Positions 1 to 64,000 of a stretch of 64,000 nucleotides of DNA are shown in pieces. This DNA is from a virus: the IMG/VR virus record IMGVR_UViG_3300045988_042432. The stretch is one strand, 5' to 3'. The notes below the pieces were generated by a model. The model saw nothing but the letters and a program-made list of their open reading frames with translations. It was not told the origin of the DNA and searched no databases. Numbering within the stretch: the stretch's first letter is position 1; every line of letters begins with the position of its first letter. Position numbers and translations under genes: made by a program.

Positions 1-399
1 GACGCTGAAACTGCGGAGAAATTCATCCGTTCTACCTTCACCGCTGAAGAAGGATATACAATCGACGATGATTTGAGTGAAGTATGTAACTACATTCAAG
101 AAGCTGAAATTGCTCCGGCATTTATGGCTGAAATCGTTGAATCAACCAAATCCAAACTTATCTTTACAGAAGAAACCCATGTAACATCGTTCCATATCAA
201 AGCTAGCGTTGAATCTTATCAACGTCAACTTGGACTTGCATCCAAGAAAGCTGTTGTGGAAACTCCGGCTGAAAGATTGGTAAATGCTCTCAAACTCGTT
301 CTGGGTACAGAGAAGCTTGAAGCAATCACTCAGATGTGTGAGTATCAGTGGGAACTCGACCGTAAGGACTATTCTACGGAGAAGAAAGACAACAAATAA
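1..399 (+). CDS. hypothetical protein, 5'-truncated by window edge
   Basis: Frame 1 is open from nt 1 to the TAA at 397-399. A hairpin terminator follows. Confidence 0.6.
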   Translation, partial: DAETAEKFIRSTFTAEEGYTIDDDLSEVCNYIQEAEIAPAFMAEIVESTKSKLIFTEETHVTSFHIKASVESYQRQLGLASKKAVVETPAERLVNALKLVLGTEKLEAITQMCEYQWELDRKDYSTEKKDNK

Positions 400-404
400 A
401 CCTT

Positions 405-437
405 GGAGGGCGAGAGCAATCTCGCTCTCCTTTTATT
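405..437 (+). terminator. rho-independent terminator
   Basis: 10-bp stem 405-414/421-430 (GGAGGGCGAG/CTCGCTCTCC, one G.U), 6-nt loop, then TTTTATT. Confidence 0.75.
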
Positions 438-446
438 AACAACTAA

Positions 447-665
447 ATGAAACATTTATTGATATTCCTATTAGTCTTATTAATGTCTGCAACTAAGGTG
501 GATAACACACCTAGAGACTTTCATGTAAGTATAGTAGGAGAAGAGAAAGTAGAACAATTTGAATCCAAATTCCCTCAAATAGTTAAGGACGAAGCCGTGT
601 ATATTGCATATCTTCAGCGATACTATAGAGGACATGAAGATGAATTTATCAATTTGATGAAGTAA
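447..665 (+). CDS. small hypothetical protein with N-terminal signal/anchor
   Basis: 72-aa ORF with hydrophobic N-terminus MKHLLIFLLVLLMSA. Confidence 0.55.
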   Translation: MKHLLIFLLVLLMSATKVDNTPRDFHVSIVGEEKVEQFESKFPQIVKDEAVYIAYLQRYYRGHEDEFINLMK

Positions 666-669
666 CAAT

Positions 670-751
670 GGGGTAGTGGCGTAACGGTAGCCGCGTTGGT
701 CTTAGGAACCAATGAGCTAAGCTCGTGTGAGTTCGAGTCTCACCTACCCTA
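670..751 (+). tRNA. tRNA-Leu(UAG), class II
   Basis: Hand-folded cloverleaf. Acceptor GGGGTAG/CTACCCT (G1.U72), anticodon stem TTGGT/ACCAA, loop CTTAGGA, long variable arm GAGC-TAA-GCTC, T arm GTGAG-TTCGAGT-CTCAC. Confidence 0.85.
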
Positions 752-782
752 CTAGATTATTAACTATTAAATGTATTTAATT

Positions 783-947
783 ATGGTAGAAACTTTAAGT
801 GAGCTGCTTGAAAATGCAGCTAACGTAGCAGAGGACAACGGTGGTAAGCTTTCAATAGCAAGCGCAGCAGTATTAATTGCTGAAGCTTACGAGTTAGGAA
901 TGGATAAAGCAACTAAATTACTGACAGAGGATGCCAACAATTGTTGA
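783..947 (+). CDS. small hypothetical protein (54 aa)
   Basis: ATG at 783, TGA at 945-947. Below the ORF-track size cutoff. It fills the gap between the tRNA and the next gene. Confidence 0.4.
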   Translation: MVETLSELLENAANVAEDNGGKLSIASAAVLIAEAYELGMDKATKLLTEDANNC

Positions 948-948
948 T

Positions 949-1389
949 ATGAGACCGCCAACTAACACTTTCAGACATGCAACTTTGATAGTAATATGGC
1001 TGGTGGTGTGCTTAGTAGGACTAGGAGGATGTAAATCTAACTTAGTTAAAGAAACCTGTATTGACAAACCTGTGTGGACTACAGTAGTTGCTAAGGACTG
1101 TTATACAGAAACAATTAATCAGCAGACGCATACTGTATATGAGCTTACACTAATAGCCGACGGTAGGGACAATCAGTTCAAACTACGTGTAGACAAACCA
1201 ACCTATGATAGAGCTTTTATTAATAACAAGCCTAATAGGCTTAGCTTTAATCTTAATAGAAGTGATTATGGGACTGGTTGGGAGCCATTAATTGTTGCAT
1301 TGTATTTCCTTATGCTTGTTGGTGGGCTAGCATGTGTGATAATTGAAGGTATAAAATACATGATTGATATTAAAGAACATTTATCATAG
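949..1389 (+). CDS. putative lipoprotein/membrane protein
   Basis: Lipobox-like LVGLGGC after a hydrophobic stretch, plus a C-terminal TM (LIVALYFLMLVGGLACVII). The ATG at 949 follows the upstream stop; the track start is 931. Confidence 0.6.
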   Translation: MRPPTNTFRHATLIVIWLVVCLVGLGGCKSNLVKETCIDKPVWTTVVAKDCYTETINQQTHTVYELTLIADGRDNQFKLRVDKPTYDRAFINNKPNRLSFNLNRSDYGTGWEPLIVALYFLMLVGGLACVIIEGIKYMIDIKEHLS

Positions 1390-1390
1390 T

Positions 1391-2215
1391 ATGGAGAAAT
1401 TGAGTGCAGATGCGTTACGTTTAGCCTTAGTAACAGCATCTATGGAGTACTATAAGAAGTACGTAGAAGGCAATCAAGACTTTGATAATTCCGAGCAAAT
1501 CAAAGAGGAGCTTGGTAAGTTAGAAGCAGCAGGTTTAGGTAGAACTAAGAATGCAGAAACTCTTAGGACTATTCTCGAGTCTAAGAAGTATAAGTCAGCT
1601 TTAGGTCCAGAGAAATTAGACCTGAAGAAGGTTAACGAAATAACATCCTGGATTAAAGAATCGTATCCTGATGCACTGGTTGTAACTTACGAGGATTTCT
1701 TTGCAATCCTGAAGAAGTACAATTTGTATTGTGGTCCAATATCGACCTTCAGCGGATTCATTCCAAATGAGAATGTGTCACAAATAGCAAAGGCTTCTAA
1801 CGCTTTGAACTCTTTAAATCTTAACTACGTCAGTTGGGTTGAAGCTGCGAGAATAGATTCAAGAATGTCTAAGGACATGACCAAACGGCTTGTTGAGTAT
1901 TTCTCTAGATTCCCATTTGTATTCAAAGGTATTGACCGTGGTTATCAGTACATGAGGTCTATAGGTGGAAGTTATAAGGAGGAAGATTACCTACATCTTG
2001 GCACCTCATATTTAGACCATAACACTTGGCTAATTGCAGCGCCTTATGATACTATGGAGAATAATATTCGCATAGAAATCTTCTCTAAAGCTGAAGAAGA
2101 CCGTAAAAGAAGGTTAGAAGACCCAATAGTATTTAGGGCTACCAAGATAGGTATTGTTATCGTGTCTATGTGGGGAGAAGAAGCATCAGACAGCATGTTC
2201 GATAAATACCGATAA
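1391..2215 (+). CDS. hypothetical protein, paralog family member 1 (C-terminal DPIVF...WGEE..D..F motif)
   Basis: ATG at 1391 directly after the upstream TAG. Shares several ordered motifs with ORFs 7604-8470 and 10487-11425. Confidence 0.7.
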   Translation: MEKLSADALRLALVTASMEYYKKYVEGNQDFDNSEQIKEELGKLEAAGLGRTKNAETLRTILESKKYKSALGPEKLDLKKVNEITSWIKESYPDALVVTYEDFFAILKKYNLYCGPISTFSGFIPNENVSQIAKASNALNSLNLNYVSWVEAARIDSRMSKDMTKRLVEYFSRFPFVFKGIDRGYQYMRSIGGSYKEEDYLHLGTSYLDHNTWLIAAPYDTMENNIRIEIFSKAEEDRKRRLEDPIVFRATKIGIVIVSMWGEEASDSMFDKYR

Positions 2216-2469
2216 ACATGTAATCCACCACTTAAATGTGAGCAGGTGTAGAAATGACTATAGGGCTATTTCAGTTTAGCAGACGTGCTATTCCATAGAT
2301 TAGCTGACGTCAATAATTGGTAAGGCAGCTCGCAGCCCTGCCAGGCGGATTATTCATATATAAGAACATAAGGAGACAAAGCCAGACTAGCCGGCAGTGA
2401 AGCAAACGGGAGGTATTAAGGTTGCATTGATGACAATGTAGACGCGATGAGCTTTATGTTCTTATTAAT
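2216..2469 (+). ncRNA. candidate structured RNA/leader upstream of tRNA-Met
   Basis: No ORF. Visibly more G+C-rich than neighbours. 14-bp stem 2360-2373/2452-2465 closes a 106-nt domain ending 4 nt before the tRNA. Hairpin GGCAG/CTGCC at 2324-2342. Confidence 0.3.
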
Positions 2470-2544
2470 GGCGAGATAGCTCAACTGGTTAGAGCGTGCG
2501 ACTCATAATCGCAAGGTTGGTGGTTCAAGCCCACTTCTCGCCAC
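2470..2544 (+). tRNA. tRNA-Met(CAU) elongator type (or Ile2 if lysidinylated)
   Basis: Acceptor GGCGAGA/TCTCGCC, D arm GCTC-AACTGGTTA-GAGC, anticodon stem TGCGA/TCGCA with loop CTCATAA, T arm GGTGG-TTCAAGC-CCACT. Confidence 0.85.
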
Positions 2545-2568
2545 ATTATTAATTAATACTTAAAGATT

Positions 2569-2964
2569 ATGTTTGTAAAATTTGTAAAAGATGATAAGGT
2601 AGTACAAGAGGTGTCAATCTCATCAGAAATGATTCCGTTTCCTACTGATACAGTAGTTCTAGAAGAAGGCAAATTTACTGTAGAGAGTAGAGAATATGAC
2701 ATTCTTGACGGAACTTGTACAGTTATTTTAGACCAACAAATTACTTGGACAGAGCATCCTCAAGAGTACAATAACGCAATGCTTGCTTATAAGAAGCGTT
2801 GGAATAACACAATTGATTTGTCATGTGAAGACTTCTTTAAGATGAAACAGTTTGTATCGACTGGTTCCAAACTGCAAGCAGTTAAGCATGTAAAAGAATC
2901 TGCTAAATGTGGTTTAAAAGAAGCTAAGGATTTTGTTGACACTTATTGCGATTACGTATTATGA
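2569..2964 (+). CDS. hypothetical protein with ribosomal L7/L12 C-terminal-domain-like segment
   Basis: C-terminus KLQAVKHVKESAKCGLKEAKDFVD resembles the L7/L12 segment [23 protein letters not shown]. Confidence 0.6.
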   Translation: MFVKFVKDDKVVQEVSISSEMIPFPTDTVVLEEGKFTVESREYDILDGTCTVILDQQITWTEHPQEYNNAMLAYKKRWNNTIDLSCEDFFKMKQFVSTGSKLQAVKHVKESAKCGLKEAKDFVDTYCDYVL

Positions 2965-3015
2965 GGTGGTTGTATCATATCCTAATTAATTGGATAGACT
3001 TAGTAAGAGATTGAT

Positions 3016-3192
3016 ATGGAAACAGCATTAATGATTACTGTAGTCATTGCATTTGTGGCTGCATTAATAGCTATGTTACTAACTATATGGGATTGTGACT
3101 TTAAATGGGTTAAGATATTCTTAAGTATAGCTGCTATAAGTACTATAGGAATGATAATTGTAGTTACAATCAAGGTCATGATGTCAGTATAA
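3016..3192 (+). CDS. small two-TM membrane protein (58 aa)
   Basis: ATG at 3016, TAA at 3190-3192. Two hydrophobic segments. Confidence 0.45.
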   Translation: METALMITVVIAFVAALIAMLLTIWDCDFKWVKIFLSIAAISTIGMIIVVTIKVMMSV

Positions 3193-3279
3193 GGGTATGG
3201 CTTGATGGCGAAATTGGTAGACGCCCCAGATGTTCACAAATTTTAACTTAACGAATTAGGTAGACTCAAAATTTAAGAT

Positions 3280-3287
3280 TATCTTTG
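3280..3287 (+). promoter_or_regulatory. Bacteroidota-type -7 box TATCTTTG
   Basis: Matches TAnnTTTG. The 16 nt TATCTTTGTGTATTAA are identical to the promoter of the second HNH gene at 36581. No clear -33 TTTG. Confidence 0.45.
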
Positions 3288-3305
3288 TGTATTAAATATA
3301 CAAGG

Positions 3306-3779
3306 ATGAGTAAACGAAAATGGACAGACGACCAATTCATTGAAGCAGTTAAGTCTAGCTTCTCTTATGCAGAAGTAATGAAGAAGATTGGACTTAAACC
3401 TGCTGGCAGTAACTATGATACTGTTAAGAGGAAGATTTGTGAATTACGCTTAGATACATCACACATGACTGGTAAGGTTTGGAATCAAGGCGAAAGGTAC
3501 AGACCTATAAAAGAAGCTCGACCACTAGAAGAAATTTTAGTAGAGCATTCTTCATATGTTAGTACACATCATCTTAAAGAAAGACTTTTAAAGGAGGGTG
3601 TAAAAGAACACAGATGCGAGTGTTGCGGTAATGCAGAGTGGATGGGAGAACCTATTGCACTTGAATTACACCACGTAAATGGTGTTAAAGATGACCTTAG
3701 AATAGAAAACTTGCAAATTCTTTGTCCTAATTGTCACGCTTTTACAGATAATTATCGTGGTAGAAACATAAGCAAATAG
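3306..3779 (+). CDS. HNH homing endonuclease
   Basis: CECCG...LELHHVNGVKDDLRIENLQILCPNCH HNH/Zn motif. Own promoter. Sits inside a tRNA gene. Confidence 0.85.
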   Translation: MSKRKWTDDQFIEAVKSSFSYAEVMKKIGLKPAGSNYDTVKRKICELRLDTSHMTGKVWNQGERYRPIKEARPLEEILVEHSSYVSTHHLKERLLKEGVKEHRCECCGNAEWMGEPIALELHHVNGVKDDLRIENLQILCPNCHAFTDNYRGRNISK

Positions 3780-3786
3780 TAATGAT

Positions 3787-3871
3787 GGCGCAGTGTCGGA
3801 ACTGGTATACGAAACGCACTTAAAATGCGTTGCCCTTTATGGGATTGAGGGTTCGATTCCCTTCTGCGTCA
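3787..3871 (+). tRNA. tRNA-Leu(UAA), class II
   Basis: Acceptor GGCGCAG/CTGCGTC, anticodon stem ACGCA/TGCGT with loop CTTAAAA, long variable arm, T arm GAGGG-TTCGATT-CCCTT. Confidence 0.85.
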
Positions 3872-3958
3872 CAAATGTATCTAAGCTCTGGTGTCCAGAA
3901 ATGGACGTGTGGGTTCGAATCCCACTCAAGCTACTAATAATTAAAGGAAGGAGGATTT

Positions 3959-4135
3959 ATGAAAGAACTATTAGAACAGCTAAAAGAACAGTTTGCAGGA
4001 AATGAAATTATGACTGCTGTTACTGATACAGTGGAGAAAGCATATAATATTGGATATTCTGAAGGTTTTGCTGCTGGTGAAGAAGCAATGAAGAATCTAA
4101 TTGACAAGTTAACATCACCTACAATATCTAATTAA
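3959..4135 (+). CDS. small hypothetical protein (58 aa)
   Basis: ATG at 3959 preceded by AAGGAAGGAGGA. TAA at 4133-4135. Confidence 0.5.
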   Translation: MKELLEQLKEQFAGNEIMTAVTDTVEKAYNIGYSEGFAAGEEAMKNLIDKLTSPTISN

Positions 4136-4136
4136 T

Positions 4137-4628
4137 ATGACTATAGAAGAGTTCCTGCGCAAAATAGTTGAGATTGATTTAACTCAAGCTCAACACGTGT
4201 TCCATGATTGGGATGCTGCTCTGGAGAATTATGCTATTAGGTATAAGAAACACGGTTCACCCAATGTAGTTAGGTTATTAAAGATTGCTAACTCATTGGG
4301 TGAACTTGTTGATTTATATAGGGGAGTAGTGCTAAGAAGATATCCAATGACTATAGCTTCGTTGAATAGTAAAACTGTCAGATATAATGAGTTGATATCT
4401 TACTATAACTACAAGAATGGGCAAGAGTTAACCTTGTTTGAAAGGATAAGTAATGGCTCTACCATGGAAGAGAGATTAAACTTTGTATATTTAATGTCTA
4501 AAGCCGATGCATTACAAGGAGAGACTATTGACCGAAGGAAAATCCTTCAGAACCTCAGAGAAGGGAAACTCTATGACTCCTCTAATCAAATCTGGCCAAG
4601 AGCATGTCTTGAGTCCTATAAATCTTAG
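4137..4628 (+). CDS. hypothetical protein
   Basis: 163-aa ORF. Its 3' end overlaps the next ORF by 122 nt. Confidence 0.6.
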   Translation: MTIEEFLRKIVEIDLTQAQHVFHDWDAALENYAIRYKKHGSPNVVRLLKIANSLGELVDLYRGVVLRRYPMTIASLNSKTVRYNELISYYNYKNGQELTLFERISNGSTMEERLNFVYLMSKADALQGETIDRRKILQNLREGKLYDSSNQIWPRACLESYKS

Positions 4629-4791
4629 CGATGTAGAGGTAGGTGATATAGTATTCTGCAAAGTTAAAGGTAGATACTATACTCACTTAGTCAAAGCTAA
4701 GGGAGACAGAGGAGTTCTTATAGGCAACAATCATGGTAAGATTAATGGGTGGACCAAATCCGTATTTGGTAAAGTAACTAAAATACTATAA
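4507..4791 (+). CDS. S24 (LexA/UmuD-like) peptidase-domain protein
   Basis: GNSMTP (Ser) and HLVKAKGD (Lys) fit the S24 Ser-Lys dyad context. The start must be upstream of the Ser, which favours the ATG at 4507. Confidence 0.55.
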   Translation: MHYKERLLTEGKSFRTSEKGNSMTPLIKSGQEHVLSPINLSDVEVGDIVFCKVKGRYYTHLVKAKGDRGVLIGNNHGKINGWTKSVFGKVTKIL

Positions 4792-4792
4792 C

Positions 4793-5986
4793 ATGAGTGA
4801 ACGAAGACTTAAACTTGGTCATAGGAAAGAGTATAAACGTAAAAGCAAGCATACTCGTAATCCAAGCTACTATCCTAGACACCTTACTAAAGTGACGCTA
4901 GCTGATTTTGATGCTGATTTCAATTTGAGAGTATCTAAAGAAGTGGCAGCGCAGAGAGGATATGGTAGAAAGGTATTAGACAAAAGTTGTCATATAGCTT
5001 GGGACCACGGTTATGGATACGTTAAAGAATCTAGGATTGTGAAATTCATAGCCAAGTATGTAGGTAAGCCTTATAAAGAGCTAGCCAAAGCCTGGAATGA
5101 GTGGATTAAGCCAATTAAGAATACTGACAAAACTAAATACCTAGACGACTACTTCACTGATTATAGGTGGAGACAGGCGTTCTTTAGAGTTGATGATAAT
5201 GGATTAGTACAATCTGTTGAGCAGACTCCTAGAGGTCGTCGATACAACATTAGTACTAAGCAATGGAAGGAGAACAGGAATCATGCTTTGCCCAAGTTTG
5301 GTAAGATTGCTAAACCTCATAAAGCAGCAGACTATTATGATTACTGTTATGGATTTGCCAATTCTAATCCTGACTCCAATGGAACAGACTCTGACTTTTA
5401 TAGACCGAGGTTGCTAGGTCATTATTGGTGTATGGTTAATGGTACTCCAGTTGAGTTGCCAGTATATCATGTGCGTGATGCTCGTGACTATATAAGGTGG
5501 TGGTTAGACGGCAAGCAAGGCAGACTTCCTGGGACTAGAGAAGTAGTTAAAGTCGATACGTACCAGCAACTCTTTAGACCTGGAACTCATGCTTATGAAC
5601 AAGCTGTTAAGTTTGATAACAACTGGGTTTATCTTCCGATTCCATGTAGCAAAGGAGGTTATATAGGTGAAACATCTAAGCATTTTATGCATTTAGAGAC
5701 GGAGCAGATTCCTAATCCTAGATATGCAGAAATTCAAAGTAGCTTAGATGCTCTTACTAAGAGTGTAGAAGATATAGAAGCAGGCATAACTGTTACATTT
5801 AGTGACGGAGTAACTCCTGTAACTATGGAGTATCTTACTAACGAAATTAACAATGCTCACTATCGTCTGTCTATAACATCTAGGTGTATAACAGTTAATC
5901 ACGGCTATGGGCAACTATATCCATTAGTAAAACGAATTGATTATGAAAGAACTATTCAAGAAATGACTAGAGAAACTAGCATGTAG
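4793..5986 (+). CDS. hypothetical protein (397 aa)
   Basis: Long ORF with a basic N-terminus. No motif recognised. Confidence 0.75.
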   Translation: MSERRLKLGHRKEYKRKSKHTRNPSYYPRHLTKVTLADFDADFNLRVSKEVAAQRGYGRKVLDKSCHIAWDHGYGYVKESRIVKFIAKYVGKPYKELAKAWNEWIKPIKNTDKTKYLDDYFTDYRWRQAFFRVDDNGLVQSVEQTPRGRRYNISTKQWKENRNHALPKFGKIAKPHKAADYYDYCYGFANSNPDSNGTDSDFYRPRLLGHYWCMVNGTPVELPVYHVRDARDYIRWWLDGKQGRLPGTREVVKVDTYQQLFRPGTHAYEQAVKFDNNWVYLPIPCSKGGYIGETSKHFMHLETEQIPNPRYAEIQSSLDALTKSVEDIEAGITVTFSDGVTPVTMEYLTNEINNAHYRLSITSRCITVNHGYGQLYPLVKRIDYERTIQEMTRETSM

Positions 5987-6253
5987 GCATGAATGGACTA
6001 TAATAGCAAAAACTAGCTATACTGATTGTAACAGATACTTACTAGTATGTTCCAAGTGTGGTAAGCTTAAAAGGAAACGAGTATAGACCAGGCTGGAACC
6101 TGGGTTAAATAAAGTCCAGCGATGACAACTAAAGCAGAGTTGAGCGTATGTAATAAGACGTGCAGTTTAGCGCTGACTGTGGGGTGGTTGCAGAACACCT
6201 CTTTAGGAATGACTATTAGTGTTTGACTATTAGTATTCTAACCACTGCTCCAT
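5987..6253 (+). ncRNA. candidate structured noncoding region upstream of the atypical tRNA
   Basis: No credible ORF. Hairpin CCAGG/CCTGG at about 6091-6105. 10-bp direct repeat GACTATTAGT at 6211-6220 and 6225-6234. Weak closing stem 6133-6137/6245-6249 ends 4 nt before the tRNA-like gene. Confidence 0.25.
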
Positions 6254-6336
6254 GCGGTTGTAGTGTAAAGGAGGGCACATCACTAATTTTAGTATGCGCA
6301 CAAGTGATAGATTGGGTTCGATTCCCGACAGCCGCT
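6254..6336 (+). tRNA. tRNA-like gene with 18-nt anticodon loop (identity undetermined)
   Basis: Acceptor GCGGTTG/CAGCCGC, D arm GTGT-AAAGGAGG-GCAC, T arm TTGGG-TTCGATT-CCCGA. The anticodon stem TCACT/AGTGA encloses AATTTTAGTATGCGCACA. Confidence 0.5.
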
Positions 6337-6368
6337 CACCCTGAACCCTGTAATTCTAATCCTATAAG

Positions 6369-6620
6369 ATGTTTGGAAAGAAACAATCAGCCGAACCGGC
6401 TAAAGTAACAAGTACCTCACTAGCCGAGGAATCAGCTAAGATTATTGATGTATTTGAGAAAGCTGTTACCAATCTTAAAGAGGTAGCATCTAGAGCTCAA
6501 GCAGAGAAAGAGGTTAGAGAACAAGAGATTATCGAATTACAAACTGAAGCTGCAAACCTTGAAGCAGTTTCTAACAAAGCAACAGCCATGGCCGAGAAGA
6601 TTGGTGGGTTGCTATCATAA
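6369..6620 (+). CDS. coiled-coil hypothetical protein
   Basis: 83-aa ORF rich in E/K/A heptad-like sequence. Confidence 0.6.
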   Translation: MFGKKQSAEPAKVTSTSLAEESAKIIDVFEKAVTNLKEVASRAQAEKEVREQEIIELQTEAANLEAVSNKATAMAEKIGGLLS

Positions 6621-6624
6621 CATT

Positions 6625-7089
6625 ATGGACAAAATCAGAGACGTATCAGAAATTGATTTCAAAGTGAAGGAAGTAATGAAAGCTAAATCTTTCAATGACT
6701 TCGTAAACGGAGATGTAGAGAAGGCTTTCTATTTGGGCTTCTTTAGAAATGAATTGCAACAACCTCTATCTGTTGCTATGCAAATTAGAGGTGATGAAGG
6801 CATAGCCTTAGTAAAGAGTTTTGACGAAGCGATGCAGAAGGCTAGACCTTATGTAGAAGAAATGTCTGCTATAGCTGATGATGCTATGGCTAAAGAGGAG
6901 TTCACAATGTTAGATGTAGTTAATGAAGTCTCTGACAAGGTTAACTACAAACAGGAGGAAGACAAATTCTATGTCATCTTTATCTTAGGTATGTGGGTTA
7001 AGCATCTTATTGATGAGGATGTCATATCCGAAACCGAAGAAGATGAGGATGATGAGGATTTTGTTGAGAATCCTAATGCCGACGCATAA
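6625..7089 (+). CDS. hypothetical protein with acidic C-terminal tail
   Basis: ATG at 6625 just after the upstream stop. Tail is SETEEDEDDEDFVENPNADA. Confidence 0.65.
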   Translation: MDKIRDVSEIDFKVKEVMKAKSFNDFVNGDVEKAFYLGFFRNELQQPLSVAMQIRGDEGIALVKSFDEAMQKARPYVEEMSAIADDAMAKEEFTMLDVVNEVSDKVNYKQEEDKFYVIFILGMWVKHLIDEDVISETEEDEDDEDFVENPNADA

Positions 7090-7483
7090 GTACAGAATAT
7101 ACTGTGATGGTGCCTATTCTCCTGCGAGAAATCAAGGGGGAATAGGCTTTGTCATTTTAGAGGATGACAAGAAGATATTCCAATACAGTAAGATGTATAA
7201 GAACAGCACCAATCAGCGAATGGAGCAAATGGCTGTCATAGTTGCCCTGGAATCCATAAAGGAACCTTCTGAAATTACAATAGTAACAGATTCTATGTAT
7301 ATTGTAGGAACTCTTACTAAAGGGTGGAAGAGGAAAGCCAATACTGATTTGTGGGAACGTCTTGATAAGGCTGTGAACAGGCATAAAGTAGTGTCTGTTG
7401 AGTGGTGTAAAGGTCACGCAAGTGATGAACATAATAAGGAAGCCGACAAGCTTGCTTATAATGCTAGTAACGAAATAGGATAA
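7076..7483 (+). CDS. rnh: ribonuclease H
   Basis: RNase HI DEDD context: IYCDGAY, NQRMEQMA, VTDSMY, HNKEADKLA. Confidence 0.85.
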   Translation: MPTHKYRIYCDGAYSPARNQGGIGFVILEDDKKIFQYSKMYKNSTNQRMEQMAVIVALESIKEPSEITIVTDSMYIVGTLTKGWKRKANTDLWERLDKAVNRHKVVSVEWCKGHASDEHNKEADKLAYNASNEIG

Positions 7484-7487
7484 ACCT

Positions 7488-7601
7488 ATGAAATACAAGA
7501 AGAAAGTACAACGTCTTAAAGACCGACAGGCTTGGTGGGATAAGCAATCTGATTCATTTAAGAGAGCTACTACCAGACCAGGTTCAGTTAAACAAAAGTA
7601 A
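7488..7601 (+). CDS. small basic hypothetical protein (37 aa)
   Basis: ATG at 7488, TAA at 7599-7601. Fills an intergenic gap. Confidence 0.3.
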   Translation: MKYKKKVQRLKDRQAWWDKQSDSFKRATTRPGSVKQK

Positions 7602-7603
7602 TT

Positions 7604-8470
7604 ATGAACAATTTTAGTCCTTCTACAGATACGTCTGTAGGCACAAAGAGATTCACAGCCCAAGAAGTGCAATTAGCTTATACTCTAATGGCTGTAGAGT
7701 ACATGAAGACTATTAAGGGTCTGAATCCGAATCATCAACTAGTTGATAAGGCTATCAAACTGAAAGCTTTAGGATTTACTAATTCTAAAGAAGTAGGTGA
7801 TGCTATCACTTCGGAAGAGGACCTTAAAGTCTTAAAATGTTATAGCTTTTTGCAAAGACATTTCCCTGGCTCATTGATACTTAAGGAGGAGGATTTCATT
7901 AATCTGAATGTTAAGTATGGATTAGTTGTTGGAAGACTATCAGCTTATAAAGGTTCTGTGCCTGACGAGAACATTGATGAAATCTCTAAGGTAATGGCCA
8001 CTGCTCAAGCACTTGAAGCAAATGAGTATGTTAACTATAGCGGAAACGGTTCACCTTTACGGTATGTTACTGGTATGCAAGTTGCTACTCACCCTATGCC
8101 TATTGATAGCATGTCCTATCCGGTTGGAAGGTACTTCATTAGGCAGGAACCTTCCCATATTGGACTTATGTATTTGAGTAGAAATAAGGCTAGAATGAAT
8201 GCATATCCATTCTTTCATATCCTTAATAAAGCCAAGGCACATGATGTGAACATTGCTGATTCAAAAGAATGTAGCAGTGCTGACTTATTCATTGCCGCTC
8301 CTATTGAAGAAATGAATGAAACGATGCAGTTTACAGTTCCGGAAAGGAAGATTATTCCTATCAATAATGACCCATTTGTGTTTCAAGTAACTCCAATAGG
8401 GGTAATGATTCACTCTAAATGGGGAGTAGAAGCCGAAGACAATATATTCGACAATATTAAACCTTTATAA
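7604..8470 (+). CDS. hypothetical protein, paralog family member 2
   Basis: Motifs KALGFTNSK, KYGLVVG..YKGSVPDENIDEI, LFIAAP and DPFVF..IGVMIHSKWGVEAEDNIF occur in the same order as in 1391-2215 and 10487-11425. Confidence 0.75.
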   Translation: MNNFSPSTDTSVGTKRFTAQEVQLAYTLMAVEYMKTIKGLNPNHQLVDKAIKLKALGFTNSKEVGDAITSEEDLKVLKCYSFLQRHFPGSLILKEEDFINLNVKYGLVVGRLSAYKGSVPDENIDEISKVMATAQALEANEYVNYSGNGSPLRYVTGMQVATHPMPIDSMSYPVGRYFIRQEPSHIGLMYLSRNKARMNAYPFFHILNKAKAHDVNIADSKECSSADLFIAAPIEEMNETMQFTVPERKIIPINNDPFVFQVTPIGVMIHSKWGVEAEDNIFDNIKPL

Positions 8471-8474
8471 GATT

Positions 8475-10487
8475 ATGGAATTTGTCAAGTTTAAAAGAGC
8501 AGTCCATGCGCAGTTTAATCAACTAGCTGCTGGTGCAGACATGCTCTTTCTGACTAATGTAGACAAGGACGCATTATGGGATTGTTACCTTAATTCCTTT
8601 CCGGAGGAAGAGAGACAGTCTCATAATTGCAACAATTGTAAACATTATATCAGACATTATGGTAGAGTTGTCGCCATTAAAGACAATAAAGTAGTAACCA
8701 TGTGGGAGAACCTACAGTTGGATGAACCTTATGCTACTGTAGCTAGAAATCTCGATGCATTAGTGAAATCAAAACCAGTTGTAGATGTTTTTATCACTCG
8801 TGATTATGAACTAGGAATTGATAGAAACAATGCCTATATTGACAGTTTGCAAGGTCCTAAAGTAATTACCTGGAATCATCTTTACTATCATATGCCAAAT
8901 CAATTGGTGTATACAGGAACTGAATCCGTATCTGCTGTAATGGGGACTTTACGCACAACTAAGGAAGTGTTCAAACGTGCACTGGAGGAATTAACTATCG
9001 ATTCTATAGAAACAGTTCTGGACTTAATAGGTCAGAATGCTTTATATAGAGGAGAACAGTTTAAAAATGACTTAAGTGTATTCCTGGGTCATAAAAGACA
9101 CTATGATTCATTACCTGATGAAGAGAAAGACAACTGGTGTTGGGCAAACTTCAATCGTGTAGGATGTGCACGCATTCGTAATACGGCAATTGGTACATTG
9201 TTGGTAAATATATCATCAGGACTTGAATTGGACGATTGTGTGACTGCATACGAACGTATCATGGCTCCAGAGAACTATCAAAGACCTAAGTCAATTGTTA
9301 CTAAAAGAATGATTGAGGAAGCACAGAAGAAAGTGCAGGAACTAGGTCTTATGGATTCTCTACCTCGTAGACATGCTGCCTTAGAGGATATAACAGTCAA
9401 CAATGTTATATTCGCTAACCGTGATGCCAAGAAGGTAATGGCCGGAAACATATTCGAGGAACTGGCCGCAGACACTAAAGTTAATCCTAAGAAGTTTGAC
9501 AAGTTAACTGAAATTAGCATTGATGATTTCATTGCTAATGTGGTACCCACTGCCACTAACATAGAAGTGTTAATGGAGAGTAGGCTGTCTAATAACTTAG
9601 TAACTCTTACAGCTCCTGTTAATAAGGATGCTAAGAATCTATTTAAATGGCCAAACAACTTTGCTTGGACATATAATGGAGGAGTAGCTGATTCTATTAA
9701 AGAGAAAGTAAGAGCTGCTGGTGGTCAGACTGAAGGCTTCTTAAGATGTTCATTAGCGTGGTCTAACTATGATGACTTGGATTTGCATGTCGTTGAACCT
9801 AATAATCTTGAAATTTATTACTCCAACAGAATCGGCAGAAGTGGTGGTAAGCTAGACGTGGATGAAAATGCCGGATATGGCAAAACTCGCAAACCCGTTG
9901 AGAACATTATATGGGTTAACGAACGCAAGATGCTTGAAGGTAAGTATGTTGTGTATGTTAATAACTTTCATTGTAGAGAATCTGTTGATACAGGATTTAC
10001 ATTGGAAATAGAACACAATGGAGAAGTCCGACAATTTGTCTATGACAAACCCGTTAAACATAAAGAGAATGTCATGGTTGCCGAGATTACTTACAGTAAA
10101 TCTAAAGGTATCCAAATAAGAGAGCTAATACCCAGTACTAGCCATTCGTCAGTAAGCCTATGGAATATTGATACTAACAAGTTCCATAAGGTGAACGTGA
10201 TGATGCTGTCCCCCAATTATTGGGATGAGCAGGGTATTGGCAATAAACATTACTTCTTTATGTTGGATGATTGCAAGAATCCGGAGCCTGTTCGTGGATT
10301 CTTTAACGAATATCTTAACAGTGAGCTAACTCCTCACCGTAAGGTATTTGAGGTTCTAGCTGATAAGATGAAGACTCCTTACCAAGAACATCAATTGAGT
10401 GGATTAGGGTTCTCATCTACTATGCGTAATTCCGTTATTGTTAAAGTGGACGGAACATTTAGTAGAACTTTAAAAGTCAATTTCTGA
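8475..10487 (+). CDS. large hypothetical protein, N-terminal Cys cluster and C-terminal DUF2135/YfaP-like beta domain
   Basis: HNCNNCKHY near the N-terminus. C-terminal LRCSLAWSNYDDLDLHVVEPNNLEIYYSNR..GGKLDVDENAGYG resembles the YfaP/DUF2135 signature as I remember it. Confidence 0.7.
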   Translation: MEFVKFKRAVHAQFNQLAAGADMLFLTNVDKDALWDCYLNSFPEEERQSHNCNNCKHYIRHYGRVVAIKDNKVVTMWENLQLDEPYATVARNLDALVKSKPVVDVFITRDYELGIDRNNAYIDSLQGPKVITWNHLYYHMPNQLVYTGTESVSAVMGTLRTTKEVFKRALEELTIDSIETVLDLIGQNALYRGEQFKNDLSVFLGHKRHYDSLPDEEKDNWCWANFNRVGCARIRNTAIGTLLVNISSGLELDDCVTAYERIMAPENYQRPKSIVTKRMIEEAQKKVQELGLMDSLPRRHAALEDITVNNVIFANRDAKKVMAGNIFEELAADTKVNPKKFDKLTEISIDDFIANVVPTATNIEVLMESRLSNNLVTLTAPVNKDAKNLFKWPNNFAWTYNGGVADSIKEKVRAAGGQTEGFLRCSLAWSNYDDLDLHVVEPNNLEIYYSNRIGRSGGKLDVDENAGYGKTRKPVENIIWVNERKMLEGKYVVYVNNFHCRESVDTGFTLEIEHNGEVRQFVYDKPVKHKENVMVAEITYSKSKGIQIRELIPSTSHSSVSLWNIDTNKFHKVNVMMLSPNYWDEQGIGNKHYFFMLDDCKNPEPVRGFFNEYLNSELTPHRKVFEVLADKMKTPYQEHQLSGLGFSSTMRNSVIVKVDGTFSRTLKVNF

Positions 10488-11425
10488 TGTTTAGATTTCT
10501 AAAACGCAATGATTCTGAAGTTATAACTCCAGAAGTGGTTGACGTGCCGGTGACGACTATTCAGTCCAACATAGCTATGGCTCTTGCTTTATGTATGGAG
10601 GAATATCTACGTTCTGTTTCCAAGACATCAGTTGATATTCCTAATAGAGATACATTAGTAAGAGAATACAACACGTTGGTTGATGCTGGACTGGGCAGCT
10701 CAAAAAATGCTAGGTTATTGCAAGCTAAAATATCGGAATATAATCAGATAGCTCTGGATGCCATGCGCGCTAAGAACTTGTTTAGTTTCGTAAAGCGTGC
10801 AAGAGAGGTATTCGGAGAGAGTACTCTTCTAGTTGGTTCTAAACAATTTGATGATGTTTGTAAGAAGTATAAACTTGTCAAAGGTCTACTAAAACAGTAC
10901 ACTGGAGTGATTCCTGACCGTAATATTAGAGAAATCTTAGAAGTTAAGCGTAAACTTAATGGTGAAGGACCAATGTTCTCTGATTTAGGGTTGGAGTATG
11001 CTAATGGGGCGTATTATTATGTTACAGGTATTAACTACGGATACAGTGATAGTGAAACTATGTTGAACAATCTGAAGAAATACATAGAATCACACAATCA
11101 CATAGTTATTGGCCCTGATACAGAAGGCACACTCAGGCTGTCTAGTATAATTAACAAGAATCCCGGCCTTCCTGCTGATGTAAAGGCTTTTAGCTACCCT
11201 AACATAGTTTCCTTTGATGCTGTTAAGATAGGTAGAAATGAGCTATTTGTAGCTTGCCCTCCTAGTCAATTAAACAATCCAGAGGTTACAATCACTAAGA
11301 AGGCAGTAGACCCTATTGTGTACCAGCCTTGTGCTTATGGTATTCTCATTCACAGTATGTGGGGAGAAGAATCAGAGGACAAAGTGTTTGAAGAATATAA
11401 ACGTATTAACAATTTAATGCTATAA
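10487..11425 (+). CDS. hypothetical protein, paralog family member 3
   Basis: Motifs DAGLGSSKN, KYKLVKG..YTGVIPDRNIREI, LFVACP, DPIVY..YGILIHSMWGEESEDKVF. Confidence 0.75.
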   Translation: MFRFLKRNDSEVITPEVVDVPVTTIQSNIAMALALCMEEYLRSVSKTSVDIPNRDTLVREYNTLVDAGLGSSKNARLLQAKISEYNQIALDAMRAKNLFSFVKRAREVFGESTLLVGSKQFDDVCKKYKLVKGLLKQYTGVIPDRNIREILEVKRKLNGEGPMFSDLGLEYANGAYYYVTGINYGYSDSETMLNNLKKYIESHNHIVIGPDTEGTLRLSSIINKNPGLPADVKAFSYPNIVSFDAVKIGRNELFVACPPSQLNNPEVTITKKAVDPIVYQPCAYGILIHSMWGEESEDKVFEEYKRINNLML

Positions 11426-11427
11426 TT

Positions 11428-11802
11428 ATGTTTGAGAAAGCATCTAGAATGAAATTGCGTTTTAACACGCAACGTGGAGTTCTTTCTGTTGAAGACTTGT
11501 GGGATTTACCCTTAATTCAACTTGACAATATTGCAATTGCTCTTAACAAGAAATTGCAAGAGTCTAAAACTGAAAGCTTCATCAAAACCCGGACTAAAGA
11601 CACTACCGAACTTGAACTGAAATTCAATATTGCAAAACACATTATTGATGTTAAGTTGCAAGAACAGGAAGACCGTCTACTTGAAAGTGAGAAGAAAGCT
11701 AAGCGTCAGAAGATTCTTGACCTTATGGCTAAGAAACAAGACGCAGAACTCGAAGGTAAGTCTCTGGAAGAATTGGCTAAAGAACTCGAAGCACTTAATT
11801 GA
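11428..11802 (+). CDS. coiled-coil hypothetical protein
   Basis: 124-aa ORF with a K/E-rich C-terminal half. Confidence 0.65.
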   Translation: MFEKASRMKLRFNTQRGVLSVEDLWDLPLIQLDNIAIALNKKLQESKTESFIKTRTKDTTELELKFNIAKHIIDVKLQEQEDRLLESEKKAKRQKILDLMAKKQDAELEGKSLEELAKELEALN

Positions 11803-11804
11803 TT

Positions 11805-12065
11805 ATGGACTTTGAGAAAGAAATAAAGAAATGGCAGAAGGTGAACAGCTCTGAAACTAAAGCCCAGCTCTTTGAAGCAGTAGACTACATCTGCGCTGAT
11901 GAGCCTAATGGATTAGTAGGAGTGACTGGTTTGCTATTTGATGCCGATAAACTCAAGAGGAGTATCAATGCTGCGCTTTCCAGGAGAGCGGAAGCCAACG
12001 TGGTTACACGTAGATATGGTTTGCGTCAGCAGGTGCTATACTTGATGTACTATGGCGAAGAGTGA
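11805..12065 (+). CDS. hypothetical protein
   Basis: ATG at 11805 right after the upstream TGA. Confidence 0.6.
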   Translation: MDFEKEIKKWQKVNSSETKAQLFEAVDYICADEPNGLVGVTGLLFDADKLKRSINAALSRRAEANVVTRRYGLRQQVLYLMYYGEE

Positions 12066-12212
12066 CTATAAGTGCTCTTGCGCTGGAAGAGGCTAAACTT
12101 TAAAGGAAGCATGTAAGTAATACTGTGAGTTATGCTGACAGACCGTCCACGTGAAAAGCCCAGTACGTGATACTGGCAAGGGCGGCCGTTAAATCGGAAT
12201 TGCTTCCTGTAT
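12066..12212 (+). ncRNA. candidate structured RNA/leader upstream of tRNA-Arg
   Basis: No ORF. 8-bp stem 12103-12110/12201-12208 closes a 106-nt domain ending 4 nt before the tRNA. Inner hairpin 12160-12165/12171-12176. Confidence 0.3.
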
Positions 12213-12284
12213 GGTCCCATAGTTCAATGGATAGAACGCTGGTCTACGGAACCTGAAATGGCAGTTCGACTCTGCCTGGGACTA
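12213..12284 (+). tRNA. tRNA-Arg(ACG)
   Basis: Acceptor GGTCCCA/TGGGACT (G1.U72), D arm GTTC-AATGGATA-GAAC, anticodon loop CTACGGA, T arm GGCAG-TTCGACT-CTGCC. One U.U mismatch in the anticodon stem. Confidence 0.8.
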
Positions 12285-12304
12285 CTAACTTAATAAGGAA
12301 AGAG

Positions 12305-12907
12305 ATGACTAACTTAGAAATTATTAAAAGATTAAAGACTGCTAAAGACTTGTACGATAAAGATACAAAGCCAGGTAGTGATAAGAATGGTGGTATGTGC
12401 CACTATATGAAGCAAGCATTCAACGGAGTGTTTAAAGAAGGGATACCTCCCTCTTATAACGAATTAGTAACCTTAATTCCGGAGTTCAATCCACAATTCC
12501 TGAATGGTAATGTCAAACAGGAAGAAGTGGCTAGACTTGTCTTCTGGTGGCCCGTGGATGAGAAGAAACACAGGCTTATAGCCTTCGACAAACTCATCCA
12601 TTGGTACACAGAAAGAATCAATAAGCACGCTATCTTACTAAAAGCTAAGAAACTGTTTGAAGACCATTCAGAATACTGGGGAATGTGTTTCTGCATTGAA
12701 CATGCTATGGCTGGCACAGAAAGAGGAATCAACATCTACGATGAACGTGATGTAGTTGCTATGTTTCCAGAGTTCAATAGAGAGTTCTTAGGTGCACCTA
12801 AAGACAGGTATGGTAAGGCATTTTGGTGGACTCCCGATGACGAGAAGGGTCACAATGCTAGGATTGAAGCATTTGATAAACTGATTAAGTATTACGAAGG
12901 AAGATGA
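12305..12907 (+). CDS. hypothetical protein with internal two-fold repeat
   Basis: Two ~90-aa halves share MC..., PEFN..FL, FWW(P/T).DEK..., AFDKLI..Y. Confidence 0.7.
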   Translation: MTNLEIIKRLKTAKDLYDKDTKPGSDKNGGMCHYMKQAFNGVFKEGIPPSYNELVTLIPEFNPQFLNGNVKQEEVARLVFWWPVDEKKHRLIAFDKLIHWYTERINKHAILLKAKKLFEDHSEYWGMCFCIEHAMAGTERGINIYDERDVVAMFPEFNREFLGAPKDRYGKAFWWTPDDEKGHNARIEAFDKLIKYYEGR

Positions 12908-13269
12908 ACTGGATAAAAAGAATCATGAATAAGTTATTTATTGATAATGAGTCCTATAACATTGAAGAGGACAATATCACTATCTCACAAATCAAGCGTA
13001 AAATTTACGTAAATGGTAAATTAATATCTGAAACGAATAAGGATAGTGTACATATCAGTTTTACTGGTAATGTAAAAGAACTTAACTGCAACACATGTGA
13101 TATTGACGGAGACGCATTTACTGTACATGGTAATAGTGTTAAAGTTAAAGGCAATGTGGGAGGTTCTATAGAAGCTAACAGTATTGAGGTTGGTGGTAAT
13201 GTACAAGGAGACATCGATGCTAATTCTGTTAAAATAAAAGGCAGACATACTGGGAGTATTAACGTATAA
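12904..13269 (+). CDS. bactofilin-like (polymer-forming beta-helix repeat) protein
   Basis: Repetitive GNV..../G.I.ANS(V/I).(V/I).G pattern across the C-terminal 70 aa. Confidence 0.5.
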   Translation: MNWIKRIMNKLFIDNESYNIEEDNITISQIKRKIYVNGKLISETNKDSVHISFTGNVKELNCNTCDIDGDAFTVHGNSVKVKGNVGGSIEANSIEVGGNVQGDIDANSVKIKGRHTGSINV

Positions 13270-13277
13270 CGTAAAGG

Positions 13278-13351
13278 GGTCTAGTAGCTCAGTAGAATAG
13301 AGCGTCCCTCTCCTAAAGGGAAGGTCACGAGTTTGAATCTCGTCTGGACCA
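13278..13351 (+). tRNA. tRNA-Arg(CCU)
   Basis: Acceptor GGTCTAG/CTGGACC, D arm GCTC-AGTAGAATA-GAGC, anticodon stem TCCCT/AGGGA with loop CTCCTAA, T arm ACGAG-TTTGAAT-CTCGT. Confidence 0.85.
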
Positions 13352-13371
13352 CAAACCAATTATTAGTTATT

Positions 13372-13695
13372 ATGAAGAATATCTTTAATTTTGGTAAATT
13401 GTTGGAAGGTGAATCTATGAATGCGGACGAGGCATATTCAGTTGCCACTTACAATGAAGTGGTGACACAAGAAACTCTAATTAAGAGGTTTCTAGATACT
13501 ACTGACCAACTTATTAAGGCTAAGAGCGAGAACAATTACTTTAGTCTTGTCATGGATTTGAATGATGATGTAGCTAAAGCCAAGGATGAAATCCTTAAAT
13601 ACTACGAAGATAAACGATTCTTCGTTAAGGTTATTGATAAAGAAGGATATCCTGGCTTAGTTGGAGAATATCTATTCATATCCTGGAAGAAGTGA
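13372..13695 (+). CDS. hypothetical protein
   Basis: First ATG downstream of the tRNA. The track start at 13333 lies inside the tRNA. Confidence 0.6.
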   Translation: MKNIFNFGKLLEGESMNADEAYSVATYNEVVTQETLIKRFLDTTDQLIKAKSENNYFSLVMDLNDDVAKAKDEILKYYEDKRFFVKVIDKEGYPGLVGEYLFISWKK

Positions 13696-13860
13696 ATTTC
13701 TTTATTCTAACATAACCACAGGCATAATTGAGAGTGAAATGCCTGTTTAAGCAGTCCCCACTGCTGTAATGGTGATTTGATTACCATACATTATCTTAAG
13801 CCCTTGAGGGTTGGTGTGAATAGACTATTCACATGTTCTTAACATTAATTGTTAACAACA

Positions 13861-14217
13861 ATGACATTCGATGAACAAGACTCTCTTATAGAGTCATTGA
13901 ACGCGGCTTATGATAAAGCCGGAACTATTACAGATGAAGACATCAAAGAACTGTTTGCCAAGAAGAATGCAATCGCTGATGAAGACGAGCAAACTTCTTA
14001 TGAGTTCGATGAATTCTTTGCAGAAGTAGTAAGTAAATGGGCGCAAGACGGGCTGACTGATGAGAAAGCTCAATTACTGCTCAATCTTATTGATAGCGCT
14101 GACGGTAGTGTGGACGATTCTGAAGACGCAATGTTGGAAGAATTATCTATGGCTGAACTGACTGGCGTGGACATATCTGAAATATTAAAAGATAAGTTCC
14201 CAGACTACTTTGAATAG
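13861..14217 (+). CDS. highly acidic hypothetical protein (possible DNA mimic)
   Basis: ATG at 13861. About 118 aa dominated by D/E with no basic patches. Confidence 0.6.
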   Translation: MTFDEQDSLIESLNAAYDKAGTITDEDIKELFAKKNAIADEDEQTSYEFDEFFAEVVSKWAQDGLTDEKAQLLLNLIDSADGSVDDSEDAMLEELSMAELTGVDISEILKDKFPDYFE

Positions 14218-14271
14218 TTCTTATGTATGGTGATAGGTTATGGAATAGACATTCCAGCCAGAATATCACTA

Positions 14272-14281
14272 GGGGGGGGGG
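14272..14281. repeat. G10 homopolymer tract
   Basis: Ten consecutive G in an otherwise AT-rich genome. Lies in the 14218-14491 intergenic region, inside a possible 44-aa ORF (14223-14357). Confidence 0.9.
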
Positions 14282-14527
14282 TGTAGGCTCTTCTTCGTTG
14301 CTTTTAGCAACACACCTAATGCCAGGCATTGGCATTATTGTTATCAGTTTATGGTAACGGACTTTAGGCTACGTTATATTTAATGTAGTGCTAATCGCGC
14401 AGAACGATATTCGTACTGCCGTTTAGGGTCAAATTCAGATTAGTTATTAGATTATTCTTTACTTCTAATGAGGTAAGGTCTACTCTAGTGATTGTCTGGG
14501 TTTGGCCCTTCTTTTTTAACTTTAGAT

Positions 14528-14797
14528 ATGCAGAGGTTTAAATATGAAGACAATGAATTACTACCCATTTTACAGGCAGGAGACCTTATCACTGTAAACG
14601 GTAGTCCGGTGGAAATCGTTGACAGTGGTTGCGCGTGCTTTGGCTGTTACTTTAAAGCCAGTGGCTGTACTATGGAGTGTAGATGTCCACTTGACGGAGA
14701 CTTGATATTTCGAAAGGTGGAAAAGAAGATTAAACAAGATGAGAGGGTTGAGCAAACTAAAAGCGTGGCTAAAGAGGAAGGGGTTTACTTCTACTAA
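14528..14797 (+). CDS. Cys-rich hypothetical protein
   Basis: ATG at 14528. SGCACFGCYFKASGCTMECRC cluster. Confidence 0.55.
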   Translation: MQRFKYEDNELLPILQAGDLITVNGSPVEIVDSGCACFGCYFKASGCTMECRCPLDGDLIFRKVEKKIKQDERVEQTKSVAKEEGVYFY

Positions 14798-15215
14798 TTA
14801 TAAGGGAGATTCGGAGTACTATACATTAAATGGATTCTCTGCTACTGTGAGATTAGCAGACCATGTAGGAAGAGAAGGAACTGAGACTGATAAATATATA
14901 AATATCATTCCAGACGGGGTTGATAGATATGTATTTATTTATGACAGAATATCTACTTCTATGAGTCATAAGGAACTTATTAAGGCACTAGATGCTTTAA
15001 TATATCTACATGGTAAGATTCCCAAGTATTTCGAGAACAGAGACCTTATTAAGAAGAGATATGAAGATGCTGTTTCCAGCGTCCAATCCCATTTAGCCAG
15101 AAGGACGGTAGACCAACGAGCAGTGTTGGTTAAGGGTGTTAGTACCTTAGAACCCGTCATACTCGAGTTGCAGAAACTATGTTGTCAATTTAGAGTAGAG
15201 AAAGAGAAATTGTGA
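14739..15215 (+). CDS. hypothetical protein
   Basis: 158-aa ORF. No motif recognised. Confidence 0.65.
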   Translation: MRGLSKLKAWLKRKGFTSTNYKGDSEYYTLNGFSATVRLADHVGREGTETDKYINIIPDGVDRYVFIYDRISTSMSHKELIKALDALIYLHGKIPKYFENRDLIKKRYEDAVSSVQSHLARRTVDQRAVLVKGVSTLEPVILELQKLCCQFRVEKEKL

Positions 15216-15424
15216 TTGTAATATTAATAGTGCTCGCACTGTATGGTGTGTCTTACTTACTAAACATTGTACTGAACTACATGCTTGCATACTACGACTT
15301 GGATGAAGAATACTTCTGGGAAGTCGTAGAGGAGGATGTAGGTTGGTGGATGACATGTCCAGTCATATCACCATTCTTATACTTATGGCTAATAGGTAAG
15401 GTATTAGAAGAACAATCAGATTAA
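15212..15424 (+). CDS. small membrane protein
   Basis: N-terminal TM IVILIVLALYGVSYLL and a second hydrophobic segment. Confidence 0.55.
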   Translation: MIVILIVLALYGVSYLLNIVLNYMLAYYDLDEEYFWEVVEEDVGWWMTCPVISPFLYLWLIGKVLEEQSD

Positions 15425-15453
15425 ACTAATACTAACTTTACGGATAATCAAGT

Positions 15454-15726
15454 ATGATTATTGAAGAAGCTGACTTTAGAATGGAATCTGTAGGTGACAA
15501 TTTACACTTCTGGGACCTATCTGTACTAAAAACTATTAAATCCAAGGACGGAGAACGTCAGGAGTTTAAAGTAATTGGTTATGGACTTCCCATATCTGCA
15601 TGTCTTCAAAGAATAGCAGATTACAGAATAGAGTGTAAACACCCAGATGCCATGTCTCTGAAAGAATATATTCAAGATTACAAACAAGAAGTAACTAGAT
15701 TAGAAGAGTTAACTAAAGGAATTTAA
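15454..15726 (+). CDS. hypothetical protein
   Basis: 90-aa ORF. Confidence 0.6.
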   Translation: MIIEEADFRMESVGDNLHFWDLSVLKTIKSKDGERQEFKVIGYGLPISACLQRIADYRIECKHPDAMSLKEYIQDYKQEVTRLEELTKGI

Positions 15727-15729
15727 GCT

Positions 15730-15906
15730 ATGGCTTCACGTAAGAAAGGTACGGCACCTCATAAGCCGAAGAAGGTGTATGAATCTGTTAAGTTAATGAA
15801 TTGTGCAAGGTGTGGTAGGGATACTACTCACACGCTGTTCGATTATGACAACAGGCTTTACAAATGTAATGTCTGTGGGACAGTTTATACTAAACGTGGT
15901 AAATAA
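15730..15906 (+). CDS. small Zn-ribbon protein (58 aa)
   Basis: CARCG...CNVCG pair. ATG at 15730, TAA at 15904-15906. Confidence 0.5.
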   Translation: MASRKKGTAPHKPKKVYESVKLMNCARCGRDTTHTLFDYDNRLYKCNVCGTVYTKRGK

Positions 15907-15936
15907 CTAATATTTAACTCATTAAACTTATCAGTA

Positions 15937-16395
15937 ATGAAGAAGGAAACTATCAAAGAGACTCCGGAAGAGAGATTCAAAAGACTAAGAATCAAGGATT
16001 TGACCGATGATGCTTTCATGGTGGCAGAACATTTAAGACAGCCATCTGTAACACCACGTGACCCAAGTGTGTGGAGTAAAACTCCTAAAGAACGTAAGTT
16101 GTGGAAACGTTATAGACGATTCCCTGCTCCGAGCTATCAATGGCCGGCTCCTGCTAAATCTATTCCTATTCCTGGAACTCTGGTCGTGTATGTAAAGGGT
16201 GGTAACTTTACTACTGGTAAAATGAATCCAAAGACCAACAAACCTATACCAAAGAACACATTTAGCCATAAATGTATTCAATCTGACATCCCTTTCTTAT
16301 TAAGTAAATATAAGACAGAGAAGTCCCAGGTTACTAAATATTCTTGGAATGGCAAAACCTACGCCCCCGACTGTCTACCATTCTGGGGACGTTAA
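15937..16395 (+). CDS. hypothetical basic protein
   Basis: 152-aa ORF, K/R/P-rich. Confidence 0.6.
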   Translation: MKKETIKETPEERFKRLRIKDLTDDAFMVAEHLRQPSVTPRDPSVWSKTPKERKLWKRYRRFPAPSYQWPAPAKSIPIPGTLVVYVKGGNFTTGKMNPKTNKPIPKNTFSHKCIQSDIPFLLSKYKTEKSQVTKYSWNGKTYAPDCLPFWGR

Positions 16396-16693
16396 ACTAA
16401 CAGCGTACCCTTCCTTTCTATATGAAGTACAACTGTACCTCATTAGGAAGGATAGGGTAGAATGTGTAGGTTCTAAGTTCTATACTACTGATAAGCCTAT
16501 TAAGGTAAGGGAATCGCAGTTTATTAAAGTCGACGATGAGATTACATGTGCTAAGTATATTACTTGGCTAGCAGCTCCCCTAGATTATTTAATGAACAAC
16601 AATTTTAAAGTGTTAGAACGTGAGAATGCTAGACAAAGACGGAAATCCAATACAGGAGAAGACAAGCGAAGGAGTTCAAACCGTAGGCGCTGA
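16349..16693 (+). CDS. hypothetical protein with basic tail
   Basis: 114-aa ORF overlapping the upstream gene by 47 nt. Start uncertain. Confidence 0.45.
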   Translation: MAKPTPPTVYHSGDVKLTAYPSFLYEVQLYLIRKDRVECVGSKFYTTDKPIKVRESQFIKVDDEITCAKYITWLAAPLDYLMNNNFKVLERENARQRRKSNTGEDKRRSSNRRR

Positions 16694-16700
16694 ACCTACT

Positions 16701-17261
16701 ATGAAGTATACAGAGCAGGTGATTGATAAGTCTAGACGTGTTTGCCCACTATCAACTGTAATGGTTGAGATGTTGGTAAAACAGATGTCAGCCGAACTTG
16801 CCAACCATGCTCTGTATATGACCTTTGCCAATTACTTTGAAGTAGAGGGTTTGCCAAAGCTAGGTATTTACTGGAGAGGTCGTGCTAAAGAAGAATATTT
16901 GCATCATTCTTGGATATTTGAATATTTAACCACTAACGATGCTCTGTTCCAATATCCGCCTGTTCCAGCCATTAATGTTGAAATCACTGATAGAGTCATG
17001 CCCTTTGCTGCCACAGTAGATAGGGAGATTGAGACTACTCGTGGTATTAATAAGATTGTAGACCAAGCTCAAAAAGAGAGTGATTGGGCTACATTCCAAT
17101 GGTTGAATGGAGAGGATGAGGATGAAGGTATGTTAGTTAAAGAGCAAGTAGAAGAAGAATCTATTAGTCGTACTATTCTTGATATGGCTAAAGAACAGGC
17201 TACTTGGCTTCGTAAAGAGAATGCAATACTTGATTTCTATAATGGTCTAGGTCGCAAGTAA
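16701..17261 (+). CDS. ferritin-like protein
   Basis: Aligns by eye to bacterial FtnA. LVKQMSAELANHALYMTFANYF, RAKEEYLHHSWIFEYL and FQWLNG...EQVEEE correspond to the ferroxidase-site helices. Confidence 0.65.
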   Translation: MKYTEQVIDKSRRVCPLSTVMVEMLVKQMSAELANHALYMTFANYFEVEGLPKLGIYWRGRAKEEYLHHSWIFEYLTTNDALFQYPPVPAINVEITDRVMPFAATVDREIETTRGINKIVDQAQKESDWATFQWLNGEDEDEGMLVKEQVEEESISRTILDMAKEQATWLRKENAILDFYNGLGRK

Positions 17262-17325
17262 TTGCCTATAATCAGATTAACTTATCTAGAGAGATTACAT
17301 TTAGAAACATTTAATCTACAAGTTT

Positions 17326-17853
17326 ATGAAAGAAAGAGTTGAGTATAGAGTTGACAGTTTTGTTGATTTTACTGGCATGGAACGTAAGTTCGTAATGGTT
17401 GCATTGTCACAAGAAGTATGTGCTGAAATTGACCCAGATACAGAGAACTGGGATGAAGATGCACTCTTAAGTGATAAATGTCTGTCTATTGGCGTATCTG
17501 TATGTCAACCAGAAGATGAGTTTGATGAGAATATGGGAGTTCAAATAGCTCTTGGTAAAGCTCGTAAACTACATAATCATGCTCTGTACAGTACTGACCC
17601 CGGATTGATTAACCGTGGTGTAGTTAATGCTCTTCTTGACCAGGAAGTAGCATTCTTCAAACAATGCCCTGGCAAGTATCTGAAAGGATATGATACAGCT
17701 AAGGCTATCTATGAAGAAGGACGTAAAATGGTTGAACTAGAAGCATCACTATCTGATGAAGAACGTACATGCTTGGATACCTTATTAACTTCTAAGAATG
17801 ATAGAGTGGATGTTATCTATGATATCTATAACTACTATCAGTCTCAGAAATGA
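17326..17853 (+). CDS. hypothetical protein
   Basis: 175-aa ORF. Confidence 0.7.
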   Translation: MKERVEYRVDSFVDFTGMERKFVMVALSQEVCAEIDPDTENWDEDALLSDKCLSIGVSVCQPEDEFDENMGVQIALGKARKLHNHALYSTDPGLINRGVVNALLDQEVAFFKQCPGKYLKGYDTAKAIYEEGRKMVELEASLSDEERTCLDTLLTSKNDRVDVIYDIYNYYQSQK

Positions 17854-18167
17854 AATTTAAGGATGCTTTCGTTGGAGGTGTGATTGCTGCTGCTATATGC
17901 CTTGGTATAGCATGGGCTTGCAAGGATAGAAACACAGTAGTTATTCCTGACAACACTAAATATGAGCAAGCTATAGACTCGCTCAATAAGGAAGTAAGGA
18001 AGTTAGAAATTACTAACGACAGTCTAATTAGTGTCATTACCAATTCTAAAGGTAAGATAGACACTATTAATAATTGGTATGAAAAGGAGCTTATTGATAT
18101 TACTAATCAGTCTATTGCCGCTGATGCATCTTTCTTCGCAGAATATGTATCCCAAGCTGGTAGATGA
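17850..18167 (+). CDS. N-terminally anchored coiled-coil membrane protein
   Basis: TM GGVIAAAICLGIAWA followed by a coiled-coil-like region. Confidence 0.6.
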   Translation: MKFKDAFVGGVIAAAICLGIAWACKDRNTVVIPDNTKYEQAIDSLNKEVRKLEITNDSLISVITNSKGKIDTINNWYEKELIDITNQSIAADASFFAEYVSQAGR

Positions 18168-18492
18168 CTCTTTAGTTGTGATTACTCCACAGCAATTAAA
18201 GGCTAGTAACCTTATATTTCTGGAGCATAAGAAGCTTAAGCTAGAGAGGTTTGAACTCAATAAACAGCTTACATCTTATGAATTACTAACTGCTAACTAT
18301 GCTAAAACTGATAGTATAAGACTTCAACAACTAGCACGAGCAGAATTGCAAATGCAGATGTATGATGAAGCTATTAGTAAGCAACGGGAGCAGATAGCTA
18401 AGATGAACAAAAAGAACAAGAGATTAACTACATTGTCAATAGGAGGATTTGCTATCAGTGTAGGCTTATTATTAGCCTTACTGATTAAATAG
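18145..18492 (+). CDS. coiled-coil protein with C-terminal TM
   Basis: Overlaps the previous gene in another frame. C-terminal TM LSIGGFAISVGLLLALLI. Start uncertain (18079, 18124 or 18145). Confidence 0.5.
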   Translation: MYPKLVDDSLVVITPQQLKASNLIFLEHKKLKLERFELNKQLTSYELLTANYAKTDSIRLQQLARAELQMQMYDEAISKQREQIAKMNKKNKRLTTLSIGGFAISVGLLLALLIK

Positions 18493-18521
18493 CAAATTCT
18501 TGGCAAACTACTATTCGGAAC

Positions 18522-18728
18522 ATGGCGAACAAACTATCTGACAGTTTTGATAAGGACAGAGATGGAGTAAAGTACAAATACCCCGAGAGAACTTGCAAAG
18601 ACTGTTCTAGATATCCCTGTTTCAGCGGTATTGAGCGCAGTGTTTGTGATTTCGCCAAGTATGGTTGTGTGCATTATAAAGACGGTGGGGTTAATAAACG
18701 ACAAAATGAGCTGGTGGGCTCGGAATGA
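18522..18728 (+). CDS. Cys-rich small protein
   Basis: CKDCSRYPC...CDFAKYGC. Confidence 0.55.
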   Translation: MANKLSDSFDKDRDGVKYKYPERTCKDCSRYPCFSGIERSVCDFAKYGCVHYKDGGVNKRQNELVGSE

Positions 18729-19030
18729 TGATTCAATATACCATACGCGTTGAATTACTAGCTAGTAAGGAAGATGCTGGTGGTTATATAGTCTATGCAT
18801 TCAAAGATTTGTCAAACGGCACATATAAAATGTGTACCCGATGTCCTAACTGGGAAGGTCCATTCTTAAGAGTTGGTGACATCGGGTATTTGAAGTGTAA
18901 GGAAGTATATGCAGGGGAAGACACATGGTATAATCCCATCACTGACTCCTTTGAGAAGTATAAATATACCGATATATATTTCGAAGACTTTGTTTATGAG
19001 AAACCACCAGAAGGTGAGATTATACTGTAA
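18725..19030 (+). CDS. hypothetical protein
   Basis: 101-aa ORF with an ATGA overlap to the upstream gene. Confidence 0.6.
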   Translation: MMIQYTIRVELLASKEDAGGYIVYAFKDLSNGTYKMCTRCPNWEGPFLRVGDIGYLKCKEVYAGEDTWYNPITDSFEKYKYTDIYFEDFVYEKPPEGEIIL

Positions 19031-19086
19031 AAGATTATCTAAATTAACGAGATTAGACCATTATCTAAAATTAATATGATATATCT

Positions 19087-19929
19087 ATGTTCAGAGAGAA
19101 ATTGGCATCAGCTATCGATAGAAAGAATAATGACATCAACTCTTTCATTTGGAAGGGTCGTAAGCAAGAAGTAAATGGAGCTTTAGTACAAGAGGAGAAA
19201 CGCTTGGTTGATTGTACTGAAGAAGAACTTCGTAATTTCTATGCACATTGTGATTCTATGCTCTATAATACTAACAAGGACTATCCTGGTCGTTATGTTC
19301 TATTGGACATTATTAAAGACCAGCGTCAGCGTTGTAACGCAGAATTGTTCTTGCGCTGGTTAGAACAGGAGCAGCATATGCCAAGGTTTAAGTTCCTAGA
19401 GGCGTTAGTCTCTTTCTTGGATATTAATAAGGACGGTATAGACCCGAAAGAGTATCCAATTGAAGGAACTATGTGCGGCTGTCCTAAAGAGTTTGGAGAC
19501 ATTCCAACAGAGACAGTACGCGAAGGTTGTTTGGACAGACTGGGAAAGTTCAACAAACAACACATTACTCTTACATTTATTCTCAAGCAAGGTCTATGGT
19601 TCACTGCTCAAGAGAGCAAGGACTTAGTGGAGAAAGACCCTAAGACAGGTCAGATAAGAGATAAGATTGAAGTGGCGAAGGAAAGACTAGGTCTGAAGCC
19701 CACAATGCCTCTTTATGTTACTCCTAAAGGACTTAGCTATTCACAGCTTCGTTCTATGGTTAATTTGAAGAGTAAGAAGTATACAGAACTAACTACTGAC
19801 CAATTAAAGGTTCTTAGAAATAGAATCTTGTATTCTTTGGAAGATGAAGTGAAGTTCCATATATCTCAGTGGGAAACTCGCAAGAACCAAATTAAATTAG
19901 TATGTGATGCTAAAGGCTATACTTTATAA
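19087..19929 (+). CDS. hypothetical protein
   Basis: 280-aa ORF. Confidence 0.7.
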   Translation: MFREKLASAIDRKNNDINSFIWKGRKQEVNGALVQEEKRLVDCTEEELRNFYAHCDSMLYNTNKDYPGRYVLLDIIKDQRQRCNAELFLRWLEQEQHMPRFKFLEALVSFLDINKDGIDPKEYPIEGTMCGCPKEFGDIPTETVREGCLDRLGKFNKQHITLTFILKQGLWFTAQESKDLVEKDPKTGQIRDKIEVAKERLGLKPTMPLYVTPKGLSYSQLRSMVNLKSKKYTELTTDQLKVLRNRILYSLEDEVKFHISQWETRKNQIKLVCDAKGYTL

Positions 19930-20083
19930 TGTACTCTGGATGCTGACCACAGTTAATCCAGATTACTATGTAGTAGGTATAAGCTGCTTAACGTAACTTG
20001 TGAGAATTTACTAATATTAAATAACAGGGTTCAAGGTAATAGATTCAAAATGAGTTATTAATTAAGGGCTTAGCCTATAACAA

Positions 20084-21358
20084 GTGGCAGACTTATTCGG
20101 AAACGTAAGCAGAGATGAACGCCAAGCAATTGGTGTTCAACGTTGGGTAGATAATAAGTTGCGTGGTTCTTTAGTCTATTGTACCGGTTTCGGTAAGACT
20201 AGAACTGCCATTATGTGTATGAAAAGATTCTTGGCTAAGAATCCTGGTAGAAGAATTATAATAGTAGTACCTACTGATGCACTACAGAGACAATGGCTTA
20301 GTGATTTAACAGAGCAGCAAGTCCCAATGGTGTACGAGGTACTAATAATAAACTCTGTTGTGAAACATGAGTGGACATGTGATTTGCTAGTACTTGATGA
20401 ATGTCATAAATATGCTTCCGACTTGTTTGGAAAGGTATTTGAAGTAGTCAAGTATAAAATAATTCTAGGTTTAACTGCAACTATGGAACGACTAGACGGT
20501 AAGGATAGTTATATCAAGAAGTATTGTCCAGTAGTTGATAGAGTAGATGTTAGTGAAGCTACTGCTAGAGGCTGGCTATCTCCTTACAGAGAATACAAAG
20601 TCATGGTAGAAGTAGACAATCTAGACAAATACTATGAGTTAAATAGAGAGTTTTATGAGCATTTTGCTTTCTTCGGTCATGATTTTACACTTGCTATGGC
20701 TTGTGCTACTAAATGGCAGAAGAGAATTGAGCTAGCTAAAACTATGCTTCCCGACTTTGACAAGAAACCAGATGAATGGAAAGCTCTTAATAAGACCATT
20801 CTAATTCATGCTATGGGTTTCAATAGGACTTTACAGGCAAGGAAGAAGTTCATTTATGAACATCCTAAAAAGATAGAACTTACAAATATGATACTTGAGC
20901 ATAGGCAAGACAAGAAATGTATTACTTTTAGTAAGACAATCAAGATTGCCGAACAAATCAAGTATGGTAAGGTACTATCTAGTAAGGAAACTAAGAAGAA
21001 GGGAAGGATGACTTTAGAGGAGTTTAAATCAGCATCTGTGGGAGTACTTAATACTTCTAAGATGTTAGATGAAGGAGCTGACATACCAGGACTGTCAGTA
21101 GCCGTTATTCTTGGATATGATTCCAGTCCTACGTCTAAGACGCAGAGAATAGGTAGAGTTATTAGAAAGGCAGAGAATAAAGTAGCGGAAGTCTTTACTT
21201 TAGTAATCAAGGGAACTGTTGAAGAAGAATGGTTTCGCAAGAGTACTGGTAGTAAGGATTATATCACTATAGCCGATTCTGATTTATTAAATCTACTAGA
21301 AGGGCGAGAATTTACTCCTAAGAAGAACAAAGAAACTAAAATGATATTTAGGTTCTAA
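20084..21358 (+). CDS. SF2 DEAD/DEAH-box DNA helicase
   Basis: Motif I CTGFGKT, motif II LVLDECH, motif III TATMER, motif VI QRIGRVIR. GTG start. Confidence 0.85.
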   Translation: MADLFGNVSRDERQAIGVQRWVDNKLRGSLVYCTGFGKTRTAIMCMKRFLAKNPGRRIIIVVPTDALQRQWLSDLTEQQVPMVYEVLIINSVVKHEWTCDLLVLDECHKYASDLFGKVFEVVKYKIILGLTATMERLDGKDSYIKKYCPVVDRVDVSEATARGWLSPYREYKVMVEVDNLDKYYELNREFYEHFAFFGHDFTLAMACATKWQKRIELAKTMLPDFDKKPDEWKALNKTILIHAMGFNRTLQARKKFIYEHPKKIELTNMILEHRQDKKCITFSKTIKIAEQIKYGKVLSSKETKKKGRMTLEEFKSASVGVLNTSKMLDEGADIPGLSVAVILGYDSSPTSKTQRIGRVIRKAENKVAEVFTLVIKGTVEEEWFRKSTGSKDYITIADSDLLNLLEGREFTPKKNKETKMIFRF

Positions 21359-21558
21359 TGTTTAGAGTGTTATATTGCAACATAGGTGCTGAAGGGCAGC
21401 CTGATAGAACTTCAACAGTATCTACTGATGTTGATGCTGTTAAGCTATTAGAGCTGTTAGAGAAGCATTCAGAGCATCGTATTTGCATGATGTCTGTGCA
21501 TTTAGAGCGTAGCCCTCTAGATGTGCAAAGTCTTATTACGAGCCTGAAATTTAAGTAG
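21358..21558 (+). CDS. hypothetical protein
   Basis: 66-aa ORF with a TAATG overlap. Confidence 0.5.
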   Translation: MFRVLYCNIGAEGQPDRTSTVSTDVDAVKLLELLEKHSEHRICMMSVHLERSPLDVQSLITSLKFK

Positions 21559-21564
21559 ATTCGT

Positions 21565-21595
21565 TTTGAAATGTAACAAGATTATCGTATCTTTG
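21565..21595 (+). promoter_or_regulatory. Bacteroidota-type promoter TTTG-N19-TATCTTTG
   Basis: -33 TTTG at 21565-21568 and -7 TATCTTTG at 21588-21595, upstream of the ATG at 21619. Confidence 0.6.
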
Positions 21596-21618
21596 TAATC
21601 CTTAACGGTCAAAATTAC

Positions 21619-21843
21619 ATGACAACTGAAAGATTGCTTGAACTTGTAATGCTTACTAACACGTTTGATAGTATCATTCATGCTAGTGGTGTCAACGAAA
21701 ACGGTGAAATTGAATTTGAAGGTGGAATCTATGACGTCAAGGCTATGGTAGCAAGGCAGACAGAACTCTTTAAAGAGTTTATAGCTCCTTACGAAGTAGC
21801 AGGCGAAGCTTATGTGATTGAGGACACTGAGAAATCAGAATAA
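21619..21843 (+). CDS. hypothetical acidic protein
   Basis: 74-aa ORF. Confidence 0.6.
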   Translation: MTTERLLELVMLTNTFDSIIHASGVNENGEIEFEGGIYDVKAMVARQTELFKEFIAPYEVAGEAYVIEDTEKSE

Positions 21844-21896
21844 CAAAGTATCACAGCTGATAGATTAGTAAGTTATTTACTTATTAATCAATACGC

Positions 21897-22520
21897 TTGG
21901 AGAAATTAAGTTTAACAATAGAGAATCAGTTGTTAATAATGGAGCAGTATAGGCTTACTGCTGAGGAGTTGTTAATGATTGAGTTGCTATTCTTGGCACA
22001 ACCAGAAGAGGGACATAAAGACTCCCTCATCCGATATCTGGGAATGCCAATAACTAAAACCCGCCTTAGAGACGTATTATTAAGTCTACAGGTGAAGGGA
22101 GTCATTACTAAGAAGTATAAAATTCCCGCAGAGGGTCAGACGTTTGACCCTGAATCTGTAATCTTTAATGAAAACTTCATTAAGAATTATAGAAAGTATT
22201 CCGGAGACCTGGGAGGAGAGTTCTGGGAAGCATACCCAGATATTGTCATTATTAATGGTAGGGAGTATAGTTTAAAGAACTGGTCTAAGAAGTTTAACAC
22301 TTTGGAAGATATGTTCTTTAGATATGGCAAGAATATAGGATGGAAACTTGAGAATCATAAAAGGGTGATAGAGTTAGTCAATTGGGCTAAACAGAACAAA
22401 TGTAATCTGATAAATGTCAACATTGCTGACTTTATAATGTCTAAGGCTTGGGAAGGCATCGAGAAGTTTAAAGATGGAACATATGAAGAATTAGTGTTTG
22501 ATACTATGACGGAACTATGA
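21897..22520 (+). CDS. hypothetical protein (possible helicase-associated/loader by position)
   Basis: 207-aa ORF immediately upstream of, and overlapping, the DnaB-like gene. TTG start, or ATG at 21939. Confidence 0.6.
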   Translation: MEKLSLTIENQLLIMEQYRLTAEELLMIELLFLAQPEEGHKDSLIRYLGMPITKTRLRDVLLSLQVKGVITKKYKIPAEGQTFDPESVIFNENFIKNYRKYSGDLGGEFWEAYPDIVIINGREYSLKNWSKKFNTLEDMFFRYGKNIGWKLENHKRVIELVNWAKQNKCNLINVNIADFIMSKAWEGIEKFKDGTYEELVFDTMTEL

Positions 22521-23608
22521 CATATACTAGCAGACTAATCGAACTTATCAAAAGAGGCAGAGAAGGTGACAATCAAGGATTATCACTTGGAATGCCTAAG
22601 CTGGAGCATATAATTGACGGATTAACTCAAGAGACCTATTACCTGATTGCCGCAGGAACTGGTAACGGTAAGACTAGTTTCGTGCTTCACTCCTTTATAT
22701 ATAAGGCTCTACTGGACTCTGATTCTGATAAGGATGTTCAGTTTATTATATTCTCTTTGGAGATGAGTGCTGAGCAGTTACTTGCTAAATTGCTCTCTCT
22801 TCATATATATGAGACATATGGTAAACAAATATCTTTTAAAGAGTTATTGTCTAGAGGCAAGGACTCTATACTCTCTGATGAGGATTATGAGTTAGTACAG
22901 GAATGTATTCCATGGCTAGAATCTATAGAGGACAGACTAATAATACATGACGGCACTCTCAATTCAGAGAAGTATAAGTCTCTAATCATAGAGGATTTAA
23001 AGAAATTTGGAACCTTTGTTGATGAAGATACTTATGAACTTAATAATCCGAAACAAATTATCGCAGTAATTACTGACCACTTAGGCTTAGTGAGACCACA
23101 GTTGGGTCGTAGCAAGAAAGAGGAGATTGATACCATATCGGCATATGGTGTCTCATTTAGAAATAAATGTAAGATATCTCCAATCAATATTATGCAGTTC
23201 AATAGAAATGCTAATAATGCAGAACGACTAAAACAAGGCTTGCAAGAACCTGATTTGTCAGATTTAAAAGAGAGTGGTTCTCCGAGTGAGGATGCCAATG
23301 TAGTATTGGTATTATTTAATCCATTTAGAAGCAAATTGTCTACATATAGAGGATATTGCATTAAAGAGCTAAAGGATGGTTTCAGGTCATTATTGGTTCT
23401 TAAGAATAGATTTGGTGCGTCTGACGTAGCCATTGGTGTAGGATTTTATGGTAGGTGTGGTATCTTTAAAGAGCTTCCGTCTGCGTCTGAAATCAATGAT
23501 TATGACAAGTATAAGAATCCAGATTGGACTATTATTGATTTCCCAGACAGGGAAGTCGAGATAGAACGAACTAAGAAAGATGATTTACGCGTAACCATAA
23601 CATTATGA
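22517..23608 (+). CDS. DnaB-like replicative DNA helicase
   Basis: Walker A AAGTGNGKTS, Walker B IAVITDHLGLV, RecA-fold C-terminal domain (LKNRFG). Confidence 0.8.
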   Translation: MTYTSRLIELIKRGREGDNQGLSLGMPKLEHIIDGLTQETYYLIAAGTGNGKTSFVLHSFIYKALLDSDSDKDVQFIIFSLEMSAEQLLAKLLSLHIYETYGKQISFKELLSRGKDSILSDEDYELVQECIPWLESIEDRLIIHDGTLNSEKYKSLIIEDLKKFGTFVDEDTYELNNPKQIIAVITDHLGLVRPQLGRSKKEEIDTISAYGVSFRNKCKISPINIMQFNRNANNAERLKQGLQEPDLSDLKESGSPSEDANVVLVLFNPFRSKLSTYRGYCIKELKDGFRSLLVLKNRFGASDVAIGVGFYGRCGIFKELPSASEINDYDKYKNPDWTIIDFPDREVEIERTKKDDLRVTITL

Positions 23609-23612
23609 TTTA

Positions 23613-24305
23613 ATGAGCCAAATTATAGGACTTGGAGGATTTTCGGGAAGTGGTAAGTCTAGTTCCCTACAGTATTTAAACCCAAAGGAGACATTTATCA
23701 TTAGCTGTACTCCTAAACAATTATCAATTCCAGGATTTAGGAAGAATTACAAGAAACTAACTCAGGACAAAGACAAGAACTATGTTGGAAATTGGTATTT
23801 CAGTAATGAATTTGCCAAAGTGATGAACATCATGAACGTAGTTAATGTTAAAATGCCGGAGATTAAGGTCTTAGTAATTGATGATAGTAATTATCTTCTT
23901 TCACAAGAGGTGATGTCTAGAAGTGCAGAGAAAGGATATGACAAGCATATTGACTTTGCAAAGCACTATTATGATTTAATAATGAAAGCTATGACTCTTA
24001 GAGAGGATTTAATTGTAGTGTTCATATCTCATATTGTAAATGACGGTAACGACTATGACCCTAAATATAAGTTATTTACTACTGGAAAGATGTTGGATAG
24101 GTCTGTTAATATAGATGGACTGTTTAATTATTTGCTGTATGCAGAGAAGATTGTAAATGATGAAGAGGTTGACTATAAATTCAGAACAAGGTCACTTGGT
24201 CCAGATACTTGTAGAAGTACCGCAGGATGTTTCCCTGATTTATATGTTGAACCTAATATGAAGATGGTGATTGACACAATCAATAAATTTGAATACGGAG
24301 AATGA
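23613..24305 (+). CDS. P-loop ATPase (AAA_24/Sak4-like)
   Basis: Walker A GLGGFSGSGKSS and Walker B-like VLVIDD. Confidence 0.6.
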   Translation: MSQIIGLGGFSGSGKSSSLQYLNPKETFIISCTPKQLSIPGFRKNYKKLTQDKDKNYVGNWYFSNEFAKVMNIMNVVNVKMPEIKVLVIDDSNYLLSQEVMSRSAEKGYDKHIDFAKHYYDLIMKAMTLREDLIVVFISHIVNDGNDYDPKYKLFTTGKMLDRSVNIDGLFNYLLYAEKIVNDEEVDYKFRTRSLGPDTCRSTAGCFPDLYVEPNMKMVIDTINKFEYGE

Positions 24306-24862
24306 TAGTTAAAATGCTGTTAACTTTGGACTTTGACCCAGCTACTGGAGAGTATAAATCTCTAAAGCAGGAAATTGTCAAAGAAGAAGTAAAGACTAGA
24401 ACAGTCAAGGAAGAGGTTCCAGAGACATCTGAACCGCAAGTTACCCTAGACCCTAACAAGTACATACTTAATAAAGCAGCTGCCCAATTAATGGGAGTTG
24501 CTTGGGAAGATAGACTTAGTATTAAATATCAGAAAATTGACGGAATCACTTTCCCCGTTATAGGAACTGATGAAGCCTTTGGAACCAAAGGTGGAAACAA
24601 ACTTACTAAGAGTCTGTCTGTCAGCTGTAGAGGTAAAGCTAATGACATGCTACGTCAGTATGGAGATACATTTACAGTAACTACGATGAAAGGTCAAGAC
24701 GACCTCTTCGTATTAGTTGGTAATGCTGAAAGGCCGGAAGAGCCTGAAGTAGATAACATAGAGGTATTAGAAGATGAAAGCGACAACATTGATTTGCCGT
24801 TAGACACAGAGATTGGAGATGAGTCAGCTAAAGAGATTGACCCATTAACTTTTGAACTTTAA
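24302..24862 (+). CDS. hypothetical acidic protein
   Basis: 186-aa ORF with an acidic C-terminal third. Confidence 0.65.
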   Translation: MIVKMLLTLDFDPATGEYKSLKQEIVKEEVKTRTVKEEVPETSEPQVTLDPNKYILNKAAAQLMGVAWEDRLSIKYQKIDGITFPVIGTDEAFGTKGGNKLTKSLSVSCRGKANDMLRQYGDTFTVTTMKGQDDLFVLVGNAERPEEPEVDNIEVLEDESDNIDLPLDTEIGDESAKEIDPLTFEL

Positions 24863-24874
24863 TACTTATAAACT

Positions 24875-25558
24875 ATGTCAATGAATTTCAACTTAACAAA
24901 CACGAACGGTACATCATCTATTAAACCAAGACTGAAACCATGGGAAATCCACGATGTTATCTTCAAGGGAATAACATTCAATGAGTTTAAGGGTAAGAAA
25001 GACCCTGACGCAGTGTACAAAACCATGAGAATTTCATTCGAGAATGAGAATGGTGTTTATGAAGAAACAGTATTCTGTCCTAAAGAGGGAGATGATGTAA
25101 GACAAGTAAGCTCTAACAATGGAGTTGAACGTGAAAGTCCGTCCAACTTTGAGAAGTTTAAATTTATGTTAGCTCATATTGGAGAACAACTTGCTCCTAA
25201 GAAATATGAAGCATTTAAAACTAAAACTTTTGCCCTTCCGGAAGAGTTTGAGAAATTGGTAAAGACATTTGCCGACATCACTAAGGATGCAGTTAATAAG
25301 CATACTAATCTGAAGCTGATTGCTAATAAGAAAGGCGAACCTTGTCTGCCTTATTTCGTCAATATCAGTAAAGCAGGTGATGCATATATCTCTAACAACT
25401 GGTTAGGAGACAAAGTATTCTTCTCTGACTATGAAATCAGTCAGATGAATAAACAGAAGAGTAACGGCCCTACTGATATGCCTGGTACAAGTTCTGACGA
25501 TTTTGCAGCATCTAATGATGCAGCCACAGATAACGCAGACCTTGACTTTGAAGTGTAA
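24875..25558 (+). CDS. putative single-stranded DNA-binding protein
   Basis: Sits between the ATPase and the primase. Acidic C-terminal tail ending DNADLDFEV, as in SSB/gp2.5-type proteins. Confidence 0.4.
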   Translation: MSMNFNLTNTNGTSSIKPRLKPWEIHDVIFKGITFNEFKGKKDPDAVYKTMRISFENENGVYEETVFCPKEGDDVRQVSSNNGVERESPSNFEKFKFMLAHIGEQLAPKKYEAFKTKTFALPEEFEKLVKTFADITKDAVNKHTNLKLIANKKGEPCLPYFVNISKAGDAYISNNWLGDKVFFSDYEISQMNKQKSNGPTDMPGTSSDDFAASNDAATDNADLDFEV

Positions 25559-25577
25559 TAATTAATTAGTAAATTTG
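25547..25577 (+). promoter_or_regulatory. Bacteroidota-type promoter TTTG-N19-TAAATTTG
   Basis: -33 TTTG at 25547-25550 and -7 TAAATTTG at 25570-25577, upstream of the primase ATG at 25606. Confidence 0.5.
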
Positions 25578-25605
25578 AGGTTCAAACATTAAACATTGAA
25601 ATAAT

Positions 25606-26610
25606 ATGGTATTGGAATATGAACCTAAAATTACTAAGAAGTATTTACTTGAAAGGCAGACTCAGGAAACTTATCTTGAGTACTATCTAGGAATCCCAGT
25701 TAAGAAAGGGTTGTTTAAATCTCCGTTGAGAAATGATAATTCTCCTACGTGTTCCTTTTATAGGAATGCGTCTGGAGACATCATATTCAATGACTTCAGC
25801 GGACAGTTCTATGGTAATTTCATTAGTGTGGTTATGTATAAGTATAGTTGTACTTATTATAAGGCATTGCAAATAATTGCTAACGACTTTGGCTATATAA
25901 CTCATAAAACGTTACCTAAGAACAATAAGCCTGTAGTCGCAAGTAAGTCTGAATTTAAGGACGATGGACCTGCGATTATAAGAGCTGATGTACAAGAGTT
26001 CACTGAATCTGAACTACAGTGGTGGGCACAATATGGCATTACTAAGGAGATTCTGAAGAGATTCAGAGTCTATTCTTGCAAGGCTGTCTATTTAAATGGC
26101 AGTTATTATGCCACTACTGGTCCACAGAATCCCATGTTTGGCTATTATCGTGGTAAGAACGATAAAGGGGTTGAGTTATGGAGAATCTACTTTCCATTTA
26201 GAGAAAGAGGAACTACACGGTTTCTATCTAACTGGAAGTCTATCATGTTACAGGGAGCACATCAGCTTCCGGCAGAAGGCGATTTGTTAGTAGTTACTAA
26301 GAGTATGAAAGACGTTATGTGTCTATATTCTTTAGGAATTACTGCAATAGCTCCTAATTCAGAGAATTTATTCTTAACTGAATCTCAATTCGAGAAGTTG
26401 AGTAAAAGATTTAAGAAGATAGTTGTATTCTATGATAACGACTTGCCTGGCATTCATAACATGAACCAGATAAGAAAGAAGTTTAACATAGACTGCATCT
26501 TCATTCCTAGGTCTTATGGAGCTAAAGATATATCTGACTTTCATGCTAAATATGGTAGAGAGAAGACACTTAATTTAATTGAAAGGGCATGGAGAACACT
26601 GAAGAAGTAA
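25606..26610 (+). CDS. DNA primase (Toprim domain)
   Basis: Zn-binding-like SPLRNDNSPTCSFY and Toprim LLVVTKSMKDVM...VVFYDNDLPG. Confidence 0.8.
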   Translation: MVLEYEPKITKKYLLERQTQETYLEYYLGIPVKKGLFKSPLRNDNSPTCSFYRNASGDIIFNDFSGQFYGNFISVVMYKYSCTYYKALQIIANDFGYITHKTLPKNNKPVVASKSEFKDDGPAIIRADVQEFTESELQWWAQYGITKEILKRFRVYSCKAVYLNGSYYATTGPQNPMFGYYRGKNDKGVELWRIYFPFRERGTTRFLSNWKSIMLQGAHQLPAEGDLLVVTKSMKDVMCLYSLGITAIAPNSENLFLTESQFEKLSKRFKKIVVFYDNDLPGIHNMNQIRKKFNIDCIFIPRSYGAKDISDFHAKYGREKTLNLIERAWRTLKK

Positions 26611-26984
26611 AACCGAAGAAGAAACGTAACGGTGCATATGCTAAACGTAAAGGTAATAATTATGAACTTAAGATTATTAAGGAATTGATAGGACTTGGTT
26701 ATAAAGGCCTAAAGTCATCTCGTAGTGAGTCCAAGAATCTGGACGATGCTAAAATTGACATAGCTGAAACCGAGGACAAATTGCCATGTTACGTACAATG
26801 TAAATGTACTAAGAACACACCGTCTATTGCTGAAATTATCAAAACATGTGGTCGTAAAGATAGACCCTTAGTAATAATCTGGAACAAGCAGATTGACAAG
26901 GGAGTAAACATGGGCTCTGACGGAGAATACGTTATGATGAGTAAAGATTTCTTTTATGAACTTATTAAGAAGGCTACGGAGTAA
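26589..26984 (+). CDS. PD-(D/E)XK nuclease, Holliday-junction-resolvase-like
   Basis: RKGNNYELKIIKEL...DDAKIDIAE...YVQCK fits an E...D...(E/Q)xK core. Confidence 0.5.
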   Translation: MENTEEVKPKKKRNGAYAKRKGNNYELKIIKELIGLGYKGLKSSRSESKNLDDAKIDIAETEDKLPCYVQCKCTKNTPSIAEIIKTCGRKDRPLVIIWNKQIDKGVNMGSDGEYVMMSKDFFYELIKKATE

Positions 26985-27095
26985 TCTGTGGCTTTCTTTG
27001 TTTAGTAATGCTTGATTAGAATATCCTATGGCAAATTTGATATATTCACATCTTGACTTACTAAATCTTGAATCATTTAATTATTATATCTGCTG

Positions 27096-27317
27096 ATGAA
27101 CACTTATATTCTGCCTTGTTATAGTCTGGACGACGGTGATTTATGGCTAGAGAAGGTAAGAGCTAGAAGCTTTACAGAAGCTGAGGATAAGTTTATTGAC
27201 TTATTCATTACAGATTATGACATAGACCCTCCAGGTGATTATGATGAACTGGCAGGTACTATGGCTAAAGACAAAGAGATAATTATTGGTGACATATACG
27301 ATATAGAAGAGTTCTAG
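27096..27317 (+). CDS. small acidic hypothetical protein
   Basis: 73-aa ORF. Confidence 0.55.
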   Translation: MNTYILPCYSLDDGDLWLEKVRARSFTEAEDKFIDLFITDYDIDPPGDYDELAGTMAKDKEIIIGDIYDIEEF

Positions 27318-27336
27318 TCGTACAAGATGACAATGA

Positions 27337-27840
27337 ATGTTTAGAATAGGTTTAGATATTGACGATTGTCTAGCTGACTTTTGGGGTGCTTACTGTGAGT
27401 ACTTCGATACAGCTAGTAATCCACGTATGCTTGAAGATAGCATGATTACTAGGAATGTACAACGTATTCTTAGTAAGGACAGAGACTTCTGGTTAAATCT
27501 CAAAGTAGTTAACAGACCTGATTTTGTTCCGGAATTATATTGCACTAAACGTGTAAACAATAAAACTTGGACTAAAGAATGGCTAAGACGAAATGGATTC
27601 CCAGATAGACCAGTCTATCAAATGTATTACCAACACGGTAATAAGGCTGATATGATTAAAGGTAAAGTGGATGTCTTTATTGACGATTCTTTAAGTAACG
27701 TACTAAAATGTCAACGTTCTGGACTGCCTGCATTATTAATGCATACAGAAAGGACTATTGACTTTCCTATGTTTAAAGTATTCTCCTTATGTAAAGATGA
27801 GATTATAGATGCTTATCAATTCATGAGGAGTTATGCTTAA
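27337..27840 (+). CDS. 5'(3')-deoxyribonucleotidase (HAD family)
   Basis: N-terminal GLDIDDCLADF DxD motif, typical of the NT5C family. Conserved VFIDD near the C-terminus. Confidence 0.7.
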   Translation: MFRIGLDIDDCLADFWGAYCEYFDTASNPRMLEDSMITRNVQRILSKDRDFWLNLKVVNRPDFVPELYCTKRVNNKTWTKEWLRRNGFPDRPVYQMYYQHGNKADMIKGKVDVFIDDSLSNVLKCQRSGLPALLMHTERTIDFPMFKVFSLCKDEIIDAYQFMRSYA

Positions 27841-28870
27841 AGACATTAAAATTACACCACTAATTGAAACTATCAAGTTCCTTGAGATAAGTGATGAGGA
27901 GTATTTCAGTGAAGCTTATTCTGATTACATTAGTAATTCTAGATTGAAGCTTATAAACCCAGAACAAGGAGGTAGCCCAGAAGCTTATTTAGCAGGACTG
28001 GGTGCTGATGGAAGATACTCCGATTCGCTGTACTTTGGTTCGGCAGTACATGAACTAGTACTGCAACCAGAGTCTTTTATTCTTGTAGAGTCTGTAGATA
28101 GACCAACAGCTAAAGCCGGATTCATGGCTGATGAGCTGTATCCTTTATTTATAGCTAATGGTGTTGTTACTAAGGATGAGATAGTAGTAGCGTCTGACAA
28201 GATTAGCTATTATAAAGGTAAAATGGATGAAGACAAAATGGATGCTCTGCGCATAAAATGCGAGAACTATTATGCTCAACGCACAGCTTATGAGTGGGGC
28301 AGCAAATATGTTGCAGATAAGGTTCCAATTTATCTTGATGCTAAATCTAGAGACAAACTACGAGAATGTATTGTATCAGTTGAATGTAATCCACAAATAC
28401 AATCCTTATTGAATCCAGACTATTTATTAGAGAAGCCAATCTCCAAGAATGAGTCTGTACTATTAATAGATGTGCTTGTTGAGCATAATGGTCTTAGTAA
28501 GGTTCTCAAACTAAAAGCTAAGTTGGATAATTTTACATACAGTCCAGAGTCGAATGAATTAGTTCTCAATGACTTGAAGACTAGTGGACATTATCTCACT
28601 AAGTTTCATGAGAGCTTTGATAAGTATCACTATGCTAGGCAAATGGCTATGTATATGTGGATGCTGAAATTGTACATAGAGAATGAATATAAGGCAAAGC
28701 CCACACTTAAGGCTAATATGTTAGTGGTATCAACAGTTCCGGATTTTAGGTCTGGAGTGTTTCCTGTTAATAATGGTCATATGTTGTCGGGTTTTACTGA
28801 ATTTACTACATTGTTGAGGCGTGTAGCATATTACGAGCTTTATGGATACGATGCTGATGGAATACTATGA
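27833..28870 (+). CDS. PD-(D/E)XK exonuclease (RecB/Cas4-fold)
   Basis: LNDLKTSG...YHYARQMAMYMWM matches the D-x-K-T / Q..Y signature of phage PDDEXK exonucleases. Confidence 0.6.
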   Translation: MLKDIKITPLIETIKFLEISDEEYFSEAYSDYISNSRLKLINPEQGGSPEAYLAGLGADGRYSDSLYFGSAVHELVLQPESFILVESVDRPTAKAGFMADELYPLFIANGVVTKDEIVVASDKISYYKGKMDEDKMDALRIKCENYYAQRTAYEWGSKYVADKVPIYLDAKSRDKLRECIVSVECNPQIQSLLNPDYLLEKPISKNESVLLIDVLVEHNGLSKVLKLKAKLDNFTYSPESNELVLNDLKTSGHYLTKFHESFDKYHYARQMAMYMWMLKLYIENEYKAKPTLKANMLVVSTVPDFRSGVFPVNNGHMLSGFTEFTTLLRRVAYYELYGYDADGIL

Positions 28871-29234
28871 GCCTACTATGAATGATTTGAAGGAATATTA
28901 CAAGCAGTACTTCAGTTTAGGATGTCTGGCCTGTGATATAGGAACTAAGTTTGCTTTAATATCACTAATATGCTTTCTTACTAAGCAAGCTAGGAACAAA
29001 ACTCCTAACGCAACTACTTGGCAAGTAATCCAGAAGATTAGACAGGGCAAAGAAAGTCATAATTCGGAGGGTCTTCTTAAAGGTCTCGCAGTTATATGTG
29101 ATGATTTTATGAGAAACACTACCGAGTTCTTGACATTTGATTTAAAATCGGCTAAAGATATGGTTGCTAAGATTAATGAAATTCTTGATAAAGAGCTTCC
29201 TTGGGAACCTACTACGCCAGAAACGCCATTTTAA
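28842..29234 (+). CDS. hypothetical protein
   Basis: 130-aa ORF. Confidence 0.6.
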   Translation: MDTMLMEYYEPTMNDLKEYYKQYFSLGCLACDIGTKFALISLICFLTKQARNKTPNATTWQVIQKIRQGKESHNSEGLLKGLAVICDDFMRNTTEFLTFDLKSAKDMVAKINEILDKELPWEPTTPETPF

Positions 29235-29236
29235 TT

Positions 29237-29458
29237 ATGGTACATGACAGATATTTGAATAACATGGCTATAATTCATAGTTTGGAAGTATTAGCCAGGA
29301 AACATCCCGATATGCGTTTCCACCAGCTGTTATGGGCAGCAGGATTAATAGAAAAACGCTCTGACAAAATCGTGGACAAGTTCTACGAGGAAAGTCGAGA
29401 CACATGGGAGCAAATGACTAAAAATGAATTTTGCTTTCCGCCAAACGATAATAGTTAA
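29237..29458 (+). CDS. hypothetical protein
   Basis: ATG at 29237 follows the upstream stop at 29234. Confidence 0.55.
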   Translation: MVHDRYLNNMAIIHSLEVLARKHPDMRFHQLLWAAGLIEKRSDKIVDKFYEESRDTWEQMTKNEFCFPPNDNS

Positions 29459-29491
29459 ATCTTATTAACTCACTAATTGTTGGCAATTTAC

Positions 29492-29522
29492 TTGTGTAGT
29501 TACAAGAAATGTAGTATCTTTG
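29492..29522 (+). promoter_or_regulatory. Bacteroidota-type promoter TTG-N20-TATCTTTG
   Basis: -7 box at 29515-29522. The 18 nt GAAATGTAGTATCTTTGT are shared with 36571-36588. Confidence 0.6.
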
Positions 29523-29590
29523 TAACGCTTTCCTCTCGAAGGAGAGTCAGATTAATAGAATTAAATTTAGATTATTTTGCATTAGAACTG

Positions 29591-29622
29591 TTTGGTAGTT
29601 TACTATTAAAGCAGTACCTTTG
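29591..29622 (+). promoter_or_regulatory. Bacteroidota-type promoter TTTG-N20-TACCTTTG
   Basis: -33 at 29591-29594 and -7 at 29615-29622. Second tandem promoter for the gene at 29678. Confidence 0.55.
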
Positions 29623-29677
29623 TAATACAATAACAAAGAGATATGACAATGAACTAATGTTTAAATTCCAATTAATT

Positions 29678-30214
29678 ATGACAAACCAAGTAAATTTTAA
29701 GAACGTAGAAGTAAAAGGTTATACTAAACAAGAAGCAATCGCACAAGCACCTTTCCAAGTAATTCGTGATGCAACTCAGGCATGGAAGACAGCTGGTAAA
29801 CCTATTTCAGAGAAAGCTTTGAAGGAATTTGAAGCAGAGTATCTGGCTAAGCATACTAAGTTTGCTGCTGGCATCGGATGTTCTATCACATTTGAAGCAG
29901 GTTCTGCTGATACTCGTGAACGTCCTTATACTATGCGTGACATCAAGAACGAGAAAGGTAAACGTAAATACAAAACTGGCTATCAGGGAATCAATCCTGC
30001 AACTGGTGAAGTATTGTTCTTGAACTTTGAAACTAAAACTAAAGCCAAAGAAATCGCTAAGGAACTTTACACTAAGAAAGGTTATACTGGCGATATCTAT
30101 TGCAAGTACATCAAGGCTGTAGTTGAAGGCGAAGACGGTGCTTTTGAAGTAAAACACACTCCGTCAAAATCAGCTAAGATGGGTACATATATTTGCTTTG
30201 GGGTCGAGGGCTAA
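29678..30214 (+). CDS. hypothetical protein in a self-contained, probably highly expressed unit
   Basis: ATG at 29678. Two upstream promoters and a strong downstream terminator. K-rich 178-aa product. Confidence 0.7.
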   Translation: MTNQVNFKNVEVKGYTKQEAIAQAPFQVIRDATQAWKTAGKPISEKALKEFEAEYLAKHTKFAAGIGCSITFEAGSADTRERPYTMRDIKNEKGKRKYKTGYQGINPATGEVLFLNFETKTKAKEIAKELYTKKGYTGDIYCKYIKAVVEGEDGAFEVKHTPSKSAKMGTYICFGVEG

Positions 30215-30241
30215 GCCAACTTCTACTGACCTTAAATATCA

Positions 30242-30286
30242 AAGGGATTATCTTATGTGAATAAGGTAGTCCCTTTTCTTTTTATT
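30242..30286 (+). terminator. rho-independent terminator
   Basis: 14-bp stem 30242-30255/30262-30275, 6-nt loop, then TTCTTTTTATT. Confidence 0.8.
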
Positions 30287-30356
30287 CAGATGTGCATAAC
30301 TAAAAGAGATTAGATTTTATATAAGCGCCGAAAGGTTATCTAATTTTAACTCAGAA

Positions 30357-31931
30357 ATGAGAGAAACAACAATTATCAAGCTAATCAATCACTTACAAGA
30401 AGTTTTAAAACAGAACATTAGTTTAAATGCATATGCAGAACAAGTAGGTCTTCCACAGAATTACTTCTGGGTAAAGAAACAGGTAGTAAACAAAGATATA
30501 GCTGATGGCAGTATCGACAAGGAATCCTACGACATAATAATGAGTCTGTATGACAAGGTTAGCAAGAGAGGTATTATACGTCGTTCTAAATTGGAAGAAG
30601 TGACATCTTCTGAAGAGGAGGAAACTAGTACTGGCAAGATTACATTGGTCAGAAATGATGAAGGTAAGATTGTTAAGTATCAATTCACTATTCCGCTAAG
30701 AGACAAAGCACCATTTACTGGCAGTCTTACTAGGGATGAAATGAATATGATTCATAGACTTTACTCTTATTATGGTTCATCCATAACACAAAGAGAAGTA
30801 AGTCGTAGCTTCCCTGAATATTCTCTAGAGGAGTTTAAGAAGATTCTCAAAGTCTTCAATATTACTAAAGCCGCAGCACCATTTGCTCCTCATGTTATTG
30901 AGGAGAATACTATTGACGAGCTTAAAGATATGCAACTAAGGGAGAAGGAGAATGACTTCCTAAGGGGCATAGAAGCAGAACGCATCAAGAATAACGAGCG
31001 ACTACTTAAGAAGTATGCCATGGAGAATGCCGAACTGAAAGCTAAAATAGCTGACGGCAAAGCTCTTATAGAAGGGCTAGACTTCAATAATCTGTATGAC
31101 TGGGGACGTATGCCGACAATTTCTAACGGCAAAGACCTAATCATATGGTTGTCTGATATTCATACTGGAGCCACAGTGTCTCCTCTATCTATTTATCAGA
31201 ATCCTTATAACGAAGAAGAAATGAAGAAGAGATTTGACATGATTATAAAGAGAGTATATACTGAAGCTTATTACATTGGTGGTGGGTTTGAGAATATAGT
31301 TATCTGCAATCTTGGAGATTCTCTTGACGGATATAATGGACAAACTACAAGAGGTGGTCATGAACTGGCTCAAAACATGAGCAATAAGGAGCAATTGCAA
31401 ACTTATATTAAGTTAATGACTAGCTTTGTTAAATCTCTGATAGAGAATGTAAAGCATACCAATATGTATTATTATTGTGTTGGCGAGTCTAATCATGATG
31501 GTGATTTTGGTTATGCTGCTAACTTGGCATTAGCTGCTGTATTAGAACAGTTTGATGTTAAATGTCAAGTATTTGACAAGTTCATAGGAGAGTTTACTCT
31601 TAATGAAACTACCTATGTAATGTGTCATGGTAAAGATAATAAAGACATGTTCAAGAATCTACCATTAACTCTTGACGTGAAGACAGAGAATTTCATCAAT
31701 GAATATTTGGACAATAAGGGCATCACTGGTAATGTAGTCTTTGTAAAAGGAGATTTACATCAGTCAGCCACTACTTATGGTAGAAGATTTACCTATAAGT
31801 CAGTTGGTTCATTATTTGGAAGTTCCGAATGGATTCACAAGAATTTTGGAAATACATGTTGGAGCTGTGACTATTCTATTGTCGACGAAGCTGGTAATAG
31901 ATTAGATGGATTAATCACAGCTAAGTCCTAA
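30357..31931 (+). CDS. calcineurin-like metallophosphoesterase-domain protein with N-terminal extension
   Basis: LSDIHTG, NLGDSLDG, GESNHD, CHGKD and GDLHQ are the ordered MPP motifs in the C-terminal half. Confidence 0.65.
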   Translation: MRETTIIKLINHLQEVLKQNISLNAYAEQVGLPQNYFWVKKQVVNKDIADGSIDKESYDIIMSLYDKVSKRGIIRRSKLEEVTSSEEEETSTGKITLVRNDEGKIVKYQFTIPLRDKAPFTGSLTRDEMNMIHRLYSYYGSSITQREVSRSFPEYSLEEFKKILKVFNITKAAAPFAPHVIEENTIDELKDMQLREKENDFLRGIEAERIKNNERLLKKYAMENAELKAKIADGKALIEGLDFNNLYDWGRMPTISNGKDLIIWLSDIHTGATVSPLSIYQNPYNEEEMKKRFDMIIKRVYTEAYYIGGGFENIVICNLGDSLDGYNGQTTRGGHELAQNMSNKEQLQTYIKLMTSFVKSLIENVKHTNMYYYCVGESNHDGDFGYAANLALAAVLEQFDVKCQVFDKFIGEFTLNETTYVMCHGKDNKDMFKNLPLTLDVKTENFINEYLDNKGITGNVVFVKGDLHQSATTYGRRFTYKSVGSLFGSSEWIHKNFGNTCWSCDYSIVDEAGNRLDGLITAKS

Positions 31932-31962
31932 GTTAGAAATTCTATAATTCCATACAAATAGT

Positions 31963-31993
31963 TTTGATTCGTCCATATTGTTTAGTAACTTTG
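31963..31993 (+). promoter_or_regulatory. Bacteroidota-type promoter TTTG-N19-TAACTTTG
   Basis: -33 at 31963-31966 and -7 at 31986-31993, upstream of the GIY-YIG gene. Confidence 0.55.
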
Positions 31994-32011
31994 TCAAAAA
32001 GTTATTAATAT

Positions 32012-32791
32012 ATGGACGAACAAAATTTTAAATTTAATTATGTATTCCAGGGACAAGATTGTACCCTATCAACTGGAGTCTATAAGATTACTATCCAGAA
32101 TCATGTTTACATCGGTAGTGCAGCAATCTCTTTTAGAAAACGGTGGAGACAACACCAGTTAGACTTTATTAGAGATATACACCACTCTAGGTTCGCGCAG
32201 AACGCATTTAATAAATATGGCATTGCCACATTTGAGATAATGGAATTATGTCCTAGGGAACTATGCATAGAGAGGGAGCAATGGTGGATAGACACTTTGA
32301 AACCAGACCTGAATATTCAAAAGATTGCTGATAGTGCTTTAGGAGTCAAGAGGACTGAGGAAACTAAGCGGAAATGTAGAGAGGCTCACTTGGGAAAGAG
32401 GTTGTCTGAGGAAGCTATAGCTAAGAGAACAGCAAAGCAAGTTAAGACAATCTATCAATATGATTTAGATGGAAATCTAATCAAGGAATGGGATAGTGTT
32501 AAACAAGCTGGAGAAGCTCTTGGAATTAATAGACCTTCTATTAGTAACTGTTTAAAAGGTAGATACAAGTCTGCTGGGGGATTCATTTGGAGGTATTCTG
32601 TGGAAGAGGTTTCTCCTGTGAAGAAAACCAAGTCTATAGAACAATATGATTTGGATGGAAATTTAATTAAAGTATGGGACAGTATAAATTCTATTGAAAA
32701 TGGGACTGATTACAAAAGGAAGACAATTTATGCTTGTGCAAATGGTCAAAATAGTACAGCGTATGGATATGTATGGAAGTATTGTAGATAA
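32012..32791 (+). CDS. GIY-YIG homing endonuclease with two NUMOD/IENR1-like DNA-binding repeats
   Basis: GVYKITIQNHVYIGS...RWRQH...E core. Duplicated module YDLDGNLIK.WDS...(GG)FIWRY / GYVWKY. Confidence 0.85.
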   Translation: MDEQNFKFNYVFQGQDCTLSTGVYKITIQNHVYIGSAAISFRKRWRQHQLDFIRDIHHSRFAQNAFNKYGIATFEIMELCPRELCIEREQWWIDTLKPDLNIQKIADSALGVKRTEETKRKCREAHLGKRLSEEAIAKRTAKQVKTIYQYDLDGNLIKEWDSVKQAGEALGINRPSISNCLKGRYKSAGGFIWRYSVEEVSPVKKTKSIEQYDLDGNLIKVWDSINSIENGTDYKRKTIYACANGQNSTAYGYVWKYCR

Positions 32792-32797
32792 TAAACT

Positions 32798-33976
32798 ATG
32801 CTTAATGTCAGAATTATTACTATAATGCCTAAGAAACTTACTACTGAAGAATGGATTAATAAAGCTAGAATTAAACATGGAGATAAATATGATTATTCTA
32901 AATCTGTGTACACTGGAAGTAGAGATAGAATAATCATCACTTGTCCGAAACATGGCGACTTTACAGCTATATCCGGATTGCATATTTCTAGAGGGGATGG
33001 TTGTCCTGAGTGTGCTTCATTAGCTAAAAGTAGCAAGCTTTCATTATCTAATGAAGAATTTATTAACCGTTTACGTGACATGTTTGGGGATAATTATGAT
33101 TACTCTAAAGTCAAATATAATGGCACTAGAGGGTATGTTACCATAGTATGTCCTAAACATGGTGAATTTAAGGCCCGTGTTGGCACTCTATCGAGAGGTG
33201 TAGGATGTCTGAAATGTAAAGAGGAAGAAAGACTTAAAAAGTTTAATGACCTTTACATAAAGAAATTTAAGGAGTACTACCCAGATTTAGATTATAGTAA
33301 AACTGTATATACTGGGTGGGATACTAGAATAGTTATAACATGCCCCAAACACGGTGACTTTGAAGTCCTTCCTAACCACTTTCTTAGGTATAAAGGGTGT
33401 CCAAAATGCTCTGCTGAAAGTCATGCAAAGTATATGCAGAAGTCCTTAGATGACTTTCTAAAGGATGCCAGACGCATTCATGGCACACGTTATGATTATT
33501 CTAGAGTAGAGTACAACGATAGTCATACAAAGGTCTGTATTGTATGCCCTGAACATGGTGAATTTTGGCAGACTCCAAATAGCCATATACAAGGTAGTGG
33601 CTGCCCTAGCTGCTCAAGTTCAAAGGGCGAAGAAGAGGTATGTAACATTTTGTTAAGTAATGGAATTAAATTTATAAGGGAATACACTATCCAAGTGCCT
33701 AATGAGATTAACACCTCTGGACACGCTTATATTGATTTTTACTTACCAGAATATAATACCTTTGTGGAATATAATGGCATTCAACATTATAATCCTAAAA
33801 TGGCATTTGGCGGGTCTTTCAAATTTGAGCGACAACAAGCTCGTGACGAGTATGTTAGGCAATATTGTAAAGACAATAATATCAAATTAATAGAGATTCG
33901 TTATGATGAAGATGTGTGGGAAGTTTTGACCAGAGAACTTCTTGATAATCAAACAACAAACGAAGAATGCAAATAA
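32798..33976 (+). CDS. putative free-standing endonuclease: four Zn-ribbon repeats + PD-(D/E)XK (Vsr/DUF559-like) domain
   Basis: Four copies of ..YDYSK..Y.G....(I/V).CPKHG(D/E)F......GCP.C, then GHAYIDFYLPEYNTFVEYNGIQHY. Confidence 0.6.
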   Translation: MLNVRIITIMPKKLTTEEWINKARIKHGDKYDYSKSVYTGSRDRIIITCPKHGDFTAISGLHISRGDGCPECASLAKSSKLSLSNEEFINRLRDMFGDNYDYSKVKYNGTRGYVTIVCPKHGEFKARVGTLSRGVGCLKCKEEERLKKFNDLYIKKFKEYYPDLDYSKTVYTGWDTRIVITCPKHGDFEVLPNHFLRYKGCPKCSAESHAKYMQKSLDDFLKDARRIHGTRYDYSRVEYNDSHTKVCIVCPEHGEFWQTPNSHIQGSGCPSCSSSKGEEEVCNILLSNGIKFIREYTIQVPNEINTSGHAYIDFYLPEYNTFVEYNGIQHYNPKMAFGGSFKFERQQARDEYVRQYCKDNNIKLIEIRYDEDVWEVLTRELLDNQTTNEECK

Positions 33977-34746
33977 GTATTGACCAACTCATGAATGGTA
34001 AGGCTACTAGAATAGGTAAGAGAGCATATTTACCAACTGCTGCCTATGTAGAGCCTTTTATTGAAAGAATGTCCAAGTTTACTAAAGACTTTATAGTTGA
34101 AGTAGAATTGCCTAAACAGGTTACTAGGACAGTCGATGGAGATGTTAATGCAGATGATATTACATATAATCGTGTATTGATTCAAGCTGTAATGCCAGAG
34201 AGTTGCAGCTTTGACAATCATGATGAAGTTATTGGCATGGTTTATGGATTAGATGTTCGTAAGCCAGTAGCCAAGATTTATAGAGGAGCACTTAACAGAG
34301 CATGTACAAATCTCTGTGTATTTGACCCAGAATTTCTCCAAATGCAGCCGGTTAATCCTGAAGAAGCCTTGAATTATAAAGCTGTAGAGTATTTATTAAG
34401 TCAGACTTCTGATATAAAGCTGATGTTGGAGAATCTTCATAATACTACATGGAAAGCTGAAGACGATTTAGTAAGTTTAAACTTAGGCAAATGGCAAAGA
34501 AATGCTATGCATATGGTTTATAATGTAGGTTATGGAGATGTCAAGATAGGAACAGACCTTGTTACTAAGGCGTATAGTTCTATGTTTGAGGACCCAGATT
34601 CTTCATATTATATTGGAGTGGGTAATGAGGTGGATATGTTTACTGTGTACAATGCATTTACGCAGCTAATTAGTAATGACAAGGGTAAAGATTTGATGAA
34701 TAGAGCAGAGAAGACTCTATTACTAAGAAACATATTAAACTTCTAA
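33967..34746 (+). CDS. hypothetical protein (possibly DUF932-like)
   Basis: 259-aa ORF. Weak resemblance only (GALNRACTNLCVF). Confidence 0.6.
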   Translation: MQISIDQLMNGKATRIGKRAYLPTAAYVEPFIERMSKFTKDFIVEVELPKQVTRTVDGDVNADDITYNRVLIQAVMPESCSFDNHDEVIGMVYGLDVRKPVAKIYRGALNRACTNLCVFDPEFLQMQPVNPEEALNYKAVEYLLSQTSDIKLMLENLHNTTWKAEDDLVSLNLGKWQRNAMHMVYNVGYGDVKIGTDLVTKAYSSMFEDPDSSYYIGVGNEVDMFTVYNAFTQLISNDKGKDLMNRAEKTLLLRNILNF

Positions 34747-34749
34747 TTA

Positions 34750-36363
34750 ATGTTAGTAATTAAGAGAGACAAAAAAGTAGAACCTTTCGACGTTAATAAG
34801 ATTGATGCCGCAATTACTAAGGCATTTAACGCTGTTAACGAACCAATTGATTCTGATATTCTTCAGGATATTAAAGATGAGTTGTATATTAACAACATAG
34901 TTTCAGTTGAGGAGCTTCAAGACCAGTTAGAGAAAGCTCTTATGGCATGTGATTATTATGATGTTGCTAAGGCATTCATCTTGTACAGGCGTAAAAGGGC
35001 AGAGAGCAGGGCTTTAAATGAAAAGAAACAATTCATTAAAGACTATGCTAAAGCCAAGAATGCCGCAACTGGTAGTAAATACGATGCTAATGCTAATGTT
35101 ACCGAGAAGAACATTGTAACCTTAAATGGAGAATTGTTCAAAGGTGATGTTATTAAGGTAAATCGTGCAATTCTTACTGATAAAATCAGAGAGTTATATG
35201 GAGAGGAGCTAGCTAAGGAATATATCCGTATGCTGGAACAACATTTACTTTATAAGCATGATGAAACATCGATTATGCCCTACTGCGTGGCTATCACTAT
35301 GTATCCCTTTCTATTGGAGGGGTTACAGCCAATTGGAGGTTTGTCTGCCAGACCCAAGAACCTGGATTCTTTCTGTGGCATGTTCGTTAATCTGGTATTT
35401 GCGATTAGTTCTCAATTTGCAGGTGCAGTAGCAACTGGAGAGTTTCTAATGTACTTTGATTACTTTGCTCGTAAAGAGTGGGGTGATGATTACTGGAAAC
35501 GTCCAGAGGAAATGGTTGACAAACACAGAAATATTGACAAGACGTTAGAGCAGAAGTTCCAGCAGATTGTATATTCAATCAATCAGCCAGCAGCTGCTCG
35601 TAACTTCCAATCAGTATTCTGGAATATCAGTTATTTTGATAAGAACTACTTTGAAGGTATCTTTGGAGAGTTCTATTTCCCAGACGGTACACAACCTCAA
35701 TGGGAATCTCTTAGTTGGTTGCAGAAGAAATTTGCTAAATGGTTTAATGAGGAACGTACTAAGTGTATTCTTACATTCCCTGTTGAGACCATGGCGCTTC
35801 TAACTAACGGAGAGGATGTTGTTGATGAAGAGTATGCAGACTTTACAGCAGAGATGTATAGCAAAGGACACTCGTTCTTTACTTATATGTCCGATAGTCC
35901 TGATTCCTTATCTTCCTGTTGCAGACTTCGTAATGAGGTTACTGATAATCAATTCAGTTATTCTCTTGGAGCTGGTGGTATTGCTACTGGTAGTAAGTCA
36001 GTAATGACCTTAAATATCAATAGGCTAGTTCAGGATGCAGTTAATAATGGGTATGATATGATTGAGTATTTGCGTGAGAATGTGAAGAAAGTTCATAAGT
36101 TCCAAACAGCATATAATGAATTGCTTAAAGACTATTTAAAAGACGGGTTGCTTACTGTATATACAGCTGGATTCATTGATATGAAGAAGCAGTATTTGAC
36201 TATAGGTGTTAATGGAGTTATTGAGGCTGCGGAGTTCTTAGGAATCCCAGTTAATGATAATCCAACTTATAGAGAGTTTATGCAATCTATCCTTAAAACT
36301 ATCAGTGATGAAAATCGTAAAGCGAGAACTAAGGAGTTAATGTTTAACACAGAATTTGTGCCT
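34750..36363 (+). CDS. nrdD: anaerobic ribonucleoside-triphosphate reductase, exon 1
   Basis: N-terminal ATP-cone (VIKRDKKVEPFDVNKI). The reading frame loses NrdD similarity after ...NTEFVP. The P1 pairing defines the splice site after T36363. Confidence 0.85.
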
Positions 36364-36556
36364 AAAACTTGTGGGCACGTTAAACCCAATCTAATTGACT
36401 TGGAACCACTACGTGAGAATCGTAGGCAACAGGGGGCAAGCGTAATGGCAGCCTGAACGACTAAACGAATGGGACTCTCATTGCTGAGAGTGTGCGATAG
36501 TCTGCACTACATGGTGACATGTAGAGGAAATCTGAAGTGATTTCCCACCTAGTACA

Positions 36557-36588
36557 TTTGTTTTGTTGGTGGAAATGTAGTATCTTTG
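36557..36588 (+). promoter_or_regulatory. Bacteroidota-type promoter TTTG-N20-TATCTTTG inside the intron
   Basis: -33 at 36557-36560 and -7 at 36581-36588, driving the intron ORF. Confidence 0.55.
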
Positions 36589-36618
36589 TGTATTAACTTT
36601 AATAGAAGGAACACTAAC

Positions 36619-37317
36619 ATGAAGAGAAGCAATTCACTAAAAGAAACTAAATGCACAGCTTGTGATGCTGAAGCATTCGCAAGATTCGAGGGAGTACCTT
36701 ACTGCAAGAAACACTATATGCAGATGTATCATAAGGGTAAGATTACCACAAGAACAATCTATGACCCTAATGAGTACATTTTACATGATGACTATGCTGA
36801 ATGCATTACTTATGATAAGGAAGGCAATGAGACAGCAAGAGTTAAAGTGAATTTAGATAAGGTAGAAGAGCTGAAACAGTATAAAGTATACATTCGTAAA
36901 CAGGGTGGAGATACTTGGTATGCTGCTATAAGCGTAAATGGTAAGAAGGTATTACTTCATAGATACTTAATGGGAGTACACGAAGGGGAGTATTCAATCA
37001 AATGTGTAGTTGACCATATAAATGGTGATAAACTAGACGATAGATTGGAGAATCTTAGAGTGTGTGAGCACAAGGATAACATGAAGAACATACGTAAGGG
37101 TGGTAAAGTAATTGGAGTTAACCAGTTAAGGAATGGCAAATGGGTAGCACGTATAATGCACAACTACCAAACCATCAACTTGGGAAACTACGATAATGAA
37201 CAAGACGCCATCATTGCTAGACTTACCAAAGAACTCGAATTATGTGGGGATTATGGTCCCAACAAGGACTTATATCATTTACTAGGTCACTGCTCCAATG
37301 CTAGGGAGCAGGCGTAA
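36619..37317 (+). CDS. HNH homing endonuclease with AP2-like DNA-binding domain (intron-encoded)
   Basis: VDHINGDKLDDRLENLRVCEHKDNMKN (HNH_3 type) followed by NGKWVARI...(AP2-like). ATG at 36619. Confidence 0.85.
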   Translation: MKRSNSLKETKCTACDAEAFARFEGVPYCKKHYMQMYHKGKITTRTIYDPNEYILHDDYAECITYDKEGNETARVKVNLDKVEELKQYKVYIRKQGGDTWYAAISVNGKKVLLHRYLMGVHEGEYSIKCVVDHINGDKLDDRLENLRVCEHKDNMKNIRKGGKVIGVNQLRNGKWVARIMHNYQTINLGNYDNEQDAIIARLTKELELCGDYGPNKDLYHLLGHCSNAREQA

Positions 37318-37324
37318 CAGAAGG

Positions 37325-37777
37325 GCAGAGAACCTTGGGGTTAAACATGCTAATTGGGACAGGAAAGCAGGTTATGTAGTTCCTAGAGATTGCTATAATA
37401 GCTATTTCTATGCTGTTGAAGACACATCTCTTACCGTACTTGACAAGTTCAAATTACATGGCAAGGAATATGTACAATACTTAGACGGAGGTAGTGCATT
37501 GCATATGAATCTCGATGAACATCTTAGTAAGGAACAGTATCGTAACTTGTTGAGAGTGGCAGCAGTCAATGGTACTAATTATTTCACATTTAATATTCCA
37601 AATACTATTTGTAATGATTGTGGACATATTGATAAAAGGTATCTCAAGGAATGTCCAAAATGTGGGAGTAAGAACGTTGATTATGCTACTAGAGTTATTG
37701 GTTATTTGAAACGTATTAGTAACTTCAGTCAGGCAAGACAGGAGGAAGCTAGTAGAAGATTTTACACTCATGCTTAA
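37325..37777 (+). CDS. nrdD: anaerobic ribonucleoside-triphosphate reductase, exon 2
   Basis: AENLGVKHANWD..., Zn site CNDCGH...CPKCG, and glycyl-radical motif TRVIGYL. Confidence 0.85.
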   Translation, partial: AENLGVKHANWDRKAGYVVPRDCYNSYFYAVEDTSLTVLDKFKLHGKEYVQYLDGGSALHMNLDEHLSKEQYRNLLRVAAVNGTNYFTFNIPNTICNDCGHIDKRYLKECPKCGSKNVDYATRVIGYLKRISNFSQARQEEASRRFYTHA

Positions 37778-38351
37778 ATATGTAGGTTTCGATATAGTCT
37801 TCAGGGAAATTCCTGACGAGACTACACTAGCCATAAACATATCCAATTGTCCATGTCACTGCAACGGCTGTCATAGCTCTTACTTGGCAGGAGACGTTGG
37901 GGAAGTCCTGACTATTACTAGAATAGAGAAGCTTATTAATGAGAATAAGGGAATTACTGCCATTTGCTTTATGGGTGGCGATAACGACCCTAAGCTCATT
38001 AATCACTATGCTGGATTAGTAAGGACGTTAACTACCACTAAAACGGCTGATAAGTTTACTATTCATAAGGAAATTAGGTTTCCCAAAGTAACCATTCCTG
38101 CCGAAACAGAAATGGAATGGCAGCAAACAGTACCACTTGATATAAAGATTGGGTGGTATAGTGGTAGAGCTACATTGGCAGATGAAATTGATTTGTACAA
38201 TTTCGATTACATCAAGTTAGGACCTTACATAGAGGAATGTGGACCACTTGATAATCCAAATACCAATCAGAGATTATATAAAACGATAATGACTGATGAC
38301 GGTCCTAAATTAAAGGATATTACCTTTAGATTTTGGAATAGAGAACTATGA
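37770..38351 (+). CDS. nrdG: anaerobic RNR activating protein (radical SAM)
   Basis: Cys cluster NCPCHCNGCHS. Immediately downstream of, and overlapping, nrdD. Confidence 0.75.
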   Translation: MLKYVGFDIVFREIPDETTLAINISNCPCHCNGCHSSYLAGDVGEVLTITRIEKLINENKGITAICFMGGDNDPKLINHYAGLVRTLTTTKTADKFTIHKEIRFPKVTIPAETEMEWQQTVPLDIKIGWYSGRATLADEIDLYNFDYIKLGPYIEECGPLDNPNTNQRLYKTIMTDDGPKLKDITFRFWNREL

Positions 38352-39712
38352 GTACAATAGCTTGGTCAGACGAACAGCTATATGCTATAGATAGAATGAT
38401 TAGGTTTTTAGATAGTCCAGATAGGATATTAGTTCTTACTGGCTATGCAGGAGTAGGTAAGACAGCTGTTATGAATGAATTTGTACAATATCTAGATAGT
38501 ACTAGAGGTTGTAGATTCTTTAAGTTGTGTGCTCCTACTCATAAAGCCAAAGCAGTACTTGAAATGGCTACTGGCTATAGAGCTACTACATTACATAAAC
38601 TGCTAGCACTTTCCCCTAAACTGGATATATTTAATTTAGACTATAAAGACTTGAAGTTCTATTCCGATGGTATGGGAGACATTCCAAACAAAGGACTAAT
38701 AATCATTGATGAGGCATCTATGGTTAGTGATGAACTTTATGATTTACTTGTAGACTATTGTGAAACACATCAGTGCAAAATCTTATTTATAGGGGATGTT
38801 GCACAGATTGCCCCAGTTAAGAACGGAGGTCTTAGTAAAGTGTTTAGTCATGAAAATGTTGTCCGTCTAACCAAGATATTTAGGCAAGACGAGAATACAG
38901 CATTAGCACCAATATTATTAACATTAAGAGAGAATCCTATATCTAAATTCGAAACTCGAATGGGAGAGAAGGGTTCTCTCATTTGTTATAATGACACTAA
39001 GCAGTTTATGGTTGATGCAGCTAATAAGATTAATCATGGAATAAAGCATAATGATGTAAATTATACTAAGCTGATAGCTTATACTAATAAGCGAGTTAAA
39101 GGATTCAATGATTGTATACGCAGAATACTATACAATGACAATGAACCTTATCATAAATTCGAGTTTCTAACTGGCTGTGAGAACTTTGAATATAATGGAG
39201 AAATGTTCTTTAACTCTTCAGACTATATAATTACAAGCATTAGAAGAACCACTAGGAATGTACCTCATTTTACTAGACTTCCAGGGTTCGAATTGGGATT
39301 ATATGATAGCGTTGATAGACGGCTATTAGACGTATTCATAATAGACCCAACAGACATAAATCCAGACTACCTGCAAACTTTGGCACAACAGATTGAGTCT
39401 ATAAGGCTAGATGCTATACAGGCGAAAAGGTGGGGTAATAGAACTAAATCTGGATATTTATGGGGTAAGTATTTTGACATGACTAAGTCCTTTGCAACCC
39501 CAGTACCACTGTTATTTGATAATAGAGTAATTAAGCCACAAACTTTTGATTATGGATACGCTATAACAGCACATAGGAGTCAAGGCAGCTCTTACAATAA
39601 TGTGTTTGTAGATACCGGTAATCTTAAGTTGGATAGAGACTTATTAGAACTACGACAGCTTCAATATGTATCTTTATCAAGAACTAAAACAGATGCTTAT
39701 GTATTGACTTAA
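38348..39712 (+). CDS. SF1B Dda/RecD-like DNA helicase
   Basis: Walker A GYAGVGKT, Walker B IIDEASMV, C-terminal AITAHRSQGSSY...YVSLSR. Confidence 0.85.
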   Translation: MSTIAWSDEQLYAIDRMIRFLDSPDRILVLTGYAGVGKTAVMNEFVQYLDSTRGCRFFKLCAPTHKAKAVLEMATGYRATTLHKLLALSPKLDIFNLDYKDLKFYSDGMGDIPNKGLIIIDEASMVSDELYDLLVDYCETHQCKILFIGDVAQIAPVKNGGLSKVFSHENVVRLTKIFRQDENTALAPILLTLRENPISKFETRMGEKGSLICYNDTKQFMVDAANKINHGIKHNDVNYTKLIAYTNKRVKGFNDCIRRILYNDNEPYHKFEFLTGCENFEYNGEMFFNSSDYIITSIRRTTRNVPHFTRLPGFELGLYDSVDRRLLDVFIIDPTDINPDYLQTLAQQIESIRLDAIQAKRWGNRTKSGYLWGKYFDMTKSFATPVPLLFDNRVIKPQTFDYGYAITAHRSQGSSYNNVFVDTGNLKLDRDLLELRQLQYVSLSRTKTDAYVLT

Positions 39713-39717
39713 TACCT

Positions 39718-40116
39718 ATGAATTACTCAGATTTTGTAAACGAAGCTCTATGTAGAGGATTTGAACATCCAGAACGATTATACATGGTAGCTTATAAACT
39801 AGACATGCCAGAAGTATACACTCTTTGTACAGAGGAAGAGAGCATATGGCCAGGAATATATGAATATCATATAAATGGTAAGATATTCTACATATTAACT
39901 GAACACGAGGCATGTAGAATCGTTGATAACTATCGTAGAATGTTAGCTAGCAAATTAGCTGACCAGTCGATAGATAATGCCATTACTAGAATCACTGATG
40001 AGGAAATGGCAGCAGCTTACTATAATGACATATTTGATGTATTTGATGTTGTTCAAGAAGTAGAGCTGGAACTAGATGGAATATTATTTCCTAAATACTA
40101 TATTGTTGAATGCTAA
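39718..40116 (+). CDS. hypothetical protein
   Basis: 132-aa ORF. Confidence 0.65.
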   Translation: MNYSDFVNEALCRGFEHPERLYMVAYKLDMPEVYTLCTEEESIWPGIYEYHINGKIFYILTEHEACRIVDNYRRMLASKLADQSIDNAITRITDEEMAAAYYNDIFDVFDVVQEVELELDGILFPKYYIVEC

Positions 40117-40634
40117 CATTTAGGTATGTTTATGATAGCCAACGTCCTGATGCATTTAAGGACGCACTATCAACAATGAACGGTTACGTATTTAATTTTG
40201 AAACTTATGACGTGAATCATTATAAGGAACGTAAGAAGGCTTTCAAGATTAAAGGGAGCTGTAGTGCTAGAGAGAATCCTTTCTTGGCTGTATATGATGA
40301 TAACGATACATTAATCAAAGCTTTCTATACAGAAGCTGGTGAATGTAATGCAAATCATGTACATACTTGGCTGCAAGACTACTTTGCTACCAATGGTAAG
40401 AAGGGCTTTATGACTATCACCAAAGTGTTGGGAACCAATAACGTTAGAATTGAAGAAGGTCATAAGGAGTCTGGATATACTAAAGCATTTATAGAAGGTG
40501 CTCCTTTAGAACTTAATTCGAATGATAGATGGTTCAAGACATCTAATGTAATTGAGATTGACTGGGAGAATAAAAGATTCACAACTATAAACTCAATTTA
40601 TGCATTTACGTTCAATGAAAGTTCAAGTAATTAA
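40110..40634 (+). CDS. hypothetical protein
   Basis: 174-aa ORF. Confidence 0.65.
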
Positions 40635-41151
40635 TCTATCGAATAACAAACTTCCCCAGTATGAAACTCCTATGTCAGCAGGTATGGATATACGTGCAGA
40701 CTTCAGTAGAGTAACAGTTGACAATCCTATTAAAGCTTATGGTGATTGCGAAGTTGTGTTTGCATCACCTAAAATGGACGGCAATAAAGTAACTATGCTG
40801 CGTCTTGACCCAGGAGCTAGAGCACTTATCCCGACTGGATTAAAGATTGCTCTCCCCACTACTGATTCAGATTGCGAGTTTATTTATGAGTGCCAAGTAA
40901 GACCTAGGAGTGGCTTAGCTTTAAAGAAGGGAATTACTGTATTAAATACACCTGGCACTGTAGATGCAGATTATAGGAATGAAATGCACGTTATTCTTAT
41001 TAATCAAGGACATGAAGCAGTATGGATTGAGGATAAAGAACGTATAGCTCAATTGGTATTCACAACTGTAGCTAAGGCTGAATGGGAAGAAGTTGCTAGA
41101 TTAGATGAAACAGAGCGTAAAGGTGGATTTGGGCATACCGGTGAGAAATGA
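40615..41151 (+). CDS. dut: dUTP diphosphatase
   Basis: [30 protein letters not shown] and GGFGHTG are dUTPase motifs 1-5. Start is the ATG at 40615 or 40600. Confidence 0.9.
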
Positions 41152-41369
41152 TAAGTACAGTAGAAGTAATCGAGAAGAGTAAAGCCATATCCGATATAGG
41201 ATTGGAAATCCAGACACTTAATAATGCCTATGCTAATCATGCGAAGGCGATGAGTGAGACTATGGAGAAGATTAAGGAATTGAAAGCTAAACAGGATGAA
41301 TTGGCTAGAAACCTTATTCAAGAGTGTAATAAGCCTTTAACTGTAGATGATTTAGACACTGACGTATAA
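41148..41369 (+). CDS. hypothetical coiled-coil protein
   Basis: 73-aa ORF. Confidence 0.55.
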
Positions 41370-41380
41370 AACAACAAATT

Positions 41381-41539
41381 ATGAATTACGAAGAATTTGT
41401 AGAAACCATTGAGAAAGACGCTGAACAGTATGCTAAATCTTGCGTGTGTGATGCAGATGAACATGACGATGCAGTGGAAGCAATTGCCGCAGATTACATC
41501 GAAGGTGCAATGAGGGCTTTTGAAATCTTAAATGGATAA
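41381..41539 (+). CDS. small acidic hypothetical protein (52 aa)
   Basis: ATG at 41381, TAA at 41537-41539. Below the track cutoff. Confidence 0.4.
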   Translation: MNYEEFVETIEKDAEQYAKSCVCDADEHDDAVEAIAADYIEGAMRAFEILNG

Positions 41540-42740
41540 ATTAGTAACTAAAGACAACAAGGGTAAAACTAGAGTAGTCGAGATTAGTTGCGAATGGGAT
41601 GATGCCCAACATGGCTTTGTTATAAGAAGAAAGACTTATCAGTATGGTGGCAAAGTAACTGTGCAGCCAGAGATATGGATATTCCAAGGCAAAGCCAAAA
41701 GGACTGTTGCAGAACAGGCTAAGTTAGAGTACAATTCTCATCTAAAGAAGTATACAGATAAGGGTTATAAGCTACTTCCATCCTCTGTTAACATAGAGGA
41801 TGCGAAGGCAGTTGCAGCATTTGTTGAAGAACACCTAGGTGAGGGTGTTACTGATTCAAATGGATTTAAGAAGCATATGAAAGCCAAGAAGTACGAGGAG
41901 GTAGCTACTAAGGTATTTGATAAAATCAAGTACTGGCTAGGTTCTCGTAAGATAGACGGTGTCAGATGTTCTTTCTATCTAAAGGACGGAGAGATAGTAT
42001 CTGCTAGTCGGGGAGGTGGCGATTATGACGCTTCTACAGTACACCTAAGAACACATCCCAAGATGATAGAGTTATTTAATAAGATGCCAGATTTGGTTCT
42101 CGATGGTGAACTTTACATTCACGGTCGAAGCTTGCAGTATATAAGTGGTACAGCAAGATTAGAATCTGGAGAATCCCGCTGCAATGAATTGGAATATTAC
42201 ATCTATGATACCATGGATGCTAATATGACAGCACAGGAAAGGTGGAATTATATATCTGACGAAATAGCTCCTATACTTGGAATTGTGGATTTTGACCCTA
42301 ATGCTAATTGGAATGAAGATGACCTGAAGGTTAGAATAGTTCCAGAAGAGGAAGTAGTAGGGTGGACTAACATTCAGAAGCTTCATGATAAATATGTCAG
42401 CGAAGGGTTTGAAGGTATAGTTATTAGAGACCCGGACAAACCATATAACTATGGAGGACGTACTAATGCCATGATTAAAGTCAAAATGTATCAAGACGAC
42501 GAGTTTGAGATTGTTGGCTATAGTGACGGATTACGTCCTGAAGATATGGTGTTCATATGTAAGACTCAGGCTGGTAAGGAATTTGAAGCCAAGCCTATGG
42601 GACCTAGAGAACTTAAGTATGAATATCTAGACAGAATGGATGAACTTATCGGTAAAATGGCTACTGTCAAGTATTTCTACTACTCTGACGATGGCAGACC
42701 ATTACAACCAGTACTTAAGTGCATCCGAGACTATGAATAA
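41532..42740 (+). CDS. ATP-dependent DNA ligase
   Basis: Motif I SRKIDGVR, motif IV EGIVIRD, motif V AMIKVK. Confidence 0.85.
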   Translation: MDKLVTKDNKGKTRVVEISCEWDDAQHGFVIRRKTYQYGGKVTVQPEIWIFQGKAKRTVAEQAKLEYNSHLKKYTDKGYKLLPSSVNIEDAKAVAAFVEEHLGEGVTDSNGFKKHMKAKKYEEVATKVFDKIKYWLGSRKIDGVRCSFYLKDGEIVSASRGGGDYDASTVHLRTHPKMIELFNKMPDLVLDGELYIHGRSLQYISGTARLESGESRCNELEYYIYDTMDANMTAQERWNYISDEIAPILGIVDFDPNANWNEDDLKVRIVPEEEVVGWTNIQKLHDKYVSEGFEGIVIRDPDKPYNYGGRTNAMIKVKMYQDDEFEIVGYSDGLRPEDMVFICKTQAGKEFEAKPMGPRELKYEYLDRMDELIGKMATVKYFYYSDDGRPLQPVLKCIRDYE

Positions 42741-42742
42741 GT

Positions 42743-42994
42743 ATGAATTACATTGTAGTATATAGGCAGCAAGGCGAACCTAAAATGGAGTTCTTTAAAT
42801 ATCGCGACGAATCAGACGTTGCATATAAAAGAAGTACATTAATTAGGAATGAAGATGATGTGATTGATATTATGCGGAAGCATTATCAACCAGATGATGA
42901 TGTCTTTGTTATTAGAGAAACACTATTAAATGTAGATGATTTCTCTGATGCAGAGTTAATTAAAATACTATCTAACGCATTGATGTATCTGTGA
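42743..42994 (+). CDS. hypothetical protein
   Basis: 83-aa ORF. Confidence 0.6.
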   Translation: MNYIVVYRQQGEPKMEFFKYRDESDVAYKRSTLIRNEDDVIDIMRKHYQPDDDVFVIRETLLNVDDFSDAELIKILSNALMYL

Positions 42995-43188
42995 TTAACA
43001 AAACTTCAATATCTATAAGCGCTAAGGTGGCAGACTTATTGACTTCTCTGGTAGGGAACACTCTATCAGAGGAGGATAAAAGTCAGCTATATGAAACTGT
43101 ATTTGATTTCTATAGAGACCTTCTTAGAGGTTATGACAGTGAGACTATTAATGAAATTCAAGAACAATTAAAAGGTGTAATATGGTAA
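42991..43188 (+). CDS. hypothetical protein
   Basis: 65-aa ORF with a GTG start overlapping the upstream stop. Confidence 0.5.
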   Translation: MINKTSISISAKVADLLTSLVGNTLSEEDKSQLYETVFDFYRDLLRGYDSETINEIQEQLKGVIW

Positions 43189-43484
43189 AAGGGAACTTTA
43201 TAGAAGTAGTAAATTCATTGGAAGCTATCAACTCCAGATGTTTCAAATTGTCTGAAATGGGAATTGATATTGCTGACAGTGATATAGTCAGTAATGCTGA
43301 ATGTATAGCCATGGCTATATTTAAAGAGAACTATACTGACGAAGGCATAGACTGGATTATGTGGTGGGTTTACGAGAAAGCCGGAGACCCGGATATAAAA
43401 GCCTATGACGAAGAGGGTAAAGAAATTATAAGCACATTGGATGAGCTTTACGAATATGTTGAATCATCCTACAAGATTGTTTAA
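43182..43484 (+). CDS. hypothetical acidic protein
   Basis: 100-aa ORF. Confidence 0.6.
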   Translation: MVKGNFIEVVNSLEAINSRCFKLSEMGIDIADSDIVSNAECIAMAIFKENYTDEGIDWIMWWVYEKAGDPDIKAYDEEGKEIISTLDELYEYVESSYKIV

Positions 43485-43501
43485 TTTTAATTTATAAGAT
43501 T

Positions 43502-43705
43502 ATGAACGAGACATTTGACTTTGGAGAAGCTCTATCTATGATGAGAGCAGGTATGACAGTTATCAACTTAAGTAAGAGACGTTACAGAATGAAGGAAGGC
43601 AATATCATCTGTCTTCCTATATCTGGTTCTAACCAGTACTACGTTGTTACTAAGTGGTTTCCTGATGCCGTTTTAAGTCAAGATTGGAGTCTAGCTGAAG
43701 ATTAG
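43502..43705 (+). CDS. DUF2829 (Tad2-like) small protein
   Basis: N-terminal FDFGEALSMMRAGMTV and C-terminal WFPDAVLSQDWSL match the DUF2829 pattern (FGEAl..mk.Gk.v ... W.Ps..DllaeDW) as I remember it. Confidence 0.55.
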   Translation: MNETFDFGEALSMMRAGMTVINLSKRRYRMKEGNIICLPISGSNQYYVVTKWFPDAVLSQDWSLAED

Positions 43706-43732
43706 CTGTAAGCAATTATTGACTAGTTTTGA

Positions 43733-45121
43733 ATGCAATTAAATCAATCACCTAAAATCAATATTAACTATTGTGCTAAGATTGTGGAAATCCACGATTT
43801 TACACCACACCCAAACCCTAAGTGCGAGCGTCTTAAATGTGCTCATATAGACGGATATACTATTTCGGTTAGTAAAGATACAGAACCTGGAATGTATGTG
43901 TATTTCCCTATAGGATGTGCTATTGACTATTCTTTCTTGTCAGCTAATAACCAGTTCAGACATATTGAGCTGAATGCTGACAAGGAAGCAGCACCTGGGT
44001 ATTTCGAAGATAACGGAAGAGTGAAGATTATTAAGTTGCAGGGCCATGTTTCAGAAGGATTTATTATGTCTATAGAGTCCATTACTAAATGGATAAGCTC
44101 TCTTGGACATACCGAAGCTGTAACTGGAATAGATGCCGGCACTGAATTTGATAGGGTAGGAAACCTGTTTATTTGTAAGAAGTACGTATTAAAGAATAGA
44201 ACTTCTGGCTCCAGCAATAAAACTAGAACTGGTAAACAGCCTAAAGGGTTGAGCAAGTTAGTTGACAATCAGTTTAGATTCCACTACGATACTATTCTTA
44301 TTAAGAAGTGTCCATGGATAATTAAGCCAAACGACATTATTGGTATTACTAGTAAAGTTCATGGCACGTCTGGAATATCAGCAGATGTGTTATGCAAAAG
44401 GCAATTGAAGTGGAAAGACAAGGTGGCTGGCTGGCTTACCTATGTACCTGACACTGCATACGACTATCTGTGGTCCTCTAGAAAGGTTGTAAAGAACCAA
44501 TATTATAATAAGGAAGTTAGTGAGGGTTACTATGGCTGTGATGTGTGGGGAGAAGCTCATAAAGTATTACAGCCATTTTTAACTAAAGGATTAACTCTTT
44601 ATTATGAAATTATAGGCTGGCTTCCTACTGGAGGAGCAATTCAGTCAATGGGAGGTAAAGCTTATGATTATGGTTACGATATGCCGATATGGGACCCTAC
44701 TACTCAAACTACTCCATATAAGTATAATGTGCATTTTGGTATCAGAGTGTACCGTATTACTTATACTAATCCTGACGGAATAGTGTATGAATTTAGTGCT
44801 AGACAAGTGCAACAATGGTGTAAAGATAAGGGCCTCACTCCGGTAACAGAACTGTATTATGGATATGCGAAGGATTTATATCCGGATATATCTGTATCTG
44901 AACACTGGAATGAGAATTTCATACAAAGATTAGCCGAGGACAAGAATTTCTTCATGGAAGAACTATCTCCGGAGTGTCACAATGATGTGCCACATGAAGG
45001 TATAGTAATTCGTATAGAAGACGGTCTGTCTGGGGCATATAAGTTAAAATGTAATAGATTCTTATTTGCAGAATCTAAAGCATTAGATAAAGGTGAAGTT
45101 GATATAGAATCTGACCAATGA
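43733..45121 (+). CDS. RNA ligase (N-terminal OB domain + nucleotidyltransferase; DRB0094/Rnl5-like)
   Basis: Motif I TSKVHGTS (Lys nucleophile), motif IV HEGIVIR, motif V YKLKCNRF. OB-like N-terminus AKIVEIHDF.PHPN..RLK.A.IDGY. Confidence 0.75.
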   Translation: MQLNQSPKININYCAKIVEIHDFTPHPNPKCERLKCAHIDGYTISVSKDTEPGMYVYFPIGCAIDYSFLSANNQFRHIELNADKEAAPGYFEDNGRVKIIKLQGHVSEGFIMSIESITKWISSLGHTEAVTGIDAGTEFDRVGNLFICKKYVLKNRTSGSSNKTRTGKQPKGLSKLVDNQFRFHYDTILIKKCPWIIKPNDIIGITSKVHGTSGISADVLCKRQLKWKDKVAGWLTYVPDTAYDYLWSSRKVVKNQYYNKEVSEGYYGCDVWGEAHKVLQPFLTKGLTLYYEIIGWLPTGGAIQSMGGKAYDYGYDMPIWDPTTQTTPYKYNVHFGIRVYRITYTNPDGIVYEFSARQVQQWCKDKGLTPVTELYYGYAKDLYPDISVSEHWNENFIQRLAEDKNFFMEELSPECHNDVPHEGIVIRIEDGLSGAYKLKCNRFLFAESKALDKGEVDIESDQ

Positions 45122-45492
45122 ACAGGTATATTATAACTTGCATTAATGATTTCGAAACATATAGTGGATATGCTGCATACGCAGAGAGCTTGTTCGATGA
45201 AGACATGAACAATGCAGCTGATGCATATGCTTTCGGAATCGCAGTTGGTATAGTTCCAGATTCGTTTATAGTTACTACAGAAGGTTATGAATATCATAAC
45301 ATGACTGAAGAAGCTATAAGACAGGTAGTTGATAGTATCGAGTGGGAAGATTACTACAACTATAAAATTACTCCTTATGAAGGAACAGATGAAGAATTTG
45401 ATAAACTCATATTAATATATGATGGAAGACTTAGACAAAGAAATTCGGACTCTAGAGTCGATGAAGGAGAAATTGAACCAGTTCAAGGCTGA
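45118..45492 (+). CDS. hypothetical protein
   Basis: 124-aa ORF. Confidence 0.6.
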   Translation: MNRYIITCINDFETYSGYAAYAESLFDEDMNNAADAYAFGIAVGIVPDSFIVTTEGYEYHNMTEEAIRQVVDSIEWEDYYNYKITPYEGTDEEFDKLILIYDGRLRQRNSDSRVDEGEIEPVQG

Positions 45493-45811
45493 GTTCGCTA
45501 AAGAAATATTTAAGAAGGCAGATGAAGGAGCTATCTCTAAGGAGGTAGCTCTTGACCTGCTGACTGTCTATGATTTATTACCAGTAGCTCCTTGGATAGA
45601 ACTTCCTGCTTTCCTGGAAAGCTATGATTACTTTGACAGATATTCAACAATCAAGTATATGGACTACTTAGACATAGCCGATTTCAAGGATGAAGATGGT
45701 AATGTATCACAGTATGCCCAATTTCCTGACCTAACGTGGGATGAAGCTATTAATGAACTATATGAGTTCGTTAAAGAGAAGCAAGTAATCGGTTGTGTGT
45801 ATGACTGGTAA
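45419..45811 (+). CDS. hypothetical protein
   Basis: 130-aa ORF. Start uncertain because it overlaps the upstream gene. Confidence 0.55.
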   Translation: MMEDLDKEIRTLESMKEKLNQFKAEFAKEIFKKADEGAISKEVALDLLTVYDLLPVAPWIELPAFLESYDYFDRYSTIKYMDYLDIADFKDEDGNVSQYAQFPDLTWDEAINELYEFVKEKQVIGCVYDW

Positions 45812-45830
45812 ATTGTTATAATATTAGAGA

Positions 45831-46091
45831 ATGGATAATCTGTCACTATTAGCAAACCTTCCAAACCATGTTAATGGTAAGCATCTAAATGTGTATAGGT
45901 GGTTAGATGGATGTGGTTGGTCTATTGATGTGGATGGGCATCACTTCGAGAATCATAGTTTTAATCTTTTAGTACATGAAGTTTTAGAATACTTTAGTTG
46001 TTACGAACGTAGCAACGAACGTAGTGGCTATAGTCTAAAAGGAAGCAGAGAGAAGATTATTCAGAAAGTTGAATCAGATTATTTTTATTAA
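45831..46091 (+). CDS. hypothetical protein
   Basis: 86-aa ORF. Confidence 0.6.
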   Translation: MDNLSLLANLPNHVNGKHLNVYRWLDGCGWSIDVDGHHFENHSFNLLVHEVLEYFSCYERSNERSGYSLKGSREKIIQKVESDYFY

Positions 46092-46867
46092 TGGAAGATT
46101 TTAAATTTTATGAAGTAGGCGGTAAGATTAGAGATGAACTCCTAGGTCTTACCAATAAGGATGTTGATTATGTTGCTGTGCCCAGTGAGGAGTTACTGCG
46201 TAATATAGAGGAAGCACAATGTTTGGTGGACGGAATCTATCCAAATACTACTAATGCAGTCTTCACTATGTTAGAAAGCCATTTGAGGGAAGAAGGCTTT
46301 GAAATCTTCTTAGTAACTCCAGATTGCTATACTATACGTGCTAAGTTCCCAGAAGGATACAAGTATCAAGGTGTGGCAGACTTCGTAATGGCTAGAAAGG
46401 AAGTAGGATATGTCCCAGGCACTAGAACTCCCATAGTAGAACCAGGTAACTTGTATGATGATTTATCACGCAGAGATTTCACTATTAATGCTATGGCTAA
46501 AGACCCTGATACTGGAGAAATCATTGACTACTTTTATGGTAAGCATGATATAACGAATGCTTTGATAAGAACTCCCCTCGACCCTGTAACAACATTCGAT
46601 GATGACCCTCTTAGGATACTTAGAGCCATTAGGTTTGCGGTTACTAAGAGATTCACTATATGGCAGGAGACTTGGCAAGCTATGGTGTTCTACGATTATG
46701 ATGCTAAGATGTCAGTAGTGTCAGAGGAGAGAATTAGAGAGGAACTGATTAAGTGTTTTAAATGTAACACTATTAGAACCTTAACATACCTTGACTACCT
46801 TCCAAGACTTAGAGATTATATCTTTACTAAAACTAATCTATGGCTTAAGCCAACTAACGAGAAATAA
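46091..46867 (+). CDS. tRNA nucleotidyltransferase (CCA-adding enzyme family), short form
   Basis: Head-domain motifs YEVGGKIRDELLG..NKDVDYV and RRDFTINAMA. At 258 aa it lacks the usual body/tail domains. Confidence 0.75.
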   Translation: MEDFKFYEVGGKIRDELLGLTNKDVDYVAVPSEELLRNIEEAQCLVDGIYPNTTNAVFTMLESHLREEGFEIFLVTPDCYTIRAKFPEGYKYQGVADFVMARKEVGYVPGTRTPIVEPGNLYDDLSRRDFTINAMAKDPDTGEIIDYFYGKHDITNALIRTPLDPVTTFDDDPLRILRAIRFAVTKRFTIWQETWQAMVFYDYDAKMSVVSEERIREELIKCFKCNTIRTLTYLDYLPRLRDYIFTKTNLWLKPTNEK

Positions 46868-47166
46868 TGGAATTTAGACTTGCATCTGTTTATTATGGGC
46901 TTATGAATAAGAACGACGATAAAGCCAAAGAGTGGTTAGACTTAGTATCTGTTCATGCGAGTAAAATGGAGGATAATAAAAATGATTTACTACCTAGAGT
47001 CTATATTGAAGTCGACTCTTTAGAGGAGCTTCAATCCTTAATAGAAGAATTATCCATAGGATATCGTCAACTCTCGAATGATGAGTACAGGTTCGAGATG
47101 CTCGACAGCATTGTAATAGATTTTCAATTCAAAGTTATAACGCTTTATGATTATTATTTAGAATGA
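46867..47166 (+). CDS. hypothetical protein
   Basis: 99-aa ORF. Confidence 0.6.
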   Translation: MEFRLASVYYGLMNKNDDKAKEWLDLVSVHASKMEDNKNDLLPRVYIEVDSLEELQSLIEELSIGYRQLSNDEYRFEMLDSIVIDFQFKVITLYDYYLE

Positions 47167-47561
47167 GCAGTTATTTATCATTTTACTTAGTGCCTAGGGC
47201 ACATCCGGAGGAGAAGTTACTACTTCAATCATTTAGTAGGTCTAATGAGGTATATCAGAGATTCTCTGACAATCTCAATATAGCATATGCTGGTAATGAG
47301 GAGAAGTATACTAAACTCACTATTAGTGATGTTGAATCAGTAATTCAAGACATTGATGCTGACATTACTAAGGCGGAAACAAGACATACAGAATATGAGA
47401 AATTCTGTTATGGTAATCCCGAATCTATAGAGGAGATAATATCCACTAAAGAGTATATACGAGATTTGCAAAGCACAAGAGATTATATATCGTTCATACG
47501 GGACGTTTTAACTGATTTAGATTATAGTGGATTCAGTGATGTCTTATGTAATATTGATTAA
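47163..47561 (+). CDS. hypothetical protein
   Basis: 132-aa ORF. Confidence 0.6.
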   Translation: MSSYLSFYLVPRAHPEEKLLLQSFSRSNEVYQRFSDNLNIAYAGNEEKYTKLTISDVESVIQDIDADITKAETRHTEYEKFCYGNPESIEEIISTKEYIRDLQSTRDYISFIRDVLTDLDYSGFSDVLCNID

Positions 47562-47746
47562 TGGAAACACTTGATATTCCAGAACATATATCTAATAGGA
47601 AGGATTCTACAACTATAACTATTAGAATATGTAGAAGAGAGATATTACAGTTGTTACAAGATGTAATAACTAACAATAACTTATTTCATTTGAAACGTAA
47701 ATGGAACAAACTAATGATAAAGGAGCCCTCTGCCAGCGAAAGCTAA
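47561..47746 (+). CDS. hypothetical small protein
   Basis: 61-aa ORF. Its 3' end overlaps the extended Pnk frame. Confidence 0.4.
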   Translation: METLDIPEHISNRKDSTTITIRICRREILQLLQDVITNNNLFHLKRKWNKLMIKEPSASES

Positions 47747-48654
47747 TTATATGCAGAGGGCTCCAGTGACAGGGGTCGGGAAAATCTACTTGGGCTAAAC
47801 AATGGTGTCACGAAGACCCGGAGCACAGAGTAAGATTTAACAATGATGATATTCGTAACATGTTAGGTGATTACTGGGTTCCTAATAGGGAGAAGCTAGT
47901 TACTGAAGCTAAAGCTAATATGATAACGTTTGCTTTGATTAAAGGTTACGATGTAGTAGTTGATAATATGAATCTGAATCCCAAAGAGGATGAATGGATT
48001 AGAACTCTATGTGCCAATATAGAGAAGGACAAGGGAATACATGTTGATATAGAGTATAAGGACTTTTGGACTCCTGTTGAAGAATGTATTCGCCGTGATG
48101 CTATGAGACCTAATCCTATTGGAGAGAAGGTTATTAGGCAAACTTGGAGACGTTATAAGGACTTCATAATCCATGAAGAAATTATGACAGCCAAAGCTAA
48201 GTCATTAGTTCAAGATACTAACCTACCAGCAGCAATCATTGTAGATATGGATGCAACTGTATGTTTGAATACTAGTGGCCGTCCCTTCTACGGAGAAGGT
48301 GCAGCTGAAGGTATGCTTACTGATGAGCCTATTACTCCTGTCATTGAGCTTATTAGAAACTTCTGTGATAATTATCCTGCTAAGTTAATAATTCTAACTG
48401 GTAGAGAGGATACTCCTGAAGTTCGTAAAGCTACGGAACAGTGGTTAGAGAACAATTGGTTGCATCCTGACATACTTCTCATGCGTCCTGCTAAGAGCTT
48501 TACTGCTGGTCCTATATGTAAGAAGAAACTGTATGAGGACAATATCAAAGGCAAGTTCTATATACCTTTCGTACTTGAAGACAATTGTAAGTGTGTGGAG
48601 ATGTGGAGAAATGAAGGCTTGATTTGTCTACAACCGAATGAGGGTAAGTTCTAA
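47701..48654 (+). CDS. pnk: polynucleotide 5'-kinase/3'-phosphatase (T4 Pnk-like) interrupted by in-frame TGA at 47767-47769
   Basis: The frame opens at ATG 47701 and reads ...KLIICRGLQ-TGA-QGSGKSTWAKQW.... HAD phosphatase DxDxT (IIVDMDATV) lies downstream. The annotatable uninterrupted ORF is 47860-48654. Confidence 0.7.
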
Positions 48655-48830
48655 TGGCAATACTTGTAGGACAACTGATTGAAATTCTCCAAAGGTATGA
48701 CCGAGACAGAGAAGTAACTATACATACTCTTAAAGGAGAAACTGTCGAAGTTAACGGATACTTCGTACAAAGAGATTTAAACGACAATGCATTTTATTTG
48801 ACAGATTTAGATGTAGTTCCAAATGACTGA
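48654..48830 (+). CDS. small hypothetical protein (58 aa)
   Basis: TAATG overlap with the pnk stop. TGA at 48828-48830. Confidence 0.4.
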   Translation: MAILVGQLIEILQRYDRDREVTIHTLKGETVEVNGYFVQRDLNDNAFYLTDLDVVPND

Positions 48831-49137
48831 TTTAGAGAAACGATTTCTAAAGAACACTGATGACACTGGTAGGTTTATATATCAATCATTAGTGACTGGT
48901 AGGAAATACTATGTTGAACCAATTGGAGGACATTCAGATTGGGGAGATATCAATCCCGCTACTAAGAAGGTAGAGGGAGATTATGGTGAGAAGTATAAGG
49001 GCAGTGTAAGTGAGAAGGAATCAATGATTACACCAGAGAATGGATTTGTACTTATTGAAACCTTAGAACCTGGAGTATCACCATTATCAGTAATTGAAGA
49101 AAGGGATAAGCGATATGAACAAATGGCTAAGAAGTAA
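48823..49137 (+). CDS. hypothetical protein
   Basis: 104-aa ORF. Confidence 0.6.
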   Translation: MTDLEKRFLKNTDDTGRFIYQSLVTGRKYYVEPIGGHSDWGDINPATKKVEGDYGEKYKGSVSEKESMITPENGFVLIETLEPGVSPLSVIEERDKRYEQMAKK

Positions 49138-49327
49138 TTTCGATGATTCTACTATACGCAATTTGCTTGCTATGGTAGCACCTTGGATGTTAATAGGAAT
49201 GATAGTTGGGCTTGTAGCTCTGTTTACATGTCCTGTTTTAATGGCAGAATGTTTCTGTTTAGCTCTGTTCTTCATTACCATAGACAGGTATTACGAAATT
49301 AAAGACGAGAAGAATGGTAATAGATAA
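49094..49327 (+). CDS. small membrane protein
   Basis: Two hydrophobic segments (MVAPWMLIGMIVGLVALF, CFCLALFFITI). Confidence 0.55.
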   Translation: MKKGISDMNKWLRSNFDDSTIRNLLAMVAPWMLIGMIVGLVALFTCPVLMAECFCLALFFITIDRYYEIKDEKNGNR

Positions 49328-49937
49328 TTTTGACCAAATACTAGACATTCTGGAATTTAATAATTCAGATGAGTTCTATTTCTTGCAAATTATACAACGC
49401 AAGAAAGACGGCTGTGTTACTGATACTGGTAATAACGGATATAGGACCGTTAAAACTTACTATATATTCAGTAGGGAACAGCTAGAGCGCAAAAGAGCTA
49501 AAATTACTGAATTGTGCCAGAGTAATCATGCAAGAGCATACATTACCTTGAATAGACGTAATGCTGAAGAAGTGGCATGTACTGCTATACAAAAGTATGC
49601 CAAACTAATCCAAGAAGGCAACTGCTATCAAGGATATCGCATTTGGGATTCATCTTGTGGGCATACTAGAGCTAGAGGCTACAAGCCACTATGGGTTGTG
49701 GATGTTGATAGTAAGGACGAGAACTATCTTAACACAATCATAGAAATTGTTAATAGTTGTAGAGGTGCACAAGACATCAAAGTTAAACATGTAATTCCAA
49801 CTGCACATGGTTATCATCTTATAACGATAGGGTTCGATACTAATCAGTTCGCTCAACAGTTAGCTATTAGGAATCTGGATTCTATAGATATACAGAAAGA
49901 TAACCCAACGTTGCTGTATTTCGATACAGCTGATTAA
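49314..49937 (+). CDS. hypothetical protein with possible AEP/PrimPol-like motifs
   Basis: LWVVDVDSKD (DxD) and PTAHGYHLI (sGxH-like) have primase-polymerase-like spacing. Weak. Confidence 0.6.
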   Translation: MVIDNFDQILDILEFNNSDEFYFLQIIQRKKDGCVTDTGNNGYRTVKTYYIFSREQLERKRAKITELCQSNHARAYITLNRRNAEEVACTAIQKYAKLIQEGNCYQGYRIWDSSCGHTRARGYKPLWVVDVDSKDENYLNTIIEIVNSCRGAQDIKVKHVIPTAHGYHLITIGFDTNQFAQQLAIRNLDSIDIQKDNPTLLYFDTAD

Positions 49938-49997
49938 GACTCGGTGACGAGGTCTGTGGACAGATTACTTATTATTAATTCTAACAGCTATTAATTA

Positions 49998-50222
49998 ATG
50001 AGTAATTTACCAGCTGGAGCAGAACGTGACCCATTTGCTCCTTATAATGTAGAAGAGAAAGTCTTCAAAGTTGACATAAATGCTAAGGGATTAGCATGGT
50101 ATGAATATTACGGACATTTGGATATAGATGAAGCCATAGAAGCTATTAAGAGCAGAATACAAGCCGCACTTAGTAGCTTAGGAGATGTTGATATTAGTAC
50201 TGTTGATATTGAGGTTTCATGA
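49998..50222 (+). CDS. hypothetical protein
   Basis: 74-aa ORF with an ATGA overlap to the polymerase gene. Confidence 0.6.
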   Translation: MSNLPAGAERDPFAPYNVEEKVFKVDINAKGLAWYEYYGHLDIDEAIEAIKSRIQAALSSLGDVDISTVDIEVS

Positions 50223-52357
50223 TATATCTAGTCAGTAATCAAAGGTCACTATTTGAAACTGACGCTTATAAGGAATTATCTCTATCTGATGCTATAGACA
50301 TGATTATGCCACATAGTTGGGTAGAATATGATTCAGAAACTGCTGGTTTAGACCCCTATACAAAACCATTACTGTGTACTCAGTATGGTTTAGGGGAAGA
50401 CCAAATAGTTGTTGACAATGTAACTATTCCAATTGAGAAGCTTAAATGTGTCCTTGAAGACCCTACTAAGACTTTCTTAGGTTGGAATATTGCATTTGAT
50501 TTAAGGTTTCTATATCACCATAAAATAGTTCCTTATAATGTATGGGATGGAATGATTGCTGAGAAGTTACTCTATCTTGGCTATCCTCCCCAGTTTCATA
50601 GTCTTTCTTTAAAAGCAGCAGCTGATAACTATCTTGGTATAGATATTGATAAAACTGTTCGAGGGCAGATTATCACTCAAGGATTAACCATACCAGTGGT
50701 ACAATATGCTGCTGGTGATGTTATGTATCTTACTAAGATTAAAGAGAAGCAAGATGCAGAATTAGAGAAGAAGGAATTAACTAAAGCTGCCGAATTTGAA
50801 ATGAAGTTTACCCCAGTAATTGCCTATATGGAATATTGTGGAGCTAAACTTGACCCAGTAAAATGGAAGCAGAAAATGATTCGAGATAAGGAGGAAGTTA
50901 ATAAAGCAGAAGCTAAGCTTAACGAGTGGGTTGAAAATTATTATAATGAACATAAATCTTCTGAAGGCTATATTAAAGCCTGCACAGAGGAAGTGGACAT
51001 TATGCATGAGAATCAACTATTTGACAAAGTAGGCCCTCATATGGGACAAATAAAGAGGGTTTGTAATCCACAAACTGGGCTAATTCATTATGAATATGAC
51101 AAACCTTTCCCATATGTTACCAAGAATCTACAAGGCGATTTGTTCAGTGGATTTGATGCTTCAGCTAAGTGTAACATTAACTGGTCTAGTAGTCAACAAG
51201 TAGTTCCACTATTTGAAATGTTGGGACTTAATTGTACTACCATTGATGCTAAAACTAAGCAGAAGAAGAAATCTGCTGATATTAAGTTGATAAAGCCACA
51301 AGCACATAAGTGTAGTATAGTTCCTCTTTATGTAGAATATAAGAAGGCTAAAATTCTAGTTGATACCTTTGGACAGAAGTTCATAGATAAAATTAATCCA
51401 GTAAGTGGTAGGATTCATCCAGACTATTTTCAATTAGGAGCTGATACTGGGCGGTTATCCGCTACTAACCCGTCTTTAATGAATTTGCCGCATGACCCAT
51501 TTACTAGGTCGTGTTTCATTTCTGATACTGGGTATAAATGGATTAGTTGTGATTATAAAGGACAGGAGTCTTTCTTAATGGCATCTATTGCCAATGATAA
51601 GGCGATGTTGGAAGAGCTTATCTATGGTAGTGGTGACTTACACAGTCTAACTGCCAGAATAGTATTTACAGACATCCCCGATGACACTCCACTATCTGAA
51701 GTTAAAGCTAAATATAAACCTCTTAGAGATGCTGCTAAAGGGTATGAATTTTGTTTTAATTATGGTGGAGATTGGAACACTTTAATGAAGAATTATGGTC
51801 TTACTAAGGCAAGAGCTCAAGAAGTATATAATAACTATATGTCTGGTTTCTCTGGACTAAAGAGATATCAGGAGTTTAGGAGAGAAGATGTCCTTGATAA
51901 GGGATATATCCTTCTTAATCCTATTACTAAGCATAAGGCATTTATATATGACTGGGACAATCTGTGTAAAATCGACGGTGAACTTGGGTCTCCTGAAGCT
52001 AAGTATATGCTAGGGCGTAGTGGGGACAATTATTATAAAACAAGCTCACAGCATTTGAGAAGAAGGTTATCTGATTCCATGAAGCAATCTATTAACTATC
52101 CGATACAACATGCTGGTTCTATGTGTTTCAAGTTGTCTGCAATTAAGTTCTTCAATTGGCTAAGGAAGAACAATCTGCTATTTATAGTTAAATATTGTGT
52201 TCCCGTACATGATGAACATAATGTTGAAGCACCGGATGATATTGCTGAAGAAGTAGGTAATGTACTAGTTAAATGTATGGAAAGTGGAGGCGAACCATTT
52301 TGTGTACGTGCTCATTTAGGTGCTGATATATCAATTGAAGACCATTGGGTACATTAA
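50219..52357 (+). CDS. family A DNA polymerase with 3'-5' exonuclease domain
   Basis: Exo I YDSETAGL. Pol motif A SCDYKGQESF, motif B RDAAKGYEFCFNYG, motif C VPVHDEH. Confidence 0.9.
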   Translation: MIYLVSNQRSLFETDAYKELSLSDAIDMIMPHSWVEYDSETAGLDPYTKPLLCTQYGLGEDQIVVDNVTIPIEKLKCVLEDPTKTFLGWNIAFDLRFLYHHKIVPYNVWDGMIAEKLLYLGYPPQFHSLSLKAAADNYLGIDIDKTVRGQIITQGLTIPVVQYAAGDVMYLTKIKEKQDAELEKKELTKAAEFEMKFTPVIAYMEYCGAKLDPVKWKQKMIRDKEEVNKAEAKLNEWVENYYNEHKSSEGYIKACTEEVDIMHENQLFDKVGPHMGQIKRVCNPQTGLIHYEYDKPFPYVTKNLQGDLFSGFDASAKCNINWSSSQQVVPLFEMLGLNCTTIDAKTKQKKKSADIKLIKPQAHKCSIVPLYVEYKKAKILVDTFGQKFIDKINPVSGRIHPDYFQLGADTGRLSATNPSLMNLPHDPFTRSCFISDTGYKWISCDYKGQESFLMASIANDKAMLEELIYGSGDLHSLTARIVFTDIPDDTPLSEVKAKYKPLRDAAKGYEFCFNYGGDWNTLMKNYGLTKARAQEVYNNYMSGFSGLKRYQEFRREDVLDKGYILLNPITKHKAFIYDWDNLCKIDGELGSPEAKYMLGRSGDNYYKTSSQHLRRRLSDSMKQSINYPIQHAGSMCFKLSAIKFFNWLRKNNLLFIVKYCVPVHDEHNVEAPDDIAEEVGNVLVKCMESGGEPFCVRAHLGADISIEDHWVH

Positions 52358-52358
52358 T

Positions 52359-52829
52359 ATGATTGAAGTTGAAAGAAAGTATTTAGTGAAAAACAATAGC
52401 TATAAGATGCAGGCTCAAAGAGCAGGATTGATAGTCCAGGGTTATCTTGGAGACAATCCTCTCTCTGAAACTAGGATAGCTATTAGGGACAATCATGGTT
52501 GGCTATTTATTAAAGCTAAGGGAACCCTTAGTCGTTTTGAATGGCAACAAGAAATCCCATTGTATGAAGCACAGGAGCTTCTAAAGTTCTGTCCTAATAT
52601 TATCCGTAAGGTACGCTACATAGTATATCACATGGGTAACAAATGGGAAATTGATGAGTTCTTAGGAGAGAATGAAGGGTTAGTAATTGCCGAGTGTGAG
52701 TTATCACAGGCAACTCTCAACCCTCCTCTGCCTGATTTTGTAGGAGAAGAGGTTACAGAAGATACTAAGTATTATAACTATAACCTCGCGTCTAACCCTT
52801 ATATGAACTGGGACGATGACTCTGAATGA
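52359..52829 (+). CDS. CYTH-domain (triphosphate tunnel metalloenzyme) protein
   Basis: N-terminal MIEVERKYLV is the ExExK CYTH signature. About 156 aa. Confidence 0.65.
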   Translation: MIEVERKYLVKNNSYKMQAQRAGLIVQGYLGDNPLSETRIAIRDNHGWLFIKAKGTLSRFEWQQEIPLYEAQELLKFCPNIIRKVRYIVYHMGNKWEIDEFLGENEGLVIAECELSQATLNPPLPDFVGEEVTEDTKYYNYNLASNPYMNWDDDSE

Positions 52830-53226
52830 TTTAGAGAATACAATGGTTGTTCAGATGAGAAATCAACAACTGTATCTAGTAATCACTGATTGCTTACCGC
52901 CTAATGCTTCTGAGAATAAAGACATTGTATTCTTGAGCCGGGGTGGCTATATGCAAGGTACATCATATACTTTTAATATGCTCATGAATACTGATAATGA
53001 ACTTTATCGGGAATGGGACATAATGAAGGTATTTAAGAGAGTGTACAGTAACTTTGACCAAAATCACAGAGCACCTTACAGTTTAAAACATCTTGATAGT
53101 ATGCTCGACCTAGTATGTATATGGGATAGAGAGAAAGATGCCTGTCAAGAGGAGGAGATAGTCAATGATAATGACTTTGTCTCCGAACAAGATGAATATA
53201 GTTCTAAAGAAGTAAAATTCTATTAA
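52816..53226 (+). CDS. hypothetical protein
   Basis: 136-aa ORF. Confidence 0.6.
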   Translation: MTLNDLENTMVVQMRNQQLYLVITDCLPPNASENKDIVFLSRGGYMQGTSYTFNMLMNTDNELYREWDIMKVFKRVYSNFDQNHRAPYSLKHLDSMLDLVCIWDREKDACQEEEIVNDNDFVSEQDEYSSKEVKFY

Positions 53227-53438
53227 TGGCTTATTTCGTTGAAGCTGATGACGGGTTTGCAATTAATTTAGACGCAGTTGCTTACTTCAATGATGAATTT
53301 GTAAGGTTTGTTAACGATTGGAAGATGGAGATAAGTACCAAAACTTATCATCTACTAAGAGATTATGTTCATTGCAAATCTAAAGAAGTAGAATTAAAGC
53401 TTAATGCGCCTAATCAAACCGAAAGTAGAACTTATTAA
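53226..53438 (+). CDS. hypothetical protein
   Basis: 70-aa ORF. Confidence 0.55.
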   Translation: MAYFVEADDGFAINLDAVAYFNDEFVRFVNDWKMEISTKTYHLLRDYVHCKSKEVELKLNAPNQTESRTY

Positions 53439-54318
53439 CCAGGAACCAGGTGTTGAAGGTCTATTCAAACACATGGAACTGTGTGCAAGGACTTGTTATA
53501 AGTCTGAAGACAAGATAACAGAAGACAGTGCTAAGAAGTTTATTAATAATGTCATTATAGCTAGAGGACATACTGCTATGCTAGAGCATGGTACTGTATA
53601 TCTCATGATTGATTGCTCTGGAAGGCTGCTTGATGTTGCAAATAAGTATGTCAACAACAAGTATTCCGAATGGACCTTACATCTTGATGGAGTGCATTAT
53701 TGTATCACGACCAACTATAGAGTGTTACTCCAAAATGGTTGGCTTGAGGACTTGCAATACTTGTGTGAACCTACAGAATATCACGTTAAACGTGTCACTG
53801 TAAGGTTTATATGTGATATGGGAGTTGCTAGAGAGTTCTGTAGACACAGACTATTTAGCTTCGCTCAAGAAAGTACTAGGTATTGCAATTACTCTAAGGC
53901 TAAGTTTGGTAAGGAATTAAATTGTATAATACCGTGCTGGTATAAGAATATGTTCGAGGGTAATTCATATAATATAGAACTATGTCATACTTATGATTTA
54001 ACTATATCTGAAGGATTGTCTCGAACTGAAGCTGCATGGATACAAGCTATGTGTGAGGCAGAAAGTACATATTTCGGATTGTTGACAGAGGGCGAGCCTG
54101 CTCAACAAGCTAGAAATGTACTACCTTTAGCATTAAAGACAGAATTAATAATGACTGGCACTGTTGAACAATGGATAGAGTTCTTGAAATTGAGATGTGC
54201 AAATGATGCTCATCCGCAGGCAAGAGAACTTGCAATTGAATTACGAGATAGATTACTGTTGGATGACTATATAGATATTGATGCAGAAGGGAATCTACAA
54301 GTATCGAACAGATACTAG
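53404..54318 (+). CDS. thyX: FAD-dependent thymidylate synthase
   Basis: ThyX signature [16 protein letters not shown] (RHR..S..QxSxRY). Confidence 0.9.
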
Positions 54319-54370
54319 GAGATATAAGCGAGAACTTCATAAGGAAGAGGCAAAACTCCTAGACTACAAG

Positions 54371-54613
54371 ATGCACTTAGTTATCAGATTTGTATTATTC
54401 TTAAAGTATCTAATCACATTCAGAATGCAGGATGCCAAAGACGCACTAGACATGGACAAGGAATTGTCGAAAGAGGAAGAAGCATTGCTAAGGAAACATC
54501 TTGCTAACTTTCTAAGAAGAGAACCGTATGTTAGACCTTACCCTAAGATAGGTCGTAATGCCCCTTGTCCATGTGGCAGTGGCAAGAAATATAAACATTG
54601 TTGTGGAAGATGA
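54371..54613 (+). CDS. SEC-C motif protein
   Basis: C-terminal [18 protein letters not shown]. Start uncertain (54278, 54371 or 54425). Confidence 0.6.
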
Positions 54614-55209
54614 CAGATAAGTTTAAATTTGACCCAGAGCATACGTTCTTTACGTCAGATACACATTTTGGTCATGCTAACATTATCAATCTGTGCAATC
54701 GTCCATTTAAGGATGTAAACCATATGAATGATATGTTAGTTGAGAACTGGAATAGTGTGGTTACTGACGATGATACAGTCTTCCATTTGGGAGATTTTGC
54801 TCTAGGTGGTAGTGCAGTATGGAGTAATGTTTTGTCTCGTCTAAAAGGCAAGATTTACCTCATATTGGGAAACCATGACAGGAAGAACATAAGACAAGGT
54901 TACATGGGTAAGTTTGAGATAGTGGTCCCCCAAATGCAGATTTCGATAGAGACTCGTAGTATATACTTAAATCACTATCCGTTTCTGTGTTATGGTGGAA
55001 TATATCGTAAACCAGAGGATGCCGTATGGCAGCTATTTGGACATGTACATTCAGGCCCAAATAGTGCTGGAGCTGATGCAGCTAGACTGCCTTATTTACT
55101 TCCGACTCAGTATGATGTAGGAGTTGATAATAATAATTACACTCCTGTATCTTATGCTCAAGTTAAATGTATAATTAATAAGCAAGTGAATGAAGCGCAG
55201 GAATCTTAG
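54598..55209 (+). CDS. metallophosphoesterase
   Basis: [24 protein letters not shown] motifs. Confidence 0.8.
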
Positions 55210-55399
55210 TGGGATATTCATCTTCGATAAGTTAGAAGGAGAGGAGAAGCCTACTCCTACTTGTCTCGAAGATTGCACTCCAGAGACTAGACTTAAATGG
55301 CTAGAGGGACTGGAGAAAGGAGCTCTCATAAATTGCATAGAGCATTTGTGTGAGACTATCAACGAATTTAGTGAATTGTTGGACATTTATAAAGAATAA
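55190..55399 (+). CDS. hypothetical protein
   Basis: 69-aa ORF. Confidence 0.5.
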   Translation: MKRRNLSGIFIFDKLEGEEKPTPTCLEDCTPETRLKWLEGLEKGALINCIEHLCETINEFSELLDIYKE

Positions 55400-55404
55400 G
55401 CATT

Positions 55405-55812
55405 ATGGCTAAAATTATTAGTAGCAAAAAGAAGTATGTTCCAGTTAAGGACTTAAAGGTGTATCCTAGTAATAAGGAAACTATTGAAGTAATTCCCGAT
55501 GATGGATTCAATGGAGCTCATCGTTACCGTGCCCAAATGTGTGCTGGTTTTGTTAATGGCAAAACCAAGTATGTGGATGCTACTGACACAATTCAGTTTG
55601 TCCACAAGCACGAAGACGGTACAGTAACTCCAGGGTGGCAATCAGAACAACTTGCCCTTATCCTGCTTGACAGAGTAAAGAAGTTGAATGAGAAGTTCCC
55701 TTGTGAGCAAAATGCTAAACAAGTTGCTGCTCTAGAAGCTTACCTTGACGCTTGTAAGGAGAGAATTGATGACAGGCTTAACCGTAACGTAATGGGAGAC
55801 TTGAAGGAATGA
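55405..55812 (+). CDS. hypothetical protein
   Basis: 135-aa ORF. Confidence 0.65.
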   Translation: MAKIISSKKKYVPVKDLKVYPSNKETIEVIPDDGFNGAHRYRAQMCAGFVNGKTKYVDATDTIQFVHKHEDGTVTPGWQSEQLALILLDRVKKLNEKFPCEQNAKQVAALEAYLDACKERIDDRLNRNVMGDLKE

Positions 55813-56021
55813 AAGTTGAAGTGAATAGAAATGACGAAATGCCAAAAGCAGGAGACCTAGTAATAGACGAGCTTGGAAATATTGGCATCCTAATGCACAA
55901 TGGTTATATTTGGCTTCTTAAGCATTCAGGAAAGCCTGTAGACGTTCCAACCCTAGTAAGTTACACTGATTCCGACAAATTGTACAAGTTTGAGGGAACT
56001 GTGACTCTTAGTAATGATTAA
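55809..56021 (+). CDS. hypothetical protein
   Basis: 70-aa ORF. Confidence 0.55.
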   Translation: MKVEVNRNDEMPKAGDLVIDELGNIGILMHNGYIWLLKHSGKPVDVPTLVSYTDSDKLYKFEGTVTLSND

Positions 56022-56241
56022 GACTTATTACTATGCAATAGATAAAGATGGGCAGGGTTGGTATTACGACAACCCGCCTATCTTTGACGGTGAAAGCTGG
56101 AATGTGGACCCTACGTATGACTGCTTAGAATGTATGGGAGCTGTTAATGATTTACATCCTGCAAATCTATTTAGCTTTCCAATTCCGGAAGATATGACGT
56201 ATGAAGATGAACCTATAAAATTTGAAATATGTCTAAAGTAG
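56014..56241 (+). CDS. small W/D/E-rich protein, tandem family member 1
   Basis: YYAIDKDGQGWYY...DGESW...IKFEI pattern shared with 56497, 56748 and 57002. Confidence 0.55.
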   Translation: MIKTYYYAIDKDGQGWYYDNPPIFDGESWNVDPTYDCLECMGAVNDLHPANLFSFPIPEDMTYEDEPIKFEICLK

Positions 56242-56516
56242 TTACAGTTCACGGGCATACTCTAGAATTAGATATGGGGCCTTCTTGTCCAAATCCTGGG
56301 ATAAGAAGACAGCTGGACGCTAAAGGTGAGCCTTACATGTGCACATCTGACCTGACCACTTGGATAGGGATAGACGGGGATTGGTATCGTATATACAAAC
56401 CTAGTATAACCTTAGAGTGGCCTGGTATTTTAGAACTGGCTGAAACTGAAGACGAGTTATTAGATTATTTAGAGGACGTATCTGAATTTACTAGAAATGA
56501 GAAAGGAAATAACTAA
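56229..56516 (+). CDS. hypothetical protein
   Basis: 95-aa ORF. Confidence 0.55.
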   Translation: MSKVVTVHGHTLELDMGPSCPNPGIRRQLDAKGEPYMCTSDLTTWIGIDGDWYRIYKPSITLEWPGILELAETEDELLDYLEDVSEFTRNEKGNN

Positions 56517-56751
56517 CCCAGTGGGTAAGTGGTGGGTAGTCGCCAATAGATGTGGAGACCTTCATGTAACCGATGGTGACATGCCGGAGAAAGCTGGCAG
56601 CGGTTGGCAAGGAATGAATAACGACTATGAGTGGACTTCTGCCACAGATGATGTATTTAAAGACTGTGTTATTCCAGCTACTACATTTGATAAAGGCCCA
56701 CTACAATTTGAGATTGATGAACAGTTAAACACAACTTGGTATAAAGAATGA
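56497..56751 (+). CDS. small W/D/E-rich protein, tandem family member 2
   Basis: KWWVVANRCGD...GSGW...LQFEI. Confidence 0.55.
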   Translation: MRKEITNPVGKWWVVANRCGDLHVTDGDMPEKAGSGWQGMNNDYEWTSATDDVFKDCVIPATTFDKGPLQFEIDEQLNTTWYKE

Positions 56752-56999
56752 AACGATTTTGGTGTTGTAGAGACTTAGAAGGAGCTGCTAACGAGGAAGT
56801 ATTTCTGTTTGTTGGAGAAGAACCACCAATTATGGACGATGATGGTGAGTGGGTAGACCCAAGAAAAGAAGGTCTGTTTTGGTCGGAAGAAGACTTCAAT
56901 TTTGACTTCGATAAACTTCTAGGAACCGTTAAGTTCCCTGAGTTAAATAAAGGTGAACGGATTGAGATGAATCTTCAGTTTGAATTTGGAATTAAGTAA
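56748..56999 (+). CDS. small W/D/E-rich protein, tandem family member 3
   Basis: RFWCCRD...DDGEW...IEMNLQFEF. Confidence 0.55.
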   Translation: MKRFWCCRDLEGAANEEVFLFVGEEPPIMDDDGEWVDPRKEGLFWSEEDFNFDFDKLLGTVKFPELNKGERIEMNLQFEFGIK

Positions 57000-57001
57000 C
57001 T

Positions 57002-57244
57002 ATGCGTTATTGGTATTGTATAGACAACAACGGCAATAAGTGGCTTTACGAAGGGTCAGTGGCTCCAGTTAAATATGATGATGAATGGAATACTTCTGAT
57101 GAAGAGACAGATGACTCTACTTGGATAGGAGAGTTCGATTTAAGAGCTACCTATGGTGTAGGTTTTGTTGAATCACTTCCAGATATTGCTAATGGTGAGA
57201 TGACTGAAATACGGATTAAATATACAGCCGAGAAATGCGAATAG
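57002..57244 (+). CDS. small W/D/E-rich protein, tandem family member 4
   Basis: RYWYCIDNNGNKWLY...DDEW...TEIRIKY. Confidence 0.55.
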   Translation: MRYWYCIDNNGNKWLYEGSVAPVKYDDEWNTSDEETDDSTWIGEFDLRATYGVGFVESLPDIANGEMTEIRIKYTAEKCE

Positions 57245-57939
57245 GAGTTACATCTGATTTACACGGAGTACTTCCCGCAGTTGAAGAATGTGATATATTT
57301 CTCATCTGTGGAGATATCATGCCGTTAAATATACAACTAAACATGCCTAAATCTAGGCTATGGCTTCAAAATACGTTTATTCCATGGGCTAATGGGTTAC
57401 CATGTAAACATGTAGTATTCATAGCTGGTAATCATGACTTCTGGTTTGAAAGAAATGGAGGTTTGGAACCAGATATGTACAACATGTTTCATAAGCCTAC
57501 TGACGGCAAATTGGTGTATCTACATAATAAGTCTTGGGAATATGAGCATGAAATCGAGCCAGGAGTATTCAAGAAGTTTAAAATCTTCGGAACTCCCTAC
57601 TGTAAGCAATTTGGTAATTGGGCGTTCATGAGAGAGCCTGAACGCCTGGAAGCTAAGTATGCTCATATGCCTAGTGATTGTGATATTCTTATATCTCACG
57701 ATGCTCCTAGACTACTTGGGCTAGGTGAGATACATGAAGGAGCGTGGGCAGGAGAAGATGCGGGTAATACATGGTTAGCCGATGAAATCATGCGTAAACA
57801 ACCTAAACATTGTTTCTGCGGACACATTCACAGTGGATGTCATGGAATACAGGAATTTAATGGCATGAAGTTCTCTAACGTATCGTTAGTAAATGAAGAT
57901 TATGTAGTTTCTTACAAACCTCTATATTTGAATGTTTAA
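57235..57939 (+). CDS. metallophosphoesterase
   Basis: GVTSDLHG, CGDI, AGNHD, SHDAP, GHIH motifs. Confidence 0.8.
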   Translation: MRIGVTSDLHGVLPAVEECDIFLICGDIMPLNIQLNMPKSRLWLQNTFIPWANGLPCKHVVFIAGNHDFWFERNGGLEPDMYNMFHKPTDGKLVYLHNKSWEYEHEIEPGVFKKFKIFGTPYCKQFGNWAFMREPERLEAKYAHMPSDCDILISHDAPRLLGLGEIHEGAWAGEDAGNTWLADEIMRKQPKHCFCGHIHSGCHGIQEFNGMKFSNVSLVNEDYVVSYKPLYLNV

Positions 57940-58171
57940 AAGGATGCCAACTGAAAAGGTAGTTTATACATCTGGCGGCTCTAGCCTATTAACTGCTATA
58001 GCCATAGTATTTGTAATTCTTAAATTAACAGGAACAACTGCTGTTGCAACATGGTCATGGTGGTGGGTACTTGCTCCATTATGGCTGCCAGTAGTCTTCG
58101 CTATAGGTATTGTATTAGTGTTACTTCTAATACTGCTAATAGTTGCCGCAATAGCAGCGTGTTCTAAATAA
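57932..58171 (+). CDS. small membrane protein
   Basis: Two long hydrophobic helices. Confidence 0.55.
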   Translation: MFKRMPTEKVVYTSGGSSLLTAIAIVFVILKLTGTTAVATWSWWWVLAPLWLPVVFAIGIVLVLLLILLIVAAIAACSK

Positions 58172-58174
58172 AGT

Positions 58175-58753
58175 ATGGATAAGATTTTATTAATTGTAGA
58201 CCCACAGGTGGATTTCATCAGTGGGTCTTTAGCTGTGGAAGGAGCTAAGGAGAAGATAGATGCTCTTGCTAGTGCATTACAGAACGGTGAAATTGACTGT
58301 GACTATGTAATGGTTACTAAGGACTTTCACCCATCTAACCACTGCTCCTTTAAAGAGAACGGAGGCCAATGGCCTCCACATTGTGTTAAAGGTACTACTG
58401 GTAGTTGTATATATGCCCCACTATGGAGTGTAATATGCAACTACGCCTATCGTAAAGATACAGACATCTTTATTAAAGGAGATAGTCCTGACAAAGAAGA
58501 GTATAGTATCTTTGATAATCTAGAAAGTCTTTCTGTTATATCAGACATATTACTTGATTTTGAGTCTGACCCAGACAATGAGATTAGAGTAGTTGGTATA
58601 GCTGGTGATTATTGTGTGCATGAAACTATATGTGACTTGATAGCTATGGGCTATAAAGATAACATTGTAGTAGACACTAAGTATATTGCATCCATAGATG
58701 GTGGAGATAAACTTGCTAATTTAATTAAAAACTGTGGTTTAAAATGGGATTAA
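58175..58753 (+). CDS. pncA: nicotinamidase (isochorismatase fold)
   Basis: LLIVDPQVDF (Asp), KDFHPSNHCSF (metal site), IFIKGD (Lys), GIAGDYCVHET (Cys). Confidence 0.8.
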   Translation: MDKILLIVDPQVDFISGSLAVEGAKEKIDALASALQNGEIDCDYVMVTKDFHPSNHCSFKENGGQWPPHCVKGTTGSCIYAPLWSVICNYAYRKDTDIFIKGDSPDKEEYSIFDNLESLSVISDILLDFESDPDNEIRVVGIAGDYCVHETICDLIAMGYKDNIVVDTKYIASIDGGDKLANLIKNCGLKWD

Positions 58754-59040
58754 TTTATTCAGTATCGGTTTTGTTCTTCACATTCATGATATTTAGAATG
58801 TATCTAAAGAAGGACATTAGACCCTATATGACAAGTAGAGTGGTTACTTTACTCACAATTCTAGGGTTGTTGCCTTATGTAAATACGGTAATTATAATTG
58901 CAACTCTCGGTGATGCTGTTGTTAAATTCAATGAATACAGGAATCTTACTAAGCAAGAGAGGACAGACAGAATGATAGAATCATTGCAGCTCATTGACTT
59001 AGCAATGGAGAGATTAATTGATAAATTTAAAGAGAAATGA
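58744..59040 (+). CDS. small membrane protein
   Basis: Two TM segments. Sits between pncA and pncB. Confidence 0.55.
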   Translation: MGLIYSVSVLFFTFMIFRMYLKKDIRPYMTSRVVTLLTILGLLPYVNTVIIIATLGDAVVKFNEYRNLTKQERTDRMIESLQLIDLAMERLIDKFKEK

Positions 59041-60200
59041 TAGTAAAATCCATTCTTGATACGGATTTGTATAAATTTACAACTTCGTATGCTTACATGA
59101 AACTATTTCCTCAAGCTAGAGGAACATTTGAGTTCTTTGACCGTGACTTGACAGAGTATCCAGAAGACTTTGTTCAGAAGGTGTACTTGGAGTTAAGTAA
59201 TCTTGGAATGTTACGTCTTACCAATAGTGAACTTGATTATATGACTTCTAACTGTAGATTTGTTCCACAAGTCTACTGGGAATGGTTATATTCTTTCAGG
59301 TTTAACTCTGGCAAAGTGCAAGTATGGCTTGATGACAAGAAACATCTTCATATTACTGTTACTGATTATCTGTACAAAGTAACACTATATGAAGTTCCTA
59401 TTCTAGCCATTATATCTGAACTACGTAATCGTGTATTAGGTAACAACTGTGACATGTCAGAAGTCATTAAGAAGCTTGAACCTAAGTTAAGGTTGTCGAA
59501 TGTTGCAGGAATAAAATTCTCTGAATTTGGTACCAGAAGACGGTTCAGTTATAATGTACAGGATGAGGTAGTATCTGCAATTAAGGAAGGTTCTATCTAT
59601 TGTACTGGCACTTCTAACTGCTATCTGGCTATGAAATATGAAATGCCTATGATGGGAACTCATCCGCATGAGTGGTTCATGTTCCACGGTGCTATGTATG
59701 GCTATAAACAGGCTAATTACATGGCTCTTGAGAATTGGGTAAATGTGTATGACGGTGATTTGGGAATAGCATTGTCTGACACATATACTTCTGAAGTGTT
59801 CATGAAGAACCTGTCTCGCAAGCAAGCTAAATTGTTTGACGGAGTAAGATGTGACTCTGGCGATGAGTTTAAGTTCATAAACAGTATGATTGCTCGTTAT
59901 AAAGAACTTGGAGTAGACCCTACTACTAAGACTATAGTATTCAGTAATGCTTTGGACTTTGACAAATGCCAGGACATTATGGAGTATTGTGGAAGTAGAA
60001 TCAGGTGTTCGTTTGGAATAGGCACTAATCTCACTAATGATACTGGGTTTAAGCCGGCTAATATAGTGATGAAGCTTATTAGCTGTCAAATGAATGCTAA
60101 TCAACCTGTTTATGGATGCGTGAAGCTGTCTGATGATGCCGGTAAACATACTGGAGAAAATAAAGAAGTTAATGCTTGTTTAGTTGAATTAGGATTATGA
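59037..60200 (+). CDS. pncB: nicotinate phosphoribosyltransferase
   Basis: N-terminal ILDTDLYKFT and EFGTRRRFS, characteristic of PncB. Confidence 0.85.
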   Translation: MIVKSILDTDLYKFTTSYAYMKLFPQARGTFEFFDRDLTEYPEDFVQKVYLELSNLGMLRLTNSELDYMTSNCRFVPQVYWEWLYSFRFNSGKVQVWLDDKKHLHITVTDYLYKVTLYEVPILAIISELRNRVLGNNCDMSEVIKKLEPKLRLSNVAGIKFSEFGTRRRFSYNVQDEVVSAIKEGSIYCTGTSNCYLAMKYEMPMMGTHPHEWFMFHGAMYGYKQANYMALENWVNVYDGDLGIALSDTYTSEVFMKNLSRKQAKLFDGVRCDSGDEFKFINSMIARYKELGVDPTTKTIVFSNALDFDKCQDIMEYCGSRIRCSFGIGTNLTNDTGFKPANIVMKLISCQMNANQPVYGCVKLSDDAGKHTGENKEVNACLVELGL

Positions 60201-61159
60201 GTGAACTAAATTATGAACACGTATTTAACGTATTAGTTGATAAAACAGCTGAATACGTTACTTCTAACAACCTTAAAGCAATGGTATTGGGCATCAGTGG
60301 AGGAATTGACTCCACTGTTGTCGCTGCTATCTGCCATGAGGTTAGTAAGAAGACTGGTATTCCTCTTATAGGAAGAAGTCTTCCTATTAAGAATAAAAGT
60401 GATGAGTTCGCTACTTCTGTACATGTAGGAGAAGCCTTCTGTAATGAATTTAGTGTTTACAGACTTGAACGTTCCTATCGTGCAGCTTTGTTTGATGCCT
60501 GTGCTGATGCAGGTGATGTCAATATGGCTAATTCTTACTATCTCGATGAACTAGAAGAAATGCCTAGTAGAACTCCTATTGCTAATGGTAATCTTCAAGC
60601 TAGGTGCAGAATGATGTATCTATATGATATAGCTAGTCGCCATAAAGGATTAGTAATGAGTACAGATAATCAAACTGAATATCAGCTTGGATTCTGGACT
60701 ATTCATGGTGATGTAGGTGATTTTGACCCAATTCAAGACCTATGGAAGACAGAAGTTTATGAGTTAGCTAAGTGGATTAGTAATCGCTATAAAAACATTG
60801 AACACCACCATACTATAATGACTGGTGCTGGAAGTAAATCTGATGCTATAGAGTTATCTATAGCTCTTACTCCTACGGACGGTCTTGGCATTAGTAACAG
60901 TGACTTAGAGCAAATTGGAGCTAAGAGTTACGATGAGGTTGATGATATACTCTCTAGATATATTCCATTTAAGGAGTATCGACAGAAGCATGGAGAACCA
61001 CTTCATCCACATGATGAAATAGCAGAATCTGATTGCTGGTCACAATTATGTGTTAGGCATGGAGAAGATGTAGTCAATAAGGTTTGGAGCCGACATTTAG
61101 CTTCCGAATTTAAACGTAAGAAAGCTCCAATTTATATATCTAGGGAATTATATGAATGA
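60197..61159 (+). CDS. nadE: NH3-dependent NAD+ synthetase
   Basis: PP-loop LGISGGIDSTV with downstream NadE-like core. Confidence 0.85.
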   Translation: MSELNYEHVFNVLVDKTAEYVTSNNLKAMVLGISGGIDSTVVAAICHEVSKKTGIPLIGRSLPIKNKSDEFATSVHVGEAFCNEFSVYRLERSYRAALFDACADAGDVNMANSYYLDELEEMPSRTPIANGNLQARCRMMYLYDIASRHKGLVMSTDNQTEYQLGFWTIHGDVGDFDPIQDLWKTEVYELAKWISNRYKNIEHHHTIMTGAGSKSDAIELSIALTPTDGLGISNSDLEQIGAKSYDEVDDILSRYIPFKEYRQKHGEPLHPHDEIAESDCWSQLCVRHGEDVVNKVWSRHLASEFKRKKAPIYISRELYE

Positions 61160-62255
61160 TTTAGAGAGAAGGGTTCACACAGCTATTAAAGAGTGTTATG
61201 ATGTAGTCATAGCCCCAACTTACGGGTTAGGTTCTGCATTAGCCGCTGTATTTATGAAGATACATGGAAGAGCTCCACATAGGGCGACTTTTAGAACAGA
61301 TTATTATGCAGTAGACTTACCAGAAGGACGAGAATGGTCAGATGCAGAATCTAAAGGAAAGATTAAATCTATTTCCGGAAGTAAATCTATAGACTATTGG
61401 GCAACTCAACACAACCTTTTAAAGTTGTTTCCAGATGCAGTTCATATAAGGTGGGGAGATGATTACTTCTTATTTACTGATGAGTATATTATAGACCTTC
61501 AGGACCTAGAAATTCTAATGTTGAATACTGATGATATTCCAAAAGAAATAGTAGATTGCTTGGTATATAAAGAGGCTAAAGCTACTATGGAATACGTAAC
61601 CTACAGTAATCAAGGATTCAGAACCACACTAATGAAAGTAAAAGAACAAGATTGTGATATACAATCTAATTATAATGATGACTTACCACATCAACAAATA
61701 ACCGATATGATAAATTCCAAGGAAAGTGGAATTGCCATACTACACGGAGTTCCTGGTTGCGGTAAGACTAGTTATATTAGAAAGCTAATAGCCGACAATC
61801 CAGGTAAGAAGTTTGTGTTCTTAGACGCTTCTACGTTTCAATACATTGGGGATGCTTCATTTATTGAACTTCTTACTAATAAGAGAGATTCAGTGTTTGT
61901 AGTAGAAGACTGCGAGGACTTATTAGTAAGTAGGGACACTAAAGGAAATCACAGAATATCCTCTTTACTAAACCTGTCAGACGGTATACTTGGAGACTCT
62001 TTAAACCTTAAGTTCATATGTACCTTTAATGCTGATATTAGTAGTATTGATAAAGCATTATTACGTAAAGGAAGATTGAAAGTTAAATATGAATTTGGTA
62101 AACTTACCAAAGATAAAGCTACTGCCTTAGCTGTTAAACTTGGTAAGACTGAACCTGTAACTGAAGACATGGCATTGTGTGATGTCTATAACTTAGGCAC
62201 AGACAATGGTGGTGAACAAATTGAAAGTGATAGACCTAAAATTGGATTTAGATGA
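61152..62255 (+). CDS. AAA+ ATPase with unknown N-terminal domain
   Basis: Walker A HGVPGCGKTS, Walker B VFVVEDCEDL, second region of homology with LLRKGRL. Confidence 0.75.
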   Translation: MNDLERRVHTAIKECYDVVIAPTYGLGSALAAVFMKIHGRAPHRATFRTDYYAVDLPEGREWSDAESKGKIKSISGSKSIDYWATQHNLLKLFPDAVHIRWGDDYFLFTDEYIIDLQDLEILMLNTDDIPKEIVDCLVYKEAKATMEYVTYSNQGFRTTLMKVKEQDCDIQSNYNDDLPHQQITDMINSKESGIAILHGVPGCGKTSYIRKLIADNPGKKFVFLDASTFQYIGDASFIELLTNKRDSVFVVEDCEDLLVSRDTKGNHRISSLLNLSDGILGDSLNLKFICTFNADISSIDKALLRKGRLKVKYEFGKLTKDKATALAVKLGKTEPVTEDMALCDVYNLGTDNGGEQIESDRPKIGFR

Positions 62256-62509
62256 AAATGAAATTGTATTATGGAGCCTTGGCCTTGCTTTGGCTCCTTT
62301 CTAGTTGTACTCCCAGTGATAATGTAACTGACAACCATGACAAGGTTGGAACTTGTCGTAATGGTCATATCAGAGCTCTTACTTTGAATGGTCATACATA
62401 TTACTGGCAAAATCATTGGTTTGCACATGCAGGAGACTGTAAGAAGTGTAAGCATGAACTTGATAGTATAGTTAAAGCAGCAGTTAAGGAGGCAATGCAA
62501 TGCGAGTAG
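62252..62509 (+). CDS. small lipoprotein
   Basis: Signal peptide with lipobox LLSSC. Confidence 0.6.
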   Translation: MKMKLYYGALALLWLLSSCTPSDNVTDNHDKVGTCRNGHIRALTLNGHTYYWQNHWFAHAGDCKKCKHELDSIVKAAVKEAMQCE

Positions 62510-63075
62510 GATTATTCTTTGGCTCATTTGACCCTCCCCATATCGGGCATGTAAATGTGGTAATGGGAGCCATTAACTCCAATCAGGTGGATAGAGTGTT
62601 AGTGATTCCTGCTTATCAAAACTTATGGAAGGAGAATAGCTCTAAATTTTCATATAGGTATGCTATGAGTTGTATGCAATTCGACACTTTGCCTTTTGTA
62701 CATGTAAGTGATGTAGAGAAAGACTTAGCAGGTCCTGCTTATCCCAGAGGTATACCTACATACGTTGTACTGGAGGAATTAAAGTCTAGAATGCCAGAGG
62801 ATGAATTAGTAATTATTACTACTCCAGAAACCTATAAGGATATTCCTGAATGGCATAAAGGGTCTGTAATATTGTGTGACTATAAATTCCTCATGGTGGT
62901 AAGTGGAGAGGAGACCCCACAAGACCTTCCGGAGAATGTACATGTTGTATACGTTCCGCAAATAACAATATGCTCTACTTGCATTCGCAATAGAGTAAAG
63001 CTTGGAATATACATCCAGCCATTTGTAAGAGATACTGTAGAAGCATTCATTGACCAATATAGATTATATGTATAA
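62500..63075 (+). CDS. nadD: nicotinate/nicotinamide mononucleotide adenylyltransferase
   Basis: GLFFGSFDPPHIGH ((H/T)xGH motif) and ICSTCIRNR (ISSTxxR-like). Confidence 0.8.
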   Translation: MRVGLFFGSFDPPHIGHVNVVMGAINSNQVDRVLVIPAYQNLWKENSSKFSYRYAMSCMQFDTLPFVHVSDVEKDLAGPAYPRGIPTYVVLEELKSRMPEDELVIITTPETYKDIPEWHKGSVILCDYKFLMVVSGEETPQDLPENVHVVYVPQITICSTCIRNRVKLGIYIQPFVRDTVEAFIDQYRLYV

Positions 63076-63103
63076 AAGCTGGATTAACTGAAGAATTTTA
63101 CTA

Positions 63104-63658
63104 ATGAAGAATTATCCTATTACAATTGAAACAGGTGAACATGCTGGGGAGACAGTCTGGGTTCACCGTAGTATAGCCGTTGCAGGATTTATATTTTGTA
63201 AAATTAACGATGAATGGTGTGTTCTTGCTAATCAAAGAGGTGAAGGAGCACCAGACTTTCAAGGATATTGGAACTGTCCTTGCGGCTATTTGGACTTTGA
63301 TGAGACATTAGCAGAAGCTTGCTCTAGGGAAATCTACGAGGAAACTGGAGTTAAGATTGAACCTAGTGCTCTTTATATGTGTAGCGTTAACGATGACCCG
63401 AAAGACTCTAACAGACAGAATGTTACTATGAGGTTCATGGCTGTAGTAGACGAGAGTCATATTGGAATTTCTACTAATGCTATCAAAGGACAGCTAGGCG
63501 GAGAGGAGAATGAGGTAAAGGCTATCATGTGGGTTAAAATATCTGACCTTGATAATTACCAGTGGGCGTTTAATCATAGACATCTCATTGAAGGCATCTT
63601 TTATACTTATGTAGATTATGAAGAAGTAGAAGGTTTAGACGATTTATTTGCTGAATGA
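63104..63658 (+). CDS. Nudix hydrolase
   Basis: Nudix box GYLDFDETLAEACSREIYEETGV. Confidence 0.85.
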   Translation: MKNYPITIETGEHAGETVWVHRSIAVAGFIFCKINDEWCVLANQRGEGAPDFQGYWNCPCGYLDFDETLAEACSREIYEETGVKIEPSALYMCSVNDDPKDSNRQNVTMRFMAVVDESHIGISTNAIKGQLGGEENEVKAIMWVKISDLDNYQWAFNHRHLIEGIFYTYVDYEEVEGLDDLFAE

Positions 63659-64000
63659 CATACTTCATTAGTGGACACAGAGACATAACTCCTGAAGAAT
63701 TTGAGAAGTTCTACGTTCCAGCAATTGTTGATGTGATAGATACATGCAACGATAATTACGATGACTGTGAATTTGTAGTCGGAGATTGTAGGGGTTGTGA
63801 TGAAATGGCAGCTAATTTCATAGCAAACTACATTAAGGAGAATACAGATGATACAGAGTGTCCTCCATGTATTTTGTGCATTTATCATATGTTCTCTGAA
63901 CCTAGGTTTAGAGTAGGCGTAGCTGGACAAGACGGTTGTTATCATGTTGACATGGTAGATGAGCTCAATGCAGACTTATGCGAGGATGATGACCCATATA
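63655..64000 (+). CDS. hypothetical protein, 3'-truncated by window edge (possible SLOG/DUF2493-like)
   Basis: ATGA overlap with the Nudix stop. Frame is open to the window end. MTYFISGHRD...VVGDCRGCDEMAANF. Confidence 0.55.
   Translation, partial: MTYFISGHRDITPEEFEKFYVPAIVDVIDTCNDNYDDCEFVVGDCRGCDEMAANFIANYIKENTDDTECPPCILCIYHMFSEPRFRVGVAGQDGCYHVDMVDELNADLCEDDDPY

What the first reader, a model, noticed from the sequence alone, without database searches (positions are those of the whole stretch)
47701..47790. In-frame TGA flanked by identical CAG codons inside the Pnk Walker A motif: candidate 6-nt translational hop (or fresh inactivation)
**Seen in sequence.** The Pnk frame opens at ATG 47701 and reads KLIICRGLQ (CAG 47764-47766), TGA (47767-47769), Q (CAG 47770-47772), GSGKSTWAKQW.
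- Readthrough would give GLQxQGSGKS, which breaks the GxxxxGK(S/T) spacing.
- Skipping exactly TGACAG (peptidyl-tRNA-Gln re-pairing from the first to the second CAG) gives RGLQGSGKST, a perfect P-loop as in T4 Pnk (GCPGSGKST).
- No ATG lies between the stop and 47860, so initiating downstream would delete the P-loop.
- TGA is a normal stop elsewhere in the window (for example at 10485-10487 and 12063-12065), so genome-wide recoding is unlikely.

**Established knowledge.** T4 gene 60 bypassing uses matched take-off and landing codons with a stop immediately after take-off. Short hops over a stop between matched codons have been shown in E. coli reporters.

**Alternatives.** A 6-bp insertion pseudogene that leaves only the phosphatase domain, or a sequencing/assembly artefact.
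Basis: partly seen in the sequence, partly recalled or inferred. Interest (0 to 1): 0.7.

Follow-up and report, generated by a model that had tools for sequence, protein, structure and literature searches.

The report
Mobile stop-hop cassette in phage Pnk
The stop codon inside this phage's RNA-repair kinase gene is real and belongs to a conserved, horizontally spreading hairpin-plus-stop element that most likely makes ribosomes skip six bases; if so, it would be the first natural example of a 'stop-hop', so far seen only in synthetic constructs.

Summary
In detail: ATG 47701 ... CAG TGA CAG (47764-47772) ... GSGKST, followed by an intact kinase-phosphatase ORF to 48654.

It is neither an artefact nor a fresh mutation. 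The same 6-nt stop insert occurs in more than 40 independent gut-metagenome and virome contigs. It sits on pnk backbones 57-99% identical in DNA, while most relatives read ICRGIQGSGKST without it.

- its own start codon plus about 7 A-rich codons;
- a perfect 12-bp G+C-rich hairpin (47722-47733 / 47753-47764, -26 kcal/mol) whose last pair uses the first base of the pre-stop codon;
- the stop codon, then one codon that can re-pair with the pre-stop tRNA.

In gut crAss-like phages a LAGLIDADG homing-endonuclease gene lies just upstream. The window keeps only its last 61 codons (47561-47746).

The same architecture recurs in freshwater pnk genes and in small Pnk-like kinases. These use TAA, TAG or TGA, have covarying stems, and one has a 9-nt gap between matched CCG codons.

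Best reading (about 0.6): a programmed +6 hop that restores the P-loop. Main rival (about 0.2): a kinase-dead allele spread by the selfish endonuclease. No experiment exists.

The parts
47561..47746 (+). Remnant (last 61 codons plus TAA) of a LAGLIDADG homing-endonuclease gene, in frame +1 relative to pnk and overlapping the pnk start by 46 nt
   Evidence: It matches residues 215-275 of the 275-aa ORF found upstream of pnk in carriers such as L021. That ORF hits Pfam LAGLIDADG_3 at 4.4e-8 and PHROG 4645 'endonuclease' at 6e-23. The junction with the upstream gene lies at ATGGAAACACTTGA.
47701..47721 (+). Cassette-borne start codon plus 6 A-rich, unstructured codons (MEQTNDK) ahead of the hairpin
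   Evidence: An in-frame start lies 21-27 nt upstream of the 5' arm in every lineage, and this stretch is predicted unpaired. Cassette-less alleles start directly before the beta-1 codons.
47722..47733 (+). 5' arm of the hairpin, GGAGCCCTCTGC
   Evidence: It is perfectly complementary to 47753-47764. Across lineages it is read in two different frames, GAL[CS] or [SR]SPL, so the nucleotide sequence rather than the peptide is conserved.
47734..47752 (+). 19-nt loop encoding the beta-1 residues QRKLII. It contains the mini-hairpin AGC-GAAA-GCT (47735-47744) and the endonuclease stop TAA (47744-47746).
   Evidence: Fold results are. In L079 the mini-hairpin becomes CAAC-GCAA-GTTG through changes that are all synonymous in the pnk frame.
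47753..47764 (+). 3' arm of the hairpin, GCAGAGGGCTCC (codons C-R-G-L plus the first base of the take-off codon)
   Evidence: The hairpin folds at -26 kcal/mol with z = -6.1. Stem pair 2 occurs as G-C, A-U and U-A. L229 has different arms, GAATCCCCCTCA / TGAGGGGGATTC.
47764..47766 (+). Proposed take-off codon CAG (Gln)
   Evidence: It is the last sense codon before the stop. Its first base forms the last base pair of the stem in every lineage.
47767..47769 (+). In-frame stop TGA, followed by C
   Evidence: A stop is present at this position in all 28 distinct variants recovered with a pattern that left these bases free. Other lineages have TAA or TAG here.
47770..47772 (+). Proposed landing codon CAG
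   Evidence: It is identical to the take-off codon in the window. In relatives it is always pairable with the take-off tRNA at codon positions 1-2 by Watson-Crick or G.U pairs.
47773..47790 (+). Walker A codons GSGKST, where decoding would resume
   Evidence: The AAA_33 score is 58.6 bits for the hop product, 49.9 for read-through and 22.2 for a product initiated at 47860.
47754..47781 (+). Patch of silent and conservative differences plus the 6-nt insert relative to the cassette-less allele; inferred to be the disrupted endonuclease target
   Evidence: The window reads TGC AGA GGG CTC CAG TGA CAG GGG TCG GGA. MT835470 reads TGT AGA GGT ATT CAA GGT TCA GGT. Downstream the two are near-identical. 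L136 carries only this roughly 33-nt patch on a native backbone.
47770..48654 (+). Remainder of pnk: AAA_33 kinase domain followed by a HAD_PNKP phosphatase domain, with stop TAA at 48652-48654
   Evidence: Pfam AAA_33 at 6.4e-15 and HAD_PNKP at 8.1e-25 on the hop product. PDB matches are Pnkp1 and T4 Pnk.

Best explanation
The TGA is the core of a conserved recoding cassette grafted onto the 5' end of a polynucleotide kinase-phosphatase gene of a crAss-like gut phage.

Proposed mechanism:
1. Ribosomes start at the cassette's own ATG (47701) and translate through the 12-bp hairpin.
2. They reach CAG 47764 in the P site, with UGA-C in the A site.
3. Termination there is slow. The peptidyl-tRNA-Gln unpairs and the mRNA slips 6 nt.
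4. The slip is biased forward because the 3' arm, as it leaves the ribosome, can re-pair with the waiting 5' arm.
5. The tRNA re-pairs on CAG 47770 and decoding resumes at GGG 47773.
6. The product carries the canonical P-loop RGLQGSGKST.

In the gut lineage the cassette travels with a free-standing LAGLIDADG homing-endonuclease gene immediately upstream, which has decayed to a 61-codon remnant in this window. The 6-nt insert plus the surrounding silent changes most likely make the carrier allele resistant to cleavage at the P-loop-coding DNA. This is the same logic as the gene 60 bypass and its linked mob homing endonuclease in T4.

Shown by the data: the sequence, the hairpin and its covariation, conservation of a stop at this position, spread across divergent backbones, decay of the endonuclease gene while pnk stays intact, and the better fit of the hop product to the kinase family.

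Inferred only: the hop itself, the role of the hairpin, and the cleavage site and immunity.
For: 1. Not private to this window. Ten of the 80 best pnk loci in IMG/VR carry the insert and 70 read ...CRGIQGSGKS. It occurs in 16 virome and 27 metagenome contigs. All 28 distinct variants keep a stop at that position, although the search pattern left those bases free.

2. Horizontal spread. Cassette identity is decoupled from backbone identity. L003 and L005 are 100% identical to the window in the cassette but 82% and 76% in the pnk body. L020 is 87% in the cassette but 99.5% in the body. L136 carries only a roughly 33-nt converted patch.

3. Endonuclease link. A 275-aa ORF with two LAGLIDADG motifs lies upstream in about 21 loci and is truncated to 203, 182, 163, 105, 67, 62 or 21 codons in about 16 others. 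Every carrier with enough sequence keeps an intact downstream ORF of 292-299 aa, or 143 aa in the kinase-only type.

4. Hairpin. It folds at -26 kcal/mol with z = -6, and it is one of only two perfect hairpins of at least 12 bp in the 64-kb window. Stem pair 2 occurs as G-C, A-U and U-A, and one variant has a G.U pair. L229 has a fully different but complementary arm pair. In all lineages the stem ends on base 1 of the pre-stop codon.

5. Deep recurrence. Freshwater pnk genes have CCT TAA CTT. Small AAA_33 kinases have CCG TAG CTA, CCG TAG CTG or CCT TGA TCA. L229 has CCG TAA GTG CCG. So all three stop codons are used, and one case is a 9-nt gap between perfectly matched codons.

6. Landing codons. 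Each can pair with the take-off tRNA at codon positions 1-2 by Watson-Crick or G.U pairs. The third base co-varies in CAA/CGA versus CAG/CGG.

7. Substitution pattern in the gut cassette core (tallied by eye from the alignments). About 15 changes are synonymous and 2 non-synonymous in the pnk frame, on both sides of the stop. The same changes are non-synonymous in the endonuclease frame. The only radically variable codon is the one after the stop: Q, R, L or S.

8. Hairpin and stop co-occur. L257 has a homologous N-terminal extension but neither a hairpin (z = -0.5) nor an insert.

9. Fit to the family. The hop product scores 58.6 bits on AAA_33 against 49.9 for read-through, and it aligns without a gap to solved Pnk structures.

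10. Selection downstream. The ORF after the stop is under purifying selection among carriers that lack the endonuclease gene: pN/pS 0.27-0.36 in the L172 lineage and dN/dS 0.115 for L114 versus L138.

11. No genome-wide recoding.
Against: - There are no protein or reporter data. The hop is inferred from sequence alone.
- Every position-1/2 difference between them is a transition. A decayed tandem duplication plus transition bias could mimic the G.U-compatibility rule; my rough estimate for that is p = 0.02-0.09, not a formal test.
- Recombination is so frequent that an intact pnk on carriers could partly reflect recent arrival of the cassette on healthy alleles.
- In the L172 lineage, purifying selection is significant only for the last 67 codons. 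Over the 49 codons between the stop and the first internal ATG, pN/pS is 0.54 and not significant.
- L136 carries the stop without the 5' arm.
- L255 has a second, uninterrupted paralogue 1.1 kb away, so that carrier copy could be dispensable.
- Synthetic stop-hops in E. coli are inefficient (my recollection of Weiss et al. 1987). The hosts, probably Bacteroidota, make no visible use of Shine-Dalgarno pairing, so a prfB-like stimulatory role for the GAGGG upstream is doubtful.
- In gene 60 homologues the 5' stem-loop is the least conserved element. The role I give the hairpin therefore rests on analogy.
Confidence: 0.6

Rival explanations
1. Kinase-dead allele carried by a selfish element. The 6-nt insert exists only to make the P-loop DNA uncleavable by the linked LAGLIDADG endonuclease. 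It truncates Pnk after 22 residues. The cassette persists through homing drive and recombination, and at most the phosphatase domain is still made from ATG 47860.
For: - There is a stop in the middle of the Walker A motif and no in-frame start before 47860.
- The cassette is clearly mobile and always looks younger than the backbone, so an intact pnk could reflect recent transfer.
- In relatives of T4, pnk is dispensable on many hosts (my own knowledge).
- L255 carries an uninterrupted paralogue.
- Selection on the 49 codons just after the stop is not significant.
Against: - A stop is kept across TGA, TAA and TAG lineages. A neutral insert would drift to sense codons.
- The pre-stop ORF keeps an in-frame start, beta-1 codons that match each lineage's uninterrupted relatives, and mostly synonymous change.
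- The hairpin covaries and keeps its register with the pre-stop codon.
- Carriers without any endonuclease gene (freshwater pnk and the small kinases) and kinase-only carriers still have intact ORFs, so 'phosphatase only' cannot explain their maintenance.
- The endonuclease gene has decayed in about 16 loci, while the adjacent pnk of similar length has decayed in none.
Confidence: 0.22
2. Stop-codon read-through. A near-cognate tRNA reads the stop at low frequency, giving a Pnk with two extra residues in the P-loop (GLQxQGSGKS) that still works, perhaps as a way of keeping expression low.
For: - The stop is usually followed by C, which is a leaky context in E. coli (my own knowledge).
- Both sides of the stop are in the same frame.
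- The read-through product still passes the AAA_33 threshold at 49.9 bits.
Against: - All three stop codons are used, including TAA, and each would need a different near-cognate tRNA.
- None of roughly 150 uninterrupted homologues has a longer P-loop.
- The residue after the stop is unconstrained: Q, R, L or S.
- L229 would gain three residues.
- The hop product scores 8.7 bits higher.
- The hairpin lies 5' of the stop, whereas known read-through stimulators lie 3' (my own knowledge).
Confidence: 0.08
3. Termination followed by re-initiation, or a split protein. The 22-aa peptide is released, the ribosome restarts at or next to the stop, and a kinase lacking beta-1 is made, possibly complemented by the peptide.
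For: - L229 has GTG directly after TAA, and ORF-listing runs a 119-aa ORF from it.
- L173 has CTG after the stop.
- The window has GTG overlapping the TGA, but in the wrong frame.
Against: - Most lineages have no start-like codon in frame after the stop: CAG, CGG, CGA, CTT, CTA or TCA.
- The product would lack the first glycine of the Walker A motif and the beta-1 strand.
- This gives no explanation for why the codon after the stop resembles the one before it.
Confidence: 0.05
4. Genome-wide TGA reassignment, or an assembly or sequencing artefact.
For: Some crAss-like lineages do reassign TGA or TAG (PMC7886860). ENA gene callers translated the TAG of L255 and L256 as Q.
Against: - TGA ends 27 of 77 long ORFs in the window, and there is no suppressor tRNA.
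- The 117-kb relative MT835470 gains almost nothing if TGA is read as sense, and it has no tRNA genes.
- Other genes on L255 have no in-frame TAG.
- The insert is reproduced in more than 25 separate assemblies.
Confidence: 0.02

Closest known systems
T4 gene 60 translational bypass with its linked mob-family homing endonuclease
   Same: - A non-coding insert sits in a highly conserved motif of a phage enzyme gene.
- A stop codon lies immediately 3' of the take-off codon, and the take-off and landing codons match or are wobble-compatible.
- There is mRNA structure 5' of the take-off site.
- It is linked to a homing-endonuclease gene that often decays while the insert persists.
- The insert is thought to protect the carrier allele from cleavage.
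   Different: - The gap is 6 nt (9 in one lineage), not 50.
- There is no stem-loop containing the take-off codon and stop, and no room for an internal Shine-Dalgarno sequence.
- The nascent chain is only 22 residues long.
- The conserved element here is the 5' hairpin, which is the least conserved element in gene 60 homologues.
- The endonuclease is LAGLIDADG rather than mob-type (HNH, from my own knowledge).
- The host gene is pnk rather than a topoisomerase gene, and it is not split into two ORFs with added tails.
- There is no sequence homology.
[quoted passage not shown]
   Same: The sequence logic is exactly that of the window: CAG UGA CAG would yield a single Gln.
   Different: Those were engineered, low-efficiency events with no dedicated stimulator. 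The 2016 review states that no natural occurrences are known (PMC5009743). Here the arrangement is natural, conserved, mobile and accompanied by a covarying hairpin.
'byp' elements in Magnusiomyces capitatus mitochondria
   Same: They are short, G+C-rich, mobile inserts in protein-coding genes that are bypassed during translation. Their take-off and landing pairs tolerate wobble and larger deviations.
   Different: byps are 27-55 nt long (my own knowledge), mitochondrial and scattered over many genes. This cassette is 6-9 nt long, phage-borne, confined to one position of one motif, and has its structure outside the gap.
Free-standing homing endonucleases and intronless homing (T4 seg and mob genes)
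   Same: - The endonuclease gene sits beside a conserved target gene.
- It shows presence/absence polymorphism among close relatives.
- Flanking markers are co-converted.
- The carrier allele differs at the presumed target.
- The endonuclease gene decays after fixation.
   Different: LAGLIDADG enzymes are usually encoded in introns or inteins. Here the protecting polymorphism contains a stop codon, and the gene overlaps the target gene's relocated start.
prfB (RF2) programmed +1 frameshift site
   Same: The local layout is similar: a G-rich element (AGAGGG), 3 nt, the P-site codon, then UGA C. The prfB site, as I recall it, is AGGGGG UAU CUU UGA C. L229 has AGGGGG AUU CCG UAA G.
   Different: Both sides of the stop are in the same frame, so a +1 shift gives nonsense. 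The genes in the window show no Shine-Dalgarno usage. The G-rich element is also explained by the Arg-Gly codons and the hairpin.

Membership tests
Programmed translational bypassing (gene 60 type) | Take-off and landing codons decodable by the same tRNA | tested here: met
   In the window both are CAG. In relatives the pairs are CAG/CGG, CAA/CGA, CCU/CUU, CCG/CUA, CCG/CUG, CCU/UCA and CCG...CCG. All can pair at codon positions 1-2 by Watson-Crick or G.U pairs. Caveat: transition bias could produce part of this pattern.
Programmed translational bypassing (gene 60 type) | Slow-to-decode A-site codon (a stop) immediately 3' of the take-off codon | tested here: met
   TGA, TAA or TAG is present in all 28 gut and freshwater variants and in the small-kinase lineages.
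Programmed translational bypassing (gene 60 type) | Take-off stem-loop formed by the take-off codon, the stop and the 5' part of the gap | tested here: not met
   The gap is only 6 nt. Folds show no conserved structure that includes the stop.
Programmed translational bypassing (gene 60 type) | mRNA pairing 5' of the take-off site that can re-form behind the ribosome | tested here: met
   A 10-12-bp hairpin ends on base 1 of the take-off codon and covaries. Whether it has this function was not tested.
Programmed translational bypassing (gene 60 type) | Nascent-peptide signal, and a single polypeptide made from two ORFs | not testable with these tools
   This needs mass spectrometry or reporter assays.
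Programmed translational bypassing (gene 60 type) | Homology to the gene 60 / mob-endonuclease cassette | tested here: not met
   The host gene is different (AAA_33 / HAD_PNKP) and the endonuclease is LAGLIDADG. There is no Rfam match.
Stop-hop (+6) as defined with synthetic constructs | Matched codons flank one stop codon, in frame, so that 9 nt would encode one residue | tested here: met
   CAG TGA CAG at 47764-47772.
Stop-hop (+6) as defined with synthetic constructs | The product lacks two residues relative to read-through | not testable with these tools
   Only indirect evidence is available: the hop product fits AAA_33 and the solved structures best.
Free-standing homing-endonuclease cassette (intronless homing) | Endonuclease ORF adjacent to a conserved target gene, present in some close relatives and absent in others | tested here: met
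   A 275-aa LAGLIDADG ORF lies upstream in about 21 carriers, is absent in 70 of 80 pnk loci, and is a remnant in the window.
Free-standing homing-endonuclease cassette (intronless homing) | Co-conversion of flanking sequence, with the cassette younger than the backbone | tested here: met
   Identity in the cassette is decoupled from identity in the pnk body. L136 carries a short converted patch.
Free-standing homing-endonuclease cassette (intronless homing) | The enzyme cleaves the cassette-less allele and not the carrier allele | not testable with these tools
   This is inferred from the 6-nt insert plus 7 clustered substitutions (6 silent, one Ile to Leu) at 47754-47781.
Stop-codon reassignment (code 4, 15 or 25 phages) | Many genes interrupted by the same in-frame stop, together with a suppressor tRNA | tested here: not met
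T4-type polynucleotide kinase-phosphatase | N-terminal P-loop kinase (GxxxxGK[ST]) plus a C-terminal HAD phosphatase | tested here: met
   The feature is met only after removing the 6 nt: AAA_33 at 6.4e-15, HAD_PNKP at 8.1e-25, Pnkp1 (4xrp) at 3.8e-31 and T4 Pnk (1ltq) at 1.6e-14.
Pseudogene | Further disabling lesions and relaxed constraint | tested here: not met
   No additional stops or frameshifts occur in about 31 complete carrier genes. Change in the cassette core is mostly synonymous. pN/pS is 0.12-0.36 downstream, but not significant for the 49 codons next to the stop.

The most novel reading that the evidence does not exclude
This is a natural family of programmed 'stop-hop' elements. 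A 6-9-nt stop-containing insert sits at one fixed position of the Walker A motif of phage RNA-repair kinases. Peptidyl-tRNA re-pairing skips it, driven by a conserved hairpin that re-folds behind the ribosome. The element spreads between phage genomes, in gut crAss-like phages together with a LAGLIDADG homing endonuclease. It would be the first natural stop-hop, the shortest programmed bypass, and a second independent case of bypassing that evolved as the price of homing-endonuclease immunity.
Probability: 0.55. Interest if true: 0.9.

Novelty: new variant of a known kind. Interest (0 to 1): 0.82.

Why it matters
Programmed bypassing has essentially two natural paradigms: T4 gene 60 and its homologues, and the yeast mitochondrial byps. 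The main review of the field states that in-frame stop-hopping is known only from synthetic constructs and that no natural occurrences are known (PMC5009743).

This cassette would supply a minimal natural system: 6 nt, one hairpin and a 22-residue nascent chain. It comes with ready-made natural variants:
- three different stop codons;
- seven different take-off/landing pairs;
- a 9-nt gap version;
- a relative lacking both the hairpin and the stop;
- a stop-only recombinant.

These variants make two questions directly testable with small reporters. One is what drives forward mRNA slippage. The other is how strictly the landing codon must pair with the retained tRNA.

It also matters for annotation. 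Gene callers currently truncate these kinases, or translate the stop with an alternative code (P0001 and P0002). Such loci could be mistaken for evidence of stop-codon reassignment in gut phages.

Finally, it shows a homing endonuclease targeting P-loop-coding DNA in the most abundant human gut phage group. The cost to the host gene may be paid at the level of translation rather than by an intron or intein.

Tried and rejected
- Genome-wide TGA recoding: rejected from stop-codon usage, the absence of a suppressor tRNA, and no gain in ORF length on the 117-kb relative.
- Known RNA families (ribozymes, introns, riboswitches) at 47400-48000 and on L092 and L131: nothing near threshold.
- A +1 or -1 frameshift at the site: the other frames give no P-loop and terminate within 15 codons (read).
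- A gene-60-like long bypass from GGA 47722 to GGA 47779: it would delete the beta-1 strand, so rejected.
- Intein or group I intron reading of the upstream endonuclease gene: rejected, because the N-terminal exon-like codons (KLIICRGLQ) lie directly next to the stop.
- Shine-Dalgarno-driven slippage as in prfB: the layout is similar, but only 5 of 77 genes in the window have an SD-like motif, which is below background. I keep it only as a resemblance.
- Broad pattern scans for further lineages. The genome-contig scan returned only chance matches in G+C-rich bacteria, plus the same phage binned in a 'Clostridium' MAG. The relaxed viral scan added nothing beyond known carriers.
- Ungapped pN/pS across all gut carriers (median 0.58): not meaningful, because the backbones differ by indels. 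Discarded.
- PDB search with the endonuclease: no hit.
- MAFFT misaligned the freshwater 5' arm. I re-aligned from the start of the arm. The G-C to C-G flip at stem pair 11 in L114 therefore rests on reading the sequence, not.
Full report
**1.
The frame that opens at ATG 47701 reads MEQTNDKGALCQRKLIICRGLQ, then TGA (47767-47769), then QGSGKSTWAKQW... It stays open to TAA 48652-48654. CAG codons flank the stop, and no ATG, GTG or TTG lies in frame before ATG 47860. TGA terminates 27 of 77 long ORFs in the window, and none of the five tRNA genes is a suppressor. With the 6 nt removed, the protein is a T4-type polynucleotide kinase-phosphatase: AAA_33 at 6.4e-15 and HAD_PNKP at 8.1e-25. It also matches Pnkp1 (PDB 4xrp) at 3.8e-31 and T4 Pnk (1ltq) at 1.6e-14. 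The P-loop of the 4xrp alignment has no gap.

**2. It is not private, fresh or an artefact.**
- The phage is crAss-like: its DNA polymerase is 47% identical to that of phage cr111_1.
- Its nearest GenBank relative, MT835470, is near-identical downstream of about 47790 but reads ...TGT AGA GGT ATT CAA GGT TCA GGT AAA, without the 6 nt.
- Of the 80 best pnk loci in IMG/VR, 70 lack the insert and 10 carry it. The carriers sit on Pnk proteins 60-99% identical to the window's.
- Searches with patterns that left the bases around the stop unspecified found 16 virome and 27 metagenome contigs from many separate assemblies. All 28 distinct variants keep an in-frame stop at that position.

**3.
- *Hairpin.* Upstream of the stop lies a perfect 12-bp inverted repeat, GGAGCCCTCTGC (47722-47733) and GCAGAGGGCTCC (47753-47764), around a 19-nt loop. 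It folds at -26 kcal/mol with z = -6.1. It is one of only two such hairpins in the 64-kb window.
- *Register.* The 3' arm is made of the conserved Cys-Arg-Gly-Leu codons. Its last base is the first base of the pre-stop CAG. The 5' arm lies in a 13-residue N-terminal extension that cassette-less alleles do not have.
- *Endonuclease remnant.* The small ORF at 47561-47746 overlaps the pnk start in another frame. It is the last 61 codons of a 275-aa protein that is full-length upstream of pnk in many carriers.
- *Endonuclease identity.* That protein has a zinc ribbon and two LAGLIDADG motifs: Pfam LAGLIDADG_3 at 4.4e-8 and PHROG 4645 'endonuclease' at 6e-23.
- *Silent changes.* Around the insert the window differs from MT835470 by a cluster of silent changes (TGC, GGG, CAG, GGG, TCG, GGA) plus one conservative Ile-to-Leu change (CTC for ATT). 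Further downstream the two are almost identical.

**4. The cassette moves.**
- Identity to the window in the 190-nt cassette is uncoupled from identity in the 850-nt pnk body. L003 and L005 are 100% in the cassette but 82% and 76% in the body. L020 is 87% in the cassette but 99.5% in the body.
- L136 is a native allele (METRKIIICRG...) in which only a roughly 33-nt patch containing the stop has been converted. This places the recombination-initiating event, presumably the endonuclease cut, in the P-loop-coding DNA.
- The endonuclease gene is full-length in about 21 loci and truncated in about 16, with at least 7 different forms.
- Every carrier with enough sequence has an uninterrupted ORF of 292-299 aa after the stop. 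In the L092 type this is a 143-aa kinase-only gene.
- This is the usual life cycle of a homing element. It parallels the T4 mob-endonuclease/gene 60 cassette, where the endonuclease decays and the bypass stays.

**5. The architecture is older and wider than the gut lineage.** The same layout occurs in the lineages below. The layout is a start codon, 7-9 A-rich unstructured codons, a 10-12-bp G+C-rich stem whose 3' arm is the Arg-Gly-Leu/Ile codons and ends on base 1 of the pre-stop codon, a stop, and one codon before G(S/A)GK(S/T).

| Lineage | Loci | Sequence at the stop | Notes |
|---|---|---|---|
| Freshwater pnk | L114, L119, L138 | CCT TAA CTT | next to a T4-type RNA ligase; relatives L139 and L140 read RGLPGSGKST and RGLPASGKTT |
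| Divergent gut pnk | L100 | CAG TGA CAG | |
| Small AAA_33 kinase (~140 aa) | L172, L255, L256 | CCG TAG CTA | next to an RNA ligase |
| Small AAA_33 kinase | L173 | CCG TAG CTG | |
| Small AAA_33 kinase | L174 | CCT TGA TCA | |
| Small AAA_33 kinase | L229 | CCG TAA GTG CCG GGG | found by protein homology alone; arms GAATCCCCCTCA / TGAGGGGGATTC; 9-nt gap between perfectly matched codons |

Further points from these lineages:
- Seventy-seven of 80 small-kinase loci read RG[LIVC]PGSGK without any insert.
- L257 shares L229's type of N-terminal extension but has neither the hairpin (z = -0.5) nor the insert, so the two features co-occur.
- None of these non-gut carriers has an adjacent endonuclease gene.

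**6. Evidence that the element is functional RNA and coding sequence rather than debris.**
- *Stem covariation.* Stem pair 2 occurs as G-C, A-U and U-A. One variant has a G.U pair and one singleton has a mismatch. The loop mini-hairpin AGC-GAAA-GCU becomes CAAC-GCAA-GUUG in L079. By direct reading, L114 also flips pair 11 from G-C to C-G.
- *Two frames.* The 5' arm is translated in two different frames in different lineages (GAL[CS] or [SR]SPL), yet the ORF from the start codon to the stop is always open.
- *Substitution pattern.* This is a tally by eye from the alignments. In the gut cassette core about 15 substitution events are synonymous in the pnk frame and 2 are not (one Ile to Met, one singleton). 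This holds on both sides of the stop. The same changes are non-synonymous in the overlapping endonuclease frame. The one codon that changes radically is the codon after the stop: Q, R, L or S.
- *Stop-ness.* All three stop codons occur, so what is conserved is the presence of a stop.
- *Landing codon.* The codon after the stop can always pair with the pre-stop tRNA at codon positions 1 and 2. For Gln (anticodon NUG) the codons are CAG, CGG and CGA. For Pro (anticodon NGG) they are CUU, CUA, CUG and UCA. L229 has an exact CCG. The third base co-varies in CAA/CGA versus CAG/CGG.
- *Fit to the family.* The hop product scores 58.6 bits on AAA_33. Read-through scores 49.9, the post-stop part alone 47.8, and a product initiated at 47860 scores 22.2, which is below threshold.
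- *Selection downstream.* Among carriers without an endonuclease gene, the downstream ORF is under purifying selection: pN/pS 0.27-0.36 in the L172 lineage and dN/dS 0.115 for L114 versus L138.

**7. Caveats.**
- All differences between take-off and landing codons at positions 1-2 are transitions. A decayed tandem duplication plus transition bias could therefore mimic the pairing rule. My rough estimate for that is p = 0.02-0.09, rather than the roughly 1e-3 a naive null would give.
- Recombination is so frequent that the integrity of pnk on carriers partly reflects recent transfer.
- In the L172 lineage the 49 codons between the stop and the first internal ATG give pN/pS 0.54, which is not significant. 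Only the last 67 codons are clearly constrained.
- L136 has the stop without the 5' arm.
- L255 has a second, uninterrupted paralogue.
- The window's genes show no Shine-Dalgarno usage. The prfB-like layout (AGAGGG, 3 nt, P-site codon, UGA C) is therefore probably incidental to the Arg-Gly codons and the stem.
- Nothing here shows the protein.

**8. Mechanism proposed.**
Ribosomes initiate at the cassette's start codon, upstream of the stem. This explains why both the gut and the non-gut lineages moved the start: a native start inside the loop would be occluded by the stem. The ribosomes melt the stem and arrive with the Gln or Pro codon in the P site and a stop in the A site.

Termination there is slow. 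This is my own knowledge, not tested here: a C after the stop is a weak context in E. coli, and a C-terminal Pro slows release.

The 3' arm is then inside the ribosome, while the 5' arm and loop are already outside. A 6-nt forward slip lets the first half of the 3' arm emerge and pair, which favours forward movement and opposes backward movement. This matches the role proposed for pairing of exiting mRNA in gene 60 (preprint 10.1101/2024.12.09.627546). The retained peptidyl-tRNA re-pairs with the next codon and decoding resumes at the Gly codon.

In the gut lineage, the insert and silent changes would at the same time make the carrier DNA uncleavable by the linked endonuclease.

**9. Comparison and novelty.**
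The closest known systems are:
- the gene 60 / mob-endonuclease cassette;
- synthetic stop-hops;
- the mitochondrial byps;
- intronless homing by free-standing endonucleases.

This element is not a member of the gene 60 family. It has no homology to it, no take-off stem-loop and no internal Shine-Dalgarno sequence, and its gap is 6 nt. It plausibly works like a minimal version of gene 60.

The 2016 review by Atkins and colleagues says of in-frame stop-hopping that 'no occurences are known' in nature (PMC5009743). My literature searches found no description of this cassette. Yutin et al. (2021) mention LAGLIDADG only as an intron-encoded endonuclease in the legend of their figure on the transcription gene block, and do not mention pnk. 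I therefore rate it a new variant of a known kind.

**10. Verdict.**

| Reading | Probability |
|---|---|
| Programmed +6 hop | about 0.6 |
| Kinase-dead hitch-hiker | about 0.2 |
| Read-through | about 0.08 |
| Re-initiation | about 0.05 |
| Artefact or genome-wide recoding | about 0.02 |

Interest is 0.82. The finding is surprising to a recoding specialist, it comes with natural mutants, and small reporters plus mass spectrometry can test it.

Noticed in passing
window 4255-4266 / 4294-4305: This is the only other perfect 12-bp hairpin-type inverted repeat in the window: GTTCACCCAATG, 27 nt, CATTGGGTGAAC. It lies inside ORF 4137-4628, which has no Pfam hit. No stop follows it.
   Followed up: partly
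window 41532-42740, 46091-46867, 47701-48654: There is a nucleic-acid repair neighbourhood: an ATP-dependent ligase (DNA_ligase_A_M / RNA_ligase), a CCA-adding or poly(A)-polymerase-type nucleotidyltransferase, and Pnk. A CYTH-domain protein lies at 52320-52829.
   Followed up: partly
window 670-752, 2470-2544, 3787-3872, 12213-12285, 13278-13352: Five tRNA genes are present: Leu-TAG, Met-CAT, Leu-TAA, Arg-ACG and Arg-CCT. The 117-kb relative MT835470 has none, so it lacks this part of the genome.
   Followed up: no
L092, L110, L131 (IMGVR_UViG_3300045988_109388; OKSD01000016): In these gut carriers pnk is a kinase-only gene of about 165 aa, followed by unrelated ORFs and with no phosphatase domain. 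It has a full-length endonuclease gene upstream. No intron-like RNA family was found there.
   Followed up: partly
L075 (IMGVR_UViG_3300045988_062800), P-loop region: This cassette-less pnk allele has a 1-nt deletion exactly at the presumed target (ATACAAGGC becomes ATACAGGC), which frameshifts the gene. It could be an assembly error or an escape mutation at the endonuclease site.
   Followed up: no
L020/L105 and L070/L098 (IMGVR_UViG_3300045988_069849, 270 kb): One contig holds two cassette-bearing pnk genes about 190 kb apart (coordinates ~65-71 kb and ~256-262 kb) that are 99% and 64% identical to the window's Pnk. It is probably two related phage genomes joined in assembly.
   Followed up: no
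L255 1422-1841 and 2950-3333: The phage carrying the TAG cassette in one small AAA_33 kinase also encodes a second, uninterrupted paralogue (MKYLILLRGLPGSGKST...) 1.1 kb downstream.
   Followed up: partly
P0001 / P0002 (ENA ERZ28593699, ERZ19400388): Public gene calls translate the cassette's TAG as Gln (RGLPQLGAGKST), although the neighbouring genes have no in-frame TAG. Such calls could be misread as evidence of code-15 recoding.
   Followed up: yes
L166 (CALEBD010000406.1): A 153-kb contig of this phage group is deposited inside a MAG labelled 'uncultured Clostridium sp.'. This is probably a binning artefact rather than host evidence.
   Followed up: no
L137 (ERZ779983 NODE-208, 1.6x coverage): This carrier has an in-frame 3-nt deletion that removes the Trp of KQWCHE just after the P-loop. 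Coverage is low, so it may be an error.
   Followed up: no
window 33967-34746 and 34750-36456: Two long ORFs (259 and 568 aa) lie in the same frame, separated by a single TAA, with an ATG directly after it. They are most likely just adjacent genes; I did not examine them.
   Followed up: no

What the first reader, a model, noticed from the sequence alone, without database searches (positions are those of the whole stretch)
58175..63658. Complete nicotinamide-to-NAD+ (PncA-PncB-NadD-NadE) pathway plus Nudix in one phage gene block: candidate NAD+-reconstitution counter-defence distinct from NARP1/NARP2
**Seen in sequence.** Consecutive + strand genes carry the diagnostic motifs of:
- nicotinamidase (LLIVDPQVDF, KDFHPSNHCSF, GIAGDYCV)
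- nicotinate phosphoribosyltransferase (ILDTDLYKFT, EFGTRRRFS)
- NAD synthetase (GISGGIDS)
- NaMN adenylyltransferase (GSFDPPHIGH, ICSTCIRNR)
- a Nudix hydrolase (GYLDFDETLAEACSREIYEETGV)

**Established knowledge.** These four enzymes form the deamidating Preiss-Handler salvage route Nam -> NA -> NaMN -> NaAD -> NAD+. Nicotinamide is the product left by TIR/SIR2/SEFIR-type NADase immune effectors. The described phage pathways NARP1 (Adps + Namat) and NARP2 (Nampt + Nmnat) use different chemistry.

**Inference.** The block lets the phage rebuild NAD+ from the debris of abortive-infection NADases by a third, four-step route. The same window has a Tad2-like gene, which fits an anti-NADase theme.
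Basis: partly seen in the sequence, partly recalled or inferred. Interest (0 to 1): 0.8.

Follow-up and report, generated by a model that had tools for sequence, protein, structure and literature searches.

The report
Phage-borne nicotinamide-to-NAD+ salvage gene block
A large human-gut phage carries intact genes for all four steps that turn nicotinamide back into NAD+, plus an ADP-ribose-type Nudix hydrolase; this probably keeps NAD+ up in infected cells, but the same idea is already published for related phages, and about half of this phage's close relatives have lost the pathway.

Summary
Window 58175-63658 (+ strand) encodes PncA, PncB, NH3-type NadE, NadD and a Nudix hydrolase. All five have HMM support and intact catalytic motifs, and all are under purifying selection (dN/dS 0.05-0.27). 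The Nudix model is closest to the ADP-ribose-binding Nudix domains of NrtR and NadM.

The five genes are not strictly consecutive. A 98-aa membrane protein, a 367-aa AAA+ ATPase and an 85-aa lipoprotein-like ORF lie between them, and relatives lack or replace these.

The phage is an uncultivated human-gut phage (contigs up to about 190 kb), probably infecting Bacteroidota: its PncB is 69-70% identical to Bacteroides PncB.

- A Nam-to-NAD+ route distinct from NARP1 and NARP2 is well supported.
- It is not a new idea. A 2024 paper reported pncB-nadD-nadE clusters in gut jumbo phages and proposed counter-defence. NARP3 now names PnuC+NadR.
- Counter-defence remains untested.
- No Tad2-like gene was found.

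New here: the enzyme order is conserved across diverged relatives. Only 10 of 22 informative close relatives keep all five genes, through at least 12 independent lesions, most of them deletions, several at short direct repeats. The module is therefore accessory and often lost.

Verdict: new member of a known kind; moderate interest.

The parts
58175..58753 (+). PncA-like nicotinamidase (192 aa): Nam -> nicotinate + NH3
   Evidence: PF00857 38.4 bits. NF008623 reaches 73.8 bits, below its cut-off of 174. Top PDB hits are nicotinamidases. D8, the Lys of 'FIKGD', the Cys of 'GDYCV', and the Zn ligands in 'DFHPSNH' and 'PPHCV' align to yeast Pnc1 2h0r. dN/dS 0.10-0.22.
58744..59040 (+). 98-aa ORF with hydrophobic segments; not an NAD enzyme, variable among relatives
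   Evidence: No Pfam, NCBIfam or PHROG hit. Only 35-43% identical, or undetectable, in diverged relatives.
59037..60200 (+). PncB nicotinate phosphoribosyltransferase (387 aa): NA + PRPP (+ATP) -> NaMN
   Evidence: TIGR01514 413 bits and NF003704 443 bits, both above cut-off. PF04095 and PF17767 present. PDB 2IM5 (P. gingivalis) E 8e-116, with 'GTHPHEW' conserved. 69-70% identical to Bacteroides PncB. dN/dS 0.05-0.08.
60197..61159 (+). NadE, single-domain NH3-dependent NAD+ synthetase (320 aa): NaAD -> NAD+ (or possibly NaMN -> NMN)
   Evidence: TIGR00552 135.5 bits (cut-off 63.65), PF02540. PP-loop GISGGIDS. Best PDB hits are Campylobacter, Helicobacter and Francisella NadE. Conserved catalytic segments are interleaved with mosaic variable cassettes.
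61152..62255 (+). AAA+ ATPase (367 aa) inserted between NadE and NadD; function unknown, not a core part
   Evidence: PF00004 43.8 bits, phrog_14322. Weak PDB hits to classical AAA proteins (Afg2, Bcs1, Rpt). Present only in the window's clade and in L016, absent from the other relatives.
62252..62509 (+). 85-aa ORF with a lipoprotein-like signal (…LLSSC); travels with the AAA+ gene
   Evidence: No family hit. It co-occurs with the AAA+ gene in relatives. The lipobox is read from the sequence.
62500..63075 (+). NadD-type NaMN adenylyltransferase (191 aa): NaMN + ATP -> NaAD
   Evidence: PF01467 29.9 bits (cut-off 21). NadD equivalogs are the best NCBIfam hits but fall below cut-off (93.6 against 150; 85 against 112). 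Full-length alignments to solved NadD structures, with 'PPHIGH' and 'ICSTCIRNR' aligned to the NadD motifs.
63104..63658 (+). Nudix hydrolase (184 aa), probably an ADP-ribose pyrophosphatase
   Evidence: PF00293 50.8 bits with an intact GX5EX7REUXEEXGU box. AF2 model pLDDT 87. Best PDB folds are the NrtR Nudix domain with ADPR (3gz8, E 3.5e-10) and the NadM-Nudix ADPR pyrophosphatases 2qjt/2r5w. Too short for NrtR's C-terminal DNA-binding domain.
57235..57939 (+). Conserved upstream neighbour: MPPED2-like metallophosphoesterase (234 aa); link to the pathway unknown
   Evidence: PF00149. PDB MPPED2 E 5e-9. PADLOC PDC-S10 E 1.4e-38. Sits immediately upstream of PncA in every full-length relative.
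63655..64000 (+). Start of a conserved downstream gene (181 aa in MT835470; runs off the window): possible YspA/SLOG-like protein
   Evidence: Follows the Nudix gene in nearly all relatives that retain the downstream region. One homologue is named 'YspA' in nr. PF10686 gives weak hits in 6 of 32 homologues, best E 0.0016. The confident AF2 model (pLDDT 88.5) has no significant PDB match.

Best explanation
The block is a working, accessory NAD+ salvage module carried by a large human-gut phage of about 180-190 kb, probably infecting Bacteroidota.

Proposed steps:
1. PncA deamidates nicotinamide to nicotinate.
2. PncB joins nicotinate to PRPP to give NaMN.
3. NadD adenylates NaMN to NaAD.
4. The ammonia-dependent NadE amidates NaAD to NAD+.
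5. The Nudix enzyme most likely splits ADP-ribose into AMP and ribose-5-phosphate. This removes ADPR and returns ribose-phosphate to the host PRPP pool that PncB draws on.

The genes lie in a long, tightly packed, co-directional replication and nucleotide-metabolism unit, so they are probably expressed with DNA-replication genes.

The net effect is to keep NAD+ up in the infected cell from the breakdown products of NAD+. The most likely selective benefit is survival of NAD+ depletion by host NADase defences (TIR, SIR2, DSR and the like), as shown experimentally for the two-step NARP2.

Shown here: enzyme family membership, catalytic motifs, conserved gene order, purifying selection, and frequent natural loss.
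Inferred: the activities, the ADPR specificity of the Nudix, expression timing, and the counter-defence role.
For: - HMM and structure-sequence evidence supports all five enzymes, with catalytic residues in place.
- The Nudix model is closest to ADPR-binding Nudix domains tied to NAD metabolism.
- The order PncA-PncB-NadE-NadD-Nudix is kept in 25 viral contigs whose proteins have diverged to 74% (PncB), 36% (PncA) and 30% (NadD) identity, while the intervening ORFs change.
- dN/dS is 0.05-0.27 for all five genes.
- Start and stop codons overlap or nearly abut, so there is no room for separate regulation, and no riboswitch was found.
- The phage setting is clear: DnaB, primase, PolA, NrdD, ThyX, ligase and tRNAs in the window, and IMG/VR and GenBank phage matches.
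- The same enzyme set was assembled independently in other phages. Sinorhizobium phage Phosso has NadE-PncB-Nudix-NMNAT-isochorismatase in one cluster. Agrobacterium phage Atu_ph07 and two huge phages carry subsets.
- NARP2, also built from classical salvage enzymes, abolishes Thoeris and DSR2 defence (bioRxiv 10.1101/2024.02.11.579819).
- The patchy, often-lost distribution fits an accessory gene set of conditional value.
Against: - There is no experimental evidence for any activity or for any effect on defence.
- The route costs three ATP-consuming steps plus PRPP, which is more than NARP1-3. That seems ill suited to a cell in an energy and NAD+ crisis.
- In a sample anchored on the neighbouring gene, only 10 of 22 informative close relatives keep all five genes. 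The module is therefore often of no use, or costly.
- No NAD+-consuming phage enzyme, no Tad2 and no other recognisable anti-NADase gene was found in the window to support a defence theme.
- PncA and NadD score below the NCBIfam equivalog cut-offs.
- The NadE substrate (NaAD or NaMN) cannot be told from sequence.
- The phage encodes no PRPP synthetase in the window.
Confidence: 0.6

Rival explanations
1. The block is a general metabolic booster. It raises or maintains NAD(P) for phage replication whatever the host's defences. Possible reasons are continuing NAD+ turnover after host shut-off, or the needs of the phage's own ThyX and nucleotide metabolism. It would have no specific role against NADase immunity.
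For: The block sits inside the replication and nucleotide-metabolism module, next to ThyX, NrdD and dUTPase. NARP2 raised NAD+ even without a defence system. PMC11662467 offers this reading as well. No anti-defence gene is recognisable nearby.
Against: A generally useful booster should not be deleted in about half of close relatives. Starting from nicotinamide and pairing with an ADPR-type Nudix matches the two products of NADases. The probable hosts already have this pathway, since Bacteroides PncB is 69-70% identical. A second copy would matter mainly when NAD+ is actively destroyed.
Confidence: 0.28
2. Same enzymes, different order. NadE acts as an NMN synthetase (NaMN -> NMN), as in Francisella, and the adenylyltransferase then makes NAD+ from NMN.
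For: Francisella NadE (3fiu) is the third-best solved homologue of the phage NadE. The Nudix resembles the Nudix domain of Francisella NadM (2qjt/2r5w).
Against: The adenylyltransferase's best matches are all NadD, whose members are named nicotinate-nucleotide adenylyltransferases. H. pylori and Campylobacter NadE rank above Francisella NadE. No residue-level test of substrate preference was possible.
Confidence: 0.12
3. The Nudix enzyme, perhaps with the flanking metallophosphoesterase, the YspA/SLOG-like protein and (in relatives) a TIR-like protein, destroys or sequesters ADPR-derived immune signals such as Thoeris cyclic ADPR isomers. The salvage enzymes would then be secondary.
For: The Nudix model is closest to ADPR-binding domains. 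A weak TIR_2 match (E 1.4e-5, below cut-off) lies between NadD and Nudix in relatives. The downstream gene has weak YspA/SLOG signals, and the ThsA SLOG domain appears among its weak fold hits. The metallophosphoesterase resembles MPPED2 and the PADLOC candidate PDC-S10.
Against: All of these matches are weak or generic. The SLOG assignment is not significant by fold search (best E 0.2). The TIR-like gene is absent from the window. Nothing indicates activity on cyclic ADPR.
Confidence: 0.08
4. The block is a decaying passenger picked up from bacteria. It has no current function in this phage.
For: There are many independent deletions and one pseudogene among relatives. PncB has a host-like origin.
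Against: All five ORFs in the window are intact with catalytic motifs. dN/dS is 0.05-0.27 across lineages with saturated synonymous divergence. Order is conserved despite 30-75% protein divergence.
Confidence: 0.04

Closest known systems
Preiss-Handler NAD+ biosynthetic clusters of 'NAD-jumbo phages' (Microbiome 2024, PMC11662467; e.g. Kuafu_71 with pncB-nadD-nadE, Bacteroidota hosts)
   Same: PncB, NadD and NadE are phage-encoded and clustered. The setting is the gut and the host is probably Bacteroidota. The paper proposes the same roles: an NAD+ supply, possibly as counter-defence. Both cases rest on bioinformatics only.
   Different: The contigs here reach only about 190 kb, below the paper's 200-kb jumbo threshold. 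Here PncA is shown to sit in the same block, so the route starts from nicotinamide, and an ADPR-type Nudix belongs to the conserved order. The frequent natural loss was not reported there. Relatedness to the Kuafu clade could not be tested.
NARP2 (Nampt + Nmnat, Vibrio phage KVP40; Osterman et al. 2024)
   Same: It rebuilds NAD+ from nicotinamide with classical salvage-type enzymes, needs PRPP and ATP, and is phage-encoded. From my own knowledge, not checked here: the KVP40 adenylyltransferase is fused to a Nudix domain.
   Different: NARP2 takes two amidated steps through NMN. This block takes four steps through the deamidated intermediates NA, NaMN and NaAD. Its phosphoribosyltransferase is a PncB equivalog, not Nampt. 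NARP2 is experimentally validated; this block is not.
NARP1 (Adps + Namat) and NARP3 (PnuC + NadR)
   Same: Both are phage pathways that restore NAD+ under NADase attack.
   Different: The window has no Prs-like Adps, no Namat, no PnuC and no NadR. NARP1 re-uses ADPR directly and NARP3 imports nicotinamide riboside. This block uses nicotinamide and, at most, recycles ADPR indirectly through ribose-5-phosphate.
Bacterial nicotinamide salvage operons (for example Pseudomonas pncA-pncB1-nadE, PA4918-4920)
   Same: The enzyme set is the same, and there is a Nudix-fold partner linked to ADP-ribose. The phage Nudix is structurally closest to the NrtR Nudix domain. The host pncA-pncB1-nadE operon is induced by phage PA5oct infection (PMC7318152). 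That this operon is controlled by NrtR is my own knowledge, supported here only by a cited title on an ADP-ribose-dependent regulator of NAD metabolism in P. aeruginosa.
   Different: The phage Nudix is 184 aa, too short for NrtR's DNA-binding domain. It keeps a full catalytic Nudix box, so it is probably an enzyme rather than a repressor.
NAD gene cluster of Sinorhizobium jumbo phage Phosso (PV764938)
   Same: NadE, PncB, a Nudix, an NMN/NaMN adenylyltransferase and an isochorismatase-family hydrolase lie within 6 kb in a cultured phage.
   Different: The phage lineage and host are unrelated, the gene order differs, and the proteins are only 25-33% identical. That cluster also has a nucleoside 2-deoxyribosyltransferase-like gene. 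It looks like an independent assembly of the same pathway.

Membership tests
Nicotinamidase PncA (isochorismatase-like cysteine hydrolase) | Isochorismatase-fold domain scoring above the Pfam threshold | tested here: met
   PF00857 38.4 bits against a cut-off of 27.
Nicotinamidase PncA (isochorismatase-like cysteine hydrolase) | Asp-Lys-Cys catalytic triad and Asp/His/His metal site | tested here: met
   All residues align to yeast Pnc1 2h0r: D8, DxH in 'DFHPSNH', H in 'PPHCV', K in 'IKGD', C in 'DYCV'.
Nicotinamidase PncA (isochorismatase-like cysteine hydrolase) | Score above the NCBIfam equivalog cut-off | tested here: not met
   NF008623 73.8 bits against a cut-off of 174. The protein is a divergent member.
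Nicotinate phosphoribosyltransferase PncB | Equivalog-level HMM score, both NAPRTase domains, conserved active-site His region | tested here: met
   TIGR01514 413 bits (cut-off 270). PF17767 and PF04095 both present. 'GTHPHEW' aligns with 2IM5.
NH3-dependent NAD+ synthetase NadE | NAD_synthase domain with PP-loop SGGxDS and no glutaminase domain | tested here: met
   TIGR00552 135.5 bits (cut-off 63.65). GISGGIDS is present. The 320-aa protein has only PF02540.
NH3-dependent NAD+ synthetase NadE | Substrate is NaAD rather than NaMN | not testable with these tools
   Both H. pylori NadE and Francisella NadE are among the best solved homologues.
NaMN adenylyltransferase NadD | Nucleotidyltransferase fold with HxGH and ISSTxxR motifs; full-length similarity to NadD | tested here: met
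   PF01467 is above cut-off. 'PPHIGH' and 'ICSTCIRNR' align to the motifs of solved NadD structures over residues 2-190.
NaMN adenylyltransferase NadD | Score above the NCBIfam equivalog cut-off | tested here: not met
   NF000840 93.6 against 150; TIGR00482 85 against 112.45.
ADP-ribose pyrophosphatase (Nudix) | Intact Nudix box | tested here: met
   G-YLDFD-E-TLAEACS-RE-I-Y-EE-T-G-V. PF00293 50.8 bits.
ADP-ribose pyrophosphatase (Nudix) | Specificity for ADP-ribose | tested here: inconclusive
   The best fold matches are the NrtR Nudix domain with ADPR and NadM-Nudix. NUDT15, NudC and MutT-type enzymes follow closely. Sequence hits are generic.
NARP1 | Prs-like Adps plus Namat | tested here: not met
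   No Prs-like or Nampt/Namat-type protein was found. The only phosphoribosyltransferase is a PncB equivalog.
NARP2 | Nampt (Nam -> NMN) plus Nmnat | tested here: not met
   The phosphoribosyltransferase is a PncB equivalog. Its PHROG match to the nicotinamide PRT family is weak (E 3e-11, partial). The adenylyltransferase is NadD-type.
NARP3 | PnuC transporter plus NadR-like kinase/adenylyltransferase | tested here: not met
   No PnuC was found. NadR models give only marginal N-terminal hits to the NadD-like protein. See PMC13464706.
Phage Preiss-Handler cluster ('NAD-jumbo phage' type, PMC11662467) | pncB, nadD and nadE encoded together on a phage genome | tested here: met
   literature.
Phage Preiss-Handler cluster ('NAD-jumbo phage' type, PMC11662467) | Genome larger than 200 kb | tested here: inconclusive
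   Most carrying contigs are 80-191 kb, and lengths of 176-191 kb recur. No closed genome was available.
Tad2 (DUF2829) anti-Thoeris sponge in the same window | Match to DUF2829 or to solved Tad2 structures | tested here: not met
   Pfam scans of the roughly 100 + strand ORFs scanned gave no DUF2829 hit. The best candidate, 43502-43705, has no PDB or annotated phage homologue.

The most novel reading that the evidence does not exclude
The block would be a fourth, experimentally unrecognised kind of phage NAD+ reconstitution pathway. It would run through the deamidated four-step route and start from nicotinamide. Its ADPR-pyrophosphatase would recycle the other half of cleaved NAD+ through ribose-5-phosphate and PRPP. 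Its conserved neighbours (an MPPED2-like phosphoesterase, a YspA/SLOG-like protein and, in relatives, a TIR-like protein) would also act on ADPR-derived molecules. The repeated deletions would then record an ongoing arms race, in which the module helps only on hosts with NADase defences and is otherwise costly or sensed by the host.
Probability: 0.3. Interest if true: 0.6.

Novelty: new member of a known kind. Interest (0 to 1): 0.4.

Why it matters
If the block restores NAD+ under NADase attack, any complete salvage route can serve as phage counter-defence, including the costly deamidating one. It would extend such counter-defence to abundant, uncultivated gut phages of Bacteroidota.

The natural series of intact and deleted variants gives a ready-made comparison for testing when the pathway pays off.

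The practical gain over published work is modest. The gene set and the hypothesis are already in print, and what is missing is the experiment.

Tried and rejected
- **Tad2-like gene.** The best candidate by eye was 43502-43705 ('FDFGEAL…'). It gave no Pfam hit, no PDB hit below E 0.4, and no annotated phage homologue. A pooled Pfam scan of 70 further ORFs found no DUF2829, TIR, SIR2, Macro or ART domain. Rejected.
- **NAD+-consuming phage enzymes as a reason for the pathway.** The ligase is ATP-type, and no other consumer was found in the window.
- **Riboswitch or other RNA element controlling the block.** Rfam at gathering thresholds found only five tRNAs elsewhere in the window.
- **AAA+ ATPase as part of the pathway.** Rejected as a core part, because it is absent from most diverged relatives that keep all five enzymes. 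Its function remains unknown.
- **Downstream gene as a SLOG domain.** It has weak Pfam YspA hits and an nr name. A confident model found no significant PDB match. Left as tentative.
- **Stop-codon recoding to explain the two in-frame stops in the L009 PncA.** Rejected. The stops replace Leu and Gly, and four sister contigs have sense codons at those positions.
- **Supplementary tables of PMC11662467.** These are not held, so the number of phages with pncA there could not be checked.
- **A 'NARP4' in the literature.** No relevant paper was found.

Full report
**What is there**

The window is a one-strand stretch with positive GC skew throughout. It comes from the replication and nucleotide-metabolism arm of a phage. 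It encodes an SF2 helicase, a DnaB-type helicase, a Toprim primase, a PD-(D/E)XK nuclease, anaerobic ribonucleotide reductase, an SF1 helicase, an ATP-dependent ligase, a family A DNA polymerase, ThyX, dUTPase, RNase H, a CCA-adding-type nucleotidyltransferase, a PNKP-type phosphatase and five tRNAs.

The finding's span is 93% identical to an unannotated 117-kb 'Bacteriophage sp.' record from human faeces, MT835470. It also matches 25 IMG/VR viral contigs.

**Are they the claimed enzymes?**

- PncB is unambiguous. It scores 413 bits on TIGR01514 (cut-off 270) and matches the Porphyromonas gingivalis NAPRTase structure 2IM5 at E 8e-116.
- NadE passes the TIGR00552 cut-off, has the PP-loop and lacks a glutaminase domain. 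It is therefore the ammonia-dependent single-domain type. Its nearest solved relatives are from Campylobacter, Helicobacter and Francisella.
- PncA and NadD are divergent and fall below the NCBIfam equivalog cut-offs. Both pass their Pfam thresholds.
  - PncA's best solved homologues are nicotinamidases, and the Asp-Lys-Cys triad and the metal ligands align to yeast Pnc1.
  - NadD aligns end to end with solved NadD proteins, including the HxGH and ISSTxxR-type motifs.
- The Nudix protein has a complete catalytic box. A confident model (pLDDT 87) is closest to the ADP-ribose-bound Nudix domain of NrtR and to the ADP-ribose pyrophosphatase domains of NadM. Other Nudix classes follow closely, so ADP-ribose specificity is likely but not shown.

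**Anatomy and conservation**

In relatives the order is kept: metallophosphoesterase, small Trp-rich membrane protein, PncA, PncB, NadE, NadD, Nudix, then a conserved downstream gene. This holds while PncB falls to 74% identity, PncA to 36% and NadD to 30%. The AAA+ and lipoprotein pair is found only in the window's clade and one other contig, and other small ORFs take its place elsewhere.

All five enzymes are under purifying selection, with dN/dS of 0.05-0.27. Neighbouring starts and stops overlap or nearly abut, so the block is part of a long transcription unit rather than a separate operon. No Rfam element lies in it.

**Host and origin**

PncB is 69-70% identical to proteins named as Bacteroides PncB. 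Many carrying contigs are 176-191 kb. This points to a Bacteroidota phage just under the 200-kb 'jumbo' line.

**A new observation: the module is often lost**

Close relatives were sampled through the upstream metallophosphoesterase gene rather than through PncB.
- Of 25 close contigs, 22 reach far enough to judge, and only 10 keep all five enzymes.
- The others carry different deletions. One removes PncA to NadE. Several remove the PncB-NadE junction and create in-frame fusions. One is internal to PncB. Others remove PncB to Nudix, PncA to NadD, or NadE through the gene downstream of Nudix.
- One further contig has a PncA with two stop codons.
- The deleted contigs checked for this contain no Ns. 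Several junctions lie at short direct repeats, for example 'GGAGAAGAT' and 'TGGAGTTAAG'.
- I count at least 12 independent events.
- Fusion proteins of the same kinds are also common in the protein collection.
- More distant relatives of the anchor gene have no NAD genes nearby.

The module is therefore functional where intact, but clearly dispensable.

**How it most likely works**

Established biochemistry of these families gives Nam -> NA (PncA) -> NaMN (PncB, using PRPP and ATP) -> NaAD (NadD, ATP) -> NAD+ (NadE, NH3 and ATP). The Nudix enzyme would turn ADP-ribose into AMP and ribose-5-phosphate, which host PRPP synthetase can return to PncB. That last link is my inference.

Nicotinamide and ADP-ribose are the products of NADase defence effectors. 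NARP2, also made of classical salvage enzymes, abolishes Thoeris and DSR2 defence. Counter-defence is therefore the most likely benefit. The conditional value implied by frequent loss fits that reading.

It is still an inference. A defence-independent NAD+ boost is a serious rival. A Francisella-type order (NaMN -> NMN -> NAD+) cannot be excluded.

**Comparison with what is known**

- The chemistry differs from NARP1, NARP2 and NARP3.
- A 2024 paper reported that 174 gut jumbo phages encode complete salvage or Preiss-Handler pathways. It gave a pncB-nadD-nadE cluster (Kuafu_71) and Bacteroidota hosts as examples. It proposed counter-defence against NAD+ depletion, pending experiments.
- A 2026 paper says the same of a Xanthomonas phage.
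- I also found the same enzyme set in other phages:
  - the cultured Sinorhizobium jumbo phage Phosso, with all five types within 6 kb;
  - Agrobacterium phage Atu_ph07;
  - two huge metagenomic phages.

The finding is thus a new member of a known, published but untested kind.

**The Tad2 claim**

It is not supported. No DUF2829 match appeared in any scanned ORF, and the best candidate by eye has no relevant homologue.

**Verdict**

Novelty is limited to three points: PncA and an ADPR-type Nudix belong to the conserved block, the phage group lies below the jumbo threshold, and the block shows a striking pattern of repeated natural loss. Interest is moderate at 0.4.

Noticed in passing
window 60197-61159, compared with L001-L026: NadE is mosaic. 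Phages whose flanking genes are 98-100% identical have NadE only 73-90% identical. Three variable cassettes (around residues 68-130, 190-240 and 260-280) occur in alternative alleles that reassort independently. The catalytic segments between them are invariant. This could reflect recombination among co-circulating phages or diversifying selection on surface loops.
   Followed up: partly
L009 10979-11407; L013 11046-11504; L016 12228-12686; L019 11509-11985: Diverged relatives carry a 142-158-aa ORF between NadD and Nudix that starts 'VYISYS…'. The L009 copy matches Pfam TIR_2 at E 1.4e-5, 26 bits, just below the cut-off of 28. The L013, L016 and L019 copies gave no Pfam hit. The window has only 28 bp at this position. 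A TIR-like gene inside a phage NAD block is odd.
   Followed up: partly
window 63655-64000 (full gene in L001 25516-26061): A conserved gene overlaps the Nudix stop codon and follows the Nudix gene in nearly all relatives that retain that region. Its motifs are FISGHRD, VVGDxxGxD and SGTAQNIxRR. Weak evidence points to the YspA/SLOG family, but a confident model has no significant PDB match. Homologues also show internal deletion variants.
   Followed up: partly
window 57235-57939 and 57932-58171: An MPPED2-like metallophosphoesterase matches the PADLOC candidate PDC-S10 at E 1.4e-38. With a small Trp-rich membrane protein, it lies directly upstream of PncA in the relatives examined in the PncB-anchored sample. 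Homologues of the phosphoesterase also occur without any NAD genes in more distant phages.
   Followed up: partly
L030 (LR756501.1 416000-438000): The 735-kb huge phage has PncA-like, NadE-like and PncB-like genes within about 8 kb by tblastn. PMC11662467 states that this phage carries only nadD.
   Followed up: partly
window 41532-42740, 46091-46867, 47860-48654; L001 26994-27899: The phage encodes what looks like an RNA-repair set: an ATP-dependent DNA/RNA ligase-type protein, a CCA-adding/poly(A) polymerase head-domain protein and a PNKP-type HAD phosphatase. Downstream of the window there is also a HAD_SAK_2 + YqeY protein. This may counter tRNA-cleaving defences.
   Followed up: no
window 32012-36456: The anaerobic ribonucleotide reductase gene appears to be split. 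One NRDD match is in an ORF of the pooled scan, probably 33967-34746. The main NrdD ORF is 34750-36456. Homing-endonuclease-type ORFs (HNH_3, NUMOD1, DUF723) lie just upstream.
   Followed up: no
window 56014-57244: Several tandem ORFs of about 80 aa, rich in Trp and acidic residues, show weak mutual similarity. 56748-56999 against 57002-57244 gives 27% identity and E 2.5e-4 in a six-sequence database. This suggests a small paralogous family of unknown function just upstream of the block.
   Followed up: partly
window 52320-52829 and 16620-17261: A CYTH-domain protein (E 2.2e-5) and a ferritin-like protein (E 4.5e-13) are encoded in the replication arm.
   Followed up: no
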